This document shows, piece by piece, positions 1-64,000 of a stretch of 64,000 bases of DNA (positions within the stretch are counted from its first letter, which is position 1; each line of letters starts with the position of its first letter). The stretch is from an uncultured Clostridia bacterium (GTDB taxonomy: Bacteria; Acidobacteriota; Blastocatellia; UBA7656). Under the pieces are notes generated by a model. That model made no database searches, was not told the origin of the DNA, and saw only the letters and a program-made list of their open reading frames with translations. Location: positions 3,681 through 67,680 of the forward strand of contig CAYXVU010000003.1 of NCBI GenBank assembly GCA_964468725.1. Reading direction: 5' to 3'. Both the position numbers and the translations under genes were made by a program.

Positions 1-132
1 GCCATTTGGCCCTTTGATACTGGCATTGCCTAAGCGGTAAAGCTCTCCTGATGAGGGCTGCACGCGCTCTCGGCTCTGCGGTCGCGGATTGTTTGATGGT
101 GTGCCCATAATGACCTCTCATCCTCGCAAACC

Positions 133-882
133 TCAACGCCCCTGCCACAACCGTTCGGCTAGCGATACCGGCAAGCCTGCGGCGCTGATGGCCTGAGCGG
201 CGCGCTCAATCTCGTAATCGAGGCGCTGAATTTCGATGCGGCGCTGCACCGTATCGACCACGGCAAAGGAGGCGCGCGGGTCGCCGTCGCGCGGTTGTCC
301 GACCGAGCCAGGGTTGAGCAACACGGCGCGCGCGTTCTTTGGCCAGTAGACAGCTTCTTGCAGATTGCGCTCGGTGCAATGCTCGCCTTCCAGCCAGCCG
401 CAAAGCGGCGCGTGGGTATGTCCGCACAAGGCGAGTCGCGGCCATTCGGGGCGTGTGGCAATTGCCCTCAGATTGGCTTCCAGCATGGTGCTGGTGACAT
501 AGCCTGTGACATGCGTCTCGTTCAAGTAACAGCCATGTACGGCGATGAATTCGCCTGCTTCGATCTTCACAGGGGGCAAGGAGCGCAAATATGCGATGGC
601 GGAAGCGCTCAATTGGCTGCGCGTCCATTGATGCAGCAACCGTGCTTGCGGATTGGTGCCCGGCGCTTCCGTGTGATTGACGACATCCGCGTCGTGGTTG
701 CCGAGGACGGTTGTGGCAGAGATACTCCGCATCATCTCGATGCAGGCTTCGGGTTCGGCTCCATAACCGACGATGTCGCCCAAACAAACGATGCAATCCG
801 GTTGCGCCCGACGGATGGCTGATAACACTGCGCCGAGCGCCGGTAGATTCGCATGTAGGTCTGCAAGGACGGCGATTCGCAT
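133..882 (-). CDS. Calcineurin-like metallophosphoesterase (YfcE-like); last gene of the GTPase/roadblock operon
   Basis: 249-aa ORF. The N-terminus (LADLHAN...CLGDIVGYG) and later GNHD and GHTH motifs are typical of the metallophosphoesterase fold. Its start at 882 abuts the stop of the upstream gene at 883. Confidence 0.75.
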   Translation of the reverse strand: MRIAVLADLHANLPALGAVLSAIRRAQPDCIVCLGDIVGYGAEPEACIEMMRSISATTVLGNHDADVVNHTEAPGTNPQARLLHQWTRSQLSASAIAYLRSLPPVKIEAGEFIAVHGCYLNETHVTGYVTSTMLEANLRAIATRPEWPRLALCGHTHAPLCGWLEGEHCTERNLQEAVYWPKNARAVLLNPGSVGQPRDGDPRASFAVVDTVQRRIEIQRLDYEIERAAQAISAAGLPVSLAERLWQGR

Positions 883-2814
883 TCATACGCTCACGGGTTG
901 GCTCTGACAACGAAGGGCAAACCGGGTTAATTCGCGTTTGATGACTTGCGCTTCGGATGAACGCACCAGCACTTGTTCGAAGGCCGATTGCAAGCCGAGG
1001 CGCGTCACATCCTCGCTCGTCAAGCGCGCCAGCATCTCTTCTTCCAGCGCCTCGACATACCGATCAATTGCCCGACTCCAGTGGGCGTATTCATCCACCC
1101 GTTGCAGGAGCGCGTAGCCAATCATCGGCAAAGCCTGTCCGCTGTGAAAATCATCATCCAGATAGACCACTTGTTTATCGACGAGCGCCAGATTGCTTGG
1201 GTGCACATCAAGAACCAGTTCAGAGTGCGAAGCCAACAGCATGGCGGCCACAGCAGCGCGAGCAAACTCGGTGAGGGCATTGCCCAATGCCCGTTCGTCG
1301 CCCGCTTGATCAGCTTCCGCCATATCGAGGCGCAAGGGCTTAACCCAGGGAGCAATCGTCCATAACCAGAAGCTCTGCTCCCCATCCTGTTGCAGCGCAA
1401 GTACCGTGTTATGCAAAAGGAATTTGCCGAGCATCGCTTTGGCGCGAGCCAGCCGAATGAGGTGGCTGCGCCCTTCTTCGACATCTCGAAAGCGACGGCG
1501 CAGCGAAGTCTTCAAACACCAATTCCCCGCTTGATAGATAAAGAGATCAGAAGTGCCGCTGCCAACCTGCGAGCCGGATTGTCCGATCAAATCGTGGCGC
1601 AAATTGAGCCGCTCGGCGCGCACCATGCGGATGATGTCTCGACCGATAGCCGCAGGCCAGATGAAACCGCTTTGAATGTTTTCTTGCAACATGGGCGGAC
1701 TGAGACTCTCCGACGCCATCGTCAGGTTATGCGATTTGTCTGATGGATGCGCCATCCGGCGGTCGGCGGCGAGAGTTGATGGATCAACCTCGCTATCTGC
1801 GCTTTCGTCGGATGCAACTCGGAGAGGTTCAACAGGCGGGAGGCTGAAGGGGGCGGCTGTCTTCGGTTCGGCAATGGCAATCGAACCGATGGTCTGACCA
1901 GAGTCGGAGGGGTCGGCTGCCGCTTGTGACAAAACGGCTCCGACCGCATCGGCGGGTGCGCCTTCGTCAGTTGCCGAATTATGAGTTAAGAGATCATCGA
2001 GAGACCGTGAGAGAGGAAGCGGGTCAATCTTCTGTAAGGTTCGATAGAGGTCGTGTTCAGATTCCGGTTTGCCTTCCAGCGCGACAATTCCATGTTCAAG
2101 GATGAATTGTTGCGTGCGATTGGCCGCCGCGCGAATGGCTAAGACGACCGTTTCACGCACCCCGATGCCCTCTTGTGCGCGCGCCGGGATGATGGGAACA
2201 CGGTCATCGAGGTCTAAAGCTTGGGCGATTTGGGTCGGCGACAACGCGTCGATCACATCCTGTTTGTTGGCTTGGACGACGATGGGGATGTGCTGAGCCG
2301 AATGGGATTGCAGATAGCTGCGCAGGCGATCCAAACGTTTGCGCCCTTCTTGAACCCCTTCCGGCGTGCTATCGCAGACAAAGACGATGGTGTCGGCTTT
2401 GGTTAACAGCAGCGCGCGGCGACGTGCCAGCACCAAATGGCCCGGCGCGGTGATCAGTTGACAGCGCAAAGGATGCCCACAGACCAGCCCGCCGTCAATG
2501 TGCAACCAGTCGAAGAACAAGGTGCGCTCGTTGAGCGCCTCCGGCGTATACAGTTCGCTGCGCCGCATCAGAGTGAAGAAGTTGCAGAGTTGACGCAGGT
2601 TGGTCGTTTTGCCAGCCATCACCGTGCCGTCATAAATAATCCGCACGATCAGCCGGTGATTATCGCTATCGAATATCGCCAAATCCGTTACTCCGTCAGT
2701 TAGGGTCGGGCGTGGCCACGGCAAGTGCAGAACCTTCTCTGCACGGCGCACCAGCGCGGGTGATTGGATAGGGGCGGGCGGGGGAGAAGTCAAAAATCGG
2801 TCGGTTGCCCTCAC
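883..2814 (-). CDS. Multidomain signalling protein: N-terminal Ras/MglA-like small GTPase domain, a Ser/Pro/Ala-rich linker, and a C-terminal protein-kinase/APH-like (possibly pseudokinase) domain
   Basis: P-loop GTVMAGKTT and G4 NKQD motifs lie in the first ~230 aa. The linker is low-complexity. The C-terminal part has a catalytic-loop-like LDVHPSNLAL and a DFG-like YLDDDF. Confidence 0.55.
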   Translation of the reverse strand: MRATDRFLTSPPPAPIQSPALVRRAEKVLHLPWPRPTLTDGVTDLAIFDSDNHRLIVRIIYDGTVMAGKTTNLRQLCNFFTLMRRSELYTPEALNERTLFFDWLHIDGGLVCGHPLRCQLITAPGHLVLARRRALLLTKADTIVFVCDSTPEGVQEGRKRLDRLRSYLQSHSAQHIPIVVQANKQDVIDALSPTQIAQALDLDDRVPIIPARAQEGIGVRETVVLAIRAAANRTQQFILEHGIVALEGKPESEHDLYRTLQKIDPLPLSRSLDDLLTHNSATDEGAPADAVGAVLSQAAADPSDSGQTIGSIAIAEPKTAAPFSLPPVEPLRVASDESADSEVDPSTLAADRRMAHPSDKSHNLTMASESLSPPMLQENIQSGFIWPAAIGRDIIRMVRAERLNLRHDLIGQSGSQVGSGTSDLFIYQAGNWCLKTSLRRRFRDVEEGRSHLIRLARAKAMLGKFLLHNTVLALQQDGEQSFWLWTIAPWVKPLRLDMAEADQAGDERALGNALTEFARAAVAAMLLASHSELVLDVHPSNLALVDKQVVYLDDDFHSGQALPMIGYALLQRVDEYAHWSRAIDRYVEALEEEMLARLTSEDVTRLGLQSAFEQVLVRSSEAQVIKRELTRFALRCQSQPVSV

Positions 2815-2873
2815 CCTCTCGGATCGAAGTGAGTTGGCTCACCGCAATCCGAGAGCAGCCGAGGACGTTGGCG

Positions 2874-3278
2874 CTAGGCGGCGGCCTCAACCGCTGTCAG
2901 CGCTGTACGAGCTTTGCTTAACACCATACCGAGATTAGCCGAGATTCGACAAACCGTCACCATCACCATGTCTTCGTTGCGTTTGCCGCGCTGGAAAATG
3001 TGAATCAGATTGTCGGACAGAATGACGATCTCCTGAAAGTAATGATGCCCATCGTCCGCTACTCCGCGTGAGCGCTTGAACATCCGTTCAATCTCACTGA
3101 CGTTGGTGCCTTGAAAGATGTCGCCGGTGGCTGCGGCAACGAGGTCAAGCACTTCTTGCGGATGGCTGTCTACCGTCTTGATGGCGAGCAGCATGCCGGT
3201 TTTCATGTCAACGAATCCGGCGGCGACGCACTCGGGAACCGTTTTTTGCACGTTTGCGATTTCGTTATCTAAACTCAT
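2874..3278 (-). CDS. Roadblock/LC7 (MglB-like) domain protein
   Basis: 134 aa. The size and sequence pattern (GxxDxxTGMLL...; a hydrophobic core followed by a small C-terminal helix) are typical of roadblock/LC7 GTPase regulators. Confidence 0.75.
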   Translation of the reverse strand: MSLDNEIANVQKTVPECVAAGFVDMKTGMLLAIKTVDSHPQEVLDLVAAATGDIFQGTNVSEIERMFKRSRGVADDGHHYFQEIVILSDNLIHIFQRGKRNEDMVMVTVCRISANLGMVLSKARTALTAVEAAA

Positions 3279-3329
3279 TTTTACGCTCCTTTGCGATTTG
3301 GGTTACTGAACAGACCGTAGTTGGGGCAA

Positions 3330-3737
3330 CTAGGGGACAAGCGGCTCAATAGTTGGGATGATGGATTTTACTTGCGCCCATCCCATGCCGATATTGGTGG
3401 TCTTTTTGGTCACCAGCATGACGACTGCTTTGCCGCCTTTGATCGTTTTGGCAAAGTGAAAGTTGTGCTCGGAGGTGACGTGAACTTCCTGAAAGTAGTG
3501 CTCGCCGTTTTCCGGCACGCCGCGATGGGCGCGAACCATCTGTTCGACGCGCCCGATATTCGGGCCGCGAAACAGGTCCATGGTTGCCGCCGCCACGACT
3601 TCGTTGAGGGTTTGTGTGTACTGTGAACCGTTGTGGATGCCGAGCAACATTCCAGTATCCAGGTCTACAACGCCACAGGCAACAGCGCCATCCACTTTAC
3701 TCACTACTTCTTTACACGCATCATCTATTTTCCCCAT
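3330..3737 (-). CDS. Roadblock/LC7 (MglB-like) domain protein, paralog of 2874..3278
   Basis: 135 aa. Clearly paralogous to the adjacent gene (VVDLDTGMLLGI vs FVDMKTGMLLAI). Confidence 0.75.
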   Translation of the reverse strand: MGKIDDACKEVVSKVDGAVACGVVDLDTGMLLGIHNGSQYTQTLNEVVAAATMDLFRGPNIGRVEQMVRAHRGVPENGEHYFQEVHVTSEHNFHFAKTIKGGKAVVMLVTKKTTNIGMGWAQVKSIIPTIEPLVP

Positions 3738-3747
3738 AACATTCTCC

Positions 3748-5106
3748 TTATGATTTTTCCTGAACCGGCAGCAATCTCCGCGCTACGGTTGCCACCTGCG
3801 AACGGAAGCGCGAAACCGCGTTTCGTTCGGGCAGCACATCGGCCATCAAGAGCGCGTAATCGGCATCTCTGTTCCAGAGGATTGCGATGCCGAAATCTTG
3901 ATAAACACATTCGAAGGCGCCGGACGGAGTGGCGCCGCATAGCCCGTTGACCTGTTGCAATAGGCTGAGGGTCACGTCTGGCAACCCGGCGATGTGCGCG
4001 TCATCTTGCATCATGACCAACCGGTGATCGGATAAAGTGACGACCGCCAATATGGCTCTGGCAGCCAAATTCGGCGGTACGGCGCGAATCGCCTCCCTTC
4101 CGCGCGCGGGAATGATACCTGCGGTTTGGTTGAGGAAGTTTTCGACAAGGGGCAGAGCATCAGCGGACTTGAGAGACCCAGTATTCTTGAGGGTCTTTTC
4201 GATCAGTCCTTGTTGCAGAAGTTCATAGAAGGCTTTATAGCATTCAAATTCGGAGAGCAGGGCGCGGTTGAAAATCTCTTCGACCGTCAACTGCCCATCA
4301 ATCAATTCATAGACCTTATAAATCCGTTTGCTCAAGCGGATGGAGTTGGTATCTTCGGCGAAATCGAAGAGGCTGCTCTCCAGATCGAAATCGTCATTGC
4401 CGGTCGTCACCGGAGTGGAAATCGTCGTCTTGCGAAAGACGAGGTTCGCCGCCGGAATGACCTTTTCGATGATCGGCCACTCGTCGCTGATCTGTGCGGC
4501 TTCCATCAGTAATCGGTCAATGCTGATCGGTTGCACCGTGCCCGTATCGTATTCGACCGTGACATCCGTATCGAAGAAGAATTCGCCGTATTGCAGGCGA
4601 AAGGCATGAAACATCGCATGCTGCATCTGCGCGGTGACGCCGTCGGCGATATCATCAAGCGAGCAGGTGCCTTGACTGAGCAGAATTGACCCCAGCCGTC
4701 GCGGCGAGGCGACTTGGGCGAGCAACGCGCCTTGCAGGTCGGCAAGCGAAAGCTTACCGGCGCGCAAAAGGATTTCGCCCAAGCGATTTTTCGCTTCGGG
4801 GTCTGCCGAACTGGCCATCACCAAACAGCCTTTATCAAAGCCCAGGGTGATCTTCTCCACGTTCGATTCGACGTGCAGCAGTCCGGTCTTTTTTTGTAGC
4901 CCAATCAATTGCAAAATGTCGGGGAGAGGGAAATCTTTCAGCGTGCCTTCCAGAGCCATGGTTTTCCCTGCCCGATCAGATTGAAACGATATGGATCTCT
5001 GTTCATCAGCAGACTTCAAATATTCAGTCACAGGTTGTTCCAGTAACACAGATTTACATTGCCCTTTCCAAATAAAATCGAAAGGTGGCGAAAAAAAACC
5101 GAGCAA
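3748..5106 (-). CDS. DUF4388 (PATAN-like) domain protein with a C-terminal roadblock-like region; first gene of the operon
   Basis: The N-terminus LKDFPLPDILQLIGLQKKTGLLHVE matches the DUF4388 signature. The C-terminal ~110 aa resemble a roadblock/longin fold. It lies 10 nt upstream of the next roadblock gene. Confidence 0.55.
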   Translation of the reverse strand: MLGFFSPPFDFIWKGQCKSVLLEQPVTEYLKSADEQRSISFQSDRAGKTMALEGTLKDFPLPDILQLIGLQKKTGLLHVESNVEKITLGFDKGCLVMASSADPEAKNRLGEILLRAGKLSLADLQGALLAQVASPRRLGSILLSQGTCSLDDIADGVTAQMQHAMFHAFRLQYGEFFFDTDVTVEYDTGTVQPISIDRLLMEAAQISDEWPIIEKVIPAANLVFRKTTISTPVTTGNDDFDLESSLFDFAEDTNSIRLSKRIYKVYELIDGQLTVEEIFNRALLSEFECYKAFYELLQQGLIEKTLKNTGSLKSADALPLVENFLNQTAGIIPARGREAIRAVPPNLAARAILAVVTLSDHRLVMMQDDAHIAGLPDVTLSLLQQVNGLCGATPSGAFECVYQDFGIAILWNRDADYALLMADVLPERNAVSRFRSQVATVARRLLPVQEKS

Positions 5107-5471
5107 CCAATACCGAATCGGCTCACTATATTTTCAGGGGCAACGATGTGGGGAGGTTAAGGGACTGCCCAAACAGACACCTTATACAGGTATCATTCCT
5201 GAAAGATTACGCGTTATGCCAATTGTACCCGCGATGATCATGTCATCATGACCATCAGTCCACTGGTGCTCTTGGAAGCCTGACCAACCTGAGTATAGGG
5301 GGGAGTAACTTATTATTCCGCTCTAAAATTAACTATTCGCCGATCCCACAAAAGAATTACCATTAAGCTTTCGCTGCATCAATAGTTTTTTTTTGTTTGA
5401 GCGAGTTTTTTTTTATGATCTTCTGAGGGCAAGGGAAAGATTTGGCTGCCCTAGCGTCCGATGAGGGCTGT

Positions 5472-6662
5472 CTAAGGGGCAGCGAGCGTGCCATCACCGG
5501 CGACCTTTACGGCGGCTTGCCCGAAGTCAGCGAGCGAAAGCTGCCGGATGACTTCAATTACTTCACCCGGCGGATCGAGTTTCGGCCCGCCCGGTCGCTC
5601 TTGTTTGGCCGCCTGAATTTTACCGCCGAGAAAGCTGCCATCGAGACCGAGTCGCACCGTTAAGATCAACGACAGGCCGTTCGGGCCGCTGAGACTGAAA
5701 CGCCCATACGTGGCGAAGTTGCCGAGTGAATAGGCGATCAACCGGTTCTTGTAAACCTCCATGCCGCGCACCACATGCGGGCCATGACCAATTACCAAGT
5801 CGGCGCCCGCATCAATCATCTCGCGGCTGAAGCGCCGCAGATCGCCGCGATTCTCACCGAAGAAGATTTCCGTGCCGTACGGCACATGCTGACGCGATGC
5901 GCCCTCGGCTCCGCCATGAAACGAGACGATGATCAGATCGTTCTTCGCCGCCAACCCGGCGACCACAGCCCGTGCCGCTTCGATCTTGTTGAGGTTGTAA
6001 GACGAGTCGTAGTTCGAAAAGGCGATGAGTGCCAGCCGTCTGCCTTTGACCAGTAGTTGGGCGATGTCGCCGACGGCGCCCGAATGGGCGATGCCGAGCC
6101 CATCAAGCACGCGCATCGAACTGAGCCGACCTTCGACGCCAAAATCGAGCGCGTGATTATTTGCCAGACTCAACACATCGAACCCCGCGTCCTTCAAATG
6201 ACGACCGTAGCGGGTTGGCACGCGAAAGGCGTAGCAGTTTGCCTTGCCCGGCGGGCATTTCGTCGAGCTTCCGCCTTCGAGCATCGGCCCTTCGAGGTTG
6301 CCAAAGGCCAAGTCAGCGGCGGATAAGATGGGCGTGACCTCTTTGAGCAACTCTGCGCCGTCATTGGGAGGCAACAGCGATGCATCCGGCCAGGTCGAGC
6401 CGAGCATAATATCGCCGACAGCGGCAAAACTGATCTCCGATTCGGTCTGCACTCCGCTAACAGATGGAGGCGCAGTCGGCGTATCGGCTTCCGCCGTTTG
6501 AATGAGGGATTTTCGGGAGTCTGCTTCCGAGAAGAACCGCAAGGCAAGCAGAGTGGCGACCAGTAAAATGACAATCAGAGGGCAGGCAAGAAGAATCCAC
6601 CGTTTTGTATTCATGAGGGTTCCCACAAAGCTGACGATCTTGAGAGGTAATGCGGGGGCCAA
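5472..6662 (-). CDS. CapA/PgsA-family poly-gamma-glutamate synthesis protein (membrane-anchored metallophosphatase fold)
   Basis: N-terminal TM helix. It carries the conserved CapA motifs (GDIML...; LANNHALDFG; HGGAEG; GHGPHV). Confidence 0.8.
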   Translation of the reverse strand: MAPALPLKIVSFVGTLMNTKRWILLACPLIVILLVATLLALRFFSEADSRKSLIQTAEADTPTAPPSVSGVQTESEISFAAVGDIMLGSTWPDASLLPPNDGAELLKEVTPILSAADLAFGNLEGPMLEGGSSTKCPPGKANCYAFRVPTRYGRHLKDAGFDVLSLANNHALDFGVEGRLSSMRVLDGLGIAHSGAVGDIAQLLVKGRRLALIAFSNYDSSYNLNKIEAARAVVAGLAAKNDLIIVSFHGGAEGASRQHVPYGTEIFFGENRGDLRRFSREMIDAGADLVIGHGPHVVRGMEVYKNRLIAYSLGNFATYGRFSLSGPNGLSLILTVRLGLDGSFLGGKIQAAKQERPGGPKLDPPGEVIEVIRQLSLADFGQAAVKVAGDGTLAAP

Positions 6663-6705
6663 TCGTCAGATTCGACTCGGATCGCTAACCATTGCTTGCG
6701 GCGCA

Positions 6706-7386
6706 TCAGCGCGCATGCGAGTTGCCGATTAAGCCCGCATGCTCAGCGCGACGAATGGCTTCCAGCCGGTTATGCGCTCCGAGTTTCCGTAAAATATGCT
6801 GCACATGGTTGTTTACTGTCGTGCGGCTGATATGCAGCCGTTCGGCTATTGCTGCAGTCGAAGCCCCTTTGGCAAGCCAGCGTAGGACTTCTAATTCTCG
6901 CCCGGTCAACTCCGCTTCGCGGGTTGGAGCGCGGGTCACGGAGAGCAACGATGCGGCCTCTTCGGTCGGCATATGGGTCTCCGTTGCCACGAAATCACGC
7001 ACCAGAATCTCTAGCTTCTTGCGCACATCAATCTGGCGAACGATGTGGATAGAGGAGGGGGCGCGCGCTCCCGATTCGTGAGCCAGCAATACGGAGACGT
7101 TGCACCACCGCTTGCCTTGCGGCGTCTCCATCTGCAAGTCGAAATTTCGAATCGGATGATGTCGCTCTACCGATTGCAACACCACACATTGAGGCGAGCA
7201 AAACGGCCCGCACTCGTCTGCGCCTTTGATGATCTCTCCGCAAGCCTTGCCGATAGCCTCTTCCGCAGAGAGGTTGAAGAAGGCTGCGGCAGCTTGATTC
7301 CACGCAAAGATCAATCCTTCACTGTCAATGGCGAAAGCCGAATCGGCAGTGCTCTCGACCAACTCGATGATCTCTTGACGACGCAT
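6706..7386 (-). CDS. PAS-domain / LuxR-family HTH transcriptional regulator
   Basis: The C-terminal GRELEVLRWLAKGASTAAIAERLHISRTTVNNHVQHILRKLG is a canonical LuxR/GerE HTH. The N-terminal ~120 aa are PAS-like. Confidence 0.75.
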   Translation of the reverse strand: MRRQEIIELVESTADSAFAIDSEGLIFAWNQAAAAFFNLSAEEAIGKACGEIIKGADECGPFCSPQCVVLQSVERHHPIRNFDLQMETPQGKRWCNVSVLLAHESGARAPSSIHIVRQIDVRKKLEILVRDFVATETHMPTEEAASLLSVTRAPTREAELTGRELEVLRWLAKGASTAAIAERLHISRTTVNNHVQHILRKLGAHNRLEAIRRAEHAGLIGNSHAR

Positions 7387-7567
7387 CTTGATTCCCTAAG
7401 CGTAAACCGTTTCCTGCGTGATTATTGTTCACGATGAACCGAAAGGCAATCGCAAATCCTCCCGCCCTGCACACATGAATCAGAAAAATGATGCAATCAG
7501 ATTATTTACCCGATCTGCTGAAATAATGATGATAGCGGACAAAAAGGTAAGGTAGTCGGAATTATCC
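7387..7567. promoter_or_regulatory. Divergent promoter region between the PAS-LuxR gene and the Rrf2-led respiratory operon, with a candidate operator (inverted repeat ATTATTT-N14-AAATAAT)
   Basis: A 180-nt AT-richer spacer separates divergent genes. The inverted repeat lies ~20-60 nt upstream of the Rrf2 start. Confidence 0.3.
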
Positions 7568-8047
7568 ATGATGATTTTTTCAAAGACCACAGCTTACGGA
7601 GTTCGCGCCATGGCCTACCTCGCCATGCATCCTGCGCTGTGTGGTCTGAAAGAGATTGCTGAGAACGAAAAGATTCCCCCGGTCTACTTGCGAAAAGTGT
7701 TGGGCGAGTTGCGCAGGCATCGCCTCTTGCGCTCCGTTAGAGGATTGCATGGAGGCTATGAATTGGCTCGCGCGCCCGAAGCGATCACCTTGCTCGATGT
7801 TTTTCAGGTGTTGGAACCCGATCCTTATCTGGATGCCTGCATTTTGGGGCATGAGGTGTGTAAGGCCGAAACTGCCTGCGCGTTGCACGCGGAATGGCAA
7901 GGCGTGCGCGAAGAGATTGTCCGGTTATTGCAGAGTAAAACGATCTCTGATTTGGCACAGGCCACAGCGATAGACCGACCGGTTTCTATTACAGAGAGCG
8001 ACTCTCGTTGGGAAGCGCAGGAAAATTCGGATGAGTGGGAGCGATGA
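7568..8047 (+). CDS. Rrf2-family transcriptional regulator (NsrR/IscR-like, with a Cys-x-x-Cys-x5-Cys cluster-binding region)
   Basis: N-terminal winged-helix KTTAYGVRAMAYLA plus the C-terminal cysteine triad CILGHEVCKAETAC. Its stop overlaps the next start (ATGA at 8044-8047). Confidence 0.8.
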   Translation: MMIFSKTTAYGVRAMAYLAMHPALCGLKEIAENEKIPPVYLRKVLGELRRHRLLRSVRGLHGGYELARAPEAITLLDVFQVLEPDPYLDACILGHEVCKAETACALHAEWQGVREEIVRLLQSKTISDLAQATAIDRPVSITESDSRWEAQENSDEWER

Positions 8048-9960
8048 TGGCGGCACTGAAGACAGATGTTCCAGGCAGCACCTATCATCAAGACTTGATC
8101 GCTTGTCAGGTCGCTTGTCCTGTGCATACCGATGCCCGCGGTTATGTGCGCGCCATTGCCGAAGGGCGGTTTGAAGAAGCCTATCTCATCGCGCGTGGCC
8201 CGAATCCCTTTGCTTCGATCTGCGGACGCATCTGCGGCGCACCCTGCGAAGCGGCCTGCCGTCGCGGCAAAGTGCCGCGCGTTGATGATGATGGCAATTT
8301 TGTTGCGCAGGATCGCCCCATTGCCATTCGAGCGCTCAAGCGGTTCGCCTGCGAGCAAGCTGGCCCCGAAGCCCGACCCGCAGATGCCATTTTGCGTGCC
8401 GTACAATCCTTCACCCCGCCGATAGCAGCTTATCCTGAAGAGATGGCAGCGTTGTTGCGCGCCGCCATCGAAGGGAGATTGATTCCAGCCGCAGGCGAAC
8501 GCGTCGCTATCATTGGCGCAGGTCCGGCGGGGCTTTCCGCGGCGCACGATTTAGCCCTGTTAGGCTGCAAACCAGTAGTGTTTGAAAGCGAGCCGGTGGC
8601 CGCAGGTATGCTGGCTGTCGGGGTTCCTGCCTATCGCCTGCCGCGCGAATTGATTGCCCAAGAGATTGCTGTGATCGAAGCCCTCGGCGTCGAGATTCGC
8701 TGTGGGGTAACGATTGGCAAAGAGATTTCATTTGCCGATTTGCGCAGAGATTTCGCTGCCGTGCTGATTGCTGTGGGAGCGAAAGCTTCACGGAGTTTGG
8801 GGCTCGAAGGCGAACATGGGCCGCGCGTTTATGGCGGCGTTGATTTGCTGCGCGCTGTGGCGCTCGGCGAAGCCCTCGACATCGGCCAAGATGTAGTTGT
8901 CATCGGTGGCGGCAACGTTGCCTACGACGTTGCTCGCACCATTGTTCGCCAGATCGCCTATGATGCAGCGCGCACGGCGGCGCGCTTGCCTGCAACCGCC
9001 CGCGTGCGATTGATCTCATTGGAAAGCCTCGAAGAGATGCCCGCCGACACTTTGGAAATCCTGGAAGGCGATGAAGAGGGAATCGAACGCCACAACGGTT
9101 GGGGGCCGGTGCGGATTCAACGCGATGCACAGGGTAACGTGACCGGCGTCATCTTTCGCCAATGCGTTCGCGTTTACGATGAAGCGAGACGCTTCGCGCC
9201 GGTCTTCGATGATCGGGTCACGCAGAACTTGCCTTGTGACACTGTGCTGCTTTCGGTCGGTCAAGCGCCCGCCCTCTCCTTTCTCGAAGAGGGTGGCAGC
9301 GACCTTGAGATGATGCGTCCCGGGTGGCCGAAGGTTGATCCGACAACTTTGGCCACGACGGCAGAGGGGGTGTTTGTCGCGGGCGATTTGGCGCACGGGA
9401 CGCGATTGCTGATTGATGCCGTCGCTTCCGGCAAAGCGGCGGCGCGCTCGATCTATCAATTCCTTACAGGTCGCACGCTGCATGCAGAAGCCGTGACCGC
9501 GCATGCGGTTTTGCCCCACTACAGACGCGAGCGCGGCTACGAGGCGATTCGCCGCGTCGCCGTTCCAGTTATCTCGCCGGAATCACGCCTCGAACATCCT
9601 GATTTGGTGGTCGAACGAGGATACAGCCGCGAGGAAGCGCAACGCGAAGCCTCGCGTTGTCTCGATTGCGGCGTCACGCCGGTCTTCGATGGCAGCCGTT
9701 GTGTGTTGTGCGGCGGGTGCGCGGATGTTTGCCCGACCGAATGTTTGAAACTGGTTGCCCTCAGCGATCTGGATTTGACCGGAGAGTTGACCGCTGCGGT
9801 TGAAAACACGTTCGGCGCGGAGGTGGATCTATCAGAGCATTCGGCCATTCTCAAAGATGAAGATCGTTGCATTCGTTGCGCCTTGTGTGTGCAACGCTGC
9901 CCGGTTGAAGCCATCGCGATGGAGAGGGTGACATTCACCAGTGTTTGGAGGTCGCAATGA
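8044..9960 (+). CDS. GltD-like (glutamate synthase small-subunit family) FAD/NAD(P)H oxidoreductase fused to a C-terminal 2x[4Fe-4S] ferredoxin domain
   Basis: GltD-type N-terminal Fe-S region (CQVACPVHTD...CGRICGAPCEAAC). Rossmann motif VAIIGAGPAGLSAA. Two CxxCxxCxxxCP motifs at the C-terminus. There is an alternative GTG start at 8035. Confidence 0.75.
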   Translation: MMAALKTDVPGSTYHQDLIACQVACPVHTDARGYVRAIAEGRFEEAYLIARGPNPFASICGRICGAPCEAACRRGKVPRVDDDGNFVAQDRPIAIRALKRFACEQAGPEARPADAILRAVQSFTPPIAAYPEEMAALLRAAIEGRLIPAAGERVAIIGAGPAGLSAAHDLALLGCKPVVFESEPVAAGMLAVGVPAYRLPRELIAQEIAVIEALGVEIRCGVTIGKEISFADLRRDFAAVLIAVGAKASRSLGLEGEHGPRVYGGVDLLRAVALGEALDIGQDVVVIGGGNVAYDVARTIVRQIAYDAARTAARLPATARVRLISLESLEEMPADTLEILEGDEEGIERHNGWGPVRIQRDAQGNVTGVIFRQCVRVYDEARRFAPVFDDRVTQNLPCDTVLLSVGQAPALSFLEEGGSDLEMMRPGWPKVDPTTLATTAEGVFVAGDLAHGTRLLIDAVASGKAAARSIYQFLTGRTLHAEAVTAHAVLPHYRRERGYEAIRRVAVPVISPESRLEHPDLVVERGYSREEAQREASRCLDCGVTPVFDGSRCVLCGGCADVCPTECLKLVALSDLDLTGELTAAVENTFGAEVDLSEHSAILKDEDRCIRCALCVQRCPVEAIAMERVTFTSVWRSQ

Positions 9961-10442
9961 CAACCAAAGCCAGTCCCGAACAATCACGACTCGACCCGGA
10001 GCCGATGCCGCGCAGAGATTTCCTCGGACTCTCGGCACTACTGGCGGCGGCTTCGTCCATGCTGTTTGCCGTCTTTGGCATGTTGCGATTGCCGAAGGCG
10101 GCAGTCCTGGCATCGCCTTCGAAAAAGTTCAGCGTGACGCTGCCCGATGCGCTCGCGCCGAACGAGCCATTCGTTCCGGCTGGCCGCGCCGTCGCGCTGT
10201 TCAAAGATGATGAAGGCGTCTATGCCCTCTCGACCATCTGCACCCATCTCGGATGCGTCGTGAAACCATCGCCGGAAGGATTCGAATGCCCATGTCATGG
10301 CTCAGGCTTTGCTCTAAACGGAGCCGTGACAAAAGGGCCAGCGCCGCGCGCTCTGCCTTGGCTGAAGGTCAGCAACTCAGGCAACGGCTGGGTGGTGGAT
10401 GAAGGCACGACCGTGCCTGCTGGTTCAAAGGTGAAAGCATGA
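9957..10442 (+). CDS. Rieske [2Fe-2S] protein with twin-arginine signal (RRDFLG)
   Basis: Rieske boxes CTHLGC and CPCHGS. Tat motif at the N-terminus. ATGA overlap with the upstream gene; a TTG start at 9945 is also possible. Confidence 0.85.
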   Translation: MTTKASPEQSRLDPEPMPRRDFLGLSALLAAASSMLFAVFGMLRLPKAAVLASPSKKFSVTLPDALAPNEPFVPAGRAVALFKDDEGVYALSTICTHLGCVVKPSPEGFECPCHGSGFALNGAVTKGPAPRALPWLKVSNSGNGWVVDEGTTVPAGSKVKA

Positions 10443-11992
10443 AGAGCATCGCGCCAACCGATTCGGCTCTGCGAGAGTTTTGGGAGAATCTGCGCGCCGC
10501 GCCGCGCCGCCTCTATGATTCGGCCTTTCGCGGCGGCGTACCCAAGACGGATCGCACCCGCTCGACATTTGTCTTCGGCAACGTCTTCTTACACCTGCAT
10601 GCGGTGCGCGTGCATCGTTGGAGCTTGCGATGGACGACGACGGCGGGACTCGGCATTGCCAGCACCGCAGCCTTTGTCGTCACGCTGGTGACCGGCGTGC
10701 TGTTGATGTTCTATTACAAGCCCTACCCCGAAGCCGCCTACGATTCGATCAAAGATATTCACTTCGTTGTGCCGACCGGACGCTTCATTCGCAACATTCA
10801 TCGTTGGGCGGCAAACGTCATGGTCGTCGCCGTCATTTTGCATATGGCGAGGGCGTTTTATACGGCTTCGTATCGCAAGCCGCGCGAGTTCAATTGGCTG
10901 GTTGGTTGGGGGTTGCTGGTTACGACGCTCGGACTCTCGTTTACGGGATACCTGCTGCCGTGGGATCAACTGGCCTATTGGGCGATTACTATCGGCGCGA
11001 ATATCGCGCAATCGCCGCGTGAAATCACCGACGCCATTGGCATCACCGAAGCCTTCGACCCCGGCGGATTGCAACGCCTCTTGTTGCTCGGCTCCGATAC
11101 GGTAGGCGATGAAGCGTTGATTCGCTTCTATCTGCTACACGTCATGATTTTGCCGTTGATCTTGACGATGTTGATGGCCGTACACTTCTGGCGCATTCGC
11201 AAAGACGGAGGCATTGCGCGGCCTGCCGATGCCGATGCGCGACTATCGCCGCCGGAGAAAGCGACCTATCCGGTATTCACCGAAGCGCCGACAAAGACGT
11301 ATCATCTGGCCGCCATCGTGCGCGGCAAGACATCTGCCGTCGGCAATTCGCCGGAGAACACCGTGCCCTCCATGCCGCATCTGTTTTATGCCGAGTTGGC
11401 CGTCCTGATGATTACCATTTTGATCTGTCTGGCGCTGGCCATCATGGTGGATGCGCCGCTCAAAGAGCTAGCAAACCCTGCGGTTCCGGAAAATCCTGCG
11501 AAAGCGCCTTGGTACTTTCTCGGATTGCAAGAGATGGTTTCGTTCTCCGCTTTTATGGGCGGCATCGGCATTCCGACCATCGTGCTGGTCGGTTTGGGAT
11601 TGATTCCGTTTCTCGACCGTGAATCGTCCGGTACGGGCGAATGGTTCGGCGGGCCGGGCGGTTGGTCATTGGTGAAGCGATCAATCGGGGTTGGCCTGAT
11701 TGCCGCTTTGGTCGTCGAAGCCATCGCCATTCGCTTCGGTTGGATACGGGAATGGTTTCCCAACGCGCCGCAGTTGCTTATCACCTTTATCAATCCCGGA
11801 ACCGTTCTGACCTTGATCTACGCGGCGTACTCGGTATGGTGCGTGCGCCGCTATAACTCGACGCGGGCGGGGGCATTGGGATTGTTCACCTGTTTCCTTT
11901 GCGGATTTTTGTTGCTGACCATCATCGGCACCTATTTTCGCGGGCCGAACTGGGTCTTTTACTGGTCGCCCGCTCAATGGCCGGGGCATTAA
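10439..11992 (+). CDS. Cytochrome b (long form; b6 plus subunit-IV-like fusion) of a Rieske/cyt b complex
   Basis: 517 aa, multi-TM. It has conserved haem-ligand histidines in NIHRWAANVMVVAVILHMARAF and LLHVMILP...HFWRIRK. ATGA overlap with the Rieske gene. Confidence 0.85.
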   Translation: MKSIAPTDSALREFWENLRAAPRRLYDSAFRGGVPKTDRTRSTFVFGNVFLHLHAVRVHRWSLRWTTTAGLGIASTAAFVVTLVTGVLLMFYYKPYPEAAYDSIKDIHFVVPTGRFIRNIHRWAANVMVVAVILHMARAFYTASYRKPREFNWLVGWGLLVTTLGLSFTGYLLPWDQLAYWAITIGANIAQSPREITDAIGITEAFDPGGLQRLLLLGSDTVGDEALIRFYLLHVMILPLILTMLMAVHFWRIRKDGGIARPADADARLSPPEKATYPVFTEAPTKTYHLAAIVRGKTSAVGNSPENTVPSMPHLFYAELAVLMITILICLALAIMVDAPLKELANPAVPENPAKAPWYFLGLQEMVSFSAFMGGIGIPTIVLVGLGLIPFLDRESSGTGEWFGGPGGWSLVKRSIGVGLIAALVVEAIAIRFGWIREWFPNAPQLLITFINPGTVLTLIYAAYSVWCVRRYNSTRAGALGLFTCFLCGFLLLTIIGTYFRGPNWVFYWSPAQWPGH

Positions 11993-11996
11993 GGCG

Positions 11997-13652
11997 ATGA
12001 ACAAGAGCAAACATTTACTCTTATGGTCGAGCATTGGCGTGCTGACGCTGCTTATCGTTGCCGCTGTGGATGAGAACTATTGGAAAGAGTGGCGGCGCAT
12101 TCAAAAAGCGACGCGTTCGGCAGAAGGCGCGATTGATGTGCGCTTGCGGCAAGTCATCAATCCCGGACTCGCAATCTCTGACCGCTGCGTTTCGTGTCAC
12201 GTTGGGATGTCGCCGGGAGAGCAAGATATATTCGGCGCCTCAGTCGTTGCGCCGCACAAACCCGTCGTGCATCAACCAACCGAGATGGGTTGCACCATCT
12301 GTCATGGCGGGCAGGGACGCGCGACGGACAAAGCCGATGCGCACGGCGCTGTGCGATTTTGGCCGCAGCCGATGTTGCCGACAAAATACAGCTATGCGGG
12401 ATGTGGAACCTGCCACACCCCTCTACATATCCCCAGTCGGGTGGCGCTTGAGAAAGGGCGCAGCGCATTCGAGCGATTGGATTGTTACGCCTGCCATCGG
12501 TTGGACGGACGCGGCGGCACGCTGCGCCCTGGCGGCGGCGGGATGGAAGGCCCGGATTTATCGCATGTCGGACTGAAAGGCTTTGATGCGGGCTGGTATG
12601 ACAAACACCTGAAGAGTTACGAAGGCGCAACCGCCGGAACCTGGCGCGATGCGTTCGGGCCGATTGATGAAAGCGAGCGTCAAGCGCTGAGTCTTTTTCT
12701 CTCTTCGCGCATCGGCGCGCCGCGACTGATCGAAGCCAAGGCGCTGTTCAACTCGGTCGGCTGTTTGGGCTGTCATAAAGTGGGTGGTACGGGTGGCGAT
12801 GCCGGACCCGATCTGTCGCGCAGCGGCGAACGCGACCCCGGCCAACTCAATTTCACGTCGGTCAAAGGCGAACATACGTTATCGAATTGGTTGGCGGAAC
12901 ACTTTCGCTCGCCGGTCGCCACCGTACAAGGGTCGCAAATGCCGATGCTCGGGTTGACGGAATCCGAGATTGACTTGTTGACCCTGTACACGTTGTCGCT
13001 GCGGCGCAGAGAGCTGCCGAGCGTCTATCTGCCAAAAGATCGCGTGCAGGCGATGCGGTTTGGCGAGCGCGAATTTGCTACTGATGGGGCGACCGTCTTC
13101 AGCGCCATCTGCGCGGGCTGTCACGGTCGCGATGGCAAAGGCATACGCTACCCCGGCGTGCCACCCTTTCCTTCGATCATCAATCCCGATTTTTTAGAGC
13201 TTGCTTCCGATGAATTTATCGTGCAGACGATTACCAAAGGTCGCTCCGGTCGCAAGATGTTAGCGTGGGGCGAAAAAGAGGGTGGCCTGCGCCCCGACGA
13301 GATCAGAGCCGTTGTCGGGTATTTGCGACAAGCCGCAGGCAACATCGCAGCCAAACCGGAGACCGAGCCGCCGCGTTGGGTCAGAGGGGATGTGAAGTTG
13401 GGCAGCCGCCTGTTTACCGCCAACTGTGCGGGGTGTCACGGACAGAGAGGTGAAGGCGGCGAAGGCCCTGCGCTCAATAACAAAACCCTGCTCGGTTTTG
13501 CCACAGATCGCTTCTTGGTTGACACCATCAGTCGCGGGCGCAGAGGAACAGCGATGCAGAGTTTTCTCACTCCTTCGCCGGTTCGCGCTGCGCTCACGCC
13601 ATCGGAGATCGAAACCATCGTCGCGTTCATCCGCACTTGGGAGGGTAAGTAG
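11997..13652 (+). CDS. Membrane-anchored heptaheme cytochrome c (N-terminal tetrahaem module plus three class-I monohaem domains)
   Basis: Seven CxxCH motifs (CVSCH, CTICH, CGTCH, CYACH, CLGCH, CAGCH, CAGCH). N-terminal TM helix. It starts 5 nt after the cytochrome b stop. Confidence 0.8.
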
Positions 13653-13656
13653 AGTT

Positions 13657-16600
13657 ATGAAAAGAGAGATGTCACGGCGCGAATTTTTTGAACGAGTTTC
13701 AGCGGCAGGATTTGGCGCGCTCCTCGCTTCTTCGAGCCAAGCGTGGGCGCTGGAGGCCATCAGCAACCCGCTGGCGGTCTATCCGGATCGCGGTTGGGAG
13801 CGCGTCTACCGCGACCTGTGGAAATACGATTCGAAGTTCACCTTTACCTGCGCTCCCAACGATACGCACAACTGCTTGCTCAATGCCTATGTGCGTTCCG
13901 GTGTGGTAACGCGCATTGGCCCGACGATGCGCTACGGCGAAGCGACAGACCTCAACGGCAATGGCGCGACGCATCGTTGGGACCCGCGCATCTGTCAAAA
14001 AGGGCTGGCATTGACGCGACGGTTTTACGGAGATCGGCGCGTCAACGGCTGCATGGTGCGCGCCGGATTCAAACGTTGGTACGAAGAGAAGTTTCCGCGC
14101 GGCAACGATGGCCGCCCGCCGAGCGAATACTTTCAACGCGCCCGCGATGAATGGGTGCGAGTGTCGCACGACGAAGCCGCCACTATCGTTGCCGCCGCCT
14201 TGAAAAACATTGCCGAAACCTACAGCGGCGAAGAGGGCAAAAAACGGCTCAAAGCGCAGCATTACGATGAAGCGACCATCGAAGCGACGCAGGGGGCAGG
14301 CACTCAGGTCTTGAAGTTTCGCGGCGGCATGCCCCTGCTCGGCATTACACGGGTCTTCGGTATGTATCGCTTTGCCAATTCGATGGCGTTATTGGATTCG
14401 GCGATTCGCGGCGTCGAACCGGATAAAGCCATCGGCGGCAAAGGCTTCGACAATTATTCGTGGCACACAGACCTGCCGCCCGGCCATCCGATGGTGACCG
14501 GACAACAGACGGTTGAGTTCGATCTCTCTGCTGTCGAGCATGCCAAAACGGTCGTTGTCTGGGGCATGAATTGGATTACCACCAAGATGCCCGATTCGCA
14601 TTGGCTCACCGAAGCGCGGCTCAAAGGCACGCGGGTCATCGTCATCGCCTGCGAATACTCGGCGACGGCCAGCAAAGGCGATGATGTTTTAGTCGTCAGA
14701 CCCGGCACGACGCCCGCGCTCGCGCTCGGCTTTGCTAACGTAATTCTGCGAGAGAATCTCTATAACAAGGACTATGTGCGCCAGTGGACGGACTTGCCGA
14801 TTCTGGTTCGCACCGACACCTTGAAGTACCTGCGCGCCGAAGAAGTCTTCGGGCAGCGACCCGGTGCGTTGCAAGCGACTCGCGTCCTCAAAGAGGGCGA
14901 GAGGGAGCCGCCCGCCGCGCAACAAAAAGAGAGCATCATCACCGAAAAGCTGCGCTTGGAGTGGGGCGATTTTCTCTGGTGGGATCGCGCCAGCAACACG
15001 CCGAAGCTATTGACTCGCGATGAAGTTGGGAAGAATTCAAAAATCGGTGATGCCCTGTTGGAAGGCGCGGTTGAGGTGACGCTGGCAAACGGCGAGAAGG
15101 TTCGCTGTCGTCCGGTCTTCGATTTGGTGAAAGAGTATGCGGCGCATTTCGACCCGCAAACGGTCGAAGAGATTACCTGGGCACCGGCTGCCGCAGTCGA
15201 AGCTCTGGCGCGCGACTTTGCTAAAGAGCCGGGAACGACGCTTTTTGCCGTCGGCATGGGGCCGAATCAATTCTTTAACAACGACAACAAAGACCGCGAT
15301 ATTTTCCTGCTCGCGGCCTTGACCGGCAACGTCGGAAAGATCGGCGGCAACGTCGGGTCGTTTGCGGGGAATTATCGCGTTGCTCTCTTCAACGGCTCGC
15401 CTCAGTACATCAACGAAAACCCGTTCGACATTGAACTCGATCCGGCCAAACCCGCCCGCCCGCGTCAGTATTGGCGCGCGGAGTCGGCGCACTATTACAA
15501 CCACGAAGATCATCCGCTCCGCGTCGGCAACAAACTCTTAACCGGCGCGACCCACATTCCTGCGCCGACCAAGTCTTTGTGGTTTGCCAACGCCAATTCG
15601 ATACTCGGCAATGTTAAGTGGCACTACAACTCGGTGGTCAATGTGCTGCCGCGCTTCGAGATGATCGCCGTTCAAGAGTGGTGGTGGTCTACATCGTGCG
15701 AGTGGGCTGATGTCGTCTTCGGGGTGGATACGTGGGCGGAGTTGAAACACCCGGATATGACCGCATCGGTGACCAATCCGTTTTTGATTCTCTTCCCGCG
15801 CACTCCGCTGGCGCGCATCTTCAACACGATTGGCGACATAGAAGTGCTGGCGTTGGTCTCCGCGAAGATGGCCGAATTGACCGGCGACAATCGCTTTAAT
15901 GATTACTGGAAATTTGTGCGCGAGAATCGCACGGATGTCTATTTGCAACGGGTGCTCGATGCTTCGACCAACACGAAGGGGTACAAGTTTCACGAACTCG
16001 AAGCGAAAGCTCTCGAAGGCATTCCGGCGCTGATGAATTCGCGCACCACGCCGAAGGCCGTCGGCTACGATCAAGTCACCGATTCGACGCCTTGGTACAC
16101 CAAAAGCGGCAGGTTGGAGTTTTACCGCGAAGAGAACGAGTTCATCGAAGCGGGCGAAAATCTGCCGGTGCATCGAGAGCCGGTGGATTCGACTTTCTAT
16201 GAGCCAAACGTGATTATCGCGCCGCCTCACGAAGCGATTCGTCCGGCGGGGCCGGAAAGCTACGGTGTGAAACGCGACGATCTATCGTGCGAAACACGTT
16301 GCGGGCGCAATGTTGTGCTGACCTGGGAAGAGACGAAAAAGTCGGCGCACCCGCTCATCAAACAAGGCTACAAGTTTATCTTTCACACGCCGAAGTACCG
16401 GCACGGTTCGCACACGACGCCGATTGATACCGATATGGTTGCAGTGTTGTTTGGGCCTTTTGGCGACATCTATCGTCACGACAAGCGCAGCCCCTTTGTC
16501 ACCGAAGGCTATGTGGACATCAATCCCGCCGATGCGCGCGAATTGGGAGTGCACGATGGCGATTACGTTTGGGTTGACCCTGACCCGGAGGATCGCCCAT

Positions 16601-17100
16601 TTCGCGGTTGGCAAAATAACCAACGCGATTACGAATTCGCCCGCTTATTGTGTCGGGCGCGCTATTACCCCGGCACGCCGCGCGGCGTGACGCGCATGTG
16701 GTTCAACATGTACGGGGCAACGCCGGGGTCGCAACAGGGGCAACGCGAGCGCAAAGATGGACTCGCTAAAAACCCGCGCACGAACTATCAAGCGATGTTT
16801 CGTTCGGGTTCGCATCAATCGGCGACGCGCGGCTGGCTGAAGCCGACCTGGATGACCGATTCGCTGGTCAGAAAAGGACTCTTCGGGCAGGGGATTGGCA
16901 AAGGCTTTTTGCCCGATGTGCATTGCCCGACCGGCGCGCCGCGCGAAGCGATTGTCAAGATCAGCCGCGCCGAGCCGGGCGGCATTGAGGGCAAAGGGTT
17001 GTGGCGTCCCGCAGAACTTGGCATCCGACCCAATTACGAATCGCAAGAGATGCAGAGATACCTCGCCGGTCAATTCATCAGTGACGGAAAGGAGAAATAG
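13657..17100 (+). CDS. Tat-exported molybdopterin oxidoreductase catalytic (alpha) subunit, type II DMSO reductase family (periplasmic NarG/NxrA-like)
   Basis: 1147 aa, counted from the [11 protein letters not shown] start; this is the correct reading frame of the longer ORF listed in the track. It has an SRREFF twin-arginine signal, an N-terminal C-X3-D-X3-C-X39-C cluster motif, and a Nar/Nxr-like length. It is followed directly by its beta subunit. Confidence 0.8.
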
Positions 17101-17102
17101 CT

Positions 17103-18254
17103 ATGGCTCGCGTTTACAACTGGCAACTCGGAAGGCAGATGTCCTACTGGTATCCTGAAAGTCGCCCGCAAAAACAGTTCGCGGCGGTCTTTGACATCAA
17201 TAAATGCATCGCGTGTCAAACCTGCACTTTGGCCTGCAAGACGACGTGGACATCAGGGCAAGGGCAAGAGTACATGCTTTGGAACAACGTCGAGACCAAA
17301 CCTTATGGCTTCTATCCGTTGGCCTGGGATTTGAAACTTCTCGAAAAACTTGAAGGGCAGAATTGGGCGACCGGCGAATACGAAGGACGCCCGACTCACA
17401 CCTACGAAGGGCGCACCATCTTTGAAGCCGCCCCGCCCGGCGAGCGCGTTTTAGGATGGAGGCCGGAAGATCAAGACTACGCCTATCCCAACGTCGGCGA
17501 AGACGATTGCGCGGGGCAGATCGAACATGGCGCGAGTTTGCAAGTGCCGCATATGAACTGGTTTTTCTATCTGGCGCGCATTTGCAATCACTGCACCTAT
17601 CCTGCCTGTCTATCATCCTGTCCACGCGGGTCAATCTATAAACGACCGGAAGATGGCATTGTATTGCTCGATCAAGGCCGCTGTCGCGGCTATCAGGAAT
17701 GCGTCAAAGCCTGCCCGTACAAGAAGGTCTTCTTCAATGCGCTGACCGGCACATCGGAAAAATGCATCGCCTGTTTTCCGAAGATTGAACAGGGGTTGCA
17801 ACCGCAATGCTTCGTCAACTGCATCGGCAAGATTCGCTTGGCAGGTTGGATTTCGCCTCCCGATAAAGCCAAAGCCGATAACCCGATAGACTATCTTGTA
17901 CACATTCGCAAAATCGCATTGCCGCTCTTTCCGCAATTCGGCTTGGAACCGAACGTCTATTACATCCCGCCGATTCACGCGCCCGCATCGTTTCTGCGGC
18001 AGATGTTCGGGCCGGGCGCAGAAGAGGCTGTGAAGACTTACCGACAAGCCGCACAAGACCCGGAACTCTCCGGCCTGCTCGGACTCTTTGGCTCGACGGA
18101 GATGGTGATACCCAAATGGCGGCGGCAAGGTGATCGAGTGATTGGCATAACCGAATCGGGCGCGGAGGCCGTGCGAGTGCCGCTGCGGGAGCCGATTCAG
18201 ATTCGCCCGGCCTACGATCAGTTGTACCAGATTTCGCGGGTGAATTGCCCGTGA
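17103..18254 (+). CDS. Iron-sulfur beta subunit (NarH/NxrB-like, four Fe-S cluster motifs) of the type II DMSOR enzyme
   Basis: [38 protein letters not shown] and [11 protein letters not shown]...C. Good RBS. It starts 3 nt after the alpha subunit stop. Confidence 0.8.
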
Positions 18255-18351
18255 GGGCATGAAAGCTGAGATAGGAGAATCGGCGCAAAGGTTCAACCAG
18301 ATTTGCGGACGGTTCACAGAGTCGCATCCGCGAAGCGAAGAAGGAGGCTGT

Positions 18352-19206
18352 ATGCGGACACCACTTCGATATATTGCAGGGGTGATGATCTTCAGTTTGG
18401 TGATGAGTTGGGGGTGTCGTCGGGCGACGGTTTTGACTCCCGAAGTCGTTGCGGTTACGGCCAAGCAACTACCAACCGACCCCGGCGACCCGGCGTGGGA
18501 TAAGGTCTCTGAGCATGTGGCCAAGTTGGTGCTGCAAGATTTGGTCGAGCCGCGCTTGATGGAGGCTTCGACGCCGGAAGTTCACGTCCGCGCCATAACC
18601 GACGGCACGGAGGTTGCCTTTCGATTGCAGTGGGCAGACCCGACGATCAATGATGCGCCCGGCCCAATGCATTTTCTCGATGCCTGCGCGGTTCAGGTGC
18701 CTTCGAAGGTCGAAGCGAATGTACCCGCGCCGCAGATGGGCGAAGCGGGCAAGCCCGTCGAAATCGCCTTTTGGCGTGCCGATTGGCAAGCTTCGGTTGA
18801 CGGGCGCGAAGACTCGATCAACGCCTTGCACCCCAATGCTTCGGTGGATCATTACCCTTACAACGCACAGTCATTAGAGAAAGGTTCGGAAGCGCAGCAA
18901 GAGATGGCGAAACGGTACGCTCCGGCCAGCGCGGTTGGCAATCGCCGCGTCGGCCCGCGCAACACGCCGGTTGAAGACTTAATTGCCGAAGGGCCGGGCA
19001 CGCTCTCCCCCGCGCCGCAATCGCTGTCAAAAGGGCGCGGCGCGCATGGGCAGGATGGTTGGTCGGTCGTCATTATTCGTCATTTGCCCAATGATTGGAC
19101 GCCGCAGACGCGCTCGCAGATTGCGTTTGCCGTGTGGGAAGGAAATCATCAAGAGGCTGGCGCACGCAAGATGCGAACGGGATGGATTCCGTTGTTGATG
19201 AGGTGA
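18352..19206 (+). CDS. Putative gamma subunit (ethylbenzene-dehydrogenase-gamma / NxrC-like haem b domain) with signal peptide or lipobox
   Basis: Strong RBS AAGGAGG before the ATG at 18352. Signal peptide with ...LVMSWGC. Its size and position match EB_dh-type gamma subunits. No CxxCH is present, which is consistent with haem b. Family assignment is by architecture only. Confidence 0.5.
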   Translation: MRTPLRYIAGVMIFSLVMSWGCRRATVLTPEVVAVTAKQLPTDPGDPAWDKVSEHVAKLVLQDLVEPRLMEASTPEVHVRAITDGTEVAFRLQWADPTINDAPGPMHFLDACAVQVPSKVEANVPAPQMGEAGKPVEIAFWRADWQASVDGREDSINALHPNASVDHYPYNAQSLEKGSEAQQEMAKRYAPASAVGNRRVGPRNTPVEDLIAEGPGTLSPAPQSLSKGRGAHGQDGWSVVIIRHLPNDWTPQTRSQIAFAVWEGNHQEAGARKMRTGWIPLLMR

Positions 19207-19211
19207 GCAAG

Positions 19212-19862
19212 ATGAACGCGCAGGTGTTACAAGAACTACAGACGCGCAGGCTGTTGCGGGAAGCGACCGAGTGGCGGTTGCTGAGTTTGCTATTTGAATG
19301 TCCGACCGGAGGCTGGCGCGACAAGATCAGGGGGCTGGCCGCAGAGGTAACGGATGAAGATTTGAAGGCCGCAGTCGTAGCCGCTACAGTAGAAGCGAGC
19401 GAGGGGCTTTATCATTCGCTCTTTGGCCCCGGCGGCCCGGCTCCGGCGCGCGAAATCAGCCATCGGGCTTTGATTCAACCAGGCTATCTGATGGCTGAAT
19501 TGAGGAGTTACTACGACGCTTTCTCTTATCATGCCAATGCGGCGGAGGCGGTCGATCATGTGGCGGTAGAAGCCGGATTCCTCGCTTATCTGCGGTTGAA
19601 GGAAGCTTACGCAGCGGATTGTGGCGATGCCGAGAAGGCCGAATTGACGGCGGCGGCAGCACAGAGCTTTATGCGAGAGCACTTGGCTTTCGTTGCCGAA
19701 CCGCTCGCTGCTGCGCTTCAGCATTCTGGGGTGGGTTATCTGGCATTGGCCGGGCAGGCTTTGCTGCATCGCGCCGGTTCTGCCAAGCGCACAGCGCAAG
19801 GGCAACCGCTGCCCATCTTGTCTGAAGATGATGATTGTATGTTCGCCTGCGGAGAGTCGTAA
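19212..19862 (+). CDS. TorD/NarJ-family redox-enzyme maturation chaperone
   Basis: ~216 aa. The conserved TorD-like stretch EAVDHVAVEAGFLAYL resembles E-P-D-H-x-x-x-E-L-x-F. It occupies the last position of the operon, as chaperones do in nar/ddh/ser clusters. Confidence 0.6.
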   Translation: MNAQVLQELQTRRLLREATEWRLLSLLFECPTGGWRDKIRGLAAEVTDEDLKAAVVAATVEASEGLYHSLFGPGGPAPAREISHRALIQPGYLMAELRSYYDAFSYHANAAEAVDHVAVEAGFLAYLRLKEAYAADCGDAEKAELTAAAAQSFMREHLAFVAEPLAAALQHSGVGYLALAGQALLHRAGSAKRTAQGQPLPILSEDDDCMFACGES

Positions 19863-20101
19863 CTTGTGCGCACGATTGGCAACCTGTGGCGCAAATGAGA
19901 GTTGGAACGGATGGCCTTCGATTGAGGGAAATTCCTCAACTCCGATGGGCGAAAAGCCCAAATTGGCAGGCCAAATCGAGAGCTTCATTTGCAAATCCTG
20001 TGCATTCGGCGAGGCACATGATTTGCCCTTTCAGCCGATGTTGTCTGTTTGACAACTAACTGATTTGGCTCTCTGCAAGGATGTGAACTGAGGAGTTTCT
20101 G

Positions 20102-21655
20102 GTGATGAAGAACAACGCAACTGCGCGAATGAGGCTGAAAAAGTATTTCGTATGGGTTGCTCTGATCGCTCTGACGCTAACGGGTTGGGTGAATCGGGTG
20201 ATGGCGCAGCAGCCTGCAACCGCGAGCAGCACAGCAAAACCGGCGACGCAATCGCCCGCGCCCATCAAGATCGGCGATCTAACCTTTTCCGGCAGCCTGC
20301 GCCTGCGCGCCGAGAATTGGAATTGGTTTGAAACCGCTGCCGCCGATCACGATTACACCTTCGGAGCCGCCGTGTTGCGGTTGAGCCTCGCTCAACAAAC
20401 CGAGCGGCTCGATTGGCAAGTCGAAGGCATGTTTCCGGCGCTTATCAATCTGCCGGAGAAGGCCATTGCCCCCGCGCCGCAAGGGCAACTGGGACTCGGA
20501 GCCAGCTACTTTGCTGCCAACGGACAGCAGGATGCGAGCGCTATATTGAGACAGGCCTTCGTGCGCTTCAAAGGGCTGGGCGGCGATCAAGCGAGCAGTC
20601 TGCGAATCGGGCGATTCGAATTTGTCGAAGGCGCAGAGACTACACCTGCCGACGCAACGCTGGCAACCCTCAAACGCGATCATCTGGCGCATCGTCTGAT
20701 CGGCACTTTTGGCTTTTCGCATGTCGGGCGCAGTTTTGACGGCGTGCAGTATGCGCGGAATACCAAGACCTCCAATGTAACGGTAGTCGCGGCGCGACCA
20801 ACCGAAGGGGTCTTTCAATTGCGCAGCCTCTACGAACTGGATGTGGACTTCTATTACGGAGCCTATACCCGACCCTTTGCGACGAAGAATACGAAGAGCG
20901 ACGTGCGCGCTTTCGCCTTGCACTATCATGATGGCCGTCCGGCGCTGAAGACCGACAATCGCCCTTTGTTGGCGCGCCAAGCCGATGGCGAGAACCTGCG
21001 ATTGACCACCATCGGCGGACATTCGATTACGGCCATGAAAGCAGGAAGCGGAACCGCCGATCTGCTAGTTTGGGGAGTCGGACAATTCGGCAGTTGGGGC
21101 AGGCTCGATCATCGCGCCGGAGCCATCGCTGTAGAGGCAGGTTATCAACCGGGCGGCGCGCTTGCCGCCAAACTCAAACCCTGGATACGGGGCGGCTACT
21201 TCCGCAGCACCGGAGACGGCAATCCCGGCGATGATGCGCACACCACCTTTTTTCAAGTGCTGCCAACGCCGCGCATCTACGCGCGCTTTCCCTTTTACAA
21301 CCTCATGAATAATGAAGATGTGTTCGCGCAACTGCGGCTGAAACCGCATGCGCGGTTGGCGCTGCGCGGTGACGTTCGTCATCTGCGCTTGAGCAATGAA
21401 AATGATCTTTGGTATGTGGGCGGCGGCGCGTTTCAGAAAAATTCCTTCGGATACATTGGGCGACCGAGCGGCGGGAAAAAGAGTATGGGGACGCTCTTTG
21501 ATGTGAGCCTGGATTACACGGTGGCGTCACGCACGGCGTTGACCTTTTATGTGGGAGGAGTGCGCGGCGGCGGCGTGCCTGCCGCCATTTATCCGCAAGG
21601 CGGGAATAATCCGGCAGCCCATTTTCTCTACTTCGAATTCACCCAGCGATTTTAG
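20102..21655 (+). CDS. Outer-membrane beta-barrel protein (putative porin) with signal peptide
   Basis: N-terminal signal (ALIALTLTGWVNRVMAQQ). Alternating amphipathic beta strands. C-terminal aromatic-terminal motif ...YFEFTQRF. Confidence 0.5.
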   Translation: MMKNNATARMRLKKYFVWVALIALTLTGWVNRVMAQQPATASSTAKPATQSPAPIKIGDLTFSGSLRLRAENWNWFETAAADHDYTFGAAVLRLSLAQQTERLDWQVEGMFPALINLPEKAIAPAPQGQLGLGASYFAANGQQDASAILRQAFVRFKGLGGDQASSLRIGRFEFVEGAETTPADATLATLKRDHLAHRLIGTFGFSHVGRSFDGVQYARNTKTSNVTVVAARPTEGVFQLRSLYELDVDFYYGAYTRPFATKNTKSDVRAFALHYHDGRPALKTDNRPLLARQADGENLRLTTIGGHSITAMKAGSGTADLLVWGVGQFGSWGRLDHRAGAIAVEAGYQPGGALAAKLKPWIRGGYFRSTGDGNPGDDAHTTFFQVLPTPRIYARFPFYNLMNNEDVFAQLRLKPHARLALRGDVRHLRLSNENDLWYVGGGAFQKNSFGYIGRPSGGKKSMGTLFDVSLDYTVASRTALTFYVGGVRGGGVPAAIYPQGGNNPAAHFLYFEFTQRF

Positions 21656-21722
21656 TGAGAGCGGATTCTTCCCTCACGCTAGGGTGTGAACCGTGCCCGT
21701 CCGCAGTGGTAGATAGAAGGAG

Positions 21723-22475
21723 GTGGTTATGATGATTGATAGCGCAGAGACCGTCGGCCAATTGGCGGTTATGATTCCCGGGGCGACGCAAATTTTCGAA
21801 CAACTACAGATTGACTATTGCTGTAAGGGGAATCAGACGCTATTGGAAGCTTGCACGACGGCAAACATTCCGATTGCGTTGGTGATCGTCTCTCTGCAAC
21901 AGGCAGAGGCTGCGGGACAAGCTGCCGAAGCCGCGCCGCAAAGCTGGCAGCACGCTACCCTTACCGAGTTGATCGCTCATATTCTGGAGACCCATCACGT
22001 CTACACGCGCGCGGAGTTGGAGCGACTGGAATCTTTGCTTGCCAAAGTCGTTTCCGTGCATGAAAAGAATCACCCCGAGTTGGCGGCGTTGCAGAAGAGC
22101 TTCTTTGTCTTAAAGCAAGACTTGCTGCCGCATATGTATAAAGAAGAGCAAGTGTTGTTTCCGTACCTGATGGAGATGGAAGCCTTGATCGCCCGACAAC
22201 AGAGCGTGCCGCGTCCGTTCTTCGGCTCGGCGCAGAATCCCATTCGGATGATGATGCTGGAGCACGATGCGGCGGGCGAGGCGCTGCGCGAGATGCGCGC
22301 CTTGACGCAGGATTACCGACTGCCTGCGGATGCCTGTCCGAGCTATCACAATCTCTACAGCGGTCTGGCGGCATTCGAAGCCGACTTGCACCGGCACATT
22401 CACTTGGAGAACAACCTGCTCTTTCCTCGCGCTTTGGCGATAGAGAGCCGAGCCGCGAGCGCGACCGTCGCTTGA
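21723..22475 (+). CDS. ytfE: Iron-sulfur cluster repair di-iron protein (YtfE/ScdA/RIC family)
   Basis: ScdA N-terminal motif QIDYCCKG. The C-terminal region has the His/Glu-rich hemerythrin-like di-iron domain (HHVYTRAELE...; HIHLENN). Confidence 0.75.
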   Translation: MVMMIDSAETVGQLAVMIPGATQIFEQLQIDYCCKGNQTLLEACTTANIPIALVIVSLQQAEAAGQAAEAAPQSWQHATLTELIAHILETHHVYTRAELERLESLLAKVVSVHEKNHPELAALQKSFFVLKQDLLPHMYKEEQVLFPYLMEMEALIARQQSVPRPFFGSAQNPIRMMMLEHDAAGEALREMRALTQDYRLPADACPSYHNLYSGLAAFEADLHRHIHLENNLLFPRALAIESRAASATVA

Positions 22476-22476
22476 G

Positions 22477-23295
22477 ATGAAGAGCAAACCGCCCATTCCA
22501 AAAGAACACGGCGCGTGGGCGATGCTCTACGCGCCGCTGGTCATGGCAGCATTGTCATTCGGCAGGTTCGACCTGCGCGGTATCCTCTTCTTCGTCGCCG
22601 TGACCGGCGTCTTTTTGGCGCACGAACCGTTTGCCGCTCTAGCCAGACTCCGACCTTCGCAACCGAACGGCCTGCAACGCCGAAGTCAGGCGCGCGTGTG
22701 GTTAGCGATTTACGCCCTCATTGCCGTTGCCGCAACGCTGCCGTTGTTGTTGACGTATGATCGCTGGTTGTTGCTGCCTTTCGGGGCTGTCTTGCTGGTG
22801 TTGCTGCTCTTACATATTTGGATGGCGGCCAAACGCGCCGAACGCAAAGTGGTAGGGGAACTGCTCGGCGTCATCAGCCTGACGATGACCGCGCCCGGAG
22901 CCTACTATGTCATCGCCGGACGATTTGACGAGATGAGTTTATTGATTTGGGTTTTGAACCTGCTCTATTTCGCAAGCGCCGTCTTTTACGTAAAGATGAG
23001 AGTCAGCCGTTATGCACAAAAGCCGGATGCCGGGTTGCGCACGTGGCAATGTGTGATCTATCACCTCGGCTTAGGCGCGCTCGTCTTTTTGGCTCTTCGA
23101 TGGGAGTTAGTTTCGAGCCTTCTGCTGTTGGCCTACTTTCCCATCATGATTCGCGCCTTTGCAGGGCTGCGCCCGCAGGGGCAACGATTGAACCTCAAAC
23201 GCATCGGCGTTGCCGAACTCGGTTACACGGTCGTCTTCATCATCTTCGCTGTTTGGGGTATCTACCTCCACTCTCCGCTGCCATCTCCATCTTGA
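22477..23295 (+). CDS. Polytopic membrane protein of unknown function (possibly YwiC-like)
   Basis: 272 aa with ~7 predicted TM helices and a conserved-looking N-terminus EHGAWAMLYAPL. It starts 2 nt after ytfE. The family assignment is uncertain. Confidence 0.4.
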   Translation: MKSKPPIPKEHGAWAMLYAPLVMAALSFGRFDLRGILFFVAVTGVFLAHEPFAALARLRPSQPNGLQRRSQARVWLAIYALIAVAATLPLLLTYDRWLLLPFGAVLLVLLLLHIWMAAKRAERKVVGELLGVISLTMTAPGAYYVIAGRFDEMSLLIWVLNLLYFASAVFYVKMRVSRYAQKPDAGLRTWQCVIYHLGLGALVFLALRWELVSSLLLLAYFPIMIRAFAGLRPQGQRLNLKRIGVAELGYTVVFIIFAVWGIYLHSPLPSPS

Positions 23296-23355
23296 GTCTC
23301 CGCCTGTCTTTCGCCTGATTGAAGGTGTGATCGGGGACTCGCAACCTGACAAGTA

Positions 23356-23664
23356 ATGGTCGCACTCTTGACGGTAGCAGGCCTGAGTCTCTGCGGCGTA
23401 ATTCCGCTCGATCCATCAGTAGCGGCGGCGCAATCACTCATCGCTGTGCGCGGCGCGATTGTTCACACGGCGGCGGGTTTGCCCATCGCAAATGCGACGA
23501 TCATCGTGCGCGTGGGTAAGCTTGTTGCGGTCGGGCAAAACTTTGCTGTGCCCGCTGGCGCGCAAGTTTTTGAGGTTGCCGGGAAGACAATCGTCCGGGA
23601 CTGCTTGATGAGCCTTCGCACAGCGGCGCAAATCCCACAGATATCAATGATCCCTCTGGCGTAA
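23356..23664 (+). pseudogene. Remnant N-terminal fragment (~80 aa) of a secreted amidohydrolase, truncated
   Basis: Signal-like N-terminus, then IAVRGAIVHTAAGLPIANATIIVRVGKLVAVGQNFAVPAGAQVFEVAGKTIV. This is a typical amidohydrolase N-terminal beta-sandwich signature and is paralogous to the start of the 59520..61229 gene. The metal-binding HxH core is absent, and the fragment sits in an otherwise non-coding 513-nt gap. Confidence 0.35.
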
Positions 23665-23808
23665 CGGGTCGGTGCATCGGTCAAACCGGCTGAACTCGCT
23701 GGCTGGGACAGATGGTTCCGGCTTCATCCTTGCCGCAGCAAGTGGTAAGATGGGCGCTCGTGCGGGAGTCTCTTCTCTGACCGAAACCAACAACCGGAAA
23801 GGCCGACT

Positions 23809-25086
23809 ATGAATAGACGACATCAAATCGCTGCTCTGATCCTGGCTGTGGCCAGTCTGCTGGGGTTCGTTTCATGCGCCCCTCCGCAGGGTTCCGACAC
23901 GCCGTTGACCAAAGCGAACTTCGAACAATCCTTTCAAGAGGCTTTGATCAAAGCCAAACCGGGCAGCGTGATTGAATTGCCGGAAGGTACATTCAAATTC
24001 GATAAGACGCTCTCGCTTTCGGTCAATAACGTCACGCTGCGCGGCAAAGGGATGGACAAAACGATTCTTTCGTTTGCCGGACAACAGGCAGGGTCTGCGG
24101 GGATGCTGGTCAAAGCCAACGATTTCGTCATCGAAGACTTGGCATTGGAAGATTCGGCGGGCGATGCCCTCAAAGTGGACGGCGGCACTAATATCACGAT
24201 TCGCCGCGTTCGCGTCGAATGGACGGGCGGCCCGAATGTCAGCAATGGCCCTTATGGCATTTATCCCGTCACCTGTAAGAATGTGTTGGTCGAAGAGTCG
24301 GTCGCCATCGGCGCCTCTGATGCGGGCATCTACATCGGACAGTCCGAACAGGTCATCATTCGCCGCAATCGCGCCGAGCAAAATGTCGCTGCCATCGAGA
24401 TTGAAAATACCAAGCACGCCGATGTCTACGAAAATACCGTGACCAGTAACACTGGCGGCATACTGGTCTTCAACCTTCCCGATCTGCCGGTGCAAGGGGG
24501 CGGCTTCGTGCGCGTCTTTAACAACAAAGTGATGGCCAACAACACGCCGAACTTTGCCCCCAAAGGGCAGACCGTTTACAACCTCGCCACCGGCACGGGG
24601 ATGTTGATTATGGCGGTCAAAAACGTTGAAGTCTTTGGCAATGTCATCAAAGACCACAATACGACCAACATCAATGTGGTCAGCTACCTGTCGGCGGCGA
24701 GCGCCAGCGAAATCAAGAATCCCAACTTCAATCCCTATGTCGCCTCGGTCTACCTTCATGACAATGAAATCTCCGGCAGCGGCAAAGAACCCGATAGCCG
24801 TTTGGAAAAATGGCAAGCCTTAGCGCAAGCCACCGGCAAACCGCTGCCCGATATTATTTACGATGGCATCCTTGAGCCGGTGAACAACAAACCGGGCACG
24901 GTAGCGGATGCAAAAATCTGCATTGAGAAGAATGGCAGCGCGACCTTCATGAATTTTGACGGGGCGGGCGGCTTCAAAAATATCAGCCGCGATTTGAGCC
25001 AGCATAAATGTTCGATTCCGTCGCCCGAAGCCATCACCTTGCCGCAGACCAACGGCACGAGGGCGAAAGCCGGAGGCAGTCTGTAA
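23809..25086 (+). CDS. Parallel beta-helix repeat lipoprotein (pectate-lyase/NosD-like fold)
   Basis: Lipobox LGFVSC. It has repeated beta-helix coils (NITIRRVRVEW..., NVLVEESVAIGASDAGIYIGQSEQVIIRRNRAE..., ADVYENTVTSNTGGILVF). It overlaps the next gene by TAATG. Confidence 0.65.
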   Translation: MNRRHQIAALILAVASLLGFVSCAPPQGSDTPLTKANFEQSFQEALIKAKPGSVIELPEGTFKFDKTLSLSVNNVTLRGKGMDKTILSFAGQQAGSAGMLVKANDFVIEDLALEDSAGDALKVDGGTNITIRRVRVEWTGGPNVSNGPYGIYPVTCKNVLVEESVAIGASDAGIYIGQSEQVIIRRNRAEQNVAAIEIENTKHADVYENTVTSNTGGILVFNLPDLPVQGGGFVRVFNNKVMANNTPNFAPKGQTVYNLATGTGMLIMAVKNVEVFGNVIKDHNTTNINVVSYLSAASASEIKNPNFNPYVASVYLHDNEISGSGKEPDSRLEKWQALAQATGKPLPDIIYDGILEPVNNKPGTVADAKICIEKNGSATFMNFDGAGGFKNISRDLSQHKCSIPSPEAITLPQTNGTRAKAGGSL

Positions 25087-26147
25087 TGCGTCAGTCGGTT
25101 TGCGCGGCGTTGATCTTGCTCGCTCTCGGTTGTTTTGCCAGTTGTGGGCGAGGCAGCGGCGTGCAGTCTTATTTGGAAGAGCCTTTTCCGAAACGGCTTT
25201 CGGACTGGCAGTTGTTCGTCAAAGGCGCGACGCCGCTGGTTCCCAATCAGCGCGTCGTGCCTTATGACCTGAACACGCCGCTGTTTTCCGATTATGCCAG
25301 CAAGTATCGCTTTGTGTGGATGCCGGAAGGGACGGCGGCGACCTATCACGAAGAGGAAGCCTTTGCCTTTCCGGTCGGCGCGATTCTTTCAAAGACTTTC
25401 GCCTATCCGGCAACGGATAGTTCGTCGGGCGAGCGCTTGATCGAAACGCGCTTGTTGGTGAATACCGAAAGCGGATGGGTATCGCTGCCTTATGTCTGGA
25501 ATGCTGAACAGACCGATGCGATACTGCAAATTGCAGGCAGTACAGCGCACATTGGCATGACGGATGCTAGCGGACAGGTGCAAACGATTCGTTACAACAT
25601 TCCCAATACCAATGAGTGCGCGCAGTGCCACGATCTCTCAAAGACGCTATTGCCGGTCGGAACCAAAGCGCGGCAACTCAATCGTGACTTTGCCTACCCG
25701 GACGGCACGGCCAATCAACTGGATTACTGGACGAAGATCGGCTATTTGACAGGCGCGCCGCCCTCCTCTGCCGCTCCGAAGTTGGCCGTGTGGAATGACT
25801 CGCAGAGCGCTTCAATGGAGGCGCGCGCACGCGCCTATCTGGATGGCAACTGCGCCCACTGTCACCGCGCCAACGGTTCGGCGGGCTATACGGCGTTTTT
25901 GCTCGATTGGAAAGAGACAGACCCGCGCCGGTTGGGGTATTGTAAGAGTCCGAACTCTGCGGGTTTCTCCGGCAATCTGGCTTTTGACGTTGTGCCGGGA
26001 AAACCGGATGAGTCCATTTTGATCTATCGTATGCAATCCACACGCGCCAAAGAGATGATGCCGGAGATTGGGCGCAGCACCATTCACCAGGAAGGCTTGG
26101 CCTTGATTCGAGAATGGGTCGCTTCGCTCAAGGGCAAATGTGAATGA
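25086..26147 (+). CDS. Dihaem c-type cytochrome lipoprotein, partner of the beta-helix protein
   Basis: Lipobox LALGCFASC. Two CxxCH motifs (CAQCH, CAHCH). Translationally coupled to 23809..25086. Confidence 0.65.
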   Translation: MRQSVCAALILLALGCFASCGRGSGVQSYLEEPFPKRLSDWQLFVKGATPLVPNQRVVPYDLNTPLFSDYASKYRFVWMPEGTAATYHEEEAFAFPVGAILSKTFAYPATDSSSGERLIETRLLVNTESGWVSLPYVWNAEQTDAILQIAGSTAHIGMTDASGQVQTIRYNIPNTNECAQCHDLSKTLLPVGTKARQLNRDFAYPDGTANQLDYWTKIGYLTGAPPSSAAPKLAVWNDSQSASMEARARAYLDGNCAHCHRANGSAGYTAFLLDWKETDPRRLGYCKSPNSAGFSGNLAFDVVPGKPDESILIYRMQSTRAKEMMPEIGRSTIHQEGLALIREWVASLKGKCE

Positions 26148-26498
26148 GCGCGCCGTCTCTGATTCGTTGATTTCTGTGCCCATAAGAGTTCTGCGACTGG
26201 CTGAGGGGCAGTCGGCGATCATCCTCACCGTCTTTGAAAGACCCAGCGGTTGCTTGCCGCTTGGCTGATGCTGCTGTCTTGCGACTGGGTTGCAAGACAG
26301 CGATTGGCAGTCATTCGAAAGGGTGTCAACTTTCCGCAACTCCGCAGCTTGGATTTCGTGATTTTGTCCGAGTCGTCCAACAGAGATGCAATTCTTCGGA
26401 CAGCGGAGCCATTGCCGTTTGAAATCTAAGCATCTGTTAGGTTGTAACTGTATTGACAGCAGCCGTGCCGGTCACCGCCGGTCGGAGGAGGAGAGGCT

Positions 26499-28754
26499 AT
26501 GGGAAGAAAAGTCATGAGTCTTTTCTTATGCGCGATGCTGAATTTTGTGACCTTTGCGCAAGAGCAAAAACCACAATCGGCTGACGAAAAACCTATTCGC
26601 ATCACTGCTGAGTTGGTGCAATTGGATGTCGTCGTCACCGACAAAAACGGGCAAGTAGTCAAGGGGCTGACCAAAGATGATTTCGAGGTCTTTGATAACG
26701 GCAAGAAGCAAAGCGTCAGTTTCTTTGAGTTCGTTGATTTAGTTGGCGGCAACAAGGCGGCGGATAAAGCGGCCCCTCAACCCGCAACTCCGGATAAAGA
26801 CCCTGACAATTTGACCGAAGCCGACACGAAACGGGTGATGGCTTTTTTGGTGGATGATTTGACCATTCGCACCGAAGACATGACTTTTGTGCGCGAGATG
26901 ATGGCGCGATTTGTTCGTGATCGCATGGGCGAGAATGATCTGGTCGCCATCATTCGCGTCGTCGGCGGGAAAGGGTTGCTGCAACAGTTCACCAATGATA
27001 AGCGGTTGCTGACCAAAGCCATTGAGTCACTGACGCCATCTTTGCACTTTGCCAGCCGCGCATCAGCAAGTGCCGAAACGGCAGACCTCGGCGGCAGACC
27101 TGCGGAACTCAACGCGCTTACGTCCTCCACCTTGCGTGGGACGGCTGCGGGTGGCGCTGCTGCCGGTGCGGAGGGCGAAGGGGAAGAGGCGGATTTGACG
27201 GCGATTGCCGATCAGATCGAACAGAATCAGGAACTCGGTAAAGATGTGATGGATGAGGCGCGATTGATAATGCGCGCTACGATGCTGTTTGGCTCGGCGG
27301 ACTACTGGGTGGATAGCATGAAAGAGTTGCCGGGGCGTAAATCGCTGGTCTTGATTTCGGGCGGCATTCCCTCTGTAGCCAATACAACGAATTTTGCTGC
27401 CACCGGCATTGATATTCCGGGCTTCATTGATAACCTGACTGACCGCGCGACGCGCGCTGGCGTCGCCATTCATACGATGGATGTTCGCGGACTTTCGGCC
27501 AATAGTGGTGTCGCCTCCTTCGCCGAAACGCCGGGAAAGAGCGCTCTGCCGACGACGATTGGCGAGTTGGCGCGGTCGGGCAGTTCGCGCTCCGCTGGAA
27601 CCGGATTCGGACGCGTGCCGGATGAACGATTATTGGGGACTGACACGCTGGAAGATCGTATGGGACTGCGACAACTGGCGTCGGCGACCGGCGGCATTGC
27701 GGTCTTTGATAAGAACAATTTTGGCGATGGATTGAACAAAATCATCGAAGCCAACCAATCCTACTATCTGCTTGCCTATCAGCCGATTGATACGAAATTC
27801 GATGGCAAGTTTCATAAGCTTGAAGTCAAAGTCAAACGCCCCGGTATGAAGGTCTATGACAAGCGCGGGTATTTTGCTCGCAAAGAGGCGGCGAATGAAA
27901 CTGCCCTGACCAAACAACAGCAAATTCTGGCGGCGATCAAATCACCGCTCGCCAAACGCGCCGTCAATGTCAACGCGCTGCTGACCTACCGCGCCGCCCC
28001 GCTGCCGAAAGCCGAAGGAAAAGACAAAGTCGCGCTTCACGGCGCGGTTGATATTCATATGTTGATTGACCCGAAGAACCTAAAGTTTGAAGCCGCGGGC
28101 GACAAGCAGCAAGTGACCTACGACGTGGCGGGCTTCGTCTTTGATGAGGTCGGGAAGATGCGCGGCGGTTTCAGCGAAACAGTTACCGTCAGTCTCGACC
28201 AAGAAGAGTATGAACGCGCGCGCGTCGAAGGTCTGAATTATACGGCGGACACGGTTTTGCCGCCGGGGGCGTATCAAGTGCGGCTTGCGGTGCGCGACAA
28301 TCGCAGTGGGGCCGTCGGCACAGTGCAAAAGTATGTCGAGATACCGAACCTCTCTGATGGCCGGTTGACTAGTAGCCATTTGTTGATTGTCGGAGCGCCG
28401 CCCAACAACACCGCATCAACAGAGACGACGGTCATCGGGGGCAATCGCCGCGTTGCCAGCAAGCTGGATTTACGCTACCTGATGATGCTCTACAACGTGA
28501 AGTTGAAAGACGGGAAGTCACAGGCCAAAGGGCAGATGGTCATCTCGCAAAACGGCAAAGAGTTGTACCGCGAAACCGATGCCGACTTGCAACAGATGGG
28601 TAACAATTCGACGACCTTCTTGAAGATGGGGCAGATCGGTTTATCGCGCGTCAAACCCGGACGCTATACGATCACCATCACCCTGACCGACCCGCTGGCC
28701 GACAAACGGTTGCAGTCCATCACCCGCAGCACCGATTTCATCGTTGTGAAGTGA
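26499..28754 (+). CDS. Secreted VWFA-related acidobacterial-domain protein (von Willebrand A-like)
   Basis: Signal peptide. The family-typical N-terminus is IRITAELVQLDVVVTDKNGQVVKGLTKDDFEVFDNGKKQ. A VWA-like middle region follows. RBS GGAGGAGGAG precedes the start. Confidence 0.65.
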   Translation: MGRKVMSLFLCAMLNFVTFAQEQKPQSADEKPIRITAELVQLDVVVTDKNGQVVKGLTKDDFEVFDNGKKQSVSFFEFVDLVGGNKAADKAAPQPATPDKDPDNLTEADTKRVMAFLVDDLTIRTEDMTFVREMMARFVRDRMGENDLVAIIRVVGGKGLLQQFTNDKRLLTKAIESLTPSLHFASRASASAETADLGGRPAELNALTSSTLRGTAAGGAAAGAEGEGEEADLTAIADQIEQNQELGKDVMDEARLIMRATMLFGSADYWVDSMKELPGRKSLVLISGGIPSVANTTNFAATGIDIPGFIDNLTDRATRAGVAIHTMDVRGLSANSGVASFAETPGKSALPTTIGELARSGSSRSAGTGFGRVPDERLLGTDTLEDRMGLRQLASATGGIAVFDKNNFGDGLNKIIEANQSYYLLAYQPIDTKFDGKFHKLEVKVKRPGMKVYDKRGYFARKEAANETALTKQQQILAAIKSPLAKRAVNVNALLTYRAAPLPKAEGKDKVALHGAVDIHMLIDPKNLKFEAAGDKQQVTYDVAGFVFDEVGKMRGGFSETVTVSLDQEEYERARVEGLNYTADTVLPPGAYQVRLAVRDNRSGAVGTVQKYVEIPNLSDGRLTSSHLLIVGAPPNNTASTETTVIGGNRRVASKLDLRYLMMLYNVKLKDGKSQAKGQMVISQNGKELYRETDADLQQMGNNSTTFLKMGQIGLSRVKPGRYTITITLTDPLADKRLQSITRSTDFIVVK

Positions 28755-29497
28755 GGAGGCGGCAGGCTGCGACGCAGGAGAGTGTGGAACACGACCATTC
28801 ACCGGAAGCCATCAGAGACCGGCTCTCTGCCGGGCCTCGACATAGTTACCTCCGCGATTGGGTCTATGGCGGGATAGATGGCGCGGTCACCACTTTCGCG
28901 GTCGTTGCGGGAGTGATCGGCGCCAGCCTCTCTCCGAAAGTCGTTCTCATCATCGGCGCGGCCAATATCTTGGCCGATGGGTTTTCCATGGCGGCCAGCA
29001 ACTATCTGGGAACCAAAACCGAACACGACGAGCGCGAACGCTTGAAGGCCATCGAACATCGCCACATTGACGCCTCCCCCGAAGGCGAGCGCGAAGAGAT
29101 TCGCCACATCTATCGAGAGAAAGGATTCGAAGAAGAGGAGTTGGAGCGCGTTGTCGAATTGATTACGGCTGACCGCGAGCGTTGGGTGCAGACCATGCTG
29201 GTTGAAGAGTACGGCTTGCCGATGGAGGTGCGCTCCGCCTGGCTGGCGGCGCTTTCGACCTTCAGCGCCTTTCTGATCTGCGGATTGGTTCCCTTGCTAC
29301 CGTTTCTGTTCGGGTGGAGTGAGGCTTTCGGGTTGTCTACGACGCTGACCGGGATTACCTTCTTTGCCATCGGCAGCGTGAAGAGTTTTTGGTCAACCGT
29401 CTCGTGGCTGCGCTCCGGCATCGAAACGTTGGCCGTTGGTTCGGCGGCTGCCGGACTTGCGTATGCGGTCGGCGTGCTGCTCGGCGGGCTGCAATGA
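28751..29497 (+). CDS. VIT1/CCC1-family iron/manganese transporter
   Basis: YLRDWVYGGIDGAVTTFAVVAG and later TM helices typical of VIT family members. GTG start overlapping the upstream stop. Confidence 0.75.
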   Translation: MRRRQAATQESVEHDHSPEAIRDRLSAGPRHSYLRDWVYGGIDGAVTTFAVVAGVIGASLSPKVVLIIGAANILADGFSMAASNYLGTKTEHDERERLKAIEHRHIDASPEGEREEIRHIYREKGFEEEELERVVELITADRERWVQTMLVEEYGLPMEVRSAWLAALSTFSAFLICGLVPLLPFLFGWSEAFGLSTTLTGITFFAIGSVKSFWSTVSWLRSGIETLAVGSAAAGLAYAVGVLLGGLQ

Positions 29498-29782
29498 ATG
29501 GCCAAAACGCAATCTGACGACGCCCGTCGAAACGGGTCACTGGTCACCAAACGATTGTCAGAATAACCCTTCGCGGTGTGAACTTCCGCACCCGATTGCG
29601 CGCTTTCACGCAATTTCACCCTACTCTCTTCCTGAACTTGTTGCTCTGATAGGGAATCATCACCGTTATGGGCGGCATAGTGATTGCAACCTTTACATCG
29701 TTCGGCATAGTAAGGATGAGGGTTGAGTTTCGCACGCCGGTATGTGCTTAGCAGGCAGGAAGCGGAAGGGAGGGACAGGGCG

Positions 29783-30505
29783 ATGAAATCATCTTTCGGA
29801 TTGTGCATGATCGAGAATTGTTTGGACTGTGAGCAGCGCACACACTATCTATTTTGCAATCTTTCTCCTGATTCGTTACAGGCGCTTGAAGAGATCAAAT
29901 ACACAACGCTCTATTCGAAGGGAACGGTTCTCTTTGTCGAAGGTCAGTCGGCGCGCGGCATCTTTATCCTCTGTCAGGGGCGCGTGAAGTTATCGACTAC
30001 GTCGAGTGATGGCAAGACCTTGATAACAGAGATTGCCGAAGGCGGGGAAGTGTTGGGGCTGAGCGCGACGGTTTCTGGCACAACCTACGAAGTGACCGCC
30101 GAAGCATTGGAATCTTGTCAGGTGAATTTCATTCGCCAAAGCGACTTTCGAACCTTTCTATCGGCGCATAACGACGCCGCCTTACGAGTTGGTGAACATC
30201 TCAGCCGCAACTATCAAACCGCGCACGAGCAGCGTCGAACCATTGGGCTGGCGCGCACCTCGCTGCAAAAGTTTGCCAACTTCCTGCTCGAATGGAGCGC
30301 GCAGCAGGGCAAGCCGACCGAACAAGGCGTGCGCTTGAAGATTACCTTGACGCACGAAGCCATCGCGCAAATGATCGGGGCATCGCGCGAGACTGTGACG
30401 CGACTCTTCGGCGATTTGAAGAGTCGCGGAGTGATTCACGTCAAAGGCTCAACCTTGCTGATTTGTGATCCCGACGTCCTCCAAGAATTAGCTCACCCCG
30501 GATAG
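29783..30505 (+). CDS. Crp/Fnr-family transcriptional regulator with an N-terminal four-Cys cluster (FNR-type Fe-S sensor candidate)
   Basis: cNMP-binding-like beta-roll plus C-terminal HTH (ETVTRLFGDLKSRGVIHVKGS). N-terminal C8/C13/C16/C25 (CMIENCLDCEQ...C). RBS GGGAGGG. Confidence 0.8.
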   Translation: MKSSFGLCMIENCLDCEQRTHYLFCNLSPDSLQALEEIKYTTLYSKGTVLFVEGQSARGIFILCQGRVKLSTTSSDGKTLITEIAEGGEVLGLSATVSGTTYEVTAEALESCQVNFIRQSDFRTFLSAHNDAALRVGEHLSRNYQTAHEQRRTIGLARTSLQKFANFLLEWSAQQGKPTEQGVRLKITLTHEAIAQMIGASRETVTRLFGDLKSRGVIHVKGSTLLICDPDVLQELAHPG

Positions 30506-30986
30506 AAAATCAGCGACCGCCTGCCCTGACCGCTTGCTTTCCGATATGTGACCTGGATTACGTGGAGCCGTGATGGCGCGCACTGACTATCGCGGGTTCA
30601 GGAGGGTAAACTAATTGTCGTTTTTAGCGCTTGTCGCGTGGCTTTCCGTTGCCTGTGACCATGAGGACATCTGCGCCGTTTTGATGATTTAACGATGAAT
30701 CCGATTTCCGTCACATCCAATGGAAAACGGCTATCGTAGTGAGGCTTGGCCTCACAGTCATTCATCGGGTCAGGGACGCTGGCTGGCGTGTGGTGAATCA
30801 TCCGACTATGTGGCAGGGTCAGTTGCGGTTGACCTCTGACCGCACCCCGAGCAAGTCGGGACGGGGTACTGCCCAAACGAAGAAACGAATGACAAAGTTG
30901 AAGCCTATCGCACCCTCGCCGTAGAGCCGACTTGGCGCCGCGAACGCCTCCACTCCTCAGCCGCCTGCCTGACATCACCAAAAGAG

Positions 30987-32450
30987 GTGTCAGCTATGAA
31001 ATACAAGCCTGTTATCTTTGCCCTTCTCACTCTGTTTCTGTTGCTGCCAACGCACCATCATTTTAGCCAAAATCAATCCGCCGCCCGCACCGAAACGAAT
31101 TGGGGATTGCATACGACAACCTTTACGACTCCGCACGGACAAGTTCGGGTCTATCTGCCGGATGACTTGTCCGTCGGCGATGCCATATCGGGAACGGTGA
31201 TGGCTGAACCGGCGGGACAAACGGCAGATGAGCGCCGGAAGAACGGCGATGAGTTGAACGGCTATGTCGTAGAGTTGGGAGACCGCAAGGTCACGACCTC
31301 GGAAAAGCAGTTTCAATGGATGGTTCCGGCAGACGCGACGACGGGCCTGGTGCAACTGATCCTCCGCAATAACGGTAAGCGGGAGATTGGCAAAACGGCA
31401 GTTCCGGTCTCTCAGTTCTCCCAAGCGGCTGAAGGCTGGCCTACCGGAACGGGACAGGATTTTTTCTTACCCCATGCCGCTCAAGCGGGTAGACCGATTC
31501 AAATCTCTGGTCGGTTTGACGGGAAGTGGAATACGACCCGCCTGCAAATTGGCGGGCAAGAGGCGCGCATTTTGGCTGAGTCTCCGCGCAAGATCGTCGG
31601 AGAAAATCCGCAAGAGAGGGTCGGGCAGATCGAGATTGAGGTGCGTGAAGGCAGCCGCATAACTCGGGGGAAGTTACACAACCTCGGCGTCCGACTCAGT
31701 TCGCCCAAGCTCAACTTGATAAGAGGCGAGCAGACAACCCTGATGATAGAAGTGACCGGACTGGTTGGACTTGAGCAAAACATCCCTTTGGTTATTGAAA
31801 ACCGAACGCCGCAAGTTGTCTCTCTGGAAGGCGGCGATGTCTTGACGGTCGTCATTGACCCGCAAAAGGTCTCGGCCACAGACCTCTACAGGCTCACTCT
31901 ACCCCTGATCGGGGTCAGCACCGGGAGTTTCTCGATTCAGGCTTCCGTACAATCGGAAATCCCGCCGCCCTACTCCTGTTGCGAAAGGGAGATTCGCTTG
32001 AAAGCGGACGCCAAAGGCGACTCAGATGGCAAAACGATGATTATCAACAATCAGACGCAAAGAGTCATATCTATCCGCATCAAGGTGCCGATTCAATTTG
32101 ATTGTCAGGAAGAGAGAGAAAAGGATTGCATCGGCAAGTTCAACGCCTCCATCCAATACGAGCCGCGCCAATATAACAAAGCGATGGATAACTATGACGT
32201 GAAACCCGAAACCTCGAGCTTGAGAAACAGTTGGAGCAAAGCCAAATGCGATGGTCACAGCCACTCGGATACGGTGACCGTATTGTGGGAAGGAACCTAT
32301 CCGGGAACGCATGCCGTGAAAGGAACGCTGAAGCTGGAACTGACGACCGCGAAGGAGAAAGGACAAATCAATCACCTCCTTTCCCTTGATGTGGATGCCA
32401 GTGCTGACAAAGTAACCTTGAAAAACGCCCGCCTGGATGCCTTGAAGTAG
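30987..32450 (+). CDS. Secreted hypothetical protein
   Basis: 487-aa ORF with an N-terminal signal peptide and good coding periodicity. No recognisable domain. Confidence 0.5.
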   Translation: MSAMKYKPVIFALLTLFLLLPTHHHFSQNQSAARTETNWGLHTTTFTTPHGQVRVYLPDDLSVGDAISGTVMAEPAGQTADERRKNGDELNGYVVELGDRKVTTSEKQFQWMVPADATTGLVQLILRNNGKREIGKTAVPVSQFSQAAEGWPTGTGQDFFLPHAAQAGRPIQISGRFDGKWNTTRLQIGGQEARILAESPRKIVGENPQERVGQIEIEVREGSRITRGKLHNLGVRLSSPKLNLIRGEQTTLMIEVTGLVGLEQNIPLVIENRTPQVVSLEGGDVLTVVIDPQKVSATDLYRLTLPLIGVSTGSFSIQASVQSEIPPPYSCCEREIRLKADAKGDSDGKTMIINNQTQRVISIRIKVPIQFDCQEEREKDCIGKFNASIQYEPRQYNKAMDNYDVKPETSSLRNSWSKAKCDGHSHSDTVTVLWEGTYPGTHAVKGTLKLELTTAKEKGQINHLLSLDVDASADKVTLKNARLDALK

Positions 32451-32482
32451 AGAAGGCGCTTCAAATTGTCTGGTACAGGAGG

Positions 32483-33079
32483 ATGGATATGAAGAACTTG
32501 TCTAAAAGCAAGATCAGAGTTACCGGATGGATGCTGGGATTCCTCACCACTCTGCCCCTCACTCTTATGGCCCAAGGTGGAGGAAGAGTGCCATCCGCCG
32601 AACAAGCCCTTACTCGTGAACTCAGCGCGGCCCTACTCGAAGCCGCTCAGAAACAACATCTCAACCTTGATCTGGCCGGTTTGGTTTACGTCGGTCAGCG
32701 AGGCACCTTAGTGGCCAACGTTGGCGTGAGCGGAGTTGAACGGTTGCGCCTGGAAGACCTGGCGCGCGGCGCGGATGTTTTCTTCTTCCATCTTGCAACC
32801 AATCACAAATCGGCTGTACCGCCGGGCTTTTACAAAGTTCGTCTATCACGAGAAGCGCAATCGCAGACGCCCATGAGCCAACGCGCGATCAATACCGGAG
32901 GCTGGCAGGCCAAGTTGATTGATGACACTGGCAAGGTGGTCGCCACGCGCTCGGCTCAGGTCGGCTCAGGAGAGGAGACGCAACGGATCAGATGGACGGC
33001 GGGTTTTGGCGAATGCGGTTTTTACATTGATGCCCATTGGAGTTCGATTACGGTCACCGTTTGTATCGGTGTGGATTGA
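32483..33079 (+). CDS. Secreted hypothetical protein
   Basis: 198 aa with a signal peptide (LTTLPLTLMAQG). Confidence 0.45.
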   Translation: MDMKNLSKSKIRVTGWMLGFLTTLPLTLMAQGGGRVPSAEQALTRELSAALLEAAQKQHLNLDLAGLVYVGQRGTLVANVGVSGVERLRLEDLARGADVFFFHLATNHKSAVPPGFYKVRLSREAQSQTPMSQRAINTGGWQAKLIDDTGKVVATRSAQVGSGEETQRIRWTAGFGECGFYIDAHWSSITVTVCIGVD

Positions 33080-33247
33080 ATGACCCTCGCCAAGTCGGCG
33101 ACTATGCAATGGCGACTCGGGGGCGTCCGTTTGTCGGCAGGCGGCAATGTGATGGCGATCACAGGTGAGCGTGATCGTGGATACCGATTTTTTGCCGCCG
33201 ATTTTTTATGCTCATCCCAGCTAATTGAAACTTTTCGGCGGAGGATG

Positions 33248-33646
33248 AGTATGAAACGTCTTTTTATCATTGGGTCGCTGGTCTTATTGGTAACCGCCTT
33301 TGCTTCTTCCTTCGTTCCGCGCAGCCAAGCGAGCGAGTCGGAACGGCAAAGCGCCGTGTTTGAATTCAAAGAGCGCGTCAAACTCAGAGGGGTCTATCTG
33401 ACAGGCAAATGCCTTTTCGTTCACGATGAAAAATTGATGGCTGCAGGGCAGCCGTGTACGGAAATCTATAGCTATGAGGGCAATCGCCGGGGCGAATTGT
33501 TGACCTCTTTTCATTGCACGCCGGTGGCGCGTGGCAAAGTCTCGCAATTCACGCTGACCAGCGTTTGGCGCGGCGCACCGCACAACATCCGCGAAGTGCG
33601 CGAATATCAATTTGCCGGTAGCACCGAAGGGCATCAGGTTCCTTGA
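33248..33646 (+). CDS. Small secreted hypothetical protein
   Basis: ~132 aa counted from MSMKRLFIIGSLVLLVTAFA. It is followed by a canonical terminator. Confidence 0.45.
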   Translation, partial: SMKRLFIIGSLVLLVTAFASSFVPRSQASESERQSAVFEFKERVKLRGVYLTGKCLFVHDEKLMAAGQPCTEIYSYEGNRRGELLTSFHCTPVARGKVSQFTLTSVWRGAPHNIREVREYQFAGSTEGHQVP

Positions 33647-33720
33647 AGATTGGATGATAGAGAAGCAGGAGTCGAATCCTACTGGTTTGCAACTGTGAGT
33701 GGATCGTCTGTCTCAGAAGT

Positions 33721-33758
33721 CCTGCCGCAACCGGGCGGCAGGACATTTTTTATTCTTT
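33721..33758 (+). terminator. Rho-independent terminator (CCTGCCGC-AACCGG-GCGGCAGG followed by ACATTTTTTATTCTTT)
   Basis: 8-bp GC-rich stem, 6-nt loop, T-tract. It lies downstream of the 33248..33646 gene. Confidence 0.65.
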
Positions 33759-33896
33759 GCAGACCATCGAGGCCGTCGCCCCTCGCCAAACGGCGTGACG
33801 CGAATCACCCGCGACGGTGACCGGTGGCACAGCGCCCGGCAGACGATTTGCGCTCCAATTACCCATGAGAAACGCCAGACTCTCGGGGGACGAATC

Positions 33897-34367
33897 ATGA
33901 TGGTAGAGAGATGGGAAAGCGACTGTTTTGTAGTTGGCAAGAGCCACAGCCGATTGGTGGAGTCTTCGTTACAGGGCGCGCCAGTATATGTGGTGGCGGC
34001 ATTCGTACGTGCAGCGATGATTGGGGAGACGAGCGCCGTCGCGCGGCTGTTGGCCTGCGGTCTGGACGTGAATGTGGCGGATGAGAACGGTAGGACGGCA
34101 TTGCTCGAAGCGGCCTTTGGCGGGCATGTCGAGACGGTGCGGACACTGCTGGCCAAAGATGCAGACGTCAACGCTTGCGATTCGGATGGCTGGACGCCGC
34201 TGATGGAGGCGGCATCGAAAGGGCATACCGAGATTGTAAAGGACTTGCTCGCTCAGGGTGCGAATCCAAAGGCGCGGACGAAGACGGGTTGCACGGTATG
34301 GCAAGCGGCAGCAAAGAGTCATGCGGAGATTGGGCGTCTGCTTGCCGATGCCGGTGCGAAAGGATAA
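33897..34367 (+). CDS. Ankyrin-repeat protein (three or more ANK repeats)
   Basis: GRTALLEAAFGGHVETVRTLLAKDADVNACDSDGWTPLMEAASKGHTEIVKDLLAQGANP. The start was chosen downstream of the terminator, with GGGGGA upstream. Confidence 0.65.
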   Translation: MMVERWESDCFVVGKSHSRLVESSLQGAPVYVVAAFVRAAMIGETSAVARLLACGLDVNVADENGRTALLEAAFGGHVETVRTLLAKDADVNACDSDGWTPLMEAASKGHTEIVKDLLAQGANPKARTKTGCTVWQAAAKSHAEIGRLLADAGAKG

Positions 34368-34375
34368 TTGCAAAG

Positions 34376-34930
34376 ATGTCGTTTGCCATCTACAACCTCA
34401 AACATGAACATCGGATCATCGAAAGAGCCTTGCGCGCGTTGGAGGGCATCTGTTTGCGACTCGAAGCAGGAGATGCCGTACCGCTCGACGCGCTGATGCA
34501 GGCGGTGGAATTCATCGGCACATTTGCCGATTCCTATCACCACGGCAAAGAGGAAGAGTTTCTCTTTCCGGCGCTTGAACGAGCGGGCATCGAGCGGGCG
34601 GGCGGAGCGTTGGGCGCGATTGACCATCAACATGAACTCGAACGCGAATTGACTTCGGGCTTGAATCGCGCCATTCGCGCTTGCCAACTCGGCAATGAAG
34701 GCGCGCAGGAATTATTCGTCACGGACGCGCGGCGTTATGTGGATTTGATGATCCGACACATGCAGATGGAAGACAGTATGCTCTTTCGACTGGCGGACGA
34801 AGTGCTCAGCGAAGAGGAGCACGACCAACTTCAGCAAGCGTTCCGACAGGCACAGTCCGAATTGGGGATGGCCGGTGTGGAGCGCTATGAACGTTTGGCT
34901 GCCGAATTGGAACAGCAGTGGAGCGTTTGA
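34376..34930 (+). CDS. Hemerythrin-like (HHE cation-binding) domain protein
   Basis: Starts MSFAIYNLKHEHRIIERAL... It has His/Glu di-iron ligand spacing (H..E; HHGKEEEFLFP; H..E). Confidence 0.65.
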   Translation: MSFAIYNLKHEHRIIERALRALEGICLRLEAGDAVPLDALMQAVEFIGTFADSYHHGKEEEFLFPALERAGIERAGGALGAIDHQHELERELTSGLNRAIRACQLGNEGAQELFVTDARRYVDLMIRHMQMEDSMLFRLADEVLSEEEHDQLQQAFRQAQSELGMAGVERYERLAAELEQQWSV

Positions 34931-34990
34931 GCCAACGGTTGATGAGCGCCGACTGAACGGCGACTCGTTTAGACGCGAGTCGCAGGTGGC

Positions 34991-35068
34991 TTGCCGCAGG
35001 GCTGGGGAACCCTTTCTGCGGCAGGTGTTGCCGGATGGCCTGCATCAAGCATGAACTTGATGCAGGCC
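34991..35068 (+). terminator. Two consecutive strong hairpins downstream of the hemerythrin gene, including a perfect 13-bp-arm palindrome GGCCTGCATCAAG-CATGAA-CTTGATGCAGGCC (35037..35068)
   Basis: The palindromes were read directly from the sequence. The second is followed by a T-containing stretch, ATTACGTTTCTGG. Confidence 0.45.
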
Positions 35069-35184
35069 ATTACGTTTCTGGCAATCATTCAAGCGGCTCG
35101 CTATCCCATAGCAATTCGACTTGAGAAAATCGGCTCAACATTGTGAAATACAGGCCGTCATTTTTGTTCGCTTGAGGCAAGACT

Positions 35185-35637
35185 ATGAGAGCACGCACAC
35201 TACAAAGCATCATTCTGGGCATCGGGCTAGGGGTGATTGTCGGCATCGGCGGTTATACCTTCATCTATGCGAAGGGCTATTCCTATCTCACCAACGATCC
35301 GGCTTCGTGTGCGAACTGTCACGTCATGCAAGATCACTACGATGGTTGGATCAAATCGAGCCATCGGTCGGTGGCGACTTGCAATGATTGCCACACGCCG
35401 CCGGGTGCCATAGCCAAGTATGCAACGAAAGCCTCAAACGGCTTTTGGCACTCGTTCGCTTTTACGACCGGACGATTCCCCGAACCGCTGCGCATCAAAA
35501 CCCATAACCGCGAGGTCACCGAACAAGCCTGCCGGAAATGTCATCAAGAGATTGTTGATGCCATCGAAGGGCAGCACGCAGGCGCACAGGAGTTGTCCTG
35601 TCTGCGTTGTCACGGTTCGGTTGGCCATCTGAGATAG
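35185..35637 (+). CDS. nrfH: NrfH, membrane-anchored tetrahaem cytochrome c (NapC/NirT family) quinol dehydrogenase
   Basis: N-terminal TM helix plus four CxxCH motifs (CANCH, CNDCH, CRKCH, CLRCH) in ~150 aa. Confidence 0.85.
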   Translation: MRARTLQSIILGIGLGVIVGIGGYTFIYAKGYSYLTNDPASCANCHVMQDHYDGWIKSSHRSVATCNDCHTPPGAIAKYATKASNGFWHSFAFTTGRFPEPLRIKTHNREVTEQACRKCHQEIVDAIEGQHAGAQELSCLRCHGSVGHLR

Positions 35638-35752
35638 TCGGTGATTGTCCTTTGCGCTTTGCCGATCACCGGCAATTGACCAGCGGTTCGGAGAGTAAAT
35701 TGTCGGGCGCTGCTTGTACCCGACGACGAAATTCAAATAGGAGAGACAAGGT

Positions 35753-37150
35753 ATGGATGAAGCAGAAACGCCAGGCGCGCCTGCCCGCGCGCCGCAACAA
35801 CGTACCCTAAAGATCATCGTCATTACCGCTTTTATTTCGTTGCTCGTTGCCATTGGCGGCACAGCGTTGTTGGTCAATATCCTCGAACGCAAACAGGAAG
35901 GCCGCAATCCTTTCTATCGCGTCGTCGAATTGACCGATGAGGTGGATGATGCAGAGGTGTGGGGGAAAAATTTCCCGCTGCAATATGACGCTTACCGCCG
36001 CACCGTAGATCAAATTCGCACGCGCTTTGGCGGCAGCGAAGCCATACCACGCACGCCGACGGCAGCCGACCCACGCTCGATTGTCTCGCAATCGCGCCTC
36101 GAAGAAGACCCGCGATTGAAGATGATGTGGGCCGGGTATGCATTCGCAAAGGATTTCCGCGAAGAGCGCGGCCACGCTTTCATGCTTGACGATCAAACCT
36201 TCACCGAACGTCAGGTCGTCGTCAAACAACCAGGCACCTGCATGCATTGTCACGCATCGGTCTATGTGCCCTACAAACGGCTCGGCGACGGCGATTTGAT
36301 GAAGGGATTCGAGAAGATGAATCAGATGCCCTATAGCGAGGCGCGTCAGTTGGTCAGCCATCCGGTTACGTGTATTGACTGCCATGACCCCACCACCATG
36401 CAACTGCGTGTGACCCGCCCAGGTTTTATCGAAGGCATCGCGGCTCTGAAAGCCGGTCAAGGCATCGCCAACTATGATGTCAATCGGCAGGCGACGCGCC
36501 AAGAGATGCGCAGTTACGTCTGTGGGCAGTGCCACGTCGAATACTATTTCAAAGGGCCGGAGAAGCGTCTCGTCTATCCCTGGTCGAAGGGGTTGAAAGT
36601 GGATGAGATCATGGCCTATTACGAAGAGACGAAGCATAAAGATTGGACGCATGCCGAAAGCGGCGCTGAAGTGTTGAAAGCGCAACATCCGGAATTTGAA
36701 TTATGGAATCAGGGCATTCACGCGCGTTCCGGTGTGGCTTGCGCCGATTGCCACATGCCCTACAAGCGTGAAGGGGCACTCAAGATCAGCGATCATCACG
36801 TTCGCAGCCCGCTGCTCAACATCAGCTTTGCCTGTCAAACCTGTCACAAATGGCCGGAAGAAGAGTTGCGCGCTCGCGTCGAAACAATTCAGGAGCGTAC
36901 CTTCCGACTGCGCAACTTGGCGATGGACGCGCTGATCGAACTCATCAATGAGATCAAAGCCGCGCGCGCGGCGGGGAAGACCGACGATCAGCTTGCCGAA
37001 GCGCGGAGCTATCAGCGCAAGGCGCAGTTCTATCTGGATTTTGTGGAGGCGGAAAACTCAACCGGCTTTCATGCCCCGCAGGAAGCGGCGCGCATTCTCG
37101 GCGAGTCCATTGACTTTTCGCGGCGCGGACAGACAGCGTTGCGAAAATAG
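35753..37150 (+). CDS. nrfA: NrfA, pentahaem cytochrome c nitrite reductase (ammonia-forming); all five haems are CxxCH
   Basis: CMHCH, CIDCH, CGQCH, CADCH, CQTCH. Its size and position after nrfH fit. Strong RBS. Confidence 0.85.
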   Translation: MDEAETPGAPARAPQQRTLKIIVITAFISLLVAIGGTALLVNILERKQEGRNPFYRVVELTDEVDDAEVWGKNFPLQYDAYRRTVDQIRTRFGGSEAIPRTPTAADPRSIVSQSRLEEDPRLKMMWAGYAFAKDFREERGHAFMLDDQTFTERQVVVKQPGTCMHCHASVYVPYKRLGDGDLMKGFEKMNQMPYSEARQLVSHPVTCIDCHDPTTMQLRVTRPGFIEGIAALKAGQGIANYDVNRQATRQEMRSYVCGQCHVEYYFKGPEKRLVYPWSKGLKVDEIMAYYEETKHKDWTHAESGAEVLKAQHPEFELWNQGIHARSGVACADCHMPYKREGALKISDHHVRSPLLNISFACQTCHKWPEEELRARVETIQERTFRLRNLAMDALIELINEIKAARAAGKTDDQLAEARSYQRKAQFYLDFVEAENSTGFHAPQEAARILGESIDFSRRGQTALRK

Positions 37151-37164
37151 AGGAAAGCGAGGCG

Positions 37165-37440
37165 ATGATGGATTGGCGCGTATTGCTGACGACATTCGGC
37201 GTGATCTTTCTGGCGGAGATGGGCGATAAGACACAACTGGCGGCGATGACCATGTCCGCACAGACGAAGAAGCCATGGGCGGTTTTGATCGGCGCATCGT
37301 TAGCTCTCACTTGCGTCTCTGCGCTCGGCGTGGTTGTTGGCGCAGTGCTCAGTCAGTACATTCCGTTAGAATGGATCAAGCGGGCGGCAGGCGCAGCCTT
37401 TCTCGTCATCGGCCTCTTAATCTTGACGGGCAAATTGTAG
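37165..37440 (+). CDS. UPF0016 (GDT1/TMEM165) family half-size membrane protein
   Basis: E-x-G-D-K-T motif (LAEMGDKTQLAA). Three TM helices. 91 aa. Confidence 0.55.
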   Translation: MMDWRVLLTTFGVIFLAEMGDKTQLAAMTMSAQTKKPWAVLIGASLALTCVSALGVVVGAVLSQYIPLEWIKRAAGAAFLVIGLLILTGKL

Positions 37441-37513
37441 CCGGTCATCGAGGCCGACCGAATTGCAACGCTCCGACCTCCGCACGACGAGTCTTGCTTG
37501 AACAAGGAGTGAA

Positions 37514-38440
37514 ATGAATGGTGCACCGTCACAAATAAAAGAGGGTGATCCGGTAATTGAATTCCGTTCGGTCTCAATGTATTTCGGCGAACACCGCGTT
37601 CTCGAAGGAGTGAGTTTTACCTTACAACGCGGCGAGATGATCGTCCTCACCGGAGATTCCGGTTCCGGTAAGACCGTGCTGTTGCAACTGGCCATCGGTC
37701 TGTTGAAGCCGGAGAGCGGCCAAATCTTGATCGAAGGCCGCGACCTTGCCGAGTTGAGCGAGCCGGAATTGCTGGCTTTGCGCAGTCGTCAGATGGGGCT
37801 GGTCTTTCAACGCGACACTCTGTTTACTGGGCTGTCGGTTTATGACAACACGGCTTTTCGCCTGACGGAACACGAATGGCCGGAAGAGGAGATTGAACCG
37901 GCGGTGCACGAAATTTTGCGCTTCGTCGGATTGGAAAACGACTTAGAGAAGCTGCCGGAAGAGATGTCTATCGGTATGCGGCGGCGGTTAGAACTGGCGC
38001 GCGCTTTGGTCGGTTGGCCAGCGATCATGTTATTTGACGAGCCCACAGCAGGGCTTGACCCGATCAATGCGCGGCAGGTGCTCGACCTCATTATTCGCGC
38101 CCGTGATTTGCACGGCATTACTTCAGTATTGGTGACCAAAGAGCTGCATCAGATTCCCCATCTGGTGAAGTATTACGCCCTCGAAGATCGCGATGGCACG
38201 ATGCACATCCATGAGCGCGACTTGGCTGCGGCAACGCAACTGCGGGTGATGGTATTGGAAGATGGGAAGCTTGCTTTCACAGGCAGCTACACGGAGTTTG
38301 CCAACAGCCCGCTGCCAAGCGTTCAGCATCTGACGCACCCCGACACCGGCCAATTGACGACGGACTCGTATATTCAAGACCCCTGGAGCGGGCAGCGACG
38401 CATCCGGGAAGAGGGCAGGGAAGAAGAGGAGAAGGGATGA
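37514..38440 (+). CDS. ABC transporter ATP-binding protein (MlaF-like) with a degenerate signature motif and a C-terminal extension
   Basis: Walker A GDSGSGKT. Walker B MLFDEPTAGLD. The signature is MSIGMRRRLELARAL rather than LSGGQ. There is no adjacent permease. Confidence 0.65.
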   Translation: MNGAPSQIKEGDPVIEFRSVSMYFGEHRVLEGVSFTLQRGEMIVLTGDSGSGKTVLLQLAIGLLKPESGQILIEGRDLAELSEPELLALRSRQMGLVFQRDTLFTGLSVYDNTAFRLTEHEWPEEEIEPAVHEILRFVGLENDLEKLPEEMSIGMRRRLELARALVGWPAIMLFDEPTAGLDPINARQVLDLIIRARDLHGITSVLVTKELHQIPHLVKYYALEDRDGTMHIHERDLAAATQLRVMVLEDGKLAFTGSYTEFANSPLPSVQHLTHPDTGQLTTDSYIQDPWSGQRRIREEGREEEEKG

Positions 38441-38564
38441 AGGGGTGACGCGGCGCGATAGCGGTCAGTGACCTTTTCGCGCTGCGGCTCTTTAACCGAC
38501 AACCTGCGACTTTCAGCCAGTCACCTTCAACCAGTGACCGACAATCGGAAATTGAAAACATACT

Positions 38565-39806
38565 GTGGAACTATCTCTTCTATTTCGTCAACTGGGCATT
38601 GCTTTGGGGCTTGGGCTATTGGTCGGCTTGCAACGTGAGCATCAAGCCTCACGACTGGCAGGGATTCGCACCTTTCCTTTGATCACGATGTTGGGGACGC
38701 TTTGCGCGCTGCTCTCGCAGAGCTTCGGAGCGTGGTTGCTGGCGGCGGGAATGTTGGCGCTGGCCGCCATCATTGTGATTGGCAACATCGCAAAGTGGCG
38801 CAACGGCGAGAGTGAACCTGGACTGACGACCGAAGTTGCGATGCTCATGATGTATGCCGTTGGCGCGCTCCTGACGGTCGGCTATGAGCCCTTGGCGATA
38901 GCCGTAGGCGGCGGAGTTGCGGTGCTCTTGCAATATAAAGCGCCTCTTCATGGACTGGCGGCGCGGCTCGGCGACAATGACCTCAAAGCGATCATGCAGT
39001 TTGCCTTGATCTCGCTGGTGATTTTGCCCATCTTGCCGGATAAGACGTATGGCCCGTATACAGTCTGGAATCCCCGGCAGATCTGGTGGATGGTAGCGCT
39101 GATCGTTGGCATCAGTTTGGCCGGGTACATCATTTATAAATTCTTTGGCACAGGGGCTGGCGTGGTATTAAGCGGCACGCTCGGCGGACTGATTTCGAGT
39201 ACTGCGACGACGGTGAGTTTTTCGCGGCGAACAGCCAATGAACCTTCCGGCAGTCGGTTGGCGGCACTCATCATTATGATCGCTTCCGCGATTGTCTGTG
39301 TGCGCGTGCTGGTGGAAATTGTGGTCGTAGCGCCGAGCTTTTTTGGTATTGCCCTCTGGCCAGTTGCCGGATTGCTGATGGTATTGGCCACAGCCTCTGC
39401 AATTCTATGGCACCGCGACCAGGAAGAAGCGACAACCCTACCGGAGCAGCAGAATCCTTCGGAACTAAAAACCGCGCTGTTGTTTGGATTGGTTTATGCC
39501 ATTGTCTTGTTGGCAGTGGCGGCTGCCAAAGAGCAATTCGGCGCGCGCGGTTTGTACGGAGTTGCGGTGCTTTCGGGTTTGACTGACGTAGATGCCATCA
39601 CCCTTTCTACCGCGCAGTTGGTTGACGCCGGTCGGTTGGGCTCGGCAGATGGTTGGCGGGTGGTTGTGATTGCTCTCTTGTCGAATCTGCTCTTCAAAGG
39701 GGTGATGGTGGCCACCCTCGGCCACCGCCGATTGCTCAAACAGGTTGCCTGGAGCTATAGCGCCGCCATTGTGACGGGCGTCGGGTTGTTATGGTTATGG
39801 CCATAA
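38565..39806 (+). CDS. MgtC/SapB-family N-terminal domain plus DUF4010 polytopic membrane protein
   Basis: N-terminus LGLGLLVGLQREHQASRLAGIRTFPL resembles the MgtC signature. About 10 or more TM helices. Confidence 0.5.
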   Translation: MELSLLFRQLGIALGLGLLVGLQREHQASRLAGIRTFPLITMLGTLCALLSQSFGAWLLAAGMLALAAIIVIGNIAKWRNGESEPGLTTEVAMLMMYAVGALLTVGYEPLAIAVGGGVAVLLQYKAPLHGLAARLGDNDLKAIMQFALISLVILPILPDKTYGPYTVWNPRQIWWMVALIVGISLAGYIIYKFFGTGAGVVLSGTLGGLISSTATTVSFSRRTANEPSGSRLAALIIMIASAIVCVRVLVEIVVVAPSFFGIALWPVAGLLMVLATASAILWHRDQEEATTLPEQQNPSELKTALLFGLVYAIVLLAVAAAKEQFGARGLYGVAVLSGLTDVDAITLSTAQLVDAGRLGSADGWRVVVIALLSNLLFKGVMVATLGHRRLLKQVAWSYSAAIVTGVGLLWLWP

Positions 39807-39861
39807 AGAGTAAAGTTTGGTGATCGGCAGATGGGTTGAAACCGGCCATACACGGTGTTGA

Positions 39862-40929
39862 TTATTTGTGAATTCTTTCGGTCGGCGGGATGGTTTCTTC
39901 TTCTTCACACAGATCGCTCTCGGTTACTTCGAGTGGCAGTTCAGGATGACGAGCTAAGGTTTCGGCTCCCCATCGGTCTATGGCCGAGGGGTTCGGGACG
40001 ATGGCGGGTGATTGCTGACTGCCGAGCGGCACGGTGGCAAGCGGCAAGGTGGCGGCAGAATCGCTGTTAGCGCTGTTGGCCGGAGGGATTTGATCACCGG
40101 TGAACTGTGCGATGACCACGGTAATATTATCTTCGCCGCCGCGCTGGTTGGCCAATTTGATGAGGTCTTCGCAGGCTTCTTTGAGTGACGGGGCTTGTTC
40201 GATCAGTTGTTTGAGTTCTTCCAGACGAACTTTGTTTGATAATCCGTCGCTACATAAAAGCAGAATGTCGAGGTTGCAAAGGGCAACGCGATCTACCACA
40301 ACATTGACGCGCGCCGCCGCGCCGAGGGCTTGCAAGATAACATTTTTATAGGTGTGGCGTTCTGCCTCTTCCGGGGTGATGTGACCCGACTGCACGAGCT
40401 GCCCAACCAGGGATTGATCGCGGGTGATTTGCTGGATTTCGTTGCCGCGAATCAGGTAGGCGCGGCTGTCGCCGACTTGGCCGAAATAGGCCGTCGTTCC
40501 GTGTACGCCAACGGCAGTGAAGGTCGCGCCCATACCGGCATATTCGCGGCGCGAGATGCTCATTTCGTAGATGTGGCGATTGGCCAGTTCGATAGCCAGT
40601 CGCAAGCGTTCGTGAAAAGGAAACCGTGCCAGTGTGGAACTCGATTGAATCTCCAACAAGCGGTCACGGGTGGTTTCTGCTGCCAGCCGACTGGCAACCT
40701 CTCCGGCCAGTGCGCCGCCCATGCCATCGGTGACTGCCAGCACCGAGCCATAGGTGCTTTGTGAAAAGGTTGAGAGTTTTTCTTCCGCCAACCGGCGCGG
40801 TGTCTCCGAAAGCCAAGTGTCAGCGGTCGACAGGTTCAACACCATGAAGTTGTCTTCGTTGCCCCGTCTGACGAGGCCAACATCGGTCATTGCGTATACA
40901 GCAATGTTGAATGCAATGTCTTGCGGCAT
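39862..40929 (-). CDS. PP2C-family Ser/Thr protein phosphatase
   Basis: MTDVGLVRRGNEDNF..., LAVTDGMGGALAGEV and DGLSN motifs. Pro-rich C-terminal tail. Confidence 0.8.
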   Translation of the reverse strand: MPQDIAFNIAVYAMTDVGLVRRGNEDNFMVLNLSTADTWLSETPRRLAEEKLSTFSQSTYGSVLAVTDGMGGALAGEVASRLAAETTRDRLLEIQSSSTLARFPFHERLRLAIELANRHIYEMSISRREYAGMGATFTAVGVHGTTAYFGQVGDSRAYLIRGNEIQQITRDQSLVGQLVQSGHITPEEAERHTYKNVILQALGAAARVNVVVDRVALCNLDILLLCSDGLSNKVRLEELKQLIEQAPSLKEACEDLIKLANQRGGEDNITVVIAQFTGDQIPPANSANSDSAATLPLATVPLGSQQSPAIVPNPSAIDRWGAETLARHPELPLEVTESDLCEEEETIPPTERIHK

Positions 40930-41076
40930 AACCCACTACGCTGTCCCGCTTTCGCAGGGGACTCAAGCGGTCATCTCAATTCTTTCGTCTACTGAATTCA
41001 GTTACTGCTGAAGTTGGCGCTGATTATGAATGATTTTCGGACGATTATCAACAACTGCCCGAATAACCTCGTGCCA

Positions 41077-42243
41077 TCAGGCCATCTTGCCAATGGCTTG
41101 ATCGAGGTCTTCGATAATGTCTTCCACATCTTCGATACCGACGGAGACGCGGACTAATCCATCGGTGATGCCCAACTCTTGCCGCTTGGCTTCCGGCACG
41201 GACGCGTGTGTCATGGTTGCCGGATGCGAAATCAAAGTCTCGACGCCGCCCAGCGATTCGCCCATCACACATAGGCGCACACCTTCCAAAACGCGGCGCG
41301 CATTTTCGAGCGAGCCAGTTTCAAAAGAGAGCATCGCGCCAAACCCTGACATCTGCCGTTTGGCCAGTTCGTGCTGCGCATGCGAAGGCAGCCCCGGATA
41401 ATAGACCTTCTGCACTTTCGGGTTTTCGGATAAAAACTCGGCCACGCGCCGTCCATTTTCGTCATGCTGTCGCATGCGAACGGCCAACGTCTTGGTGCCG
41501 CGCAATACCAACCACGAATCCATGGGCGAGAGAATCGCGCCCGCAGCGTTTTGCAAAAAGGCCAACTGCTTGATGTCCTCTTCATCGTTGAGTATGGCTG
41601 CACCGCCAACGCTGTCGCTATGTCCGTTCAAGTATTTGGTCGTCGAATGCACAACGATGTCGGCACCGAGTTCGAGCGGGCGTTGAAAATAGGAGCTCAT
41701 AAAGGTGTTGTCCACGACCAGACGCACGCCGCGCCGTCGGGTGATATCGGCAACCGCTCGAATATCGGTGAGCGCCATCACCGGATTGGTCGGCGTTTCG
41801 ATGAAGACCATGCGAGTTTGCGCGCTCATCGCATCTTCGAAATGCTGCGGCTCGCGTCCGTCCACATAGCTGAATTCAAGGCCGAAGTTGCGGAGCACTT
41901 TGTCGAAAAGACGAAAGGTTCCGCCATAGGTATTGTCGCTGACGATGACATGATCGCCTGCTTTGAGCAGCGTCATGACCACGTTGATGGCCGCCATGCC
42001 GGAGGCGAAGGCAAAAGCGGCTTGCCCGCCTTCCAGGGCGGCGAGGTTCTTTTCCAGCGCCAGGCGCGTCGGGTTTTGGGTGCGCGCATATTCGAAGCCT
42101 TTGTGTTTGCCGAGACCTTCTTGCGCGTAGGTTGAGGTTTGGTAGATCGGCACGCTGACCGCGCCGGTTGTTGGATCAGGCTGATTGCCCGCGTGAATGG
42201 CCTGCGTGGCGAACTTCAGCAAACGAATTTCTGCATCTTTCAT
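41077..42243 (-). CDS. PLP-dependent Cys/Met metabolism enzyme (cystathionine gamma-synthase/gamma-lyase family)
   Basis: 388 aa. Family-typical motifs (GGTFRLF; HSTTKYLNGHSD with the PLP lysine). Confidence 0.85.
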   Translation of the reverse strand: MKDAEIRLLKFATQAIHAGNQPDPTTGAVSVPIYQTSTYAQEGLGKHKGFEYARTQNPTRLALEKNLAALEGGQAAFAFASGMAAINVVMTLLKAGDHVIVSDNTYGGTFRLFDKVLRNFGLEFSYVDGREPQHFEDAMSAQTRMVFIETPTNPVMALTDIRAVADITRRRGVRLVVDNTFMSSYFQRPLELGADIVVHSTTKYLNGHSDSVGGAAILNDEEDIKQLAFLQNAAGAILSPMDSWLVLRGTKTLAVRMRQHDENGRRVAEFLSENPKVQKVYYPGLPSHAQHELAKRQMSGFGAMLSFETGSLENARRVLEGVRLCVMGESLGGVETLISHPATMTHASVPEAKRQELGITDGLVRVSVGIEDVEDIIEDLDQAIGKMA

Positions 42244-42431
42244 GACAAGGGTAATCTACCATTTTTCCTCCGGCTTGGGCAGGCGATGCGAAGGATTTTA
42301 GGTCACCAGTATAGCGCCGCAAATCCTCCATTCGATGCACTCTTGTTGGCAGTCGCCGCGAAAGGCATCGGAACTTTGTTTCAATTGAATCGTATTCGGG
42401 TGTGCCTGTATAGTTTCGGCGCTCATTTTCG

Positions 42432-44681
42432 ATGCAGAGAATGTTATCAAACAGTCGGAGCCTATCGAACTTTATGCATAAGCGCGCAGCGGTCTTCTCG
42501 ATTTTGTTAATGCTCTTGTTTGCTTCGTCTCTCACTTGGTTGTCTGCAAGGGATGTCGCAGCGCAGACGGGGGAAGAGCAAAATGGTTTGCCGGAAGCCG
42601 TGCAAGTCGGCGGCCTCGAAATGGCGGTCAAGGCCGGTTTTGGTAAGCTGGCTGTCAGCACCTCATACGGCAGTTGGGTGCCGTTTCGCATCAGCCTCGC
42701 CAATCAGGGCGCACCCATCAATGGTCGCCTGATCGTGCGCACCGAATCACAGCCCAATCCGAGCCCGCAAGTCCGCGAGTTCACCAAAGATATCCAACTG
42801 CCAACCGGCGCACGCCAACTTCATGAGATCACCGCCTACGTCAACTCTGCACACAAAGAGACGGAGGTTATTCTCCTCTCCGACGGGCAAGAGGCAGCGA
42901 AAGTTTTGGTCAAAGTCGAGCGCACTTATTACTCAAACGAGCAACTCGATATTGGGGTGATTGACACCGACGCGACGACGCTCAATCATCTCGGCTCGGT
43001 CGAAATTTTTCGTCCGCCGAATCGAGCGCCCTTCAAAGGTGCGCCCGCGCAGCCGACGGCGTCGCCCAATGCGAACGCTGCGAATCAAACAGCCGCCTCT
43101 CCAACTCCGCCGCCTGCTCCGCCAACTCGGCGACGCAGAGGTTGGGGGTCGAATCAACAGGGGCCGACCGCCCATCCGGTCGTCTTTCCGGCAGAAGACA
43201 TGCCGCGCGATTTCGTTTCCTATGACTCGCTTGATGTCGTCGTTTTGGGCGATGCGCCGCTCAGTCAGTTGACGGAAGAGCAAAGCCGCGCGCTGCGCTT
43301 ATGGGTTGCCGCGGGCGGATTTTTGATCGTCACCGGCGGCGCAGACATTGCGGGATTGCGCGCCGCTGGATTGGATGCCATCTTGCCGGTTGAGGCGCAG
43401 GGTACAACGTCGAGCGCAACGCTTGACGTATTGACGGCGACTTACGGGCGATTTGAATCCTCCGAGTCCTTGCTGGCCATTTCGGCTCATTTGCGAGACG
43501 GCGCGCGCCTGCTGCTTGGCACTAGTGATCGGGTGATCGCCGCCGAAAAAACGTATGGCAGCGGGTTGGTGCGGTTTGTTGCCATCAATCCCAAACTCAA
43601 TCCCTATCGGGGTTGGGCGAGTGCGAAGGATTTATGGACAGACCTGTTGTTGCCTGCGATTGAAACGCAGAGCCGTCAAACTAACTGGCTGATGATGGGG
43701 CGCAGATGGAGTCCGCGTTCGAATACCGGCGGCGGACAGAATGCGCTCTTCAAACTTGCTGATATCAAACCGCCATCGGCGAACTATTTTCTGCTCTTTT
43801 TGCTCGCCTATATCCTCACGGTCGGGCCGATCAACTACTTCGCCTTGAAGTGGGTCAAGAAACTGGATTGGGCGTGGGTGACGATTCCCGCCGTTGTGCT
43901 GCTGTTTACAACGGCGAGCGTGATCACGTCGGAGATCGGTCGCGGCGGCGGTTCGGTCGCTGCGGAAATTACCCTTGTCGAATTGCATCAGCCCGAGCGC
44001 ATCGCGCGCGATATGGCGGGCGTATTGGTGATGCCTTCGGCAAAAGGTGTACAGGAGATCACGCTTGCCGGAACGGATGTATTTGCCAGAGATTCGAGCG
44101 CTGATATCGGGCCAAGCGGGAGTTCTAACGGCGCGATAGAGGTCGAAAACCGAGGGCAGGATTTTCAGTTCAATGTTCCGGTCAACACCTGGTCGGCGGA
44201 GATGTTCGAGGCAAGTGCGGTGCGCGAGGTTGCCGCGCCGCTCGTTGCCCTCTCCGAGGGGGGCGAGTCGGGTGGTGGCGCGGTGAAGGTAAAGAACCTC
44301 AGCGGCGTGCCGATCAGCAAAGCGGCGCTGATCGGTGTGAGCGGGGTGTCGGAATTGTTTGATTTGGCTCCGGGCGCAGAGCAAGAGATCAAGCTCAACA
44401 CCCCACAATCGAGTAGCTTTATCAACTGGTACTCTATGCAATTGGAACCGAACAGCCTCGAACAGCAAACCTTTGACGATTTGAGCGCGGCGCTCGAATA
44501 CGAAATCAGCGGCGAGGCCGGACAGCGACAACTGTTTTATGATAGCGTGCAGATGCCCAATGTCGTGCCCCTGCTGCAACGCCCGATTCTGGTCGCCTTT
44601 GTTGACGATACGCCGATCAAGATAACCTTCAAAAGCTCGATCAAACGTCAAGGCAGAACCCTCTATGTGGTGCATCTGTGA
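42432..44681 (+). CDS. Large membrane-associated hypothetical protein (signal peptide, central TM pair, beta-rich C-terminus); possible auxiliary component of the downstream ABC-2 module
   Basis: 749-aa ORF. It lies upstream of the ABC ATPase and permease. No confident domain assignment. Confidence 0.4.
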   Translation: MQRMLSNSRSLSNFMHKRAAVFSILLMLLFASSLTWLSARDVAAQTGEEQNGLPEAVQVGGLEMAVKAGFGKLAVSTSYGSWVPFRISLANQGAPINGRLIVRTESQPNPSPQVREFTKDIQLPTGARQLHEITAYVNSAHKETEVILLSDGQEAAKVLVKVERTYYSNEQLDIGVIDTDATTLNHLGSVEIFRPPNRAPFKGAPAQPTASPNANAANQTAASPTPPPAPPTRRRRGWGSNQQGPTAHPVVFPAEDMPRDFVSYDSLDVVVLGDAPLSQLTEEQSRALRLWVAAGGFLIVTGGADIAGLRAAGLDAILPVEAQGTTSSATLDVLTATYGRFESSESLLAISAHLRDGARLLLGTSDRVIAAEKTYGSGLVRFVAINPKLNPYRGWASAKDLWTDLLLPAIETQSRQTNWLMMGRRWSPRSNTGGGQNALFKLADIKPPSANYFLLFLLAYILTVGPINYFALKWVKKLDWAWVTIPAVVLLFTTASVITSEIGRGGGSVAAEITLVELHQPERIARDMAGVLVMPSAKGVQEITLAGTDVFARDSSADIGPSGSSNGAIEVENRGQDFQFNVPVNTWSAEMFEASAVREVAAPLVALSEGGESGGGAVKVKNLSGVPISKAALIGVSGVSELFDLAPGAEQEIKLNTPQSSSFINWYSMQLEPNSLEQQTFDDLSAALEYEISGEAGQRQLFYDSVQMPNVVPLLQRPILVAFVDDTPIKITFKSSIKRQGRTLYVVHL

Positions 44682-44731
44682 AGGCAACAAGCAGGGGGAT
44701 AGATATGCCATCTCCGGTAGCGTAAAACGAT

Positions 44732-45658
44732 ATGATCAAACTCGAAAACGTTACGAAGTATTACAAACAATTTCCCGCTGTCAACGACATCAGCTTCGAG
44801 ATCGGACGTGGCGAAGTCTTTGGTTTCATCGGCCCGAACGGTGCAGGGAAGACGACGACCATCAAAATGCTTTCGACCTTGATGATGCCGTCGCAAGGCA
44901 CACTGACCATCGGCGGTTACGATGTGGTGCGCGAGCCGCATGAGGTGCGCCGCATTATCGGATATATGCCGGACAGCTTCGGCGTCTATGAAGATTTGTT
45001 GGTGTGGGAGTATCTGGATTATTTCGCCGCGCTCTATAAAGTGCTGCCTTCCAAACGCAAAGCGGCAATTGATGATGTGCTTGAACTGACCGACCTGACG
45101 ATCAAATACAACTCGCAAGTGATGAGTCTGTCGCGCGGCATGAAGCAGCGATTGTGTTTGGCAAAGACGCTCATTCATGACCCGGAAGTCTTGTTGCTTG
45201 ATGAACCGGCATCAGGCCTTGACCCGCACGCGCGCATCGAGATTCGGGAACTCATCCGCGAGCTTTGTCGCATGGGCAAAACCGTCGTCGTTTCCTCGCA
45301 TATCTTGACCGAGCTTGCCGATTTTTGCACTTCGATTGGCATTATCGAAGCCGGTCGCATGTTAGCCGCCGGTCGTCTCGATGAGATTACCGCACAGCTT
45401 GCCGGTCACGTCTTGTTGGAGATTACCGTAAAAGGCGACCCGACGGCGGCTCTGGATTTGCTGGCCGAACGCCCGGAAGTCAAACATGCGACCTGCGACG
45501 GTCGCGTCATTCACGCCGAATACACTGGCAACCCCGATGATGTTGACGAGCTATTGGCTTATTTGGTGAAGGGCGATGTGCGCGTCCTCGGTTTTTCGCG
45601 CACGCAGGCCGATTTGGAAGATATCTTCCTCAAAATTACACGCGGGGTCGTCGCCTAG
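44732..45658 (+). CDS. ABC transporter ATP-binding protein (ABC-2/CcmA/GldA-like)
   Basis: Walker A GPNGAGKTT. LSRGMKQRL signature. LLLDEPASGLD. Confidence 0.85.
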   Translation: MIKLENVTKYYKQFPAVNDISFEIGRGEVFGFIGPNGAGKTTTIKMLSTLMMPSQGTLTIGGYDVVREPHEVRRIIGYMPDSFGVYEDLLVWEYLDYFAALYKVLPSKRKAAIDDVLELTDLTIKYNSQVMSLSRGMKQRLCLAKTLIHDPEVLLLDEPASGLDPHARIEIRELIRELCRMGKTVVVSSHILTELADFCTSIGIIEAGRMLAAGRLDEITAQLAGHVLLEITVKGDPTAALDLLAERPEVKHATCDGRVIHAEYTGNPDDVDELLAYLVKGDVRVLGFSRTQADLEDIFLKITRGVVA

Positions 45659-45736
45659 CGAGGACTGAGGCATGCGGACTGTGGGTTGAGCGAGCCATGA
45701 GTCTGTTCAGCCCTCCGTTCTCATTATTATTGAAAT

Positions 45737-46567
45737 ATGACCATATCGAATCCAATTTTGATCAAAGAGATGCGCACCCGCATGCGAGGCAAACGCGCCT
45801 TTTTGGTGTTGACCGGGTACGCGCTGATTTTAAGCCTCATCATCGGGCTGATCTACATGGTAGTCGTCAACAATGCCCCGGCAGGCGTAGTCAATCAAGC
45901 TGGTAAATTTCTCACGCCCGTACTGATCTTTGTGCAGATGGGGTTGATCTGTTTGATCGCGCCGACCTTCTCGGCAAGCGCCATTTCGACGGAGCGCGAA
46001 CAGGAGACTTTTGACCTACTCATTGCCTCGCTGGCCAGTTCGAAGACCATTCTGCTTGGCAAAGTCGGCGCTTCCCTTTCATATCTGTTACTCACCTTGT
46101 TTGGCTCGTTGCCCCTGATTGCCCTGACCTATTCGCTTGGCGGCATTGCGCTTGGCGATATTGCCAAAGCCTACCTGGTGATGATGTTCGCAGGGATGAC
46201 CTACTGCTCAATGAGTTTTTACTGGTCGTGTCTGATTCGTCGAGGTGTGATTGCGCAACTGGTCAGTATCTTTTCGGTAATCTTTCTGGTGGCGGGCATA
46301 CCGGCGTTGGCACTCTTTATGTCGGCCTTGGCGAATAGCTTTTCGGGCGGCAATACGCAGAGTTATTTGCAGATCGCATTTCTGTTGCTCCGAACCAACC
46401 CGTTTGCGGCAATTGCCTCGTTGATCGTCGGTTTCCCGATCCCCAACAATATCTGGTTCAGCAGTATTCCAATCTGGGTGACGCAAGTGCTATTTTACTC
46501 ATTGCTGACAGCGCTCAGCTTGTTTCTCAGTTTTCGGCGATTGGAGAGGGTGCGACATTGGATGTAA
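45737..46567 (+). CDS. ABC-2 type permease
   Basis: ~6 TM helices, ~276 aa. Follows the ATPase. Confidence 0.6.
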   Translation: MTISNPILIKEMRTRMRGKRAFLVLTGYALILSLIIGLIYMVVVNNAPAGVVNQAGKFLTPVLIFVQMGLICLIAPTFSASAISTEREQETFDLLIASLASSKTILLGKVGASLSYLLLTLFGSLPLIALTYSLGGIALGDIAKAYLVMMFAGMTYCSMSFYWSCLIRRGVIAQLVSIFSVIFLVAGIPALALFMSALANSFSGGNTQSYLQIAFLLLRTNPFAAIASLIVGFPIPNNIWFSSIPIWVTQVLFYSLLTALSLFLSFRRLERVRHWM

Positions 46568-48633
46568 GAGAGGCAATCAGAGAAATCCGGCAACTGGTGC
46601 AGAACGTGCAGCGGCGCGAACATCTGCGTTCACTGTTCAGCCATGCGGCATTGACCCTGCTCATCGGCGGGGCGCTGGCGGCAGCGGTCGTCGTGATAGC
46701 CAAGATGCGCCCGACCCTTGCCGCTTCGTGGGCACTTGCCGCAGGGGTCATGAGTCTGGCAGTTGTCGCTTTTGCCGCACGCTGGTACCTGACGCGTCTG
46801 ACGGAAGACGATGTTACCTCAAAGGTTGATCGCGCTTTGCAATTGGAAGACCGATTGCTGACAGCTTATAACCTGTTGGCGCGCCGCGCGCCGACTACTG
46901 AAATGGAAGCGGCACTGATTGATGATACGGCTGCGCGCCTCCGCGACGCGAAAGTTTCGGCGCTTGCGCCTTATCGCTTTACCCGGTTGCATGGGTTGAG
47001 TTTGATCGGCGGGGTGGCGCTAATGGTCGCCTTGTTGATTCCGCAAACCGCATTGCCGGGCGGCGCAGCGATTGCCGAAGAGCGCGCCGATATTCAAGCC
47101 GCCGGTGAGATGCTGGAACAGGTGGCCAGCGAAGTTACCAAAGAGTTGCCTGCGGAGAGCGAGACCGCAAAGCTGGCAACTGAGCAGGCTGAACTCGGTC
47201 GCGCCTTGCGGCGCTCGAATGACACGCGCGCCGAAGCGTTAAAAAAGATCGGCAACCTCGAAAACCGGATTCGGGAACGCCACGACTATCTGTCGAATAC
47301 GCGCGCCAACGAGATCGTGGCGATGGCCGAAAGGCGATTGCGATCTGCCTTAGCCAAAGTCGGCAAGCCGCAAAGCGAACAACTGGCACGCGCCGAATCC
47401 CGACCTGCCGATGCTGCCAGCGAAGCCGCCAAATCCAGCCCTGTGACAGCTAACCCCAAAGGCGATGAGAAACCTCCGGCCTCTAAAGCGAAGCCCGCGC
47501 CCGTCGCCGCTGATACATCGAAGCCTCCTGATGCCGCATCAGCTTCGTCAAATGCGAATCGCAAAGGTGACGCGGCGAGCGATCAAGGTCAAGCAACCAC
47601 ACCGCCTTCGAAACCCGAAGGCCGCGACAATCGCAACAACGCTCTCAACCCTCCTCGCTCCTCTGGTGAACAACCGGGGTCGGCCAATTCGGAAACGACC
47701 ACTTCGACGAATCCTCAGAAGGGCGAAGGCGGGCAGCCCGCGACTTCATCAGAGGCGCAGCCTAACCCGACTTCCGGGCAATCCGCCAGCGCGGAGACCG
47801 CTACTACCGGCGATCAAGGCGCGCCCAATCAGCCCAAGCCGGATGAGGCTGCCGGTCAGCCCAATAGCCTGACCGGGGCGATGACAGGGGAGGCTTTGAA
47901 AGCAGCGCCGAATCTTTCTGGCGAGTTGATGAAGCAAGCGGCGCAGATGCGACTCGGTCAGCTCAAACCTGAAGACATAAAAAATCTGCAAGCCTCCGCG
48001 CAAGAATTGGCGCGCGACCTGTCACAGCTAGCGCAGTCGAAAGAGTTTCAGCAAGCCGTCGAACAATTCGTTCGCAATGCCAGCCCTGAACAGCTTGAGC
48101 AGATGGCGCGTTCATTGTTGCAACAAGAACAGTTGAAGAAAGAGTTGGAGGCAACTGCGCGTTTGCTGGCCGAAAATCGCCAGATTCGTGAAATGGCCGC
48201 AGGCATTGCTAAACAGCTTGAAGACCGCTTCGGCCAACGCGATGAGCGCGCCCAATCACCCAATCGCACCACTCAAGGCGGCAATCCGCCAACCGGACAG
48301 GCCAGTGGCGAAGGCACACGTGGCAATGGTCGCGGCAACGGCGCAGGTACTGGCAAAGGCAGCAGCACGCAACCTCTGAACCCGCGTTTGACTGGGCAGG
48401 GCAAGGCTACACAATTGAGCGGCTCATTGCAGAACCGACAAGGGGGCGAATACCTGTTTTTGCAATCCAGCCCGACAACCGGCGCTTCGCGGCTGCCCTA
48501 TTCATCTGCCTATCCGCGCTATCGTCGCGCCGCCGAACGTTCGGTTGAACGCAGTCAGATTCCGACTCATCTGCGCGGGATGATTCGCGACTATTTTGAT
48601 GTCATCAACCCCGACGCCGGGAAGAAGAATTGA
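46558..48633 (+). CDS. Membrane-anchored protein with coiled-coil and long Pro/Ala/Ser/Thr/Gly/Gln-rich low-complexity regions
   Basis: Two N-terminal TM helices, then a helical region. Low-complexity stretches lie at ~47410..47925 and ~48240..48435. Confidence 0.45.
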   Translation: MDVREAIREIRQLVQNVQRREHLRSLFSHAALTLLIGGALAAAVVVIAKMRPTLAASWALAAGVMSLAVVAFAARWYLTRLTEDDVTSKVDRALQLEDRLLTAYNLLARRAPTTEMEAALIDDTAARLRDAKVSALAPYRFTRLHGLSLIGGVALMVALLIPQTALPGGAAIAEERADIQAAGEMLEQVASEVTKELPAESETAKLATEQAELGRALRRSNDTRAEALKKIGNLENRIRERHDYLSNTRANEIVAMAERRLRSALAKVGKPQSEQLARAESRPADAASEAAKSSPVTANPKGDEKPPASKAKPAPVAADTSKPPDAASASSNANRKGDAASDQGQATTPPSKPEGRDNRNNALNPPRSSGEQPGSANSETTTSTNPQKGEGGQPATSSEAQPNPTSGQSASAETATTGDQGAPNQPKPDEAAGQPNSLTGAMTGEALKAAPNLSGELMKQAAQMRLGQLKPEDIKNLQASAQELARDLSQLAQSKEFQQAVEQFVRNASPEQLEQMARSLLQQEQLKKELEATARLLAENRQIREMAAGIAKQLEDRFGQRDERAQSPNRTTQGGNPPTGQASGEGTRGNGRGNGAGTGKGSSTQPLNPRLTGQGKATQLSGSLQNRQGGEYLFLQSSPTTGASRLPYSSAYPRYRRAAERSVERSQIPTHLRGMIRDYFDVINPDAGKKN

Positions 48634-48714
48634 AGAGATGCCAATACCTTCACATCGGCGCATGGCGGCCAGCCGACAAAGGGCAGGTTACGGAGTTGCG
48701 CCGAGGCGACTGAT

Positions 48715-49242
48715 TTGCAGATGACAATTTCTCAAGAGGAGCGAGGAATGGATCAACGAGAGAAAGAGCGATTGCTTTGGAATTTACGATCTCTGCCGAA
48801 TGAACTGGACGATTTACTCGGCGATCTGGATGAAGAGATACTGCGATGGCGACCGAATCCGCGTAAGTGGTCGGTGAAAGAGATTATGTGCCACCTCCGC
48901 GATATGGAACGTTTCGCCTATCTGGCACGCTATCAGCGCATTCTCAGCGAAGATCAACCGGTGCTAGCCAATGTTGATCAAGACCGCCTCGCCGCAGAAA
49001 GCGATTACCTCAATCAAGACGCGAAAGAGGCGCTTGCGGACTTCAAACGGCTGCGCGCCGAGACTGTTCAGACGCTCGAAGCCGCGTCGCTCGAAGCGTT
49101 TGACCGCATCGGCGTTCACGAAGCCGATGGCCCCTTTACCATTGAGCAATTCATACAGCGGCAACTCAAGGGTAATGATGTCAATCACCTCAATCAGATG
49201 AAGGACATCGTCGTTTTCAAGATGCCCTGGAAACAAGCATAG
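48715..49242 (+). CDS. DinB/YfiT-like (DinB_2) family protein
   Basis: 175 aa. Conserved His in ...KEIMCHLRDMERF... as found in DinB-fold metalloproteins. Confidence 0.5.
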   Translation: MQMTISQEERGMDQREKERLLWNLRSLPNELDDLLGDLDEEILRWRPNPRKWSVKEIMCHLRDMERFAYLARYQRILSEDQPVLANVDQDRLAAESDYLNQDAKEALADFKRLRAETVQTLEAASLEAFDRIGVHEADGPFTIEQFIQRQLKGNDVNHLNQMKDIVVFKMPWKQA

Positions 49243-49320
49243 TCTATAGACCTTCGTCTGTTGTGAGTTGTATCAATTTTTAGCTGACAATAGACGACGG
49301 ACTACAGATGACGGACTGCT

Positions 49321-50343
49321 ATGCAAACGTTAGGCGATATCAAGAAGAGAGTGGAAGAGTACGGCGAGAAGTTCAACGCCCTCAAAACCGAAATCGCGCA
49401 GGTCATCGTCGGACAAGAAGAGATTGTCGAAGGCGCGTTGCTGGCGATGATGGCAGGCGGCCACGTCCTGCTCGAAGGGGTGCCGGGACTGGGCAAGACC
49501 TTGTTGGTTCGCACGCTTGCTGAAACGCTCGGCTTGCACTTTGCTCGCGTACAGTTTACGCCCGATCTGATGCCTGCCGATATTGTCGGCACCAACATCA
49601 TTGTTGAAGGCGAAAGCGGCGAGAAGATGTTCCGCTTTCAGCACGGGCCGGTGTTTACCAACCTGCTGTTGGCCGATGAAATCAATCGCGCCACGCCGAA
49701 GACGCAATCCGCCCTGCTGGAGGCGATGCAAGAGCATCAAGTCACCGTCGGCGGCACGACCTATCCTCTCGAAGGAGTCTTCTTCGTACTGGCAACGCAG
49801 AACCCGCTAGAGATGGAAGGCACCTACCCGCTGCCCGAAGCGCAGCTTGATCGGTTTATCTTCAAGATCATCATCAACTATCCGTCGCGCACCGATCTGA
49901 TTGAGGTGCTGCGGCGCACGACTGCTGAAGCGACGCCGCACGCCAAGTCGGTGCTGATGCCCGATCAGTTGATCGAGATGCGCAAACTTGTGCGCGAAGT
50001 CATCATCGCACCGCACGTCGAAGAAACCGTCGTTGATCTGCTCCTCCGCACTCATCCCGAACAAGAGGATGCGCCGGAGTTGGTCAGCCGCTACGTGCGC
50101 TATGGCGCCAGCCCGCGCGGCGCACAAGCCATCGTGCTGACGGCGAAGGCACGGGCTTTGGTTGCGGGTCGTTACAATGTCAGCATTGCGGATGTATTGG
50201 CAGTGGCGCGTGCAGCTTTGCGCCATCGCGTGATTCTGAATTTCGAAGGCGAAGCCGATGGCATCAGTGTTGATGCGATTCTTGATGAAGTATTGGAGCG
50301 TGCGGCGGCATCACGTAAAGAGATTGTCGGCGCACTCTCATAA
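49321..50343 (+). CDS. MoxR-family AAA+ ATPase
   Basis: VLLEGVPGLGKTLL Walker A. ADEINRA Walker B. Typical size of 340 aa. Confidence 0.85.
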   Translation: MQTLGDIKKRVEEYGEKFNALKTEIAQVIVGQEEIVEGALLAMMAGGHVLLEGVPGLGKTLLVRTLAETLGLHFARVQFTPDLMPADIVGTNIIVEGESGEKMFRFQHGPVFTNLLLADEINRATPKTQSALLEAMQEHQVTVGGTTYPLEGVFFVLATQNPLEMEGTYPLPEAQLDRFIFKIIINYPSRTDLIEVLRRTTAEATPHAKSVLMPDQLIEMRKLVREVIIAPHVEETVVDLLLRTHPEQEDAPELVSRYVRYGASPRGAQAIVLTAKARALVAGRYNVSIADVLAVARAALRHRVILNFEGEADGISVDAILDEVLERAAASRKEIVGALS

Positions 50344-50452
50344 TAGTTCTGAATGAAGGCTGACGCAGAGGAGAACGACAACATAGGCTAAGGGCTGAGG
50401 ACGATGGACGGAATCAGTTGCGAGCGTCCATCGTCCTCAGACTTGTATATAG

Positions 50453-51412
50453 ATGGCGACACCGCAAAAAAATCTGCTTGACCCGGCTTTCCTCAAGAAA
50501 CTCGAACTGCTCAAGGTTCAAGCGCGGCGGGCATTCGCAGGCATCATGCGCGGCGAGCGGCGTTCGACTCGCAAAGGCGCATCGGTTGAGTTTGCCGATT
50601 TCCGCAAGTATGAAGCGGGCGACGATTTTCGCCACGTGGATTGGAATATCTATGCGCGGCTCGAACGGTTGATGCTGCGACAATTCGTCGAAGAAGAAGA
50701 CGTGCGGATTGACCTCTTGATTGATCAAAGCCGTTCCATGCGATTCGGCCAGCCGATGACGAAATTCGATTTTGCCATCCGAACGGCGGCAGCAATTGCC
50801 TTTCTCGCCGTTAGCGGATTAGATCGCGTCGGACTGGCAACCTTTGATTCTGCTTTACGCTCCAAATTGCGCGCCCAACGCGGACGTGGTCATCTGATTT
50901 CCAGCTTCGCTTTCTTGACGGAACTCTCCGATGCCATCCAAAAAGACTTGCTTGCGACCAATCAACTGACTGAAGAGCCAAACTCTGAACGAGACAAGGC
51001 GCAAAAGACCAACCTCGCAGCCGTCCTCAGAGCCTATCAGCAGACAACCTCACGCGCCGGAATCGTCTTTGTCATATCGGATTTTTTCGATGGCAGCGAT
51101 TTTCGCAAAGAGATGAAACTGCTCGCGCGTCGCGGGTTTGACGTGAATTTAATTCAAGTGCTGGCCTCTGAAGAACTGCGTCCCGAACTCGGCGGCGACT
51201 GGTTGCTGATAGATTCCGAAACCGGTGAAGAGCGCGAGATGACGATCAACGCTCGCATTCTGGATGCTTATCGAGCCAAACTGAGCGAATTTACGACTGC
51301 GCTCGAAGCCTTTGCGCGCACGCAGGGCATCGGCTATCTGCTGGCGACGACCGATCTGGCCTTTGAAGAATTGCTCTTGAAGCGACTGATTGAAAGCCGC
51401 ATGGCCGGATAG
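50453..51412 (+). CDS. DUF58 domain protein (MoxR partner, vWA-like)
   Basis: Signature FADFRKYEAGDDFRHVDWNIYARLERL. Confidence 0.8.
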   Translation: MATPQKNLLDPAFLKKLELLKVQARRAFAGIMRGERRSTRKGASVEFADFRKYEAGDDFRHVDWNIYARLERLMLRQFVEEEDVRIDLLIDQSRSMRFGQPMTKFDFAIRTAAAIAFLAVSGLDRVGLATFDSALRSKLRAQRGRGHLISSFAFLTELSDAIQKDLLATNQLTEEPNSERDKAQKTNLAAVLRAYQQTTSRAGIVFVISDFFDGSDFRKEMKLLARRGFDVNLIQVLASEELRPELGGDWLLIDSETGEEREMTINARILDAYRAKLSEFTTALEAFARTQGIGYLLATTDLAFEELLLKRLIESRMAG

Positions 51413-51551
51413 ATGGTGCACTCGAAACGGGTGCAGAGGGAAATGGGGTGAGTTGAGAGGCGGTCTTTGACCGCCGCCCTGCATACCCGATAACAGCGGT
51501 CAGAGACCGCCTCTCAACCAACAGTTCTCATTTTGTTTGGGAAACTCGATG

Positions 51552-51941
51552 TTACCTCCAAATAACGTAAGCCAGCGCACGACCGAGCCATACGGCTAGC
51601 AGTCCCAAAACGAGTTGCGCGATGACATTGATGGCGGCAAGCAGGCTTTGCCCTTCGCGGAAGAGATTGAGTGTGTCATTGCCAAAGCTGGAAAAGGTTG
51701 TGAACCCGCCGAGCAATCCGATGAAGAGAAACGCCCGCAATTCCTGCGTAAACGCGCCGCGCGCTTCTGCGAGGTGTGCCAGCGCGCCGATGGCGAAGCA
51801 TCCGATGACGTTGACTGCCAACGTGCCAAACGGGAAGGTCAGACTCTTCGACCATTGCTGCGCGTAGCCGCCGATGACGAAACGCAGAAGCGACCCCAAA
51901 CCGCCACCCAGTCCGACCATCAAGAGAGCGGAGAACTTCAT
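51552..51941 (-). CDS. crcB: Fluoride channel CrcB/FluC
   Basis: ~129 aa with four TM helices. GGxxGxxxR and FGTxxVNxxG(CF) motifs. Overlaps the ppk2 stop. Confidence 0.8.
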   Translation of the reverse strand: MKFSALLMVGLGGGLGSLLRFVIGGYAQQWSKSLTFPFGTLAVNVIGCFAIGALAHLAEARGAFTQELRAFLFIGLLGGFTTFSSFGNDTLNLFREGQSLLAAINVIAQLVLGLLAVWLGRALAYVIWR

Positions 51942-52780
51942 GTCTCGGATTCCGCTCGTTGTTGTTTGAAGGCGTCTAACTCGGCAAGCTTCTCTTGCGC
52001 CATCTCGCTCAAGGTCTTCTCCCAAATCTCCCGGTACGGACGCAGAGCGCGCACGATGGTATCGGCAATCGCCAGATTGCGAAACCATTTCTTGTTGGCT
52101 GGAATGATATACCACGGTGCATGCGTCGTTGTGCAGCGCGAAATCGCGTCTTCATAGGCTTGTTGGTACGCCTCCCAATGTTCGCGCTCGCGCCAGTCGC
52201 CTGCCGACAGCTTCCATGCCTTTTCTATTTCTTCTTCGCGCGCTTCAAGCCGCTTCTTCTGTTCGTCTTGGCTGATGTGCAAGAAGAATTTCAAGATGAT
52301 TGTGCCGCTCTCGGTCAGCAATTGTTCGAAGTCGTTGATGTGGTTGTAGCGCAACTCCCAGACGCTCGGCGGAACTAGATTGTGGACGCGCACGACCAGC
52401 ACATCTTCGTAATGCGAGCGATTGAAGATGGTCACCATCCCGCGTCGCGGCGTCACCGCATGCACGCGCCATAAAAAGTCATGGGCAAGCTCTTCTTCGG
52501 TCGGTACTTTGAACGATTCGACGCGACACCCTTGCGGATTGACTTGTGACATCACTCGCTTAATCGCGCCATCTTTCCCGCTGGTATCCATGCCTTGCAG
52601 CAGAACCAAGATGCTATGTTGTCCGGCTGAATAGAGCATCTCTTGCAAATCGCCGATCTCATCGCTGAGTTTCAAGAATTGCTCGCCCGCCTTATCCTGC
52701 GTAATGCCTGCCGTGTAACTAGCATCGTAATCGGCGAGCTTGAGGCTTTCGCCGGGTCGCACTTTTATTGCTAATCGCAT
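51938..52780 (-). CDS. ppk2: Polyphosphate kinase 2 (PPK2) family
   Basis: LQGMDTSGKDG Walker A, PPK2 lid and other motifs. GGAGG RBS. Confidence 0.85.
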   Translation of the reverse strand: MRLAIKVRPGESLKLADYDASYTAGITQDKAGEQFLKLSDEIGDLQEMLYSAGQHSILVLLQGMDTSGKDGAIKRVMSQVNPQGCRVESFKVPTEEELAHDFLWRVHAVTPRRGMVTIFNRSHYEDVLVVRVHNLVPPSVWELRYNHINDFEQLLTESGTIILKFFLHISQDEQKKRLEAREEEIEKAWKLSAGDWREREHWEAYQQAYEDAISRCTTTHAPWYIIPANKKWFRNLAIADTIVRALRPYREIWEKTLSEMAQEKLAELDAFKQQRAESET

Positions 52781-52920
52781 TGGGAACCTCCAACCACAAT
52801 AGCGAGTGACGAGAGACGTGAACCGTTTCCAGTTGCCAGTTTTATTCGCGAAGCGACAGGTAATGGAAACCGGAAACGATGATCTGAAGCCGCCACTGGT
52901 CACTTATCCTTTGTTACTTG

Positions 52921-54354
52921 TTACTTGTCGCTTGTCGCTTGAACATTCGAGCCGCACAAGTCGCGCACGATGTTATAAAGTAATTGCGTGCCATCGCGAT
53001 AAGCTTTTACCGGGATGCGTTCATCGTTGCCGTGAACTCCGCTGAAGTCCTGACCGGGAATCAGAAACGGCGAAAAGCCATAACAAGTGATTCCCATATC
53101 GCGAAAGAAATGGCTATCCGTAAATCCCGCTAGTACTGTCGGCACAAACTTTGCCCCCGCGTCTTGCACCGATATGACGCGGGCACTTGAGCGATACAGA
53201 TCGGTATCGAGCGATGATTCCATCGTGCCGAAGGCCAGCAAGGTTTCGACTTCAATTGTCGGATCGGCAATCACCCGTTTGATCTCGGCAATGAACTCTT
53301 CGGGCTTTTGACCGGGCAGCAGTCGGCAATCGAGTTCGGCAGTTGCAATGGGCGCGATGACGTTGGTCTTGTTGCCAATGCTCACCACCGTCGGCTGAAT
53401 CGTGTTGCGCAATAAGGCGAGGTTTTGCGGCGATGACAAAATCAGGTTGCGAAGCGCAGGGTTGCCGAGCGCCGCGTTGACATCTTTGTAGGCGCGTTGC
53501 GAATCGCTCGGTGGTTGCAGATCGGCAAGCGCGCGAAAATAGCGCGCAACAGCGGGCGTGACCGTGAATTCCGTTTGATAAGCTTCGAGTTTGCCGAGCG
53601 CGCGAAGCAAGCGCGACGGAGCCGAATCCGGGCGCGGCACGCTGCCGTGACCGGGCGTCCCTTTGGCAGTGAGTCGCAGCCAACAGGGCGTCTTTTCCGT
53701 CACGCCGACGCCATAAAAGAAGACGCGATTGCCTCCCATCGCATTGCTGCTGCCTTCGGTCAATAAAAACTCGGCATCGCGGATCAATTCGGGATGGTGT
53801 TTGACAAACCAGCCTGCGCCTTCACGCCCGCCCGCCTCTTCGTCCGCAGTCGCTAAGAAAATGACATCTCGGTCGAGGGCGATGCCTGCGCGTTTGAGCA
53901 GTACGAAGGCCATAAACTGCGCCGCGCCGAGGCTCTTCATATCGAGCGCGCCGCGTCCGTACAGATAACCATCGCGCAAGGCTCCGCTCAGCGGATCGGT
54001 TGACCAGAAGGCTTTATCCGCAGGAACCACATCCGTGTGATTGAGCAGGATGATGGCGCGTTTGCGGCCCTTGCCCTTGAGCCGCGCATAGAGATTGGCG
54101 CGTCCCCGTGTGGTCGGGAGGATTTGATATTCGATGCCTTCCTTTTTCAGAAAGCGCGCGAAGAATTCCGCTGCGCGCATTTCGTTGCCGGGTGGATTGA
54201 TCGTGTCAACGCGCAGAAATTCAGTCAACAAGGCAACTGCCTCATCGCCGGTTTTGTTCCAATCAATCTCGCCGCGCTGCCCGGCTGCCAACGTTAAAGC
54301 GGACGGCGCAATGAAAAGAGTGAATAGGAGGATTAGTGAAATCAGTTTTCTCAT
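52921..54354 (-). CDS. Secreted peptidase, M20/M25/M40 family (dipeptidase/ArgE/DapE-like)
   Basis: Signal peptide MRKLISLILLF... Motifs HTDVV, GRGALDMK and ATADEEAGG. Confidence 0.75.
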   Translation of the reverse strand: MRKLISLILLFTLFIAPSALTLAAGQRGEIDWNKTGDEAVALLTEFLRVDTINPPGNEMRAAEFFARFLKKEGIEYQILPTTRGRANLYARLKGKGRKRAIILLNHTDVVPADKAFWSTDPLSGALRDGYLYGRGALDMKSLGAAQFMAFVLLKRAGIALDRDVIFLATADEEAGGREGAGWFVKHHPELIRDAEFLLTEGSSNAMGGNRVFFYGVGVTEKTPCWLRLTAKGTPGHGSVPRPDSAPSRLLRALGKLEAYQTEFTVTPAVARYFRALADLQPPSDSQRAYKDVNAALGNPALRNLILSSPQNLALLRNTIQPTVVSIGNKTNVIAPIATAELDCRLLPGQKPEEFIAEIKRVIADPTIEVETLLAFGTMESSLDTDLYRSSARVISVQDAGAKFVPTVLAGFTDSHFFRDMGITCYGFSPFLIPGQDFSGVHGNDERIPVKAYRDGTQLLYNIVRDLCGSNVQATSDK

Positions 54355-54589
54355 CGTCAAAGTTTCCCTCAGGCATTGTCTCTCTGATTCCCGCACGCAG
54401 GTTTGCGCGGAATTCGGATTGTATTGCTTTGCGGTTGTTCTCTACAAGTATCGGGTAAGGCTGGCGGCGTGATAAGCGGACAGGCAGGGCATGGCTGGAT
54501 ATCGCAGCAATGGGTGTACACAGATTGGTCGGACGAATGGATACTCGTCCGATCAATCCGTGTATATCGGTACAATAAGTTTTGGCAAA

Positions 54590-55747
54590 CTAGCGATTGG
54601 GTGCAGGGTGCGGTGCGATGGCATCCCACATGCCCAGGCCGACGACTCGGTGCGGAGGGGATGCTTCCAGTTCCAACATCACGCCGCGCCATATTTTTTC
54701 GCGCGATGAATGGACCCATACGGCATAGGTGTGAGCGCGGTCATGTGTAAAGCCGTAGACTTCGTAGGTTCCATACTGATTCTGTAGTTCCTGCCAGCCT
54801 TTGGCGCGCTCTTGCGGCGATTTGCCTTCCGGGTGTGGCGGGCGATGATGAGTGTAAAACTCGGCGATCTGCGATTCTTGACCGGAGTTGAACGCCTTGA
54901 AAAATGCTGCTGCGCGCTGCCCGAACGGCGTGGCTGGCCAGCGATTCGATTTGATCCGTTGCATCGCTGCCCACCGTGAATCCGGCGGGTCTGCGGCCAT
55001 CGTGTCGAGTATCCATTTGCGCCGCGTTGAGACTCGCGCATAGCCATCAAAGGTCATGTACTTACAAGCGGTTCCTTCTTTGGAGTCGCCGGAATTGAAA
55101 GAGCTAACCCCGATGAGATAGAGCATGCCATTCTCTTCATAAAAAGCGGGCCCGCCGCTATCACCGGGAGCGCTGAACCCCTCGAGGTCAGTACCTAAAG
55201 GCGGCGCGTCAAATACCATCAATAGCGAGTTCTCCAGCGCGCCTTCGATGCGATTGGTTGCGCCGCGCAACTGCCCGCGCTCTTTGACTGGACCGGTCAA
55301 ACCGGTTCCCGTCATCCCGCGACCGACAATGGTGACGATCTTTCCTGCTTCGTCTTTTTTGCCATACAAAGCGACGGGTGTGATATGGGTTACCGGCTCT
55401 GTCAGCTTCAGCAAGGCAAGATCGGCAGAGCTATCTACTGCGTTTTTCTCTCTTGCCGGATGAATGATCGCTTTTTCAATCTCGTAGCGTTTGCCATCAA
55501 ACACAACATAGAGGCTCGTAAACGGAGGATTGCCTTCGATGGTGTGGGCTGCGGTTAGTGCCCAACGCGGCGCAATCAAGGTGCAAGCGACTTGTTCTTG
55601 CAGATGGCCGACCATCGGGTATTTTGCGCCGAGGGCAAGATAGAGTTGATCGTCCCGGTCGTGACGAATAATGATTGAAAAGCCATCGAATGCTGAACAG
55701 GTGATGAGACAAACCAAGAAGCAGGCTGTGCAGAATTTTTTCGACAT
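54590..55747 (-). CDS. Secreted trypsin-like (S1) serine peptidase with a C-terminal extension
   Basis: Signal peptide. ALTAAHT histidine motif and GDSGGP active-site serine motif. Confidence 0.75.
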   Translation of the reverse strand: MSKKFCTACFLVCLITCSAFDGFSIIIRHDRDDQLYLALGAKYPMVGHLQEQVACTLIAPRWALTAAHTIEGNPPFTSLYVVFDGKRYEIEKAIIHPAREKNAVDSSADLALLKLTEPVTHITPVALYGKKDEAGKIVTIVGRGMTGTGLTGPVKERGQLRGATNRIEGALENSLLMVFDAPPLGTDLEGFSAPGDSGGPAFYEENGMLYLIGVSSFNSGDSKEGTACKYMTFDGYARVSTRRKWILDTMAADPPDSRWAAMQRIKSNRWPATPFGQRAAAFFKAFNSGQESQIAEFYTHHRPPHPEGKSPQERAKGWQELQNQYGTYEVYGFTHDRAHTYAVWVHSSREKIWRGVMLELEASPPHRVVGLGMWDAIAPHPAPNR

Positions 55748-55866
55748 GTGACCCCGCAGATACGAAGATAGCTTGAGCCATTCCCCGAAGAGCAAGCTCC
55801 GCAAAAGATTACAACTTGATGCGGCCATCGTCTTGTAAACGTGTAGCGTCTTGTAAGCCGGTAGCC

Positions 55867-56679
55867 TCAGCCGAGCAGTTGGCGATAGGCGGCGGGGGTG
55901 AAACCGATTTGCGATTTGAATACTTTGGTGAAATGCGCCTGATCGTAGAACCCGAGGCTCAAAGCAATCTCGCTGATCGAACGCTGATTTTGACCGAGTT
56001 CGCTGCGCGCCGCTTCGATGCGCAACCTGCGAACGTATTCTCCTACCGAGCAACCGAACGACTTGCGAAACGCACGCGCTAGATGGGTCGCATGCACTCC
56101 GGCAAGGGCAGTCAAATCCTGCAATGAGAAATCATCTCTGAAGTGATCGTGCAGATACTCTTTAACCCGTTTGAGCCAGGCGGGCATCCCGCGTTGCTGT
56201 TTCTCTTCTTGACGCGCAGCTTCGACCAGTAATTCCAGTGCTAGCGATTCGAGGGCCAACCCATTGACTTGATCGTTCTGACGGAACTCCCGACAGAGGC
56301 GAATGGCGGTTTGCAATGGCGCACCAGCAGAGAACTGTTTCTCGTCATCCAGAAAGCTTAGGTTTTGCGAAACGTGACGAAACGTATCCGGCTTCAGCCA
56401 GAAGGCGATTTCGCGCCTACCTGCGGCGGAGATTTGGTCAGCGTGCTTGCGTCCTTGAGGGTGAAATGACACCAGCCAAGGAGGGTACTGAACGGCGCGG
56501 CGATTATGAAATTGCGTGTAATGCCCTTCGACGCCGATGCTGATATGGAAGTCTTCGTGCACGTGATAAGAGATGTGTTGAGCCGCGAAATGAATCTCCT
56601 GAAAGAGGAACCCGGCCACCTCTTTACTGGCAAGCAATGTCCCGAACGATTCACCAAGTTTTAATACCTTGAGCATCAC
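55867..56679 (-). CDS. AraC-family transcriptional regulator
   Basis: C-terminal AraC HTH (two helix-turn-helix units). Confidence 0.8.
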   Translation of the reverse strand: MMLKVLKLGESFGTLLASKEVAGFLFQEIHFAAQHISYHVHEDFHISIGVEGHYTQFHNRRAVQYPPWLVSFHPQGRKHADQISAAGRREIAFWLKPDTFRHVSQNLSFLDDEKQFSAGAPLQTAIRLCREFRQNDQVNGLALESLALELLVEAARQEEKQQRGMPAWLKRVKEYLHDHFRDDFSLQDLTALAGVHATHLARAFRKSFGCSVGEYVRRLRIEAARSELGQNQRSISEIALSLGFYDQAHFTKVFKSQIGFTPAAYRQLLG

Positions 56680-56850
56680 CAGCAGCCTAACAAATCACGA
56701 AGCGGTTTTCAAAATCGCCACCTTCAGCCAATCCCTCTCGCACGGAACACCGTCATTACGAAGCCTGAAACTCTGGGTATCTCCTCTCAATGGATCGAAA
56801 CTGACAACTGCGGCGTTGCGTGGTAGGATGCAAGCCCGTACTCTCTGATT

Positions 56851-57483
56851 ATGGATTTGACCGGCAACACCTTTATCAAGGGGCCTGTGGGCAGGCTCGA
56901 AGCGATTCTCAAAGAACCCAATGACGCGATCCGGCGCGTCGCTATCATCTGTCATCCGCACCCGCTCTTCGGCGGAACCATGCATAACAAGGTCGTCTAT
57001 CGCATCGCCAAAGCGTTTCAGGAAGCCGGATTTGCGGCGCTGCGTTTCAACTTTCGCGGCACGGGGCGCAGCGAAGGCGGACACGATCACGGACGCGGCG
57101 AACAAGACGACTTGCGCGCCGCCATCGCTTTTATGCAAGCGAAGCATCCGAATACGGAATTGTGGCTGGCGGGCTTCTCGTTCGGCGCAAGCGTCACGCT
57201 GCGCGTCGGCTGTCATGACGATAGTGCGCGCGCTCTCGTCATCGCCGGGTTGCCGGTTTCGAAGTATGATTTCACGCGCATTGCGGTTTGCGACAAGCCG
57301 CGCCTGTTCATACAAGGCGCGCAAGATGAATTCGGCTCGGTCACTGATATGCAGCGATTCGTTGACACGCTGACGGAACCGAAGCAGTTGGCGATTATTG
57401 ACGACGCCGATCACTTCTTCGAAGGTCGGCTCGACGAAGTGTCGCAAGCGGTTGCCAAATTCATCGCTTCGGTTGAGAGCTAA
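56851..57483 (+). CDS. Alpha/beta-fold hydrolase
   Basis: 210 aa. The nucleophile elbow GFSFG is a G-x-S-x-G variant. Asp/His lie downstream. Confidence 0.65.
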   Translation: MDLTGNTFIKGPVGRLEAILKEPNDAIRRVAIICHPHPLFGGTMHNKVVYRIAKAFQEAGFAALRFNFRGTGRSEGGHDHGRGEQDDLRAAIAFMQAKHPNTELWLAGFSFGASVTLRVGCHDDSARALVIAGLPVSKYDFTRIAVCDKPRLFIQGAQDEFGSVTDMQRFVDTLTEPKQLAIIDDADHFFEGRLDEVSQAVAKFIASVES

Positions 57484-57642
57484 AGGATTGAGCTTGTAAC
57501 GTTATTTTTATGTATAGCGTATTCCGTCTCTAGGGCAAGCTGTCGAGGCGTCAGAACTCTTGATCGCAAAGGTGCAAAGGGAGTAAGGGAGACGACAACG
57601 CGACGGCTCGGTTTCGTTGCGATTTTGAAGTGTGGATGTGAT

Positions 57643-59184
57643 ATGTCGAAAAGAAAGATTGTGAAGCGCATCAAGGTTACGGTCATCGCTTTGGTGATGA
57701 GTGTCGCGGCGGGCTACTGGTCGTTATCGCGCCCGGCTGCGGCGAGCGAAGCGGCACAAGGGCGAGGCCGCGTTGAGTTCGTTGCCATCTCGACACCGAT
57801 GAACGAACGCTTTGGAGTAGATGACGGCGCGTCGCTGGTGGTGCATTTCAGCAGCAGCATTCATGGCAATCTGGAACCGTGTGGCTGAAAAGAGCCGCGA
57901 CTCGGCGGACTGGCGCGGCGCGTCAGCTACATAAAAGCGTTTCAAGAGAAGTTCAAAGGGCTACCAACACTGGCAGCGGATGCGGGTTATTACTTTGCCG
58001 ATGAGCGCAGTCAGCACGGCGAGTTGCGCGCCGACGTGACGGAGAAGAATCAACACGTCATGCGCGCTTACGAGCAGTTCCAAGTGGACGCGCTCAATAT
58101 GACGCCGCGCGACTTGCCATTTTTCGCACGCGTGATGACCCCGGCCTTTGCGGCTGCGAACCCTACGGATGCCGCATTCTTCAAGCGCGTCATATCGGCA
58201 AATATCACAACGGCTTCGACCGACCGCATCGCGCCGCAACGATTCATCGTGCGCGAAATCGCAGACCGCAATGCCAACGCGAAATCGAAATCGTTCAAAG
58301 TCGCTTTTGTCGGATTTAGCGAAGCCGCAGGCGACTTGCCCGCTGGATTCAGCATCGCCGACCCCGTTACCACTGCACGCGCAGTTGTTCCCGAAGCGCG
58401 ACGCAGCGCCGACTTTGTCATCGCTCTTGCCTATGTCACACCGGAGACTGCGACTCGACTGGCGCGCGAGGTGCAAGGCATAGATGCCATCATCGTTTGC
58501 CATCCGATGGCGAATGAAACCCTTTTCACTGCGCCGATGCAATTCGGACAGACGCAAGTCTTGTTCGCTTCGTTTGAAACGCGTATGCTCGGCGAGTTGT
58601 ATATCTATCGTGACGCGCAGGGTAAGTTCTCGACCAAAGCGCGATTCATCTCCATTGATCCGCTCGTCCCGGATGATGCGATTGCGGCTCAAACAGCCGC
58701 CGCAGCAACGAACGCCGAAAGCGAAAAGCGACAAGGGTTGAAAACGGTATTGGAAAACTGGCTGGCGCAGACGCGTCTGAGAAGAAGACCGGAAACCAAT
58801 GCAACATCTGAAGCGACGCTGCAGTACGTCACTGCCGGAGCCTGCGCGCAATGCCATACGGAGCAGTACATCAAATGGTCAGCGACCAAGCATGCACACA
58901 CGACCGACCCGCTGGTGGCGAAATCATACGAGTTCGATGCCGATTGTCTGGCTTGTCACGCAAGCGGTTGGGATCAGACGAAGGCTTTCAACATCGCCGA
59001 CCTTCCCAAGTTGCAGCAAGTTCAGTGTGAGCAATGTCACGGCGCAGGGAGCGAGCATGCGGCTAAACCGGCCAAAGGCTACGGTCGCGTGAGCAATTGG
59101 CAAGCCGTTTGCACAGCCTGCCACACTGCGAAGATCAGTCCGAATTTTAATGCCCGGACTGCATGGGAGAAGATTAAACACTAA
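57643..59184 (+). CDS. Fusion of a degenerate 5'-nucleotidase/metallophosphoesterase-like domain with a C-terminal tetrahaem cytochrome c, interrupted by one in-frame TGA at 57889..57891 (selenocysteine, readthrough, sequencing error or pseudogene)
   Basis: The two ORFs 57625..57888 and 58024..59184 are in the same frame. The translation is continuous and homology-consistent across the TGA (...HGNLEPCG*KEPRLGGLARRVSYIKAF...). The C-terminus has CAQCH, CLACH, CEQCH and CTACH. Confidence 0.45.
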
Positions 59185-59320
59185 GGCTGCTGACCAGTTG
59201 AAGGTCGAAGGTTTGCAGGTCGAAGGTTGAAAGTTAGCGGCGGAGGCTTGGCCTTGCCTGCGGCAGGTGAGCAGGTCGCCGCCCGCGTTCTCTCGGTATC
59301 ATCCCATCACCTCTTCGGCG

Positions 59321-59445
59321 GAGGAATTCAAGAATTCAGCATTCAAGAATTCAGCAGGGGAAATCATGCGGCTTCGCCGTTTCCCTATTCATCCTGAATT
59401 CCTCCTGAATTCCTCGAATTCCCTGAATTCTCTGAATTTCTCCCC
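59321..59445. repeat. Low-GC block of direct and inverted tandem repeats built on GAATTC-containing units (seven EcoRI sites in ~110 bp) between convergent genes
   Basis: GGAGGAATTCAAGAATTCAGCATTCAAGAATTCAGCAGG ... CCTGAATTCCTCCTGAATTCCTCGAATTCCCTGAATTCTCTGAATTTC. The left and right halves are reverse complements of each other. Confidence 0.7.
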
Positions 59446-59519
59446 TCATCCCTTCATCCGCTCATACCCTCATCCCATTTGTGCCTTTGCGTTTCTCCTC
59501 TCAACTTTTGGCCTACGAA

Positions 59520-61229
59520 CTACTGTTTCTCCCTTAACTTTTCGAGCATCGCTGCCGCATTTTGATTGGCAGGGTTTAAGTGTAGCGATTTCTCATAGTG
59601 TCGGATGGCTGCCGCTTTGTCGCCATTGAGCATGCAGGCTTCGCCGAGACTGTCATAGACATCGGCTGAGTGAGGATAGGCTTCGGCGTTGAGTGCAAAT
59701 ACGACAAGTGCATCGCCGATTTTTTTCTCTTCGAGAAGCCGATAGCCTAATGAGTTCATCATACTCTCTCTGAAAAAGGAGAGCTGCGACGTGCGCTTTT
59801 TTTGCTGGCGATAGCGCGCGATGGCCGCTTGTGCGCCGTTTTGTAAAACTGCTTGGCTGAACTCCGATTCCCGACGATAGAGTGCCGGTAAGTCTGCAAG
59901 CGAGCTTTGTAGCTGCGCTGCCGTTAGCCACTCGCCGCGCACCATCACGCCTGCGAGTCGCTTCAAGGCTGTAACATCGTGCAGAGGATTTGTATCGGTC
60001 AACAACAAATCTGCGCGTTTGCCAACGCTGATAGTGCCGAACTCCGACAATTTGCCGAGCGTTTCTGCGGCATTGCGAGTTGCCGCGCTAATGGCTTCAA
60101 GGGGGCTCAGACCGCAAGCGACGAGATTTTGCAATTCTTCGTGAAGCGAGAAACCGGGAATGACAAAGGGCACGCTGCCGCCATAGCCGCCCGCATCGCT
60201 GCCCGCAAGGATTCGCACCCCCGCATCATGCAACGCTGTTACGAGCCGCCTTTGAAAGGCTAGTCGCTGCTGAAATTTCGGAACCTGATCGGGTTTGATG
60301 CGACGACGGTAGCTGTTGCGCTCTGGCCCCCAATCTCTCACTATCGAGGCATCAAGATATTGCAATTCCGGTTTTTTCATGAGCAGATCAATGTCGCCGA
60401 TCTGTTTGGTGATGTAATCATAAGTGACCAGCGTCGGCGTGACGGCGGTTCCGGCTGCGCGCGTGGCGCGGGCGATGTAAGGAATCTGCGAATCGTCGTC
60501 AGTTTTGAAATTGAAAAAGGTATAGATGTACTCCTCCGCGTGATCTATGGAAGTCTGTCCGGCTTTCAATTGGTCTTCCAATTTGATTGAGCGAACGCCA
60601 TGTCCTGTGACGGCAAGCCCTAAGCGTTTGGCCGCGTTGACGATGCCCGCGAAGGCTTCGGGCGTAAGCCCGCTGTAGGCTTTGATGAAGTCGTAACCCG
60701 CGCGCTTTTGCGCTTCGACCGAACGCTCGGCCTCTTCGCGGGTTTTAACGATGGCGATATTACTGCCTTCCTCAGACCCGCTTTCCATGATTGGGCCGGA
60801 GGTGTAGAACATTGGGGCTAACAATTGCCCACTGGCGATCTGCCTACGCCAGTCGAGGTGAAACGGCTCACCGCTCATATTGCGAACGGTGGTCACGCCA
60901 TTGGCAAGATAGAGTAAAAAATCTACCTTATCGAGAATGTGTATATGCATGTCGGCAAGACCGGGCAGTAAAAATTTACTGCGCCCGTCAATGCGCCGCG
61001 CACCTCTCGGAATTTTGACAGAGGCCGCCGTCCCGATCTTTTGAATGCGACCGTCAGCAACGATGACGGTTTGGTTCTCCAACACGCGCTCGTCCTCCAT
61101 CGTAATCAGGTTCACGTGGACGAAGGCTGTGAGGCGTGGGTTGACGGCTTGTTCAGTTGCGAAGATCGCAAGGGGCGAAGATATGAGGCATAGCAAAACG
61201 GCGAGCGCCATCACAGGGCTCGCTTTCAT
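59520..61229 (-). CDS. Secreted amidohydrolase-family protein with C-terminal TPR repeats
   Basis: Signal peptide. N-terminal beta-sandwich, then the metal-binding motif ADMHIHILD. C-terminal TPR-like helices. Confidence 0.7.
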   Translation of the reverse strand: MKASPVMALAVLLCLISSPLAIFATEQAVNPRLTAFVHVNLITMEDERVLENQTVIVADGRIQKIGTAASVKIPRGARRIDGRSKFLLPGLADMHIHILDKVDFLLYLANGVTTVRNMSGEPFHLDWRRQIASGQLLAPMFYTSGPIMESGSEEGSNIAIVKTREEAERSVEAQKRAGYDFIKAYSGLTPEAFAGIVNAAKRLGLAVTGHGVRSIKLEDQLKAGQTSIDHAEEYIYTFFNFKTDDDSQIPYIARATRAAGTAVTPTLVTYDYITKQIGDIDLLMKKPELQYLDASIVRDWGPERNSYRRRIKPDQVPKFQQRLAFQRRLVTALHDAGVRILAGSDAGGYGGSVPFVIPGFSLHEELQNLVACGLSPLEAISAATRNAAETLGKLSEFGTISVGKRADLLLTDTNPLHDVTALKRLAGVMVRGEWLTAAQLQSSLADLPALYRRESEFSQAVLQNGAQAAIARYRQQKKRTSQLSFFRESMMNSLGYRLLEEKKIGDALVVFALNAEAYPHSADVYDSLGEACMLNGDKAAAIRHYEKSLHLNPANQNAAAMLEKLREKQ

Positions 61230-61388
61230 TTTGCAAAAGCCCGCAGAACGATTGCAGCGAACAGACGAGTTCTTCATTCGGCACCTCGAAAAAGGAATAG
61301 TCTTGAATTGGCTCGGTTGCGTCGTGGGGGACTGCACCGCCGAGACGCAGAGAGGTCAAGTCAGCTTAAAGAAAGATGCAATAAAAGG

Positions 61389-63539
61389 TCACTCCGGTCT
61401 TCTGATTGTCTGAGGAACTTCAATCCACTCTTCCCGCGTGTTAATGCGCGAATTCATTGAACCCCAAACACTGCCGTCTTCAAATTCTACCCCGATGATT
61501 TGTACACGCATGTCGGTCGCCTTGCCGGAAAGATAGAGCGACGGTTTCGGGCGATAGACGAAGGGCGAGTGCGGTTCGATAGTGGCGCGAAACGCATTCA
61601 CCGCATGTTCGTCCGTCTTCGTTTTGAACCTGATCTTCAGGGCGACGATACGCTGCGCCGTTGTGTTGATGAGGGTGACCGTTGGCAAATACGCGGTATT
61701 CGAATCCGGCAAAAAGTTGTTTGCGGCGCGGAGAATGATCGGCGTTATGGCTTCGCGGATGACGAGTGGAGCGCCCGTCGAGTTGAGGTAATAGGCAGGC
61801 GCGTATTCAACCCGATCATGAGCGAGCAGCCCTATCGGTAAGGACGAAGGCGGCTCAGTTGGTGGCGCTTCGTTGGCGCTTGGCGTGGCGGTCACCTCTG
61901 TGGAACCCGGCGGTGCATCGGGTGCAGCCGACGCGATGGCAGGCGTATTTTCATTATATGGCACGTTGCCCCATGTGCTGCCGTCATCAAACCGCACGCC
62001 AACGATCTGCGTATGAATGGCTTTAGGAGCGCGTTTGACGGTGTTCCACCATTGGCGTTCGTTGGGTCGTAATACAAAAGAGGCGTTCGGCAAGATGCGA
62101 ACGGGGAAGCCGACAATATCCCGGGCTTCGGAACTGATCGTCAATTGTAAGCGCAGAAAATTGATTGGCCGACCCGAAGTGTTTTGTAGAGCGACAACGG
62201 GAGCGGTGACCAACTCCAGATTATCTCCAATGGGGACGACTTTGATCTTTGAATCCATGATGATGAGCGGCGCATCGTCTGCATTCTTGAATTTGGTTGG
62301 CACGAATTCGGCTGCCGAGACTTGTCGCCAAAGGTCATCGCGCTCTTCTTGAGAGAGAACCGGTTGCCCTTGCGCTTGCGGGGTTGAGGCTCCAGCCAGT
62401 ACGGGAGCTGTTTGCTCGGTCGGCTGGACAACAGAGGCTGTAACTGCCGAACGGGGGGGCTGCGCGAAGGCGGCATCGGAATGAAAAAACGTCGCTGCAA
62501 GCGTGAGCGTCAGCGCGATGAGGGCAATGAAAGCCATGACCGCCCGATGCACACGCGTGTGGGAAGGAAGACCGCCAGCGGACAAGATGAGTTCAATGCG
62601 CTTTTGCAAATTCGATCCGGTTGCGGACGATACCCCTGCAACTTTCCATCCCAAGCAAAAGCGCATCACTTTCAGCAGACTCGTTGCATAGGTTTTCGCT
62701 TCTGTGCCGAAGGCCAACACCCGTTCATCACAAACACACTCGCGTTCGGTGAGGAGTTTGCGATCAAGAACCCAAATGAGCGGGTGAAACCAAAAGAGGC
62801 AACACAACAGCATTTGCAGATTCGCCGCCAGATTATCCTGCCGCGCAATATGAATCAGTTCATGCAACAACACAGCGGCGAGTTCTGCTTCGTTCAACTG
62901 TTCAGCCATCCTCTCCGGCAACACAATGACCGGCTTGCAGGTGCGCCACACGACCGGTTCGATGATAACCGACGAGATGACAAGTCCGACCGCGCGACGA
63001 AGACCGACTTGGCTCTGTAATTGACGCAAGAGATCAAACTCTTTTCCGGCGGTTATGCAGGTGGCGGATTGGATGATCCGTGCAAAGCGCCGCCGCCGTA
63101 CCTGCCAGCGAACCAACCAAAAGGCGCACCCAGTCAGCCATAAGATCGTCAAGGCGCAACTCCATTCGCTATGCCCGCGTGCTGTGGCAAACTCAGAAGC
63201 CGGAGGGGCGGGAGGTGGCATCGGCAGAGGTTGCAAAACCGGCTCGGCCAGTTGTGAAAATGCCGGTGTTGAAAGGGGAGGCGAACTGCTCAGGGTGAAA
63301 GCAGCAGGGATATCCCATCCTGCCAGCCCTGCAAGCGATACGAGGAGTGCAGATGGAATGACGAATTTGGCCGAGACCATTAGCCAGATGCCGTAACGGG
63401 TGTTGGCAGAACCCGTCTTGATGCACGCAACGGCGATCCGGGCAATGAAAAAAAAGAGCGTCGCTTGCCAGAGGTGATTGACCATAACCGGCCACCCATG
63501 CGACGACCAGACGTACAGCAGTTCATGCGCATCCATCAA
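61389..63539 (-). CDS. BlaR1/MecR1-like M56 peptidase-domain signal transducer with a large extracytoplasmic C-terminal region
   Basis: N-terminus ...NHLWQATLFF... followed by 4 TM helices. HELIH zinc motif. Overlaps blaI-like by ATGA. Confidence 0.7.
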   Translation of the reverse strand: MMDAHELLYVWSSHGWPVMVNHLWQATLFFFIARIAVACIKTGSANTRYGIWLMVSAKFVIPSALLVSLAGLAGWDIPAAFTLSSSPPLSTPAFSQLAEPVLQPLPMPPPAPPASEFATARGHSEWSCALTILWLTGCAFWLVRWQVRRRRFARIIQSATCITAGKEFDLLRQLQSQVGLRRAVGLVISSVIIEPVVWRTCKPVIVLPERMAEQLNEAELAAVLLHELIHIARQDNLAANLQMLLCCLFWFHPLIWVLDRKLLTERECVCDERVLAFGTEAKTYATSLLKVMRFCLGWKVAGVSSATGSNLQKRIELILSAGGLPSHTRVHRAVMAFIALIALTLTLAATFFHSDAAFAQPPRSAVTASVVQPTEQTAPVLAGASTPQAQGQPVLSQEERDDLWRQVSAAEFVPTKFKNADDAPLIIMDSKIKVVPIGDNLELVTAPVVALQNTSGRPINFLRLQLTISSEARDIVGFPVRILPNASFVLRPNERQWWNTVKRAPKAIHTQIVGVRFDDGSTWGNVPYNENTPAIASAAPDAPPGSTEVTATPSANEAPPTEPPSSLPIGLLAHDRVEYAPAYYLNSTGAPLVIREAITPIILRAANNFLPDSNTAYLPTVTLINTTAQRIVALKIRFKTKTDEHAVNAFRATIEPHSPFVYRPKPSLYLSGKATDMRVQIIGVEFEDGSVWGSMNSRINTREEWIEVPQTIRRPE

Positions 63540-63973
63540 CTCGGTTTTCCTTTCCGGGGGGCGCCGCTTGGCTGATTCTTTGTCGGCTTCTGAGGCTGGG
63601 GTTTCGCCGGTTCGCTTTCCAGTTGTGCCAAGGTGCTTTCCAGTTCGCGCACATTTTCTAATGTCAAATGCCCTGATTCGATCAGATGAGACATCAGCGG
63701 GCGCGCCGAACCGCCAAGCAAATCAAGCAGATCGGTAATCAGTCGGCGATGTACCGATTGACGGGTGATTAGCGGTTCGAAGATATAAGCGTTGCCAATC
63801 TTCTTCGTGCGCCGCACTGCCCCCTTGTCTTCCAACCGATAGACGATTGTTTGGACGGTGGTATAGGCTGGTCGGCGCTTTTGCGGCAACAACTCTTGTA
63901 CTTCTCTGACCGACGCGCTGCCTGCTTGCCACAAGGCATCCATGATCTCCATCTCCAATTTTGTCAGCTTCAT
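63536..63973 (-). CDS. BlaI/MecI/CopY-family transcriptional repressor
   Basis: MKLTKLEMEIMDALW...TVQTIVYRLEDKG, a winged-helix penicillinase-repressor signature. 145 aa. Confidence 0.85.
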   Translation of the reverse strand: MKLTKLEMEIMDALWQAGSASVREVQELLPQKRRPAYTTVQTIVYRLEDKGAVRRTKKIGNAYIFEPLITRQSVHRRLITDLLDLLGGSARPLMSHLIESGHLTLENVRELESTLAQLESEPAKPQPQKPTKNQPSGAPRKGKPS

Positions 63974-64000
63974 ATTCGCTTCCTTGCTCTAACCATCCTT

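Follow-up and report, generated by a model that had tools for sequence, protein, structure and literature searches.

Introduction

MglA is a single-domain GTPase of ~195 residues that works through free effectors, and in Myxococcus xanthus and Thermus thermophilus it operates with the roadblock-fold protein MglB and, in some systems, MglC. A homodimer of MglB acts on one MglA molecule by bringing MglA's own Arg and Gln into position (PMC4316618; PMC11016934), and a PATAN-MglB-MglA gene neighborhood has been described previously (PMC4316618; 10.1101/2021.06.11.447907). Three other systems bear comparison. Actinobacterial conservons (CvnA-D/Mfp) are conserved operons that combine an MglA-family GTPase, a roadblock protein and an ATP-using signaling enzyme. 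ROCO proteins (Roc-COR, some with a kinase, e.g. LRRK2) unite a kinase-fold domain with a Ras-superfamily GTPase in one polypeptide, and in the Rag GTPase-Ragulator (LAMTOR) system a kinase is under the control of a small GTPase, itself regulated by heterodimers of roadblock proteins.

Here we describe a locus at the left edge of a 64,000-nucleotide stretch of DNA (the window) in which an MglA-family GTPase is fused to an orphan protein-kinase-like (PKL) domain. An initial annotation of this DNA did not recognize the arrangement as one that had been described. For the fusion architecture this stands, as our literature search found no description of an MglA-GTPase/kinase-like fusion, and the main MglA survey left out proteins longer than 240 residues; the PATAN-MglB-MglA neighborhood itself was already known.

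Results

Positions 1-4959 of the window carry six genes on the minus strand, all in one direction (Table 1). The five open reading frames of the initial annotation, and the motifs it quoted (GTVMAGKTT, NKQD, LDVHPSN, YLDDDF), are all present, but its coordinates were those of maximal ORFs and its five-gene unit comprises at least six. It had overlooked the ORF beginning at ATG 108, 24 nt past the phosphoesterase stop, of which 36 codons lie inside the window before the left edge cuts it. The fusion gene probably starts at TTG 2682, with a GGAG Shine-Dalgarno sequence 8 nt upstream; homologues all begin at the equivalent MA[IV]FD, and the public call P0001, also 599 aa, matches the window protein at 100% identity. 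On these grounds we assign it 599 residues and not 643. Similarly, the PATAN protein, first given as 452 aa from position 5106, is reduced to 403 aa from ATG 4959, and P0338 is 100% identical to it.

Table 1. Features of the locus (window coordinates)
Feature	Position	Strand	Basis or detail
ABC-like ATPase + DSP-type phosphatase homologue (sixth gene)	1..108	-	N-terminal alignment
Calcineurin-like metallophosphoesterase, 249 aa	133..882	-	Pfam
MglA-GTPase/linker/kinase-like fusion gene	883..2682	-	single unbroken ORF, 599 aa + stop
PKL domain	886..1689	-	AF2 fold and motifs
PKL YLDDDF	1147-1164	-	
PKL catalytic loop LDVHPSN	1192-1212	-	
PKL β3 CLKTS	1504-1518	-	
PKL Gly loop GSGTSD	1546-1563	-	
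PKL GxxWPAxxGR	1639-1668	-	
Low-complexity linker, ~111 aa	1690..2022	-	Ala/Ser/Pro/Asp-rich composition
MglA-family G domain	2095..2682	-	profile vs PDB
G-domain NKQD	2257-2268	-	
G-domain G3 TAPGH	2437-2451	-	
G-domain R53-T54	within 2509-2529	-	
G-domain P-loop GTVMAGKTT	2602-2628	-	
Intergenic gap, roadblock-2/GTPase gene	2683..2873	-	191 nt
Rbl2, roadblock paralog 2, 134 aa	2874..3278	-	paralogy to Rbl1
Rbl1, roadblock paralog 1, 135 aa	3330..3737	-	AF2 model and Foldseek
PATAN/DUF4388 protein, 403 aa	3748..4959	-	Pfam DUF4388, 3.3e-27
Predicted MshEN-type c-di-GMP-binding double motif, inside PATAN insertion	4627..4785	-	
AT-rich upstream intergenic region, presumed operon promoter region	4960..5471	-	GC dip

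From the PATAN gene onward the intergenic gaps measure 10, 51, 191, 0 and 24 nt, the phosphoesterase start codon directly abutting the fusion gene stop codon. The genes had been called tightly spaced throughout, which is correct for the gaps of 0-51 nt and incorrect for the one preceding the GTPase gene; given this gap, the fusion gene may be transcribed separately. In the close relatives aligned, the same gap ranges from ~55 nt (in locus L013) to ~190 nt and shares no conserved sequence, and an Rfam search of the window's 191 nt returned no match. Promoter- and terminator-like sites did not outnumber those in shuffled sequence, and on the coding strand none fell in the intergenic gaps, including the 191-nt one, where it could split the operon. 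Upstream of the PATAN gene, GC content falls to 0.448 (positions 5001-5500) as compared with ~0.51-0.62 in the rest of the first 12 kb, and consensus sigma-70 and sigma-54 sites in the presumed promoter region did not exceed chance.

In profile searches of the PDB, the G domain matched T. thermophilus MglA with E=6.8e-50, M. xanthus MglA at about 4e-42 and Arf-like proteins at 2.8e-12 or weaker. Judged by sequence, the N-terminal domain of the fusion protein is a true MglA-family GTPase, which confirms and narrows the earlier GTPase call. It retains the P-loop, the intrinsic Arg finger R53, T54, the MglA-specific T78 and NKQD, in the residue numbering of MglA, but H82 occupies the position where MglA has its catalytic Gln, and the GTPase cycle of the window protein may for this reason be atypical. 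Across 150 family members N139 and D142 are invariant, and R53 (96%), K140 (94%), Q82 (90%) and T78 (82%, with Ser in a further 16%) are conserved. Neither the length nor the sequence of the adjoining linker is conserved among homologues.

Two roadblock paralogs had been proposed, and both hold: Rbl1 by its fold, and Rbl2 by 33-35% identity to Rbl1 with reciprocal phmmer matches. The AF2 model of Rbl1 (pLDDT 85.9) matched Roadblock/LC7, MglC and MglB structures in Foldseek with TM 0.64-0.79, among them Roadblock/LC7 3kye (0.71/0.79), MglC 7ct3 and MglB 6hjm/3t12, as well as LAMTOR/MP1-p14 proteins. Pfam Robl_LC7 matched neither paralog, and MAPKK1_Int was the sole Pfam hint for Rbl1. With median orthologue identities of 81% (Rbl1) and 77% (Rbl2) across phyla, both are more conserved than the GTPase (50%).

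The C-terminal 268 residues of the fusion protein gave no sequence-profile match in Pfam, NCBIfam or PDB sequences. The kinase-like fold proposed for this region is thus backed by its predicted structure and motifs and not by sequence profile. Its AF2 model (pLDDT 93.9, pTM 0.90) returned only kinases among the best 50 Foldseek PDB matches (E from 1.5e-4, probability ~1, TM 0.29-0.46), and its elements run in the order β1, Gly loop, β2, β3(K), αC, β4, β5, αE, catalytic loop, β7, β8 and DDD. The catalytic set is intact, with β3 Lys391, Asp492-x-His-Pro-x-Asn497 and Asp509/510 in 599-aa numbering. Over 163 PKL domains the Lys is present in 76%, the Asp in 81%, the Asn in 82% and the DFG-like Asp in 91%, a pattern of conservation that suggests selection on the catalytic residues. 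Of 162 family domains, 139 occur in fusions, with more than 150 residues on their N-terminal side.

Both phosphatase genes lie downstream of the fusion gene. The metallophosphoesterase assignment was borne out by Pfam (Metallophos_2, 4e-21; Metallophos, 1.7e-15) and by DxH, GD, GNHD and GHTH motifs in the translation; among solved structures 3rqz is nearest (E=9.5e-40), with SapH (3qfm) and an Ap4A hydrolase (2qjc) ranking next. The sixth-gene translation aligns with the N-termini of its L001 and L074 counterparts, sharing ASIKGP and LYxL/LFEI, and the L001 orthologue matches Pfam Tc-R-P (3.8e-24), PTP-SAK (2.8e-18) and the ABC_tran Walker A region. In related loci, too, an ABC-like ATPase + DSP-phosphatase gene comes after the phosphoesterase.

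The DUF4388/PATAN assignment of the first gene was likewise sound. Its product consists of a PATAN domain with an insertion, a weak wHTH-like region and a C-terminal domain of ~110 aa, and has full-length relatives in P0339-P0344. MshEN c-di-GMP receptors are defined by two 24-residue motifs with a 5-residue spacer (PMC5013675), and the insertion, RLGEILLRAGKLSLADLQGALLAQ-VASPR-RLGSILLSQGTCSLDDIADGVTAQ, fits this layout; NCBIfam NF053729 scored 37.6 bits against a cutoff of 38. Among PATAN relatives the LG pairs of the double motif are invariant and both terminal Gln residues nearly so. REC+EAL genes lie immediately upstream in L074 and nearby in L001. Our literature search found no demonstration of c-di-GMP binding by a PATAN insertion; the motif makes the PATAN protein a probable c-di-GMP sensor. 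The initial annotation did not report this motif.

A synteny survey recovered the same gene order in ~20 independent loci from Acidobacteriota and polyangial Myxococcota, a recurrence that places the arrangement far beyond chance. Where the K-D-H-N-D-D signature is intact, a metallophosphoesterase and/or DSP phosphatase is encoded in 20/20 loci and two Rbl genes in 18/20, as compared with 3/37 for each in degenerate-signature loci, counts that ignore kinship, the intact-motif loci being one another's closest relatives.

Discussion

The coupling in one chain of a polarity-type GTPase with a kinase-like domain not classified before suggests a GTPase-gated kinase in bacteria, and with moderate confidence we interpret the locus as a GTPase-gated atypical kinase signaling module. 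Rbl1 and Rbl2 would pair as a heterodimer that regulates the MglA domain in the manner of MglB, as GAP and/or GEF, an elaboration of the asymmetric 2:1 MglB:MglA complex. Depending on its bound nucleotide, the G domain would then govern the activity or substrate access of the tethered kinase-like domain, perhaps through the nearly invariant GxxWPAxxGR. The PATAN protein would provide the input, by c-di-GMP binding to its MshEN-type insertion in the window and by phosphorylation of an N-terminal receiver domain in other loci. Candidate substrates are the fusion protein itself, its own Ser/Thr-rich linker or a partner, and the two phosphatases would undo the phosphorylation.

Bud32, RIO and other minimal kinase folds often work as ATPases and not as kinases, and the PKL domain could be a nucleotide-binding pseudokinase, an ATPase-type effector or a scaffold of this kind, docking on the MglA domain or on partners according to nucleotide state and phosphorylating no substrate; the phosphatases would act elsewhere, for example on nucleotide messengers (Ap4A, pGpG, c-di-GMP products). 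The highest TM values were for PRPK/Bud32 (0.40-0.46) and the RNase L pseudokinase domain, and with only ~9 residues from the DDD motif to the next helix the model lacks a long activation segment. Conservation peaks at W22, P23 and W121 (~100%), none of them catalytic, and these residues persist in the many relatives that have lost the catalytic ones, so the ancestral and shared role need not be catalysis; the nearest characterized relatives of the phosphoesterase are nucleotide/Ap4A hydrolases and not protein phosphatases. Against this, the window's clade (20 loci) strictly keeps the full K/D/H/N/D/D set, a retention difficult to account for unless the domain is catalytic or, at a minimum, binds Mg-ATP, and the co-encoding of a DSP-type protein phosphatase domain is specific to this clade. 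We regard a role without substrate phosphorylation as somewhat unlikely.

It is quite doubtful that the domain is a small-molecule (APH/UbiB-like) kinase for a metabolite, lipid or sugar, with the phosphoesterase and DSP phosphatase as matching phosphohydrolases and a downstream MFS transporter moving the compound in Acidobacteriota. Its D-x-H-P-x-N loop is nearer to the APH/UbiB type than to the D-L-K-P-x-N of Ser/Thr kinases, maltokinase is among the fold matches, and in three loci (L001, L074, L075) the phosphatase gene and an MFS gene overlap. However, the top fold matches are eukaryotic-type protein kinases, and a polarity-type GTPase fusion with roadblock and PATAN partners typifies protein-level signaling and not metabolism. 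The MFS gene was detected in only 4/20 intact-signature loci (the three above and L009; Acidobacteriota where the source is named, L074 and L075 being unclassified contigs from metagenomes), and no myxobacterial locus among the 20 showed it. That the genes are mere neighbors, a PATAN-Rbl1-Rbl2 unit beside an independent fusion-phosphatase unit divided at the 191-nt gap, is most improbable given the order shared by two phyla, the shorter gap in L013, the lack of promoter- or terminator-like sites there and the repeated occurrence of public Rbl and fusion genes on contigs of equal recorded size.

Compared with MglA/MglB, the GTPase-gated module proposed here shares the key G-domain residues, roadblock-fold partners resembling MglB and MglC and, with some loci, a PATAN-domain neighbor. 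It differs in its ~270-aa covalently tethered kinase-like domain, in having two distinct roadblock paralogs in place of a homodimer, neither recognized by Robl_LC7, in its two co-encoded phosphatases and in H82; unlike the polarity module, it showed no RomR or RomX. The likeness to conservons noted earlier extends to a conserved operon in which an MglA-family GTPase goes with roadblock partners and a putative ATP-using signaling enzyme. The locus is not a conservon: CvnA-type histidine kinase and CvnC/DUF742 are missing, the GTPase, with its intrinsic Arg finger, falls in the Thermus/Myxococcus-like branch, and the taxa differ.

The fusion had also been called ROCO-like. As an analogy this is apt, since a GTPase and a kinase fold in one chain imply intramolecular coupling, as in ROCO. 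As an identity it fails: COR, LRR and a Roc-type G domain are absent, a disordered linker connects the domains, and the kinase-like part forms a minimal orphan family outside the TKL kinases. The G domain is of MglA lineage, and Wuichet & Søgaard-Andersen placed Roco in another clade. The likeness is convergent and not homologous. With Rag-Ragulator the parallel would be one of logic only; GTPase family and kinase differ, and the sequence relation is limited to the shared roadblock fold. Bud32/PRPK, RIO and APH/UbiB-type kinases share the compact bilobal fold, short activation loop and D-x-H-P-x-N of the PKL domain but no detectable sequence-profile similarity, and the N-terminal GxxWPAxxGR and GTPase fusion are features of the PKL family alone.

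PatA-type regulators resemble the window PATAN protein in having an α-helical 'α-clip' insertion in the PATAN domain. Most PATAN relatives end in a TM segment and a T2SSG-like domain, whereas the window protein has a different C-terminus and no receiver domain; related loci encode REC-PATAN-roadblock proteins.

Organization of the operon

We conclude that an MglA/roadblock/PATAN module has gained two phosphatases and, by covalent attachment, an output domain that is kinase-like and sequence-orphan, all with functions that we infer. In the ORF listing for positions 1-9000 of the window, five consecutive minus-strand ORFs had exactly the coordinates reported in the initial annotation, and all of the motifs quoted there were present. 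Two of the starts required revision. Judged from its sequence context, TTG 2682 is almost certainly the start of the GTPase gene: homologues all begin at the equivalent MA(I/V)FD, a GGAG lies 8 nt upstream, and a public gene call of 599 aa (P0001) is 100% identical to the fusion, so the product previously given as 643 aa is shortened accordingly. The PATAN gene, initially started at 5106, begins at ATG 4959, and the homologous public protein P0338 is 100% identical to its 403-aa product. With these starts, the description of all genes as tightly spaced holds for gaps of 10, 51, 0 and 24 nt but not for the 191 nt between the second roadblock gene and the GTPase gene.

Table. Positions of the features discussed
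Feature	Sequence	Listed ORF	Assigned position	Strand	Description
PATAN (DUF4388) gene	window	3748-5106	3748-4959	-	403 aa
α-Helical insertion in PATAN	window		4627-4785	-	tandem MshEN motif
Rbl1 gene	window	3330-3737	3330-3737	-	roadblock paralog, 135 aa
Rbl2 gene	window	2874-3278	2874-3278	-	roadblock paralog, 134 aa
Roadblock pair	window		2874-3737	-	interval of conservation comparison
Rbl2-GTPase gap	window		2683-2873		191 nt, untranslated
GTPase/kinase-like fusion gene	window	883-2814	883-2682	-	599 aa
G domain	window		2095-2682	-	MglA family
His-82 codon	window		2437-2439	-	position of catalytic Gln82
Kinase-like (PKL) domain	window		886-1689	-	residues 332-599
GxxWPAxxGR	window		1639-1668	-	just N-terminal of kinase N-lobe
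Phosphoesterase gene	window	133-882	133-882	-	249 aa
Additional ORF	window		1-108	-	36 codons, runs off left edge
Redox cluster	window		8035-19206	+	Fer4/Pyr_redox protein, cytochrome b, multi-haem cytochrome c, 1224-aa molybdopterin oxidoreductase, Fer4_11 subunit, EB_dh-like subunit
REC and EAL genes	L074 (JGI metagenome)		8829-9979		21-nt gap to PATAN gene
REC and EAL genes	L001 (Acidobacteriota MAG)		2928-4201		~3.5 kb upstream
Tandem PKL domains	L013 (related locus)		2306-3906		first degenerate, second intact

The unit was also thought to comprise five genes and to end at 133. A further ORF starts at ATG 108 and leaves the window at its left edge. Related loci have, 3′ of the phosphoesterase, a gene whose N-terminus can be aligned to its codons. 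In L001, an Acidobacteriota MAG, the counterpart of this gene encodes an ABC-like P-loop domain joined to a DSP-type phosphatase (Tc-R-P, 3.8e-24; PTP-SAK, 2.8e-18) in which HCxxGxxR is present. An ATPase-phosphatase fusion of this type is itself uncharacterised. The assignment of the fifth gene as a metallophosphoesterase was upheld by matches to Metallophos_2 (4e-21) and Metallophos (1.7e-15), and its translation carries the DLH, GD, GNHD, VHG and GHTH metal-binding motifs.

The initial annotation had raised the possibility of promoters or terminators splitting the operon. Pattern scans for sigma-70 promoters, terminators and sigma-54 promoters all gave results at chance level; the sigma-70 promoter- and terminator-like sites occurred no more often than in shuffled sequence, and none of them fell in an intergenic gap on the coding strand. 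The gap between Rbl2 and the GTPase gene varies from ~55 to 190 nt in aligned close relatives, across which it contains no conserved sequence, and Rfam gave no credible match to known RNAs in this gap or in the whole region. An AT-rich stretch of 512 nt (GC 0.45) precedes the PATAN gene and is likely to be the promoter region.

The GTPase domain belongs to the MglA family

The N-terminal domain had been described as Ras/MglA-like, and profile comparison together with diagnostic residues places it specifically in the MglA family. When searched against PDB sequences, the family profile matched the MglA proteins of T. thermophilus (3t12; 6.8e-50) and M. xanthus (~4e-42), whereas Arf-like proteins reached only 2.8e-12 (Arl1); Pfam returned only a partial Arf match. 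The window sequence contains the P-loop GTVMAGKTT and NKQD, in agreement with the patterns GxxxxGK[ST] and [N/T]KxD, and among 150 relatives G19, K25, N139 and D142 are invariant and K140 is kept in 94%. An intrinsic Arg finger is present in the sequence E-R53-T54 (599-aa numbering), with Arg in 144/150 relatives (96%) and Thr in 147/150. The G3 motif, T78-A-P-G, starts with Thr rather than Asp, as it does in 123/150 relatives (82%), with Ser in a further 24/150 (16%). The numbers of R53, T54 and T78 coincide with those in M. xanthus MglA.

The window protein departs from the family at the catalytic Gln82. This residue, present in 135/150 relatives (90%), is replaced by His, which occurs in only 6, including P0002, the closest homologue aligned. 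Because His occupies the catalytic position, the chemistry of GTP hydrolysis in the window protein may be atypical. The resulting PGH is reminiscent of translational GTPases, in which the catalytic residue is His.

A conserved pair of roadblock proteins

The two small proteins encoded directly upstream of the GTPase gene had been annotated as roadblock paralogs. Sequence methods failed to recognise them as such: none of 34 scanned members matched Pfam Robl_LC7, with only a weak MAPKK1_Int match (E=0.029), and a roadblock profile searched against the PDB reached MglC at E=0.2. The assignment was borne out by structure prediction. The AlphaFold2 model of Rbl1 (pLDDT 85.9) gave TM-scores of 0.6-0.8 to 3kye, 7ct3, 6hjm, 3t12, 1j3w and LAMTORs; the matches included a Streptomyces Roadblock/LC7 protein (TM 0.71/0.79), MglC, Asgard roadblocks and many chains of MglB, some of them from complexes with MglA. 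Rbl1 is the paralog that was modelled; Rbl2, with 33-35% identity to it, would share its fold. The position of both genes corresponds to a 'coupled' MglA, defined by an MglB-type gene within four genes.

Conservation of the pair is unusually high. In Acidobacteriota and Myxococcota loci (L001-L024 and L074), median identity to the window proteins was 81% for Rbl1 and 77% for Rbl2; the G domain (50%), the kinase-like domain (45%) and the phosphoesterase (51%) were less well conserved. MglA is usually more conserved than MglB, and this pattern is reversed here. The high conservation of both proteins suggests that the roadblock pair is the hub of a complex.

A kinase fold is predicted for the C-terminal domain

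The C-terminal PKL domain has no Pfam or NCBIfam match. Pfam searches at E<=10 with 36 members taken one by one detected no kinase family, and a profile of 36 sequences found nothing significant among PDB sequences (best E 0.073, unrelated proteins). When 1.84 billion representative proteins were searched exhaustively with phmmer, the result was only 252 relatives, all members of the PKL family itself and nearly all located C-terminal to a GTPase domain, a few of them tandemly duplicated. In some homologues (P0095, P0098, P0162, P0166 and locus L013), two or three tandem PKL domains follow one GTPase, and the L013 copies form a pseudokinase-kinase tandem.

The kinase-like fold proposed in the initial annotation is nonetheless well reproduced by structure prediction. 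An AlphaFold2 model built with 80 homologues had a pLDDT of 93.9 and a pTM of 0.90 and is bilobal. The best 50 Foldseek matches in the PDB were all kinases, with E from 1.5e-4 and probability ~1; they include the RNase L pseudokinase domain, MAPK, AAK1/GAK/BIKE, VRK2, PRPK/Bud32, PknB/PknI/PknG, Wee1, CSK and maltokinase. TM-scores were modest (0.29-0.46, highest for PRPK), and the relationship is therefore distant. In the model the order of elements is canonical: β1, a GSGTSD loop, β2, β3 (CLKTS), a long αC, β4, β5, a long αE, a short strand, D-V-H-P-S-N, β7, β8 and Y-L-D-D-D. A helix begins only ~9 residues past YLDDD, so that the domain would have no long activation segment.

Catalytic residues fall at the expected places in this fold. 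The β3 Lys of CLKTS lies within predicted strand 68-73 and is Lys in 124 of 163 domains (76%) and Arg in 21 (13%). The catalytic loop D-V-H-P-S-N comes right after the strand that follows αE, with Asp conserved in 81%, His in 79% and Asn in 82% of the 163 domains, and the Asp residues of YLDDD lie 17-18 residues past the catalytic Asp; the DFG-like Asp (D190) is present in 91%. The putative Gly loop GSGTSD is correctly placed and conserved (Gly in 131/163 and 118/163); within the model, confidence is low only at residues 50-55, which lead into the loop and include the G-S of the motif. By sequence position, as distinct from geometry, the αC-equivalent helix opens with a conserved acidic residue (D/E in 142/163), a candidate for the Glu that pairs with the β3 Lys, and a conserved Arg comes next. 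W22, P23 and W121 of the GxxWPAxxGR/WLW core are ~100% conserved, including in relatives that lack catalytic residues. No other part of the C-terminal domain is as well conserved as GxxWPAxxGR, which may be a point of contact with the G domain.

On the basis of the model we conclude that the protein-kinase-like superfamily has in this C-terminal domain a new branch, orphan in sequence. The window copy appears, from its residues, to have everything required to bind Mg-ATP and transfer phosphate, and it may act on proteins, act on small molecules or only hydrolyse ATP. That the domain is a pseudokinase or an ATPase-type effector is rather unlikely: the loss of catalytic residues in some relatives would accord with such a role, and in the window copy they are intact. 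We consider a small-molecule kinase distinctly improbable; maltokinase is indeed among the structural matches, alongside MAPK, Wee1 and CSK.

The PATAN protein is a putative c-di-GMP receptor

Assignment of the first gene product to the DUF4388/PATAN family was secure (PF14332, E=3.3e-27; score 95.4 bits, cutoff 25). The protein contains an α-helical insertion, RLGEILLRAGKLSLADLQGALLAQ-VASPR-RLGSILLSQGTCSLDDIADGVTAQ. The c-di-GMP-binding MshEN domain is defined by a pair of motifs, each of 24 residues, RLGxx(L/V/I)(L/V/I)xxG(L/V/I)(L/V/I)xxxxLxxxLxxQ, separated by a 5-residue spacer (Wang et al., PMC5013675), and the insertion is a tandem of this motif with a spacer of exactly 5 residues. Both copies keep R-L-G, LL, G, L/I, L/V and Q and deviate at position 11 (K or T). 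With the NCBIfam model NF053729 (MshE-related, c-di-GMP) the score was 37.6 bits (E=1.4e-9), just short of the cutoff of 38. Among PATAN relatives the two LG pairs never vary, and the terminal Gln of each copy is nearly invariant. Since a near-perfect tandem motif is conserved in the relatives, its sequence predicts that PATAN proteins with the MshEN insertion are c-di-GMP receptors. That the insertion in PATAN resembles the N1 domain found in T2SS/T4P ATPases was noted earlier (10.1101/2021.06.11.447907); in the literature we found no statement that the insertion binds c-di-GMP.

The operon-linked subfamily (P0338-P0344) has a distinct C-terminus of ~110 aa, and most other relatives end in a TM segment and a T2SSG-like domain. 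In P0345-P0457, mainly from Thermoanaerobaculia, the TM segment is followed by a pseudopilin-like PF08334 domain with a DPWG..Y.Y motif; PF08334 is the family that we take to be T2SSG. These architectures point to a link between the PATAN-MshEN relatives and type IV pilus or type II secretion machinery. Predicted topology of the ~110-aa C-terminus is roadblock-like, and hhalign comparisons that treated it as a third roadblock domain were not significant with either a single sequence or a 7-sequence profile. Many related loci encode REC-PATAN-roadblock proteins instead, with a C-terminus detectably homologous to Rbl1/Rbl2.

In the metagenomic locus L074 the PATAN gene has a stand-alone REC gene and an EAL (c-di-GMP phosphodiesterase) gene directly upstream, and REC and EAL genes are also found upstream in L001. 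Their presence fits a c-di-GMP input. No EAL gene was found in the first 20 kb of the window.

Conservation of the gene neighbourhood

L001 and L074, the two relatives for which complete gene calls were compared, share one gene order: PATAN, a 135-aa Rbl, a 134/136-aa Rbl, the MglA-PKL fusion, a 249-aa phosphoesterase, the ABC-like ATPase plus DSP phosphatase, and an MFS transporter. Set beside this common order, the reading that the operon genes are merely neighbours is highly improbable.

Taking one genome per species, the neighbourhood scan yielded 71 loci, from Polyangiaceae, Kofleriaceae, Nannocystaceae, Sandaracinus, Labilithrix, Thermoanaerobaculia, Vicinamibacteria, other Acidobacteriota and one Gemmatimonadota MAG. 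Six operon components were mapped on every locus, and the catalytic signature of each kinase-like domain was read. All 20 loci with an intact K-D-H-N-D-D signature encode the phosphoesterase and/or the DSP phosphatase, and 18 encode both Rbl proteins; the exceptions are L011, which is truncated on the left, and L010, in which one Rbl was detected. The corresponding numbers for 37 loci with a degenerate signature are 3 and 3. Fisher tests gave p ~1e-12 for the phosphatases and ~7e-10 for both Rbl genes, with loci that are phylogenetically non-independent and an intact group that is approximately one clade, so the co-occurrence of intact motifs and phosphatases is a matter of consistency and not proof.

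Among cultured organisms, Nannocystis and Plesiocystis have degenerate, pseudokinase-like forms, and relatives are also carried by Pendulispora and Enhygromyxa, the Pendulispora form being degenerate as well. The intact form has so far come only from MAGs. Because degenerate forms still adjoin PATAN proteins, often REC-PATAN-Rbl, the pairing of PATAN with MglA-PKL is older than the phosphatase-containing operon.

A model for GTP-gated output

The overall interpretation in the initial annotation was essentially right, and the finding is real. We propose that the operon encodes a GTP-gated kinase-like module acting with roadblock, PATAN and phosphatase components, and judge the chances of this model to be about even. 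Rbl1 and Rbl2 would pair as a heterodimer that regulates the G domain in an MglB-like manner. An MglB dimer binds one MglA and activates hydrolysis by positioning the Arg and Gln of MglA itself (PMC4316618; PMC11016934). The nucleotide state of the G domain would then gate the tethered kinase-like domain, the PATAN protein would supply the input (c-di-GMP here, phosphorelay signals elsewhere), and the phosphoesterase and DSP phosphatase would reset the output.

By analogy, the system might be a bacterial, independently evolved counterpart of eukaryotic GTPase-gated kinases (LRRK2/ROCO, Rag-Ragulator-mTOR logic), in which two roadblock proteins acting as a heterodimer, and a PATAN protein that senses c-di-GMP or a phosphorelay, set an MglA switch that toggles a tethered, unclassified protein kinase with two phosphatases as erasers. 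We put this forward tentatively, as a possible if doubtful extension; if true, it would link c-di-GMP signalling to Ser/Thr/Tyr phosphorylation via a small GTPase.

Relation to known systems

The architecture had been called ROCO-like. At E<=1 the only domain matches were Arf, GTP_EFTU and SRPRB, with no Roc or COR domain. In ROCO proteins Roc is followed directly by COR, whereas here an MglA-type G domain is followed by a disordered, low-complexity linker of ~111 aa that joins it to the second domain. Of the resemblances to conservons and to MglA/MglB systems, the latter stands, with an MglA-type G domain and the roadblock fold; the former does not, as a CvnA-type histidine kinase and CvnC (DUF742) are absent from the operon genes and related loci. 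A defence system was also considered, and PADLOC matched none of the five window proteins.

The G domain has the sequence features of MglA except Q82, and the protein, at 599 aa and with a second domain, falls outside the definition of MglA as a single domain of 150-240 aa (PMC4316618). Since the survey of Wuichet and Søgaard-Andersen left out sequences >240 aa (PMC4316618), it would not have covered the fusion. The PATAN-MglB-MglA neighbourhood is already known. The exact arrangement had not been recognised as described, and in agreement we found in the literature no description of an MglA-kinase(-like) fusion, of DUF4388 with MglA/roadblock proteins, or of the whole operon.

The usual picture of an MglA-family GTPase is a switch of one domain whose effectors are free. 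We know of no other prokaryotic MglA switch with a built-in enzymatic output, and the conserved MglA-kinase-like fusion, if it holds, would be the first. It would offer a simple bacterial system for Ras-like control of a kinase-fold domain in cis, the outstanding question for LRRK2/ROCO, as well as a new branch of the kinase-like superfamily comprising ~250 clusters at 50% identity and a candidate route from c-di-GMP to protein phosphorylation. These features should be of interest to the fields of bacterial small GTPases, kinase evolution and c-di-GMP signalling.

Flanking genes

The genes that flank the operon are unrelated to it and include PGA_cap, a PAS-LuxR regulator, Rrf2 and a redox-enzyme cluster. 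The last of these encodes a respiratory-type redox complex, with the Rrf2 regulator in front.

Follow-up and report, generated by a model that had tools for sequence, protein, structure and literature searches.

A conserved eight-gene operon joining an NXR-type molybdoenzyme to a Rieske/cytochrome b unit, a candidate quinol:nitrate supercomplex with a possible NAD branch

An Asp ligand at the FS0 cluster has been described for the nitrite oxidoreductase of Kuenenia (KsNXR, PDB 7B04), an enzyme that is reversible in vitro (PMC8387239), and an NAD(P)H flavoprotein is a hallmark both of the anammox Rieske/cytochrome b complexes Kuste4569-4574 and Kustd1480-1485 (bioRxiv 10.1101/2025.06.25.661457) and of cytochrome b subfamily G (PMC5600118). 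Quinol-driven bifurcation has been put forward for the anammox complexes, where it is likewise a proposal. In organisms that use menaquinone, the Rieske partners of cytochromes b of the uncharacterised APWY clade have mid-to-high potentials (PMC4122944). In the nitrate-respiring Thermogutta terrifontis the gene order is TorD-'NarI'-NarH-NarG-cytochrome c-cytochrome b-Rieske (PMC5673643), its NarG has been placed in the NXR clade (PMC5673643; PMC10732223), and such Planctomycetota genes have been read as nitrite oxidoreductases in two papers (PMC10732223; 10.1101/2020.05.19.103440).

The window, i.e., the whole stretch of 64,000 nucleotides that was analysed, carries nine co-directional open reading frames at positions 7568-19862, all located where the initial annotation had placed them, and domain profile searches bore out every one of its domain assignments (Table 1). 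Inspection of the junctions identified ATGA overlaps at 8044, 9957, and 10439, followed, with the starts as first annotated, by gaps of 4, 4, 2, 4, and 5 nt. The earlier view that every junction is an ATGA overlap or a gap of 1-5 nt therefore stands except before gamma, which more likely starts at ATG 18352 than at 18259, leaving a gap of 97 nt. This start has a Shine-Dalgarno-like AAGGAGG 6 nt upstream and would yield a protein of 284 residues with a signal-peptide-like N-terminus, as compared with 280-288 residues in the homologs. The nine reading frames are tightly packed, as had been noted, but because only 25 of 88 loci have an Rrf2 homolog close to the block, the conserved core is eight genes, those for the flavoprotein, Rieske protein, cytochrome b, heptahaem cytochrome c, alpha, beta, gamma, and chaperone. 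The linkage of a Rieske/cytochrome b complex to a molybdoenzyme module within one operon is supported.

Table 1. Genes of the operon and its surroundings, with the domain matches or motifs behind each assignment
Feature	Position	Strand	Match or motif
Rrf2-family regulator, accessory	7568..8047	+	Pfam Rrf2 1.9e-35
NfnB/GltD-like FeS-flavoprotein, 638 aa, predicted cytoplasmic	8044..9960	+	Fer4_20 and Pyr_redox_2 matches
Rieske [2Fe-2S] protein, S-F type, Tat-targeted, membrane-anchored	9957..10442	+	Pfam Rieske, RRDF Tat motif
Long cytochrome b, 517 aa, nine-helix	10439..11992	+	Pfam Cytochrome_B, Cytochrom_B_N_2; NCBIfam ExtP/ExtQ-like
Heptahaem cytochrome c, membrane-anchored	11997..13652	+	Pfam Cytochrom_C, Cytochrome_CBB3
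Alpha, molybdopterin catalytic subunit, 1147 aa, Tat-exported, periplasmic NXR type	13657..17100	+	7b04_B
Beta, FeS subunit, 383 aa	17103..18254	+	Fer4_11; TIGR03478 1.7e-80
Gamma, haem b, EB_dh family, start revised (the more likely start)	18352..19206	+	Pfam EB_dh, TIGR03477
Delta, NarJ/TorD-like assembly chaperone	19212..19862	+	Pfam Nitrate_red_del, TIGR03482
Porin-like outer-membrane protein, Alginate_exp family	20102..21655	+	Pfam 2.3e-13
RIC/YtfE, di-iron Fe-S repair protein	21723-22475	+	TIGR03652 241.5 bits, cut-off 204.7
YwiC-like membrane protein	22477-23295	+	Pfam YwiC
NrfH	35185-35637	+	TIGR03153 167 bits, cut-off 134
NrfA, ammonia-forming nitrite reductase	35753-37150	+	Pfam Cytochrom_C552 9e-137

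Judged by their best solved relatives, all three subunits (alpha, beta, and gamma) lie nearest to KsNXR and not to NarG or haloarchaeal pNarG. Alpha matches 7b04_B (Kuenenia NXR-A) over its full length at 2e-249, as opposed to 7.8e-43 for PcrA, its second-best solved match, and ~1e-35 for NarG; beta matches 7b04_A at 3.8e-121 and gamma matches 7b04_C at 5.9e-17. The periplasmic location proposed for the module is supported. Alpha carries an SRREFF Tat motif, its FS0 motif (CAPNDTHNC) has the Asp ligand in common with KsNXR, and the Mo-ligand Asp (in WHTD) and the substrate-positioning Asn are both present. The residues of gamma that correspond to Met155 and Lys305 of KsNXR-C are conserved in 100% (Met) and 99% (Lys) of sequences, and no membrane helix was found in this subunit. 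The initial assignment of alpha to the NXR type is supported; alpha falls outside canonical NarG, and the profile search found no NarI domain in the operon. The same annotation had named haloarchaeal pNar as the counterpart, which appears to be a functional analog only: a pNarG-type protein is 29% identical to alpha and has CxPNCT at FS0, and the descriptions cited in PMC4683180 mention neither a flavoprotein nor a multihaem cytochrome c in the haloarchaeal Nar/Rieske-cytochrome b cluster, both of which are encoded here.

The better comparator is provided by the anammox complexes. The Rieske/cytochrome b half matches their 'NAD(P)-reductase' complexes as well as the APWY clade. The Rieske protein has one transmembrane segment, Cys/His cluster ligands that are 100% conserved, and, as its best solved relatives, 9rk4 and 9rk3 (~4e-15, vs. 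2e-11 for the b6f Rieske), two entries that agree in deposited name ('Similar to ... Rieske ...') and in Ser/Tyr pattern with the two Rieske proteins of Kuenenia in 10.1101/2025.06.25.661457. Its motif CPCHGSGF (Ser, no Tyr) is the pattern reported for Kustd1480, which has a measured potential of +335 mV (10.1101/2025.06.25.661457). Cytochrome b, whose best solved relatives are cytochrome b6 proteins, combines a b6-like core of four helices with a subunit-IV-like part of ~five in one fused chain (six helices are strong by hydropathy, and another three, weaker, were picked out by visual inspection). It retains His121/135/234/249, has the Qo motif APWY in 71 of 71 sequences, and carries additional residues (H52/H54/H59, H108, H314, H517, C330, and C485/C488) that are invariant or nearly so; the P-side loops are its most conserved regions, and 32 of the 66 positions of the N-side D-E linker are invariant. 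In contrast to the anammox complexes, in which a haem cN cysteine is modelled, this cysteine is absent here, T[AML]GLG standing where CxGG would, and cytochrome b is a single fused chain instead of a split one, which may mean a different low-potential exit path. The cytochrome c has an N-terminal transmembrane helix and exactly seven CXXCH motifs, all conserved at ≥0.96, of which four are closely spaced (residues 64-167) and precede three class-I cytochrome c domains.

The flavoprotein at the head of the core, which had been considered unusual, is typical of the anammox complexes and of cytochrome b subfamily G. Its N-terminal 2x[4Fe-4S] domain (Fer4_20), FAD/NAD(P)-binding domain, and C-terminal 2x[4Fe-4S] ferredoxin domain are predicted to hold four FeS clusters and FAD, the same set as in the models of Kuste4570 and Kustd1483, and ~20 Cys are conserved at ≥0.92. 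Among solved structures it is closest to 9bov, 8oh5_C, 9n5u NfnA, and 4ylf_B NfnB, and neither a hydrophobic segment nor a signal peptide was found in the protein. In all 64 flavoprotein sequences S-L-E takes the place of the Y-R-R of NADPH-dependent relatives, suggesting that the enzyme is probably specific for NAD(H) and not NADP.

A search of other genomes for the same neighbourhood, as the initial annotation had suggested, returned the identical eight-gene order in all related loci whose flanks were long enough (80 loci examined, from four phyla), alpha being 77-86% identical across them, an arrangement far beyond chance. The individual genes were present at corresponding frequencies (cytochrome c, 73/73; cytochrome b, 65/65; Rieske, 62/63; GltD-like, 61/61; beta, 69/69; gamma, 65/66; delta, 59/60). 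Hosts belong to the Acidobacteriota, Planctomycetota, Acidimicrobiia, and Zixibacteria, matching stretches number at least 583 among species-representative genomes, and hundreds of bacteria from soil and sludge carry the operon in the same form. The wiring of an Nxr/Nar module to Rieske/cytochrome b, which had been taken to be out of the ordinary in bacteria, is widespread in them, though uncharacterised. The nearest alpha relatives without Rieske/cytochrome b genes are only 40-53% identical, and therefore the two halves travel together as a specific clade (~80% identity), within which they never separate and their order never varies. The same operon is present in Thermogutta sp. genomes and in Thermopirellula anaerolimosa, an isolate that is an obligate anaerobe (PMC11929135) and in which it adjoins qNOR and Moco-biosynthesis genes; the block junctions in a planctomycete isolate are likewise overlapping or near-abutting. 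We equate the T. terrifontis cluster with this operon by its gene order and the published tree rather than by sequence.

The substrate pair is very probably nitrate and nitrite, and we consider it likely that nitrate reduction, fed through the Rieske/cytochrome b unit, is the physiological reaction. The direction had been said to be unreadable from the sequence, but the gene neighbourhood and the physiology of the hosts speak for nitrate reduction (PMC5673643). From the synteny we infer that the eight core products most likely form one complex, a respiratory assembly that would reduce periplasmic nitrate to nitrite with electrons from menaquinol. The Qo site of cytochrome b, with its invariant APWY, would oxidise quinol, and the high-potential electron would pass via the Rieske protein and the membrane-anchored heptahaem cytochrome c to gamma with its Met/Lys-ligated haem b, and thence along the FeS chain of beta and the Asp-ligated FS0 to the Mo centre of alpha, where nitrate would be reduced. 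The low-potential electron would cross the membrane via the b haems and reach NAD+ through the four FeS clusters and FAD of the flavoprotein. Nitrate reduction would be the exergonic branch, its nitrite being handed on to NrfHA, the probable consumer. At potentials of ~-70 mV for menaquinone, ~-320 mV for NAD(P), and ~+420 mV for nitrate/nitrite (10.1101/2025.06.25.661457; PMC8387239), one electron would gain ~490 mV and the other would cost ~250 mV plus the membrane potential; if the NADH were recycled via complex I, we estimate that the overall H+/e- ratio would be near the thermodynamic limit, which counts against this branch. We put forward NAD+ reduction by bifurcation tentatively, its direction above all being a matter of interpretation, and the reading as a whole, a quinol:nitrate supercomplex with a low-potential branch reducing NAD+, is a possibility that stops short of being probable. 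Against NAD+ reduction speak the hosts, which as heterotrophs would have no obvious need for NADH from quinol, the missing haem cN cysteine and fused cytochrome b, and the fact that most NfnB/GltD/DPD-family enzymes use pyridine nucleotide as the electron donor.

This usual donor role would be retained if the same assembly reduced nitrate but the flavoprotein oxidised cytoplasmic NADH and served as the electron input, via its FeS chain and an N-side haem/quinone site, to menaquinone, with an ordinary Q cycle continuing to nitrate. Such an operon would amount to an NADH:nitrate respiratory chain complete in itself. We regard this as unlikely. In its favour, the invariant Glu that replaces the NADPH-binding Arg pair points to catabolic NADH, the good conservation of the D-E linker would fit a functional N-side site, the dissemination of the entire block among phyla would be understandable for a plug-and-play chain, and the option has been raised for the anammox complexes by Hauser et al. 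(10.1101/2025.06.25.661457). However, it would waste the NADH-to-menaquinone energy that complex I would conserve, leave the mid/high-potential Rieske in menaquinone organisms without a reason (PMC4122944), and call for an N-side quinone site that is not recognisable from the sequence, the haem cN cysteine being missing.

It is improbable that the operon encodes a nitrite oxidoreductase, in which periplasmic nitrite would be oxidised, electrons would run via gamma and the heptahaem cytochrome c to a terminal oxidase, and quinol or NAD(P)H would be supplied by the Rieske/cytochrome b-flavoprotein unit working backwards. The NXR-type subunits with their Asp-ligated FS0, the bidirectional KsNXR (PMC8387239), the reversed Q cycle proposed for the APWY-clade bc complex of Geobacter metallireducens (PMC4122944), and the MAG studies of related Planctomycetota genes (PMC10732223; 10.1101/2020.05.19.103440) are all consistent with such a role. 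On the other hand, an obligate anaerobe carries the operon (PMC11929135), as does a genus that includes a nitrate-respiring isolate (PMC5673643). Its neighbours are NrfHA, RIC (no more than 10 kb from the block in 27 loci), qNOR, and a Crp/Fnr regulator (also within the window) rather than oxidases or CO2-fixation genes, and the host lineages are known mainly as heterotrophs. In addition, raising electrons from the nitrate/nitrite couple (+420 mV) to menaquinone (-70 mV) would demand more than a reversed Q cycle can deliver, and bifurcation run backwards would also consume NADH.

Quite improbable, too, are two merely co-transcribed units, i.e., a general quinol:cytochrome c reductase (Rieske, cytochrome b, and heptahaem cytochrome c, with or without the flavoprotein) and a soluble periplasmic alpha-beta-gamma enzyme as one of several acceptors of a cytochrome c pool. 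The lack of a membrane helix in gamma would fit, as would Gaiellaceae alpha relatives (53% identity) that occur as alpha-beta-gamma-delta alone, and in T. terrifontis the adjacent Rieske/cytochrome b/cytochrome c is the only 'complex III' listed and is credited with a part in aerobic respiration as well (PMC5673643, Supplementary Table 6). The unbroken association and fixed order of the halves within the clade argue against separate units, as does the cytochrome c/alpha junction, a 4-nt gap here and a 4-nt overlap in Thermopirellula. Another oxyanion, such as chlorate, perchlorate, or selenate, is a very improbable substrate, for although type II DMSO reductases include such enzymes and PcrA ranks second among solved matches, KsNXR-A matches ~200 orders of magnitude better than PcrA, NarG, or EbdA, the Asn, Mo-ligand Asp, and NXR-type FS0 are all in place (PMC8387239), the recurrent neighbours NrfHA, RIC, and qNOR handle nitrite and NO, and the reading frames scanned in the window showed no chlorite dismutase domain.

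The Rrf2 protein, whose homologs near the block are often only ~30% identical, scores below every NCBIfam equivalog cut-off (IscR, NsrR, RirA) and is probably an Fe-S/NO-responsive regulator. The porin-like protein, which may be an accessory anion channel, has homologs near the block in 11 loci, in eight of which it directly follows delta.

The nine open reading frames placed on the + strand by the initial annotation were all confirmed at exactly the coordinates first proposed, and each was assigned a product from Pfam and NCBIfam searches (see table). The close spacing claimed for every junction was borne out in part: ATGA overlaps are present at 8044, 9957 and 10439, and the later gaps, as called, are of 4, 4, 2, 4 and 5 nt, but the gap between beta and gamma is probably 97 nt. 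ATG 18352 is the more likely true start of gamma, as it is preceded by AAGGAGG, a strong Shine-Dalgarno sequence, and gives a product of 284 residues with a signal-peptide-like N-terminus and a length like that of its homologues (280-288 residues); translation from ATG 18259 would add a 31-residue extension without homologue support. A promoter and terminator scan of 6600-23600 returned counts equal to those for shuffled sequence, giving no evidence either way on a single transcript, and an Rfam scan of the entire window, for example for a Moco riboswitch, gave no matches.

Genes of the operon, with presence of the core genes among those of the best 80 related loci (of at least 583) that have enough flanking DNA
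Product	Coordinates	Strand	Evidence	Presence in related loci
Rrf2 regulator	7568-8047	+	Pfam/NCBIfam	
GltD-like flavoprotein, 638 aa: N-terminal Fer4_20, pyridine-nucleotide/FAD domain, C-terminal two-cluster ferredoxin domain	8044-9960	+	Pfam/NCBIfam	61/61
Rieske protein with twin-arginine motif	9957-10442	+	Pfam/NCBIfam	62/63
Cytochrome b, 517 aa	10439-11992	+	Pfam/NCBIfam	65/65
c-type cytochrome (c7), 551 aa	11997-13652	+	Pfam/NCBIfam; exactly seven CXXCH motifs	73/73
Alpha, molybdopterin subunit, 1147 aa, SRREFF Tat motif	13657-17100	+	Pfam/NCBIfam	
Beta, type II DMSO-reductase FeS subunit	17103-18254	+	Pfam/NCBIfam	69/69
Gamma, EB_dh haem b subunit	18259-19206 as first called; start 18352 likelier	+	Pfam/NCBIfam	65/66
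Chaperone (delta), NarJ/TorD-like	19212-19862	+	Pfam/NCBIfam	59/60

To assess conservation, the alpha subunit was used to scan one genome per species, which yielded at least 583 relatives, and synteny was read in the best 80 loci. The same neighbourhood was found in other genomes, with the eight genes from flavoprotein to chaperone colinear in every adequately flanked locus of the best 80 and zero violations of their order. The nine-gene unit first proposed thus reduces to eight core genes conserved together, as the Rrf2 gene is an optional neighbour present in 25 of 88 loci. Median identity to the window proteins is highest for alpha (80%) and cytochrome b (79%) and lowest for the chaperone (52%). 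The flanks of the block differ from locus to locus, from which we consider the eight genes to be a self-contained block. The best alpha matches are from Blastocatellia (87-88%), and hosts among the best 80 loci include further Acidobacteriota (Pyrinomonadaceae, Bryobacterales, Solibacteraceae, and Vicinamibacterales), Planctomycetota (Thermoguttaceae, Pirellulales, and Phycisphaerae), Acidimicrobiia and Zixibacteria, a patchy spread across phyla that suggests horizontal transfer. Metagenomes of soil, sediment and wastewater commonly contain alpha subunits of this clade, and 2542 clusters matched alpha at E<=1e-20. More distant alpha relatives, a Gaiellaceae protein (53% identity) and a metagenome protein (40%), stand without the upstream four genes, and the joining of the two halves is therefore particular to the alpha clade of the window.

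Some variation in gene content was seen among the related loci. The Gaiellaceae locus L087 (9732-15986) has the order alpha-beta-gamma-chaperone and locus L086 (163-6307) the order alpha-small ORF-beta-chaperone, both without Rieske/cytochrome b or flavoprotein genes. In the Pyrinomonadaceae locus L083 two extra small genes lie inside the operon (13447-13893 and 15975-16448), and in its subclade these encode a familyless 148-residue hydrophobic protein between alpha and beta and a hemerythrin-like protein between gamma and the chaperone. Gaps of ~500 nt between alpha and beta, like that of L083, also occur in related loci L012, L021-L028, L035-L037, L042, and L053.

The initial annotation considered alpha to resemble nitrite oxidoreductases (NXR) rather than NarG, and our searches agree. 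The best solved relative of alpha, beta and gamma is the NXR of Kuenenia stuttgartiensis (KsNXR, PDB 7B04), with E-values of 2e-249, 3.8e-121 (7b04_A) and 5.9e-17 (7b04_C), respectively, and the other solved enzymes match alpha at ~1e-43 (PcrA) or ~1e-35 to 1e-37 (NarG and EbdA). A Tat motif is present in the window alpha and in every relative compared, and the FS0 motif, C-A-P-N-D-T-H-N-C, aligns with C67, N70, D71, and C75 of KsNXR-A, in which Asp71 ligates the FS0 cluster and Asn70 positions the substrate (PMC8387239). The FS0 ligand set of three Cys and one Asp (C-x2-N-D-x3-C) and the substrate Asn are thus shared within a common C-x-P-N-D-T-H-x-C pattern, the Asp of the alpha WHTD sequence aligns with the KsNXR-A Mo ligand Asp275, and the KsNXR alpha, like that of the window, is exported by the Tat route. 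The likeness extends to the EB_dh-type gamma with its Met/Lys-ligated haem b: at the positions of the KsNXR-C and EbdC haem ligands, the Met is kept in 100% and the Lys in 99% of orthologues. Overall, alpha is only ~40% identical to the Kuenenia type, as estimated by setting its bit score against those of proteins of known identity. The window clade is a group of its own, nearest to Gaiellaceae (53%) and SAR202 (44%) proteins, relationships given as pairwise identities and FS0 motifs against a set of 50%-identity representatives (Gaiellaceae, SAR202, Tectomicrobia, Thermincola, Obscuribacterales, Halorussus, and metagenome proteins) that has no named nitrite oxidiser among its members. The FS0 motif of the window alpha is common to the Gaiellaceae, SAR202 and Tectomicrobia relatives. 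In a published tree, Planctomycetota relatives and Thermogutta terrifontis fall in the same major clade as the NxrA of nitrite-oxidizing and anammox bacteria (PMC10732223). The Kuenenia nxr cluster itself comprises 15 genes, with Rieske/cytochrome b or flavoprotein genes unreported, and encodes the tubule-forming NXR-T (PMC8387239).

Two other identities for the catalytic half were rejected. A canonical NarGHI is incompatible with the Tat signal, with an FS0 site of Cys/Asp rather than His, and with a NarG match of ~1e-35 confined to a short stretch, and the domain search found no NarI-family match among the operon ORFs. Kinship with the haloarchaeal pNar, as orthology, did not stand: the pNarG-type protein of Halorussus is 28.6% identical to alpha, versus 53% for the Gaiellaceae protein and ~40% for the NXR type, and its FS0 motif (CxPNCT) has Cys instead of Asp. 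The two systems are alike in having a Tat-exported type II DMSO-reductase subunit outside the membrane that is encoded with Rieske and cytochrome b genes (in haloarchaea, NarGH-NarB-NarC), the latter presumably oxidising quinol in both, according to the summary of the haloarchaeal work in PMC4683180. The cluster descriptions cited there name neither a flavoprotein nor a heptahaem c, so that on these two genes the systems are set apart by published description. The APWY-type cytochrome b of the window is a further difference. The resemblance to pNar is one of analogous wiring, without orthology of the genes.

The upstream half resembles a different anammox assembly. The two best solved relatives of the Rieske protein, 9rk4 and 9rk3 (~4e-15), score better than any b6f or bc1 Rieske protein, and are consistent, in deposited name ("Similar to ... 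Rieske ...") and in Ser/Tyr pattern, with the two Kuenenia Rieske proteins that have been crystallised. The window motif, CPCHGSGF, is of the S-F type, with the hydrogen-bonding Ser present and the Tyr absent; the Kuenenia Rieske protein Kustd1480, which also has the Ser and lacks the Tyr, titrates at +335 mV (10.1101/2025.06.25.661457). Cytochrome b is b6-like, with all four canonical haem ligands (His121, His135, His234, and His249), and continues into a fused subunit-IV-like part for which hydropathy suggests about five helices: four segments exceed the threshold and the fifth, at ~450-470, was read by eye. The P-side loops of cytochrome b are its most conserved regions, and all 71 sequences compared have APWY as the Qo motif. 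The Cys that would bind haem cN is absent, as every orthologue has T-[A/M/L]-G-L-G in place of CxGG, and conserved Cys occur only from residue 330 onward. Several additional residues are invariant or nearly so (H52, H54, H59, H108, H314, C330, C485/C488, and the last residue, H517); of these, H52, H54, and H59 lie on the cytoplasmic N-terminus and show no variation among the 67 sequences spanning it.

The flavoprotein has its best solved relatives in the NfnB/GltD/StnC family (1.3e-72 to 1e-34), with which it has in common the Cys pattern at the N-terminus and the two Rossmann motifs. Unlike that family it has an extra C-terminal two-cluster ferredoxin domain, and its gene is partnered with that of a membrane cytochrome b rather than with NfnA or GltB. 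There are seven conserved N-terminal Cys and eleven C-terminal Cys, including two CxxCxxCxxxC motifs, and these are therefore predicted to be enough for four FeS clusters in addition to FAD. After the second Rossmann strand, all solved relatives that depend on NADPH carry Y-R-R (Y-R-R-[T/S] in NfnB, StnC, and others), whereas the corresponding residues 325-328 of the window flavoprotein (window 9016-9027) are S-L-E-S, with the Leu-Glu present in 64 of 64 orthologues. By the usual Rossmann-fold rule, the replacement of Y-R-R with S-L-E suggests a specificity for NAD(H) rather than NADP(H).

Together these genes recall the Rieske/cytochrome b complexes of anammox bacteria (Kuste4569-4574 and Kustd1480-1485), in which a Rieske protein and a b6-like cytochrome b with a subunit-IV part (of five helices there, and of about five by hydropathy in the window) are likewise combined with a multihaem c and an FAD/FeS NAD(P) oxidoreductase on the cytoplasmic side, the likeness being one of sequence for Rieske and of architecture for the other subunits. 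The corresponding four genes form one cluster and are adjacent in 61 of 61 loci. By position, H52, H54, and H59 may be comparable to Kuste4571 His43 and Kustd1481 His62, the proposed ligands of an extra inter-monomer haem b (10.1101/2025.06.25.661457), and the cytoplasmic side that carries them is where the flavoprotein should dock. There are also differences. Cytochrome b and subunit IV are fused in the window (517 residues), while the anammox cytochrome b is short (split); the CxGG Cys that binds haem cN in b6f, and is modelled to do so in the anammox complexes, is absent from the window protein; the cytochrome c has seven haems as opposed to six or eight; the anammox oxidoreductases use NAD(P), while the window flavoprotein looks NAD-specific; and the exergonic partner is an NXR-type molybdoenzyme of the same operon, in place of an HAO-like octahaem protein or unknown partner.

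For the anammox complexes, Kartal and colleagues have proposed that the low-potential electron of quinol oxidation reduces NAD(P)+, a proposal which Hauser et al. support energetically (10.1101/2025.06.25.661457). From the cofactor sites, topology signals, synteny and relationships observed here we infer a comparable chain, in which menaquinol would be oxidised at the Qo site and one electron would pass through Rieske, heptahaem c, the haem b of gamma and the FeS clusters of beta to FS0 and Mo in alpha, and so to nitrate. Protons would be released outside, and the second electron would cross the membrane on the b haems and reach NAD+ through the flavoprotein. This last transfer, of the low-potential electron to NAD+ via the flavoprotein, is the fate that we favour, as a serious possibility held somewhat short of probable. 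The wider proposal, that the operon encodes an electron-bifurcating Rieske/cytochrome b complex outside anammox, in cultivable hosts, in which a built-in NXR-type nitrate reduction would drive electrons from menaquinol to NAD+, we offer tentatively and with more doubt. Published potentials (MK ~-70 mV, NAD(P) ~-320 mV, and nitrate/nitrite ~+420 mV; 10.1101/2025.06.25.661457; PMC8387239) give an exergonic branch gaining ~490 mV and an endergonic branch costing ~250 mV plus the membrane potential, so that bifurcation would be feasible with little to spare. Such a scheme calls for a menaquinone organism to have a Rieske protein of mid to high potential. In the main rival NADH is the donor and feeds an N-side quinone site; the block would then amount to a portable chain from NADH to nitrate. 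This rival matches both the usual direction of the enzyme family of the flavoprotein and the predicted NADH specificity, and it is inseparable by sequence from bifurcation; we judge it rather unlikely, and the less likely of the two.

Both of these readings run toward nitrate. The initial annotation held that direction could not be read, and sequence alone indeed cannot fix it, KsNXR working both ways in vitro (PMC8387239), but the genomic context does discriminate, with NrfHA, RIC, Crp/Fnr, and anaerobic hosts favouring nitrate reduction. On the 3' side of the operon are a porin-like gene, a RIC/YtfE Fe-S repair protein (above the NCBIfam cut-off) and a YwiC-like protein, with a Crp/Fnr regulator ~10 kb further on. 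The ammonia-forming nitrite reductase is encoded ~15 kb downstream by genes for NrfH (35185-35637), which scores above the NCBIfam cut-off, and for the cytochrome c552 NrfA (35753-37150), and the window therefore holds, with the NXR-type operon, both steps from nitrate to ammonium. Within 10 kb of the block, 27 of the related loci have a RIC gene and 10 a Crp/Fnr gene, and one, from Thermoguttaceae, has NrfHA; oxidase or CO2-fixation genes were found beside the block in none of the loci inspected. An isolate, Thermopirellula anaerolimosa (locus L081), has the identical operon and is described, in a title cited in PMC11929135, as an obligate anaerobic hydrogen producer, and T. terrifontis R1 grows anaerobically with nitrate and has NrfAH elsewhere in its genome (PMC5673643). 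Based on the neighbours in the window and in related loci, and on these Thermopirellula and Thermogutta hosts, we favour nitrate reduction feeding DNRA as the physiological direction. In anammox bacteria the enzyme works as a nitrite oxidase, as opposed to the nitrate reduction proposed for the window operon, and NXR-like genes of Planctomycetota MAGs have been read as those of possible nitrite oxidisers (PMC10732223; 10.1101/2020.05.19.103440); for the window operon, nitrite oxidation with reverse electron flow is improbable given the context just described. Synteny is the basis for proposing that the products may form one complex, and that they are co-transcribed but independent units, as the alphas lacking the upstream genes might suggest, is very improbable beside the unbroken colinearity of the eight genes. 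Other oxyanion reductases were likewise rejected, a different oxyanion as substrate being barely credible for an alpha that keeps the substrate Asn of KsNXR-A and stands in one window with NrfHA.

Further genes near the block were noted. The porin-like gene that follows the chaperone in the window (20102-21655) is of the Alginate_exp family of outer-membrane proteins and may encode a nitrate/nitrite anion channel; homologues are near the block in 11 loci, in eight of them directly after delta, and a Porin_O_P gene is close to the block in the Pirellulaceae locus L084. In the Thermopirellula locus the operon is followed directly by six Moco-biosynthesis genes, moaA, moaD, moaE, moeA, moaC/B and a mobA-like gene (16177-21034), and upstream of it, in divergent orientation, lie an Rrf2-hemerythrin fusion and a quinol-type nitric oxide reductase (152-3530).

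Relatives of the operon can be recognized in earlier work. The APWY clade of cytochromes b spans several phyla, has mid- to high-potential Rieske partners and includes no characterised member (Kao and Hunte, 2014, PMC4122944). The window protein, judged from its sequence, fits membership of this clade, being likewise long, encoded in a large conserved operon, paired with an S-F (mid-plus potential) Rieske protein and phyletically patchy. Dibrova et al. (2017, PMC5600118) described long cytochromes b of a clade G' "in large conserved operons ... of an unknown function," which may be the operon of the window. Neither paper makes a link to an NXR-type enzyme. In T. terrifontis R1, THTE_1506-1512 encode, in order, TorD, "NarI," NarH, NarG, cytochrome c, cytochrome b, and Rieske (PMC5673643), the same gene order as in the window, and as in the window NrfAH is also present; the likeness is one of gene order and of the published tree. 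In that work these genes were taken for a cytoplasmic NarGHI with a complex III close by, and a flavoprotein and a periplasmic orientation go unmentioned (PMC5673643). Searches with a Thermoguttaceae alpha and the Thermopirellula c7 matched Thermopirellula and genomes labelled "Thermogutta sp.," the latter with the whole operon, Rrf2 and flavoprotein genes included, and strain R1 was absent from these matches.

Each half of the operon is of a known kind. A description of the eight-gene unit as a unit was not found in the literature searched, the coverage of which excluded most subscription journals, and within the same literature it has gone unrecognised that hundreds of genomes from outside anammox join an anammox-type NAD-linked Rieske/cytochrome b to an enzyme of the NXR type. 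To our knowledge, anammox bacteria can be neither grown axenically nor manipulated, and as a consequence the long-standing proposal that the low-potential electron is diverted to NAD(P)+ in some Rieske/cytochrome b complexes has been untestable so far. Isolates of Thermopirellula and Thermogutta have this architecture together with a high-potential partner that is defined, which opens the bifurcating-bc hypothesis to testing in culture, and the operon would supply the APWY clade with a function. If the bifurcating reading were true, nitrate respiration would conserve energy in a way that is new and highly efficient, and many "nxrA" matches from soil and sludge Acidobacteriota and Planctomycetota would belong to nitrate reducers. 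Alphas of this clade are labelled "nitrate reductase / nitrite oxidoreductase" in metagenome data, and nitrogen-cycle inferences from metagenomes would change if they are nitrate reductases feeding DNRA.

Elsewhere in the window, a parallel beta-helix protein (TIGR03805) adjoins a SO2930-family dihaem cytochrome c (TIGR03806) at 23809-26147, both above their cut-offs, and 26499-28754 encodes a 751-residue protein of the acidobacterial VWA-domain family TIGR03436 (230 bits), which, like the Blastocatellia matches of alpha, is in keeping with an origin of the window in Acidobacteriota. Three successive ORFs of 487, 198, and 188 residues (30987-33646) lie between the Crp/Fnr regulator and an ankyrin-repeat gene; none has a significant Pfam match and the 487-residue ORF is also without an NCBIfam match. 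The ankyrin-repeat ORF (33699-34367) and a hemerythrin ORF (34175-34930) overlap by ~190 nt, and the true start of the latter is probably downstream of the listed TTG. Finally, a Bat/MoxR-like cluster at 49321-51412 consists of a gene for a MoxR-type AAA ATPase and, after it, a DUF58/VWA gene.

Follow-up and report, generated by a model that had tools for sequence, protein, structure and literature searches.

The flavoprotein gene analysed here, which lies in a stretch of DNA of 64,000 nucleotides (the window), encodes a putative cytoplasmic subunit of a Rieske/cytochrome b complex, an assignment strongly supported by comparison with related loci. The genes for the flavoprotein, the Rieske protein, cytochrome b and a multihaem cytochrome c were found in this order in all 78 close loci with enough downstream sequence. 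A 4-nt overlap between the flavoprotein and Rieske genes was kept in 66 of these loci, and one between the Rieske and cytochrome b genes in 45. Such a partnership had been proposed in the original prediction, which would have been abandoned if homologues were never syntenic with Rieske/cytochrome b genes; the loci strongly support it. The operon setting had been called atypical, and this was overstated: the protein is no oddity there but a member of a large family kept in such operons. NAD(P) oxidoreductase subunits are encoded in the Rieske/cytochrome b operons of Kuenenia stuttgartiensis (Kartal 2011/2013, de Almeida 2016, PMC12954380), and the sections of Dibrova et al. cited here (PMC5600118) report them in many further operons of this type. 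Our preferred explanation, a tentative one, is that the flavoprotein is the NAD(H)-linked subunit of a Rieske/cytochrome b complex tied to an enzyme of the nitrite oxidoreductase (NXR) type, and that this complex would bifurcate electrons from menaquinol to nitrate and NAD(P)+.

Table 1. Coordinates of the features discussed (window positions)
Feature	Position	Strand	Basis
Rrf2-family transcriptional regulator	7568..8047	+	Pfam Rrf2, 122 bits
NAD(P)(H)-binding Fe-S flavoprotein gene, C-terminal 2x[4Fe-4S] domain	8044..9960	+	Pfam, AF2, Foldseek; alternative start 8047
Flavoprotein N-terminal Fe-S motif (Fer4_20)	8101..8361	+	C21-x3-C25-P ... C60-x3-C64-x3-C68-x3-C72, plus invariant K99
Flavoprotein FAD + NAD(P)H binding module	8500..9432	+	Pyr_redox_2; GAGPAG and GGGNVAYD glycine loops
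Flavoprotein displaced R538-C539-x2-C542 motif	9655..9669	+	Invariant in 64 family members
Flavoprotein 2x[4Fe-4S] ferredoxin domain	9679..9921	+	Pfam Fer4, Fer4_7, Fer4_10; insert of ~45 residues
Rieske [2Fe-2S] protein gene	9957..10442	+	TAT motif RRDFL; CTHLGC...CPCHGSGF ('S-F' type)
Cytochrome b gene, long fused, 517 aa	10439..11992	+	Haem ligands H121, H135, H234, H249
Membrane-anchored heptahaem cytochrome c gene	11997..13652	+	7 CXXCH; N-terminal c3/c7-like part + three class-I domains
NxrA-like molybdopterin subunit, predicted periplasmic	13657..17100	+	TAT signal SRREFF; PDB 7b04_B match
NxrB-like Fe-S subunit	17103..18254	+	Pfam Fer4_11; TIGR03478 270 bits, below cut-off
NxrC-like haem b subunit (EB_dh)	18259..19206	+	Domain search
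NarJ/TorD-type chaperone for type II DMSO-reductase-family enzyme	19182..19862	+	Pfam Nitrate_red_del, TIGR03482
Outer-membrane porin-like protein (Alginate_exp family)	20102..21655	+	Pfam
RIC/YtfE di-iron Fe-S cluster repair protein	21723..22475	+	TIGR03652 241.5 bits (cut-off 204.7)
YwiC-like membrane protein	22477..23295	+	Pfam
Crp/Fnr-family regulator	29723..30505	+	Pfam
nrfHA, ammonifying nitrite reductase	35185..37150	+	Pfam Cytochrom_C552 E 9e-137; haem motif counts

The flavoprotein and its predicted Fe-S sites

The open reading frame has 638 codons for amino acids, and a protein of 637 aa recorded at NCBI is 100 % identical to its product and starts at the second ATG, position 8047. 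Because of this record and of a GGGAG Shine-Dalgarno-like motif at 8036-8040, which fits a start at 8047 slightly better, translation may begin either at 8044, giving an ATGA overlap with the upstream gene, or at 8047, giving TGATG and a 1-nt overlap. The ATGA overlaps foreseen on both sides were read in the sequence, each of 4 nt: the stop codon of the Rrf2 gene (TGA, 8045-8047) overlaps the ATG at 8044, and the stop codon of the flavoprotein gene (TGA, 9958-9960) overlaps the Rieske ATG at 9957. A third lies between the Rieske and cytochrome b genes (ATG at 10439, TGA at 10440-10442). The reading frame is not a chance one, as it has thousands of homologues in a large family of ~600 aa proteins and its AF2 model reaches a pLDDT of 91.6 and a pTM of 0.91. 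Neither a signal peptide nor a transmembrane segment was found in the protein (maximum of a 19-residue Kyte-Doolittle window 1.32, at the Rossmann glycine loop), in agreement with the predicted cytoplasmic location.

Pfam searches identified Fer4_20 (PF14691, aa 20-106, 65.9 bits, cut-off 25.8), Pyr_redox_2 (PF07992, aa 153-463, 81.4 bits, cut-off 26.1) and two Fer4 motifs (aa 546-626, CxxCxxCxxxCP twice). Together with AF2 and Foldseek, these bear out the expected GltD-type Fe-S N-terminus, FAD/NAD(P) module and ferredoxin tail. Sixteen Cys in four groups are invariant in 64 family members, as are K99 and R538, and E69 is nearly so. The sixteen include all eight Cys of the ferredoxin domain (C553/556/559/563 and C609/612/615/619), whose PDB sequence matches are FwdF 5t5i and NuoI. 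This number of Cys would be enough for four predicted Fe-S sites, one of them made of three Cys and the conserved Lys. The R538-C539-x2-C542 motif aligns with RCLECG of 9bov_A and 8oh5_C, and probably completes the second N-terminal-type cluster.

The protein belongs to the GltD/NfnB/DPD-type superfamily of Fe-S flavoproteins. The top Foldseek matches were NfnABC 9bov_A, StnC 8oh5_C, NfnABC 9n5u_A, NfnB 5jca_L/4ylf_B, DPD and GltD, with E values of 2e-43 to 2e-26 and a TM-score to NfnB of ~0.8 when normalised to the target length; 9bov_A was the best match by both sequence and fold. A comparison with the NfnB family had been suggested in the original prediction. With NfnB, NfnABC, StnC, GltD and DPD (4ylf, 5jca, 9bov, 8oh5, 9n5u, 6s6s, 1h7w) the window protein has the fold, both the FAD and the NAD(P)H site and the Fer4_20 motif in common. 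The displaced RCxxC motif, and ferredoxin-like clusters that follow the flavoprotein module, are found in NfnABC and StnC as well. In contrast to this group, the window protein lacks a partner domain resembling NfnA, GltB or formate dehydrogenase, its partner being a membrane cytochrome, and no sign of flavin bifurcation was seen for it. The basic 'YRR' motif that follows the second Rossmann beta-strand and binds the 2'-phosphate in NfnABC ('LYRR' in 9bov_A) aligns to 'ISLE', so that an NfnB-type NADPH site was rejected. Since 'YRR' is replaced by 'SLE', the protein is predicted to prefer NADH over NADPH. At this position most Rieske-linked relatives have CLE[ST], and P0125 has YRR. GltD proper was also rejected, on scores of 155.7 for TIGR01317 (cut-off 447.7), 163.8 for TIGR01318 (483) and 216.9 for TIGR01316 (471.8); all NCBIfam equivalog and subfamily models remained below cut-off, and no GltB-like gene was found in the window. 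NAD(P)H:ferredoxin activity had been considered in the original prediction, but the ferredoxin tail is probably no sign of it; most likely the tail conducts electrons within the protein towards the membrane.

The Rieske/cytochrome b operon and its known relatives

Among more distant relatives of the flavoprotein, ten were informative, and eight of these, at 42-58 % identity (P0121, P0125, P0128, P0132, P0138, P0143, P0145 and P0152), have the same gene order; the P0125 locus consists of two tandem modules. Two relatives, P0131 and P0160 (39-47 % identity), do not adjoin Rieske genes. Some relatives come from MAGs with the labels Nitrospirota and Nitrospinota, and no anammox name appeared among 30 cluster look-ups. 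A soluble enzyme that acts on its own and shares no more than a transcript with the complex, whether of the NAD(P)H:ferredoxin type, NfnB/SudA-like, or serving redox balance or the response to Fe-S/NO stress, would agree with the two paralogues outside Rieske contexts. It would also agree with the lack of a membrane segment, with the soluble bifurcating enzymes that are the nearest solved relatives, and with homologues named 'glutamate synthase beta-like' or 'formate dehydrogenase beta'. However, the adjacency to Rieske/cytochrome b genes is nearly universal, with 4-nt overlaps kept over wide divergence, an N-terminal His of the partner cytochrome b is invariant, the window holds no NfnA-like or GltB-like partner gene, and the Kuenenia subunits co-migrate. 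We therefore consider a separate soluble role highly improbable. In Kuenenia the co-migration of the Rieske/cytochrome b and NAD(P) subunits was seen by complexome analysis (de Almeida 2016, cited in PMC12954380), and a physical complex of the window proteins appears probable from the conserved gene order.

The window Rieske protein was closest in the PDB to two Kuenenia proteins, 9rk4 (Kuste4569, E 4e-15) and 9rk3 (Kustd1480, E 4.6e-15), with the best b6f Rieske protein at E 2.2e-11. It shares the 'S-F' pair with Kustd1480, for which an Em of +335 mV was measured (PMC12954380). The cytochrome b has the Qo motif APWY (residues 355-358) and all four haem His. The Cys for haem cN is absent from it, with AGLG at the CxGG position; WCMGG is kept only in the Nitrospirota relative (L081/L082). 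His52, 17-18 residues N-terminal to the CxGG position, is invariant in 85 of 85 flavoprotein-associated cytochromes b. An extra haem b between the monomers, with an N-terminal cytochrome b His as ligand, was predicted by AlphaFold3 for Kuenenia (PMC12954380). As a guess, His52 may be equivalent to the published His43/62 and Arg538 of the flavoprotein to the published Arg511/550.

As in Kuenenia, a cytoplasmic flavoprotein with FAD and NAD(P) sites, for which four Fe-S sites are predicted in the window, is encoded in a Rieske/cytochrome b operon with a multihaem cytochrome c. The structural homologues of Kuste4570, NfnABC 9bp5 and FwdF 5t5i (PMC12954380), are also the nearest solved structures of the window flavoprotein (9bp5 has the sequence of 9bov_A). 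The cluster beside the FAD has three Cys and a conserved, buried Lys in the Kuenenia subunits (PMC12954380), and K99 would be its counterpart in the window. In contrast to Kuenenia, the order in the window is flavoprotein, Rieske, cytochrome b; the cytochrome b is a single fused protein with AGLG instead of a split b6 and subunit IV with CxGG; and the cytochrome c is heptahaem, without an HAO-like subunit, and not hexa- or octahaem. Furthermore, the window operon runs directly into NxrABC, its host is an acidobacterium (Blastocatellia-like) without an anammoxosome, and its nucleotide site predicts NADH, a comparison made with published descriptions of Kuste4570/Kustd1483.

Outside Kuenenia, the APWY clade (Kao & Hunte 2014) and subfamily G, or clade G' (Dibrova et al. 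2013, 2017), have the same Qo motif and, like the window, Rieske proteins of mid-high predicted potential (mid+ to high). They are also alike in a mixed taxonomic distribution, which suggests horizontal transfer. Long cytochrome b genes in large conserved operons are noted by Dibrova et al. with their function unassigned, and neither a partner enzyme nor a function is given in the cited parts of these papers and of Kao & Hunte 2014. A quinol-fed Rieske/cytochrome b coupled to a periplasm-facing nitrate enzyme of the type II DMSO-reductase family is found in the narGH-narBC clusters of haloarchaea and Methanoperedens (PMC3509893, PMC4683180). These differ in being archaeal, in having a catalytic subunit of the Nar lineage and not the NXR lineage, and in that no NAD(P) flavoprotein subunit is described in those two papers.

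The NXR-type enzyme and its neighbours

The genes following the cytochrome c, overlooked in the original prediction, are predicted to encode a periplasmic NXR-type molybdoenzyme on the basis of full-length NxrA homology, TAT export and the NxrB, NxrC and chaperone genes. The NxrA-like subunit matched Kuenenia NxrA (7b04_B) over its full length with E 1.4e-246, has 41 % identity to it over the first 393 aligned residues, and conserves the CxPNDTHxC motif. As in the periplasmic NXR of Nitrospira, Nitrospina and anammox bacteria (7b04), NxrA, NxrB and NxrC homologues are full-length, a TAT signal is present, the FS0 motif is conserved and a TorD/NarJ-type chaperone is encoded. Besides the divergence in sequence, the window enzyme is unlike these in lying in one operon with Rieske/cytochrome b and in a context of nitrate/nitrite reduction. 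The NxrC-like protein probably starts at M32 (nt 18352), which would give it a lipoprotein-like signal.

The alpha, beta, gamma and chaperone genes continue the cassette in every locus whose contig reaches far enough. This 8-gene cassette is widespread in Acidobacteriota and is set among genes of NO and nitrite respiration; the literature searched gave no account of such a fixed set of eight genes that includes a periplasmic molybdoenzyme of the NXR type. In 35 of 71 related loci an Rrf2 gene immediately precedes that of the flavoprotein. The window Rrf2 protein passes NCBIfam cut-offs at the superfamily level only (the NsrR, IscR and RirA models are below cut-off) and is probably an Fe-S sensor because of its three Cys (C91, C98, C104). 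Upstream of the cassette, RIC was found in 14 other loci, the YwiC-like gene in 8, Crp/Fnr in 6 and qNor in 6. The porin-like gene follows the chaperone in several loci, as judged from partial matches at the ends of L018, L023, L030 and L039. The nrfHA genes comprise a tetrahaem NrfH (35185-35637) and a pentahaem NrfA (35753-37150).

Direction of electron flow

The gene context argues for nitrate reduction and not nitrite oxidation: RIC and Crp/Fnr occur both in the window and, in other loci, upstream of the cassette, where qNor is found too, and the window also encodes NrfHA. NXR-type enzymes are reversible, so the direction is not fixed by sequence. Reverse electron flow, as named in the original prediction, would come closest to a true nitrite oxidoreductase from which the Rieske/cytochrome b-flavoprotein complex carries electrons from nitrite to NAD(P)+, and would make the hosts unrecognised nitrite oxidisers. 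The full-length homology to Kuenenia NxrA and the flavoprotein relatives in MAGs labelled Nitrospirota and Nitrospinota are in favour of this, and periplasmic NXR-like genes in MAGs of non-nitrifiers have been taken as a sign of possible nitrite oxidisers (bioRxiv 10.1101/2020.05.19.103440). However, by the Q-cycle mechanism a reversed complex should send the electrons that enter at the Rieske protein to quinol and not to the N-side branch, and NAD(P)+ should be reduced only in the forward, quinol-oxidising mode. Reduction of menaquinone by nitrite (+420 mV) together with NAD(P)H would be unfavourable overall. The neighbours NrfHA, RIC, qNor and Crp/Fnr are typical of nitrate/nitrite reducers, and the window showed neither terminal oxidase nor CO2-fixation genes. 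Nitrite oxidation by this system is accordingly improbable. What may stand of the reverse electron flow is the uphill transfer of an electron to NAD(P)+ by quinol bifurcation, as in the published model.

Menaquinone is assumed as the quinone of Acidobacteriota. In the preferred explanation, a non-canonical Rieske/cytochrome b complex of the 'APWY' or subfamily-G type, as encoded by Kuenenia Kustd1480-85 and Kuste4569-74, would include the heptahaem cytochrome c and be genetically fixed to the periplasmic NxrABC and its chaperone. Menaquinol would be oxidised at the Qo site and its two electrons split. The high-potential electron would pass from the Rieske protein to the cytochrome c and on through NxrC, NxrB and NxrA, reducing nitrate to nitrite. 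The low-potential electron would pass from the b haems to the FAD and NAD(P)+ through a wire of four clusters, formed by the two N-terminal-type clusters and the 2x[4Fe-4S] tail, which would connect the flavin with cytochrome b on its N-side. Nitrite could then be taken by NrfHA, and the Rrf2 regulator and RIC might respond to NO by-products by sensing or repair. Quinol-based bifurcation was proposed for anammox (Kartal et al. 2013), and for Kuenenia it is a proposal supported by Rieske potentials and AlphaFold3 models only (PMC12954380). In the papers searched, no experiment was found on the window protein or on a homologue from outside anammox bacteria. With published potentials of ~ -70 mV for MK and -320 mV for NAD(P)+ (PMC12954380) and ~ +420 mV for nitrate/nitrite (PMC6195509), ~ +490 mV downhill would be available against ~250 mV uphill. 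The sequence, the domains, the fold, the conserved gene order with its overlaps, the gene context and the homology to the Kuenenia Rieske and NxrA proteins are shown, whereas the physical complex, bifurcation, the direction of flow and the preference for NADH over NADPH are inferred. A heterotroph would have little obvious need of quinol-derived NAD(P)H, and the long, fused cytochrome b without the haem cN Cys, unlike those of Kuenenia, counts against this explanation.

The same hardware could also work with NAD(P)H as the donor, an option discussed explicitly in PMC12954380. Electrons would then run from the FAD through the Fe-S wire and the b haems to menaquinone at the N-side (Qi), and a normal Q cycle would oxidise the quinol at Qo, which would make the cassette a proton-motive NAD(P)H:nitrate oxidoreductase complete in itself. 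Every step would be thermodynamically downhill, the hosts look heterotrophic in a context of nitrate/nitrite respiration, the 'SLE' in place of the NADPH motif 'YRR' suggests NADH, the catabolic carrier, and both haem pairs are kept in the long fused cytochrome b. Nevertheless, we regard this direction as rather unlikely. It was judged unlikely for Kuenenia, where ~250 mV would be wasted compared with complex I (PMC12954380), and it leaves the tight tie of a dehydrogenase to the Rieske/Qo system across phyla unexplained. In addition, 'S-F' Rieske proteins, and the potentials of +303/+335 mV measured in a menaquinone organism, imply a bP haem of very low potential, as reduction of NAD(P)+ would require.

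The flavoprotein and its overlapping genes

The ORF at 8044..9960 (+) encodes a protein of 638 aa; the identical NCBI protein has 637 aa and starts at the next ATG, 8047. The original prediction had described a cytoplasmic protein with a GltD-type N-terminus, an FAD/NAD(P) domain and a ferredoxin tail, whose gene is joined by ATGA overlaps to those of an Rrf2 regulator and a Rieske protein. This description holds, since ORF, overlaps, domains, location and neighbours were all found to be as stated. Pfam placed Fer4_20 at aa 20-106, Pyr_redox_2 at aa 153-463 and two 4Fe-4S motifs at aa 546-626, and neither a signal peptide nor a membrane segment was found in the 638-aa sequence. Both overlaps are legible in the DNA: the stop codon of the upstream Rrf2-family gene (8045-8047) overlaps the flavoprotein ATG (8044) by 4 nt, and the ATG of the downstream gene for a TAT-exported Rieske protein (9957) overlaps the flavoprotein stop (9958-9960). 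The cyt b ATG (10439) overlaps the Rieske stop (10440-10442) by the same 4-nt ATGA. A consensus scan for internal promoters and terminators that would split the flavoprotein gene from its neighbours, which is uninformative for Acidobacteriota, was no richer than shuffled sequence (6 versus 5.9 promoter sites, 18 versus 21 terminators).

The AlphaFold2 model of the flavoprotein was confident (pLDDT 91.6, pTM 0.91), and its top structural matches were, in order, NfnABC 9bov_A, StnC 8oh5_C, NfnABC 9n5u_A, NfnB 5jca_L/4ylf_B, and DPD and GltD. When 64 family members, 37-81 % identical to the window protein, were aligned, the N-terminal residues C21, C25, C64, C68, C72 and K99, the motif R538-C539-x2-C542 and the ferredoxin-domain cysteines C553, C556, C559, C563, C609, C612, C615 and C619 were invariant, and C60 and E69 nearly so. 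The canonical first motif of GltD and DPD is C-x2-C-x4-C-x3-CP. Judged from the aligned sequences, the RC-x2-C half of this motif appears to be displaced to a position after the flavoprotein module, and the subunits of known structure from NfnABC and StnC line up with the window protein at this very site. Such a displacement would give two N-terminal-type clusters, one of them with only three cysteines plus the conserved lysine, and together with the two ferredoxin clusters four Fe-S clusters would be expected in the protein. Kuste4570 and Kustd1483 of Kuenenia stuttgartiensis are described in the same Fe-S terms (PMC12954380). The NADPH motif YRR of NfnABC aligns to SLE in the window protein, from which a preference for NADH is predicted.

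Other assignments were also considered. The NCBIfam models for the glutamate synthase small subunit, the formate dehydrogenase beta subunit and YgfK/AegA all scored far below their cut-offs, and the partner genes of these proteins were absent. An NfnB-like, flavin-based bifurcation by the flavoprotein itself was set aside, as the second acceptor branch, an NfnA-like [2Fe-2S]/FAD partner, was absent.

Relation to the Kuenenia complexes and to known cytochrome b clades

Within a Rieske/cyt b complex of the Kuenenia type, the gene product is very probably the flavoprotein subunit linked to NAD(H), and this kind of subunit is already known. The Kuenenia complexes Kustd1480-85 and Kuste4569-74 both have subunits described as 'putative NAD(P) oxidoreductase', their Rieske potentials are +335 and +303 mV, and an extra haem b was predicted in them by AlphaFold3 (PMC12954380). 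The two best PDB matches of the window Rieske protein were the Kuenenia Rieske crystal structures 9rk4 and 9rk3, and a Ser/Phe pair is common to the window Rieske protein and Kustd1480. The structural homologues reported for Kuste4570 (NfnABC 9bp5, FwdF 5t5i) also match the window flavoprotein. Kuenenia flavoprotein sequences were sought among the 50 %-cluster representatives, in 30 proteins looked up and by an RCxxC search at positions 511/550, and no anammox-labelled protein was found; what ties the window to Kuenenia is thus the sequences of the Rieske crystal structures, the structural homologues in common and the descriptions in the literature.

Unlike that of Kuenenia, the window cyt b is a long, fused protein without a haem cN cysteine (AGLG). 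It retains the four haem histidines and carries APWY, as does the uncharacterised APWY clade defined by Kao & Hunte 2014, whose Rieske partners have a mid+ to high potential. Related patterns had thus been seen before in comparative studies; Dibrova et al. also place the long cyt b genes of clade G' in large, conserved operons to which no function is assigned. The N-terminal His52 was invariant in 85/85 flavoprotein-linked sequences examined and may bind the extra haem that was predicted; to this N-terminal segment, canonical sequences of b6 and bc1 gave no alignment. Within residues 40-66 (window 10439-10640), the motif R-x-R-x3-VF-x-N-x-F-x-H-x-H-x-V-R was kept in all flavoprotein-linked cyt b. 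The motif is covered by the NCBIfam model for Geobacter ExtP, the cyt b of a selenite/tellurite-reduction operon, and the Ext cluster of Geobacter may thus rely on a relative of this cyt b.

The NXR-type operon and its conservation

The genes that follow the flavoprotein and Rieske genes are listed in the table below. The molybdoenzyme alpha subunit matched Kuenenia NxrA (PDB 7b04_B) with E 1.4e-246 and 41 % identity over the first 393 aligned residues, the next-best matches being PcrA (9e-43) and NarG (5e-37).

Genes downstream of the Rieske gene (window positions)
Feature	Position	Remark
Cytochrome b, 517 aa	10439-11992	
Membrane-anchored cytochrome c, 7 CXXCH motifs	11997-13652	
TAT-exported molybdoenzyme alpha subunit	13657-17100	full-length homologue of Kuenenia NxrA
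NxrB-like Fe-S subunit	17103-18254	
EB_dh haem b subunit (NxrC-like)	18259-19206	
NarJ-type chaperone	19182-19862	
Porin-like protein, Alginate_exp family	20102-21655	directly 3' of chaperone gene
nrfHA operon	35185-37150	

Met32 is the probable start of the NxrC-like ORF (window 18259-18352) and would give a lipoprotein-type signal (…VMSWGC); the longer N-terminus from the ORF finder is probably untranslated. The porin-like protein had no NCBIfam match and recurs at the ends of four related loci (L018, L023, L030, L039); a role as anion channel for nitrate or nitrite is possible.

A scan of genome contigs gave 80 loci with 70-81 % identity, labelled mostly Acidobacteriota (Blastocatellia, Bryobacterales, Vicinamibacterales, Thermoanaerobaculia), with some Planctomycetota. 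The order flavoprotein-Rieske-cyt b-multihaem c-NxrA-NxrB-NxrC-chaperone was kept in all loci with enough downstream DNA, and the flavoprotein/Rieske 4-nt overlap in 66 of 78. NxrA identity was typically 77-88 %, and lower in the frameshifted locus L037. No description of this cassette in Acidobacteriota was found in the literature searched. Given how closely the cassettes resemble the acidobacterial ones, some MAG labels in L001-L080 ('Heliomicrobium', 'Bordetella', 'Clostridia', 'Brocadiaceae', 'Methylomirabilis', 'Acidimicrobiia') are implausible, and such labels were left out of the evidence on distribution. They could be explained either by unreliable automated taxonomy or by horizontal transfer; the 70-88 % identity across phylum labels fits both.

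An exhaustive search of representatives gave 16,785 relatives of the flavoprotein, many of them of about 600 aa with the same Cys pattern and 39-58 % identity. Gene context was inspected for 11 representatives, one of which (P0141) lay on a contig too short to judge.

Gene context of more distant flavoprotein representatives
Representative	Identity	Context	Remark
P0121	58 %	Rieske/cyt b, then shorter type II molybdoenzyme	
P0125	46 %	cupredoxin gene, then two tandem modules	
P0128	49 %	Rieske/cyt b	Nitrospirota MAG
P0132	48 %	Rieske gene next	
P0143	49 %	Rieske/cyt b, multihaem c	
P0145	42 %	Rieske/cyt b	
P0138	48 %	Rieske gene next	
P0152	46 %	Rieske/cyt b, multihaem c	
P0131	47 %	Rieske gene absent	
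P0160	39 %	Rieske gene absent	

From these contexts the conserved unit is the four-gene module, with NXR as one among several periplasmic partners. In the closest non-NXR relative (P0121; L085, 571-11332) the cassette layout is the same and the molybdopterin alpha subunit has only 947 aa, possibly with a different substrate of the type II DMSO-reductase family. Locus L083 (4241-15284) carries the whole flavoprotein-Rieske-cyt b-multihaem c module twice in tandem, with a cupredoxin gene in front and no molybdoenzyme; this layout suggests that the same module has other high-potential partners.

Direction of electron flow

Farther downstream of the cassette the window encodes RIC/YtfE, YwiC, a NosD-like protein, a Crp/Fnr regulator and nrfHA; of these, RIC (an Fe-S cluster repair protein), YwiC, Crp/Fnr and nrfHA bear on the direction of electron flow. 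Upstream of the cassette in other loci were found Rrf2 (35/71), RIC (14), YwiC (8), qNor (6) and Crp/Fnr (6). This gene context argues for nitrate reduction as the direction. NrfH is anchored in the membrane by its N-terminus and contains 4 CXXCH motifs; NrfA contains 5 and lacks CXXCK, so that CXXCH also serves as the motif of its active-site haem. As the NXR-type genes are followed 15 kb downstream by nrfHA, the organism is probably capable of converting nitrate via nitrite to ammonium.

By the Q-cycle mechanism, an NAD(P)+ reductase on the N side would gain electrons only during quinol oxidation at Qo, the quinol site of cyt b, and the Rieske branch would meanwhile have to drain to a high-potential acceptor, of which the NXR-type enzyme is the only one encoded here. 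This logic agrees with the gene context, both pointing to nitrate reduction. Precedents for a Rieske/cyt b complex feeding a periplasmic nitrate enzyme exist in haloarchaea and Methanoperedens (PMC3509893, PMC4683180) and in Campylobacter. Nitrate-driven bifurcation, in which the two electrons of quinol are split to two acceptors, is tentatively taken as the best-supported mechanism, with a chance not far short of even. Its main rival, with NAD(P)H as electron donor, appears less likely; if the complex merely fed NADH into nitrate respiration, it would be an ordinary, though unusual, respiratory branch. It is conceivable, if rather doubtful as a whole, that the cassette forms a single supercomplex-like unit in which NXR-type nitrate reduction drives quinol bifurcation in Rieske/cyt b and yields NAD(P)H without proton-motive force cost, and that this unit occurs widely among Acidobacteriota of soil and freshwater, as well as in some Planctomycetota-labelled MAGs.

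The bioenergetic question is whether Qo-site bifurcation in a Rieske/cyt b complex can reduce NAD(P)+ rather than return the electron to quinone. Quinol bifurcation to NAD(P)+ was proposed by Kartal 2013, as described in PMC12954380, and its basis to date has been slow-growing anammox bacteria and models; the high-potential partner of Kustd1480-85 was not yet proposed according to the 2025 Kuenenia paper (PMC12954380). Beyond anammox this hardware is also common, and in one large lineage it is hard-wired to an NXR-type nitrate/nitrite oxidoreductase, a defined partner that gives a concrete, thermodynamically sensible reaction for assay. If the supercomplex-like reading is true, the operon itself would name the high-potential partner of these complexes, non-anammox hosts would become available to test the Kartal hypothesis, and nxrA/nxrB reads of these phyla in metagenomic surveys would seem to mark nitrate reducers, not nitrite oxidisers. 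NXR-like genes in Acidobacteriota and Planctomycetota MAGs, taken without context, should not count as evidence for nitrite oxidation.

Some further genes of the window were recorded. Within the nitrate/NO gene island, at 23809-26147, the NosD-like beta-helix protein has as its next neighbour a dihaem cytochrome c of the SO2930 family (TIGR03806, 404 bits). Three successive ORFs of 487, 198 and 188 aa at 30987-33646, with the Crp/Fnr regulator on one side and an ankyrin/hemerythrin pair on the other, had no Pfam match. The stretch 883-5106 (- strand) encodes a protein of 643 aa that matches the Arf/small-GTPase family in Pfam weakly (29.9 bits), next to a DUF4388 protein and two small ORFs that had no Pfam match; all of these are unrelated to the respiratory cassette.
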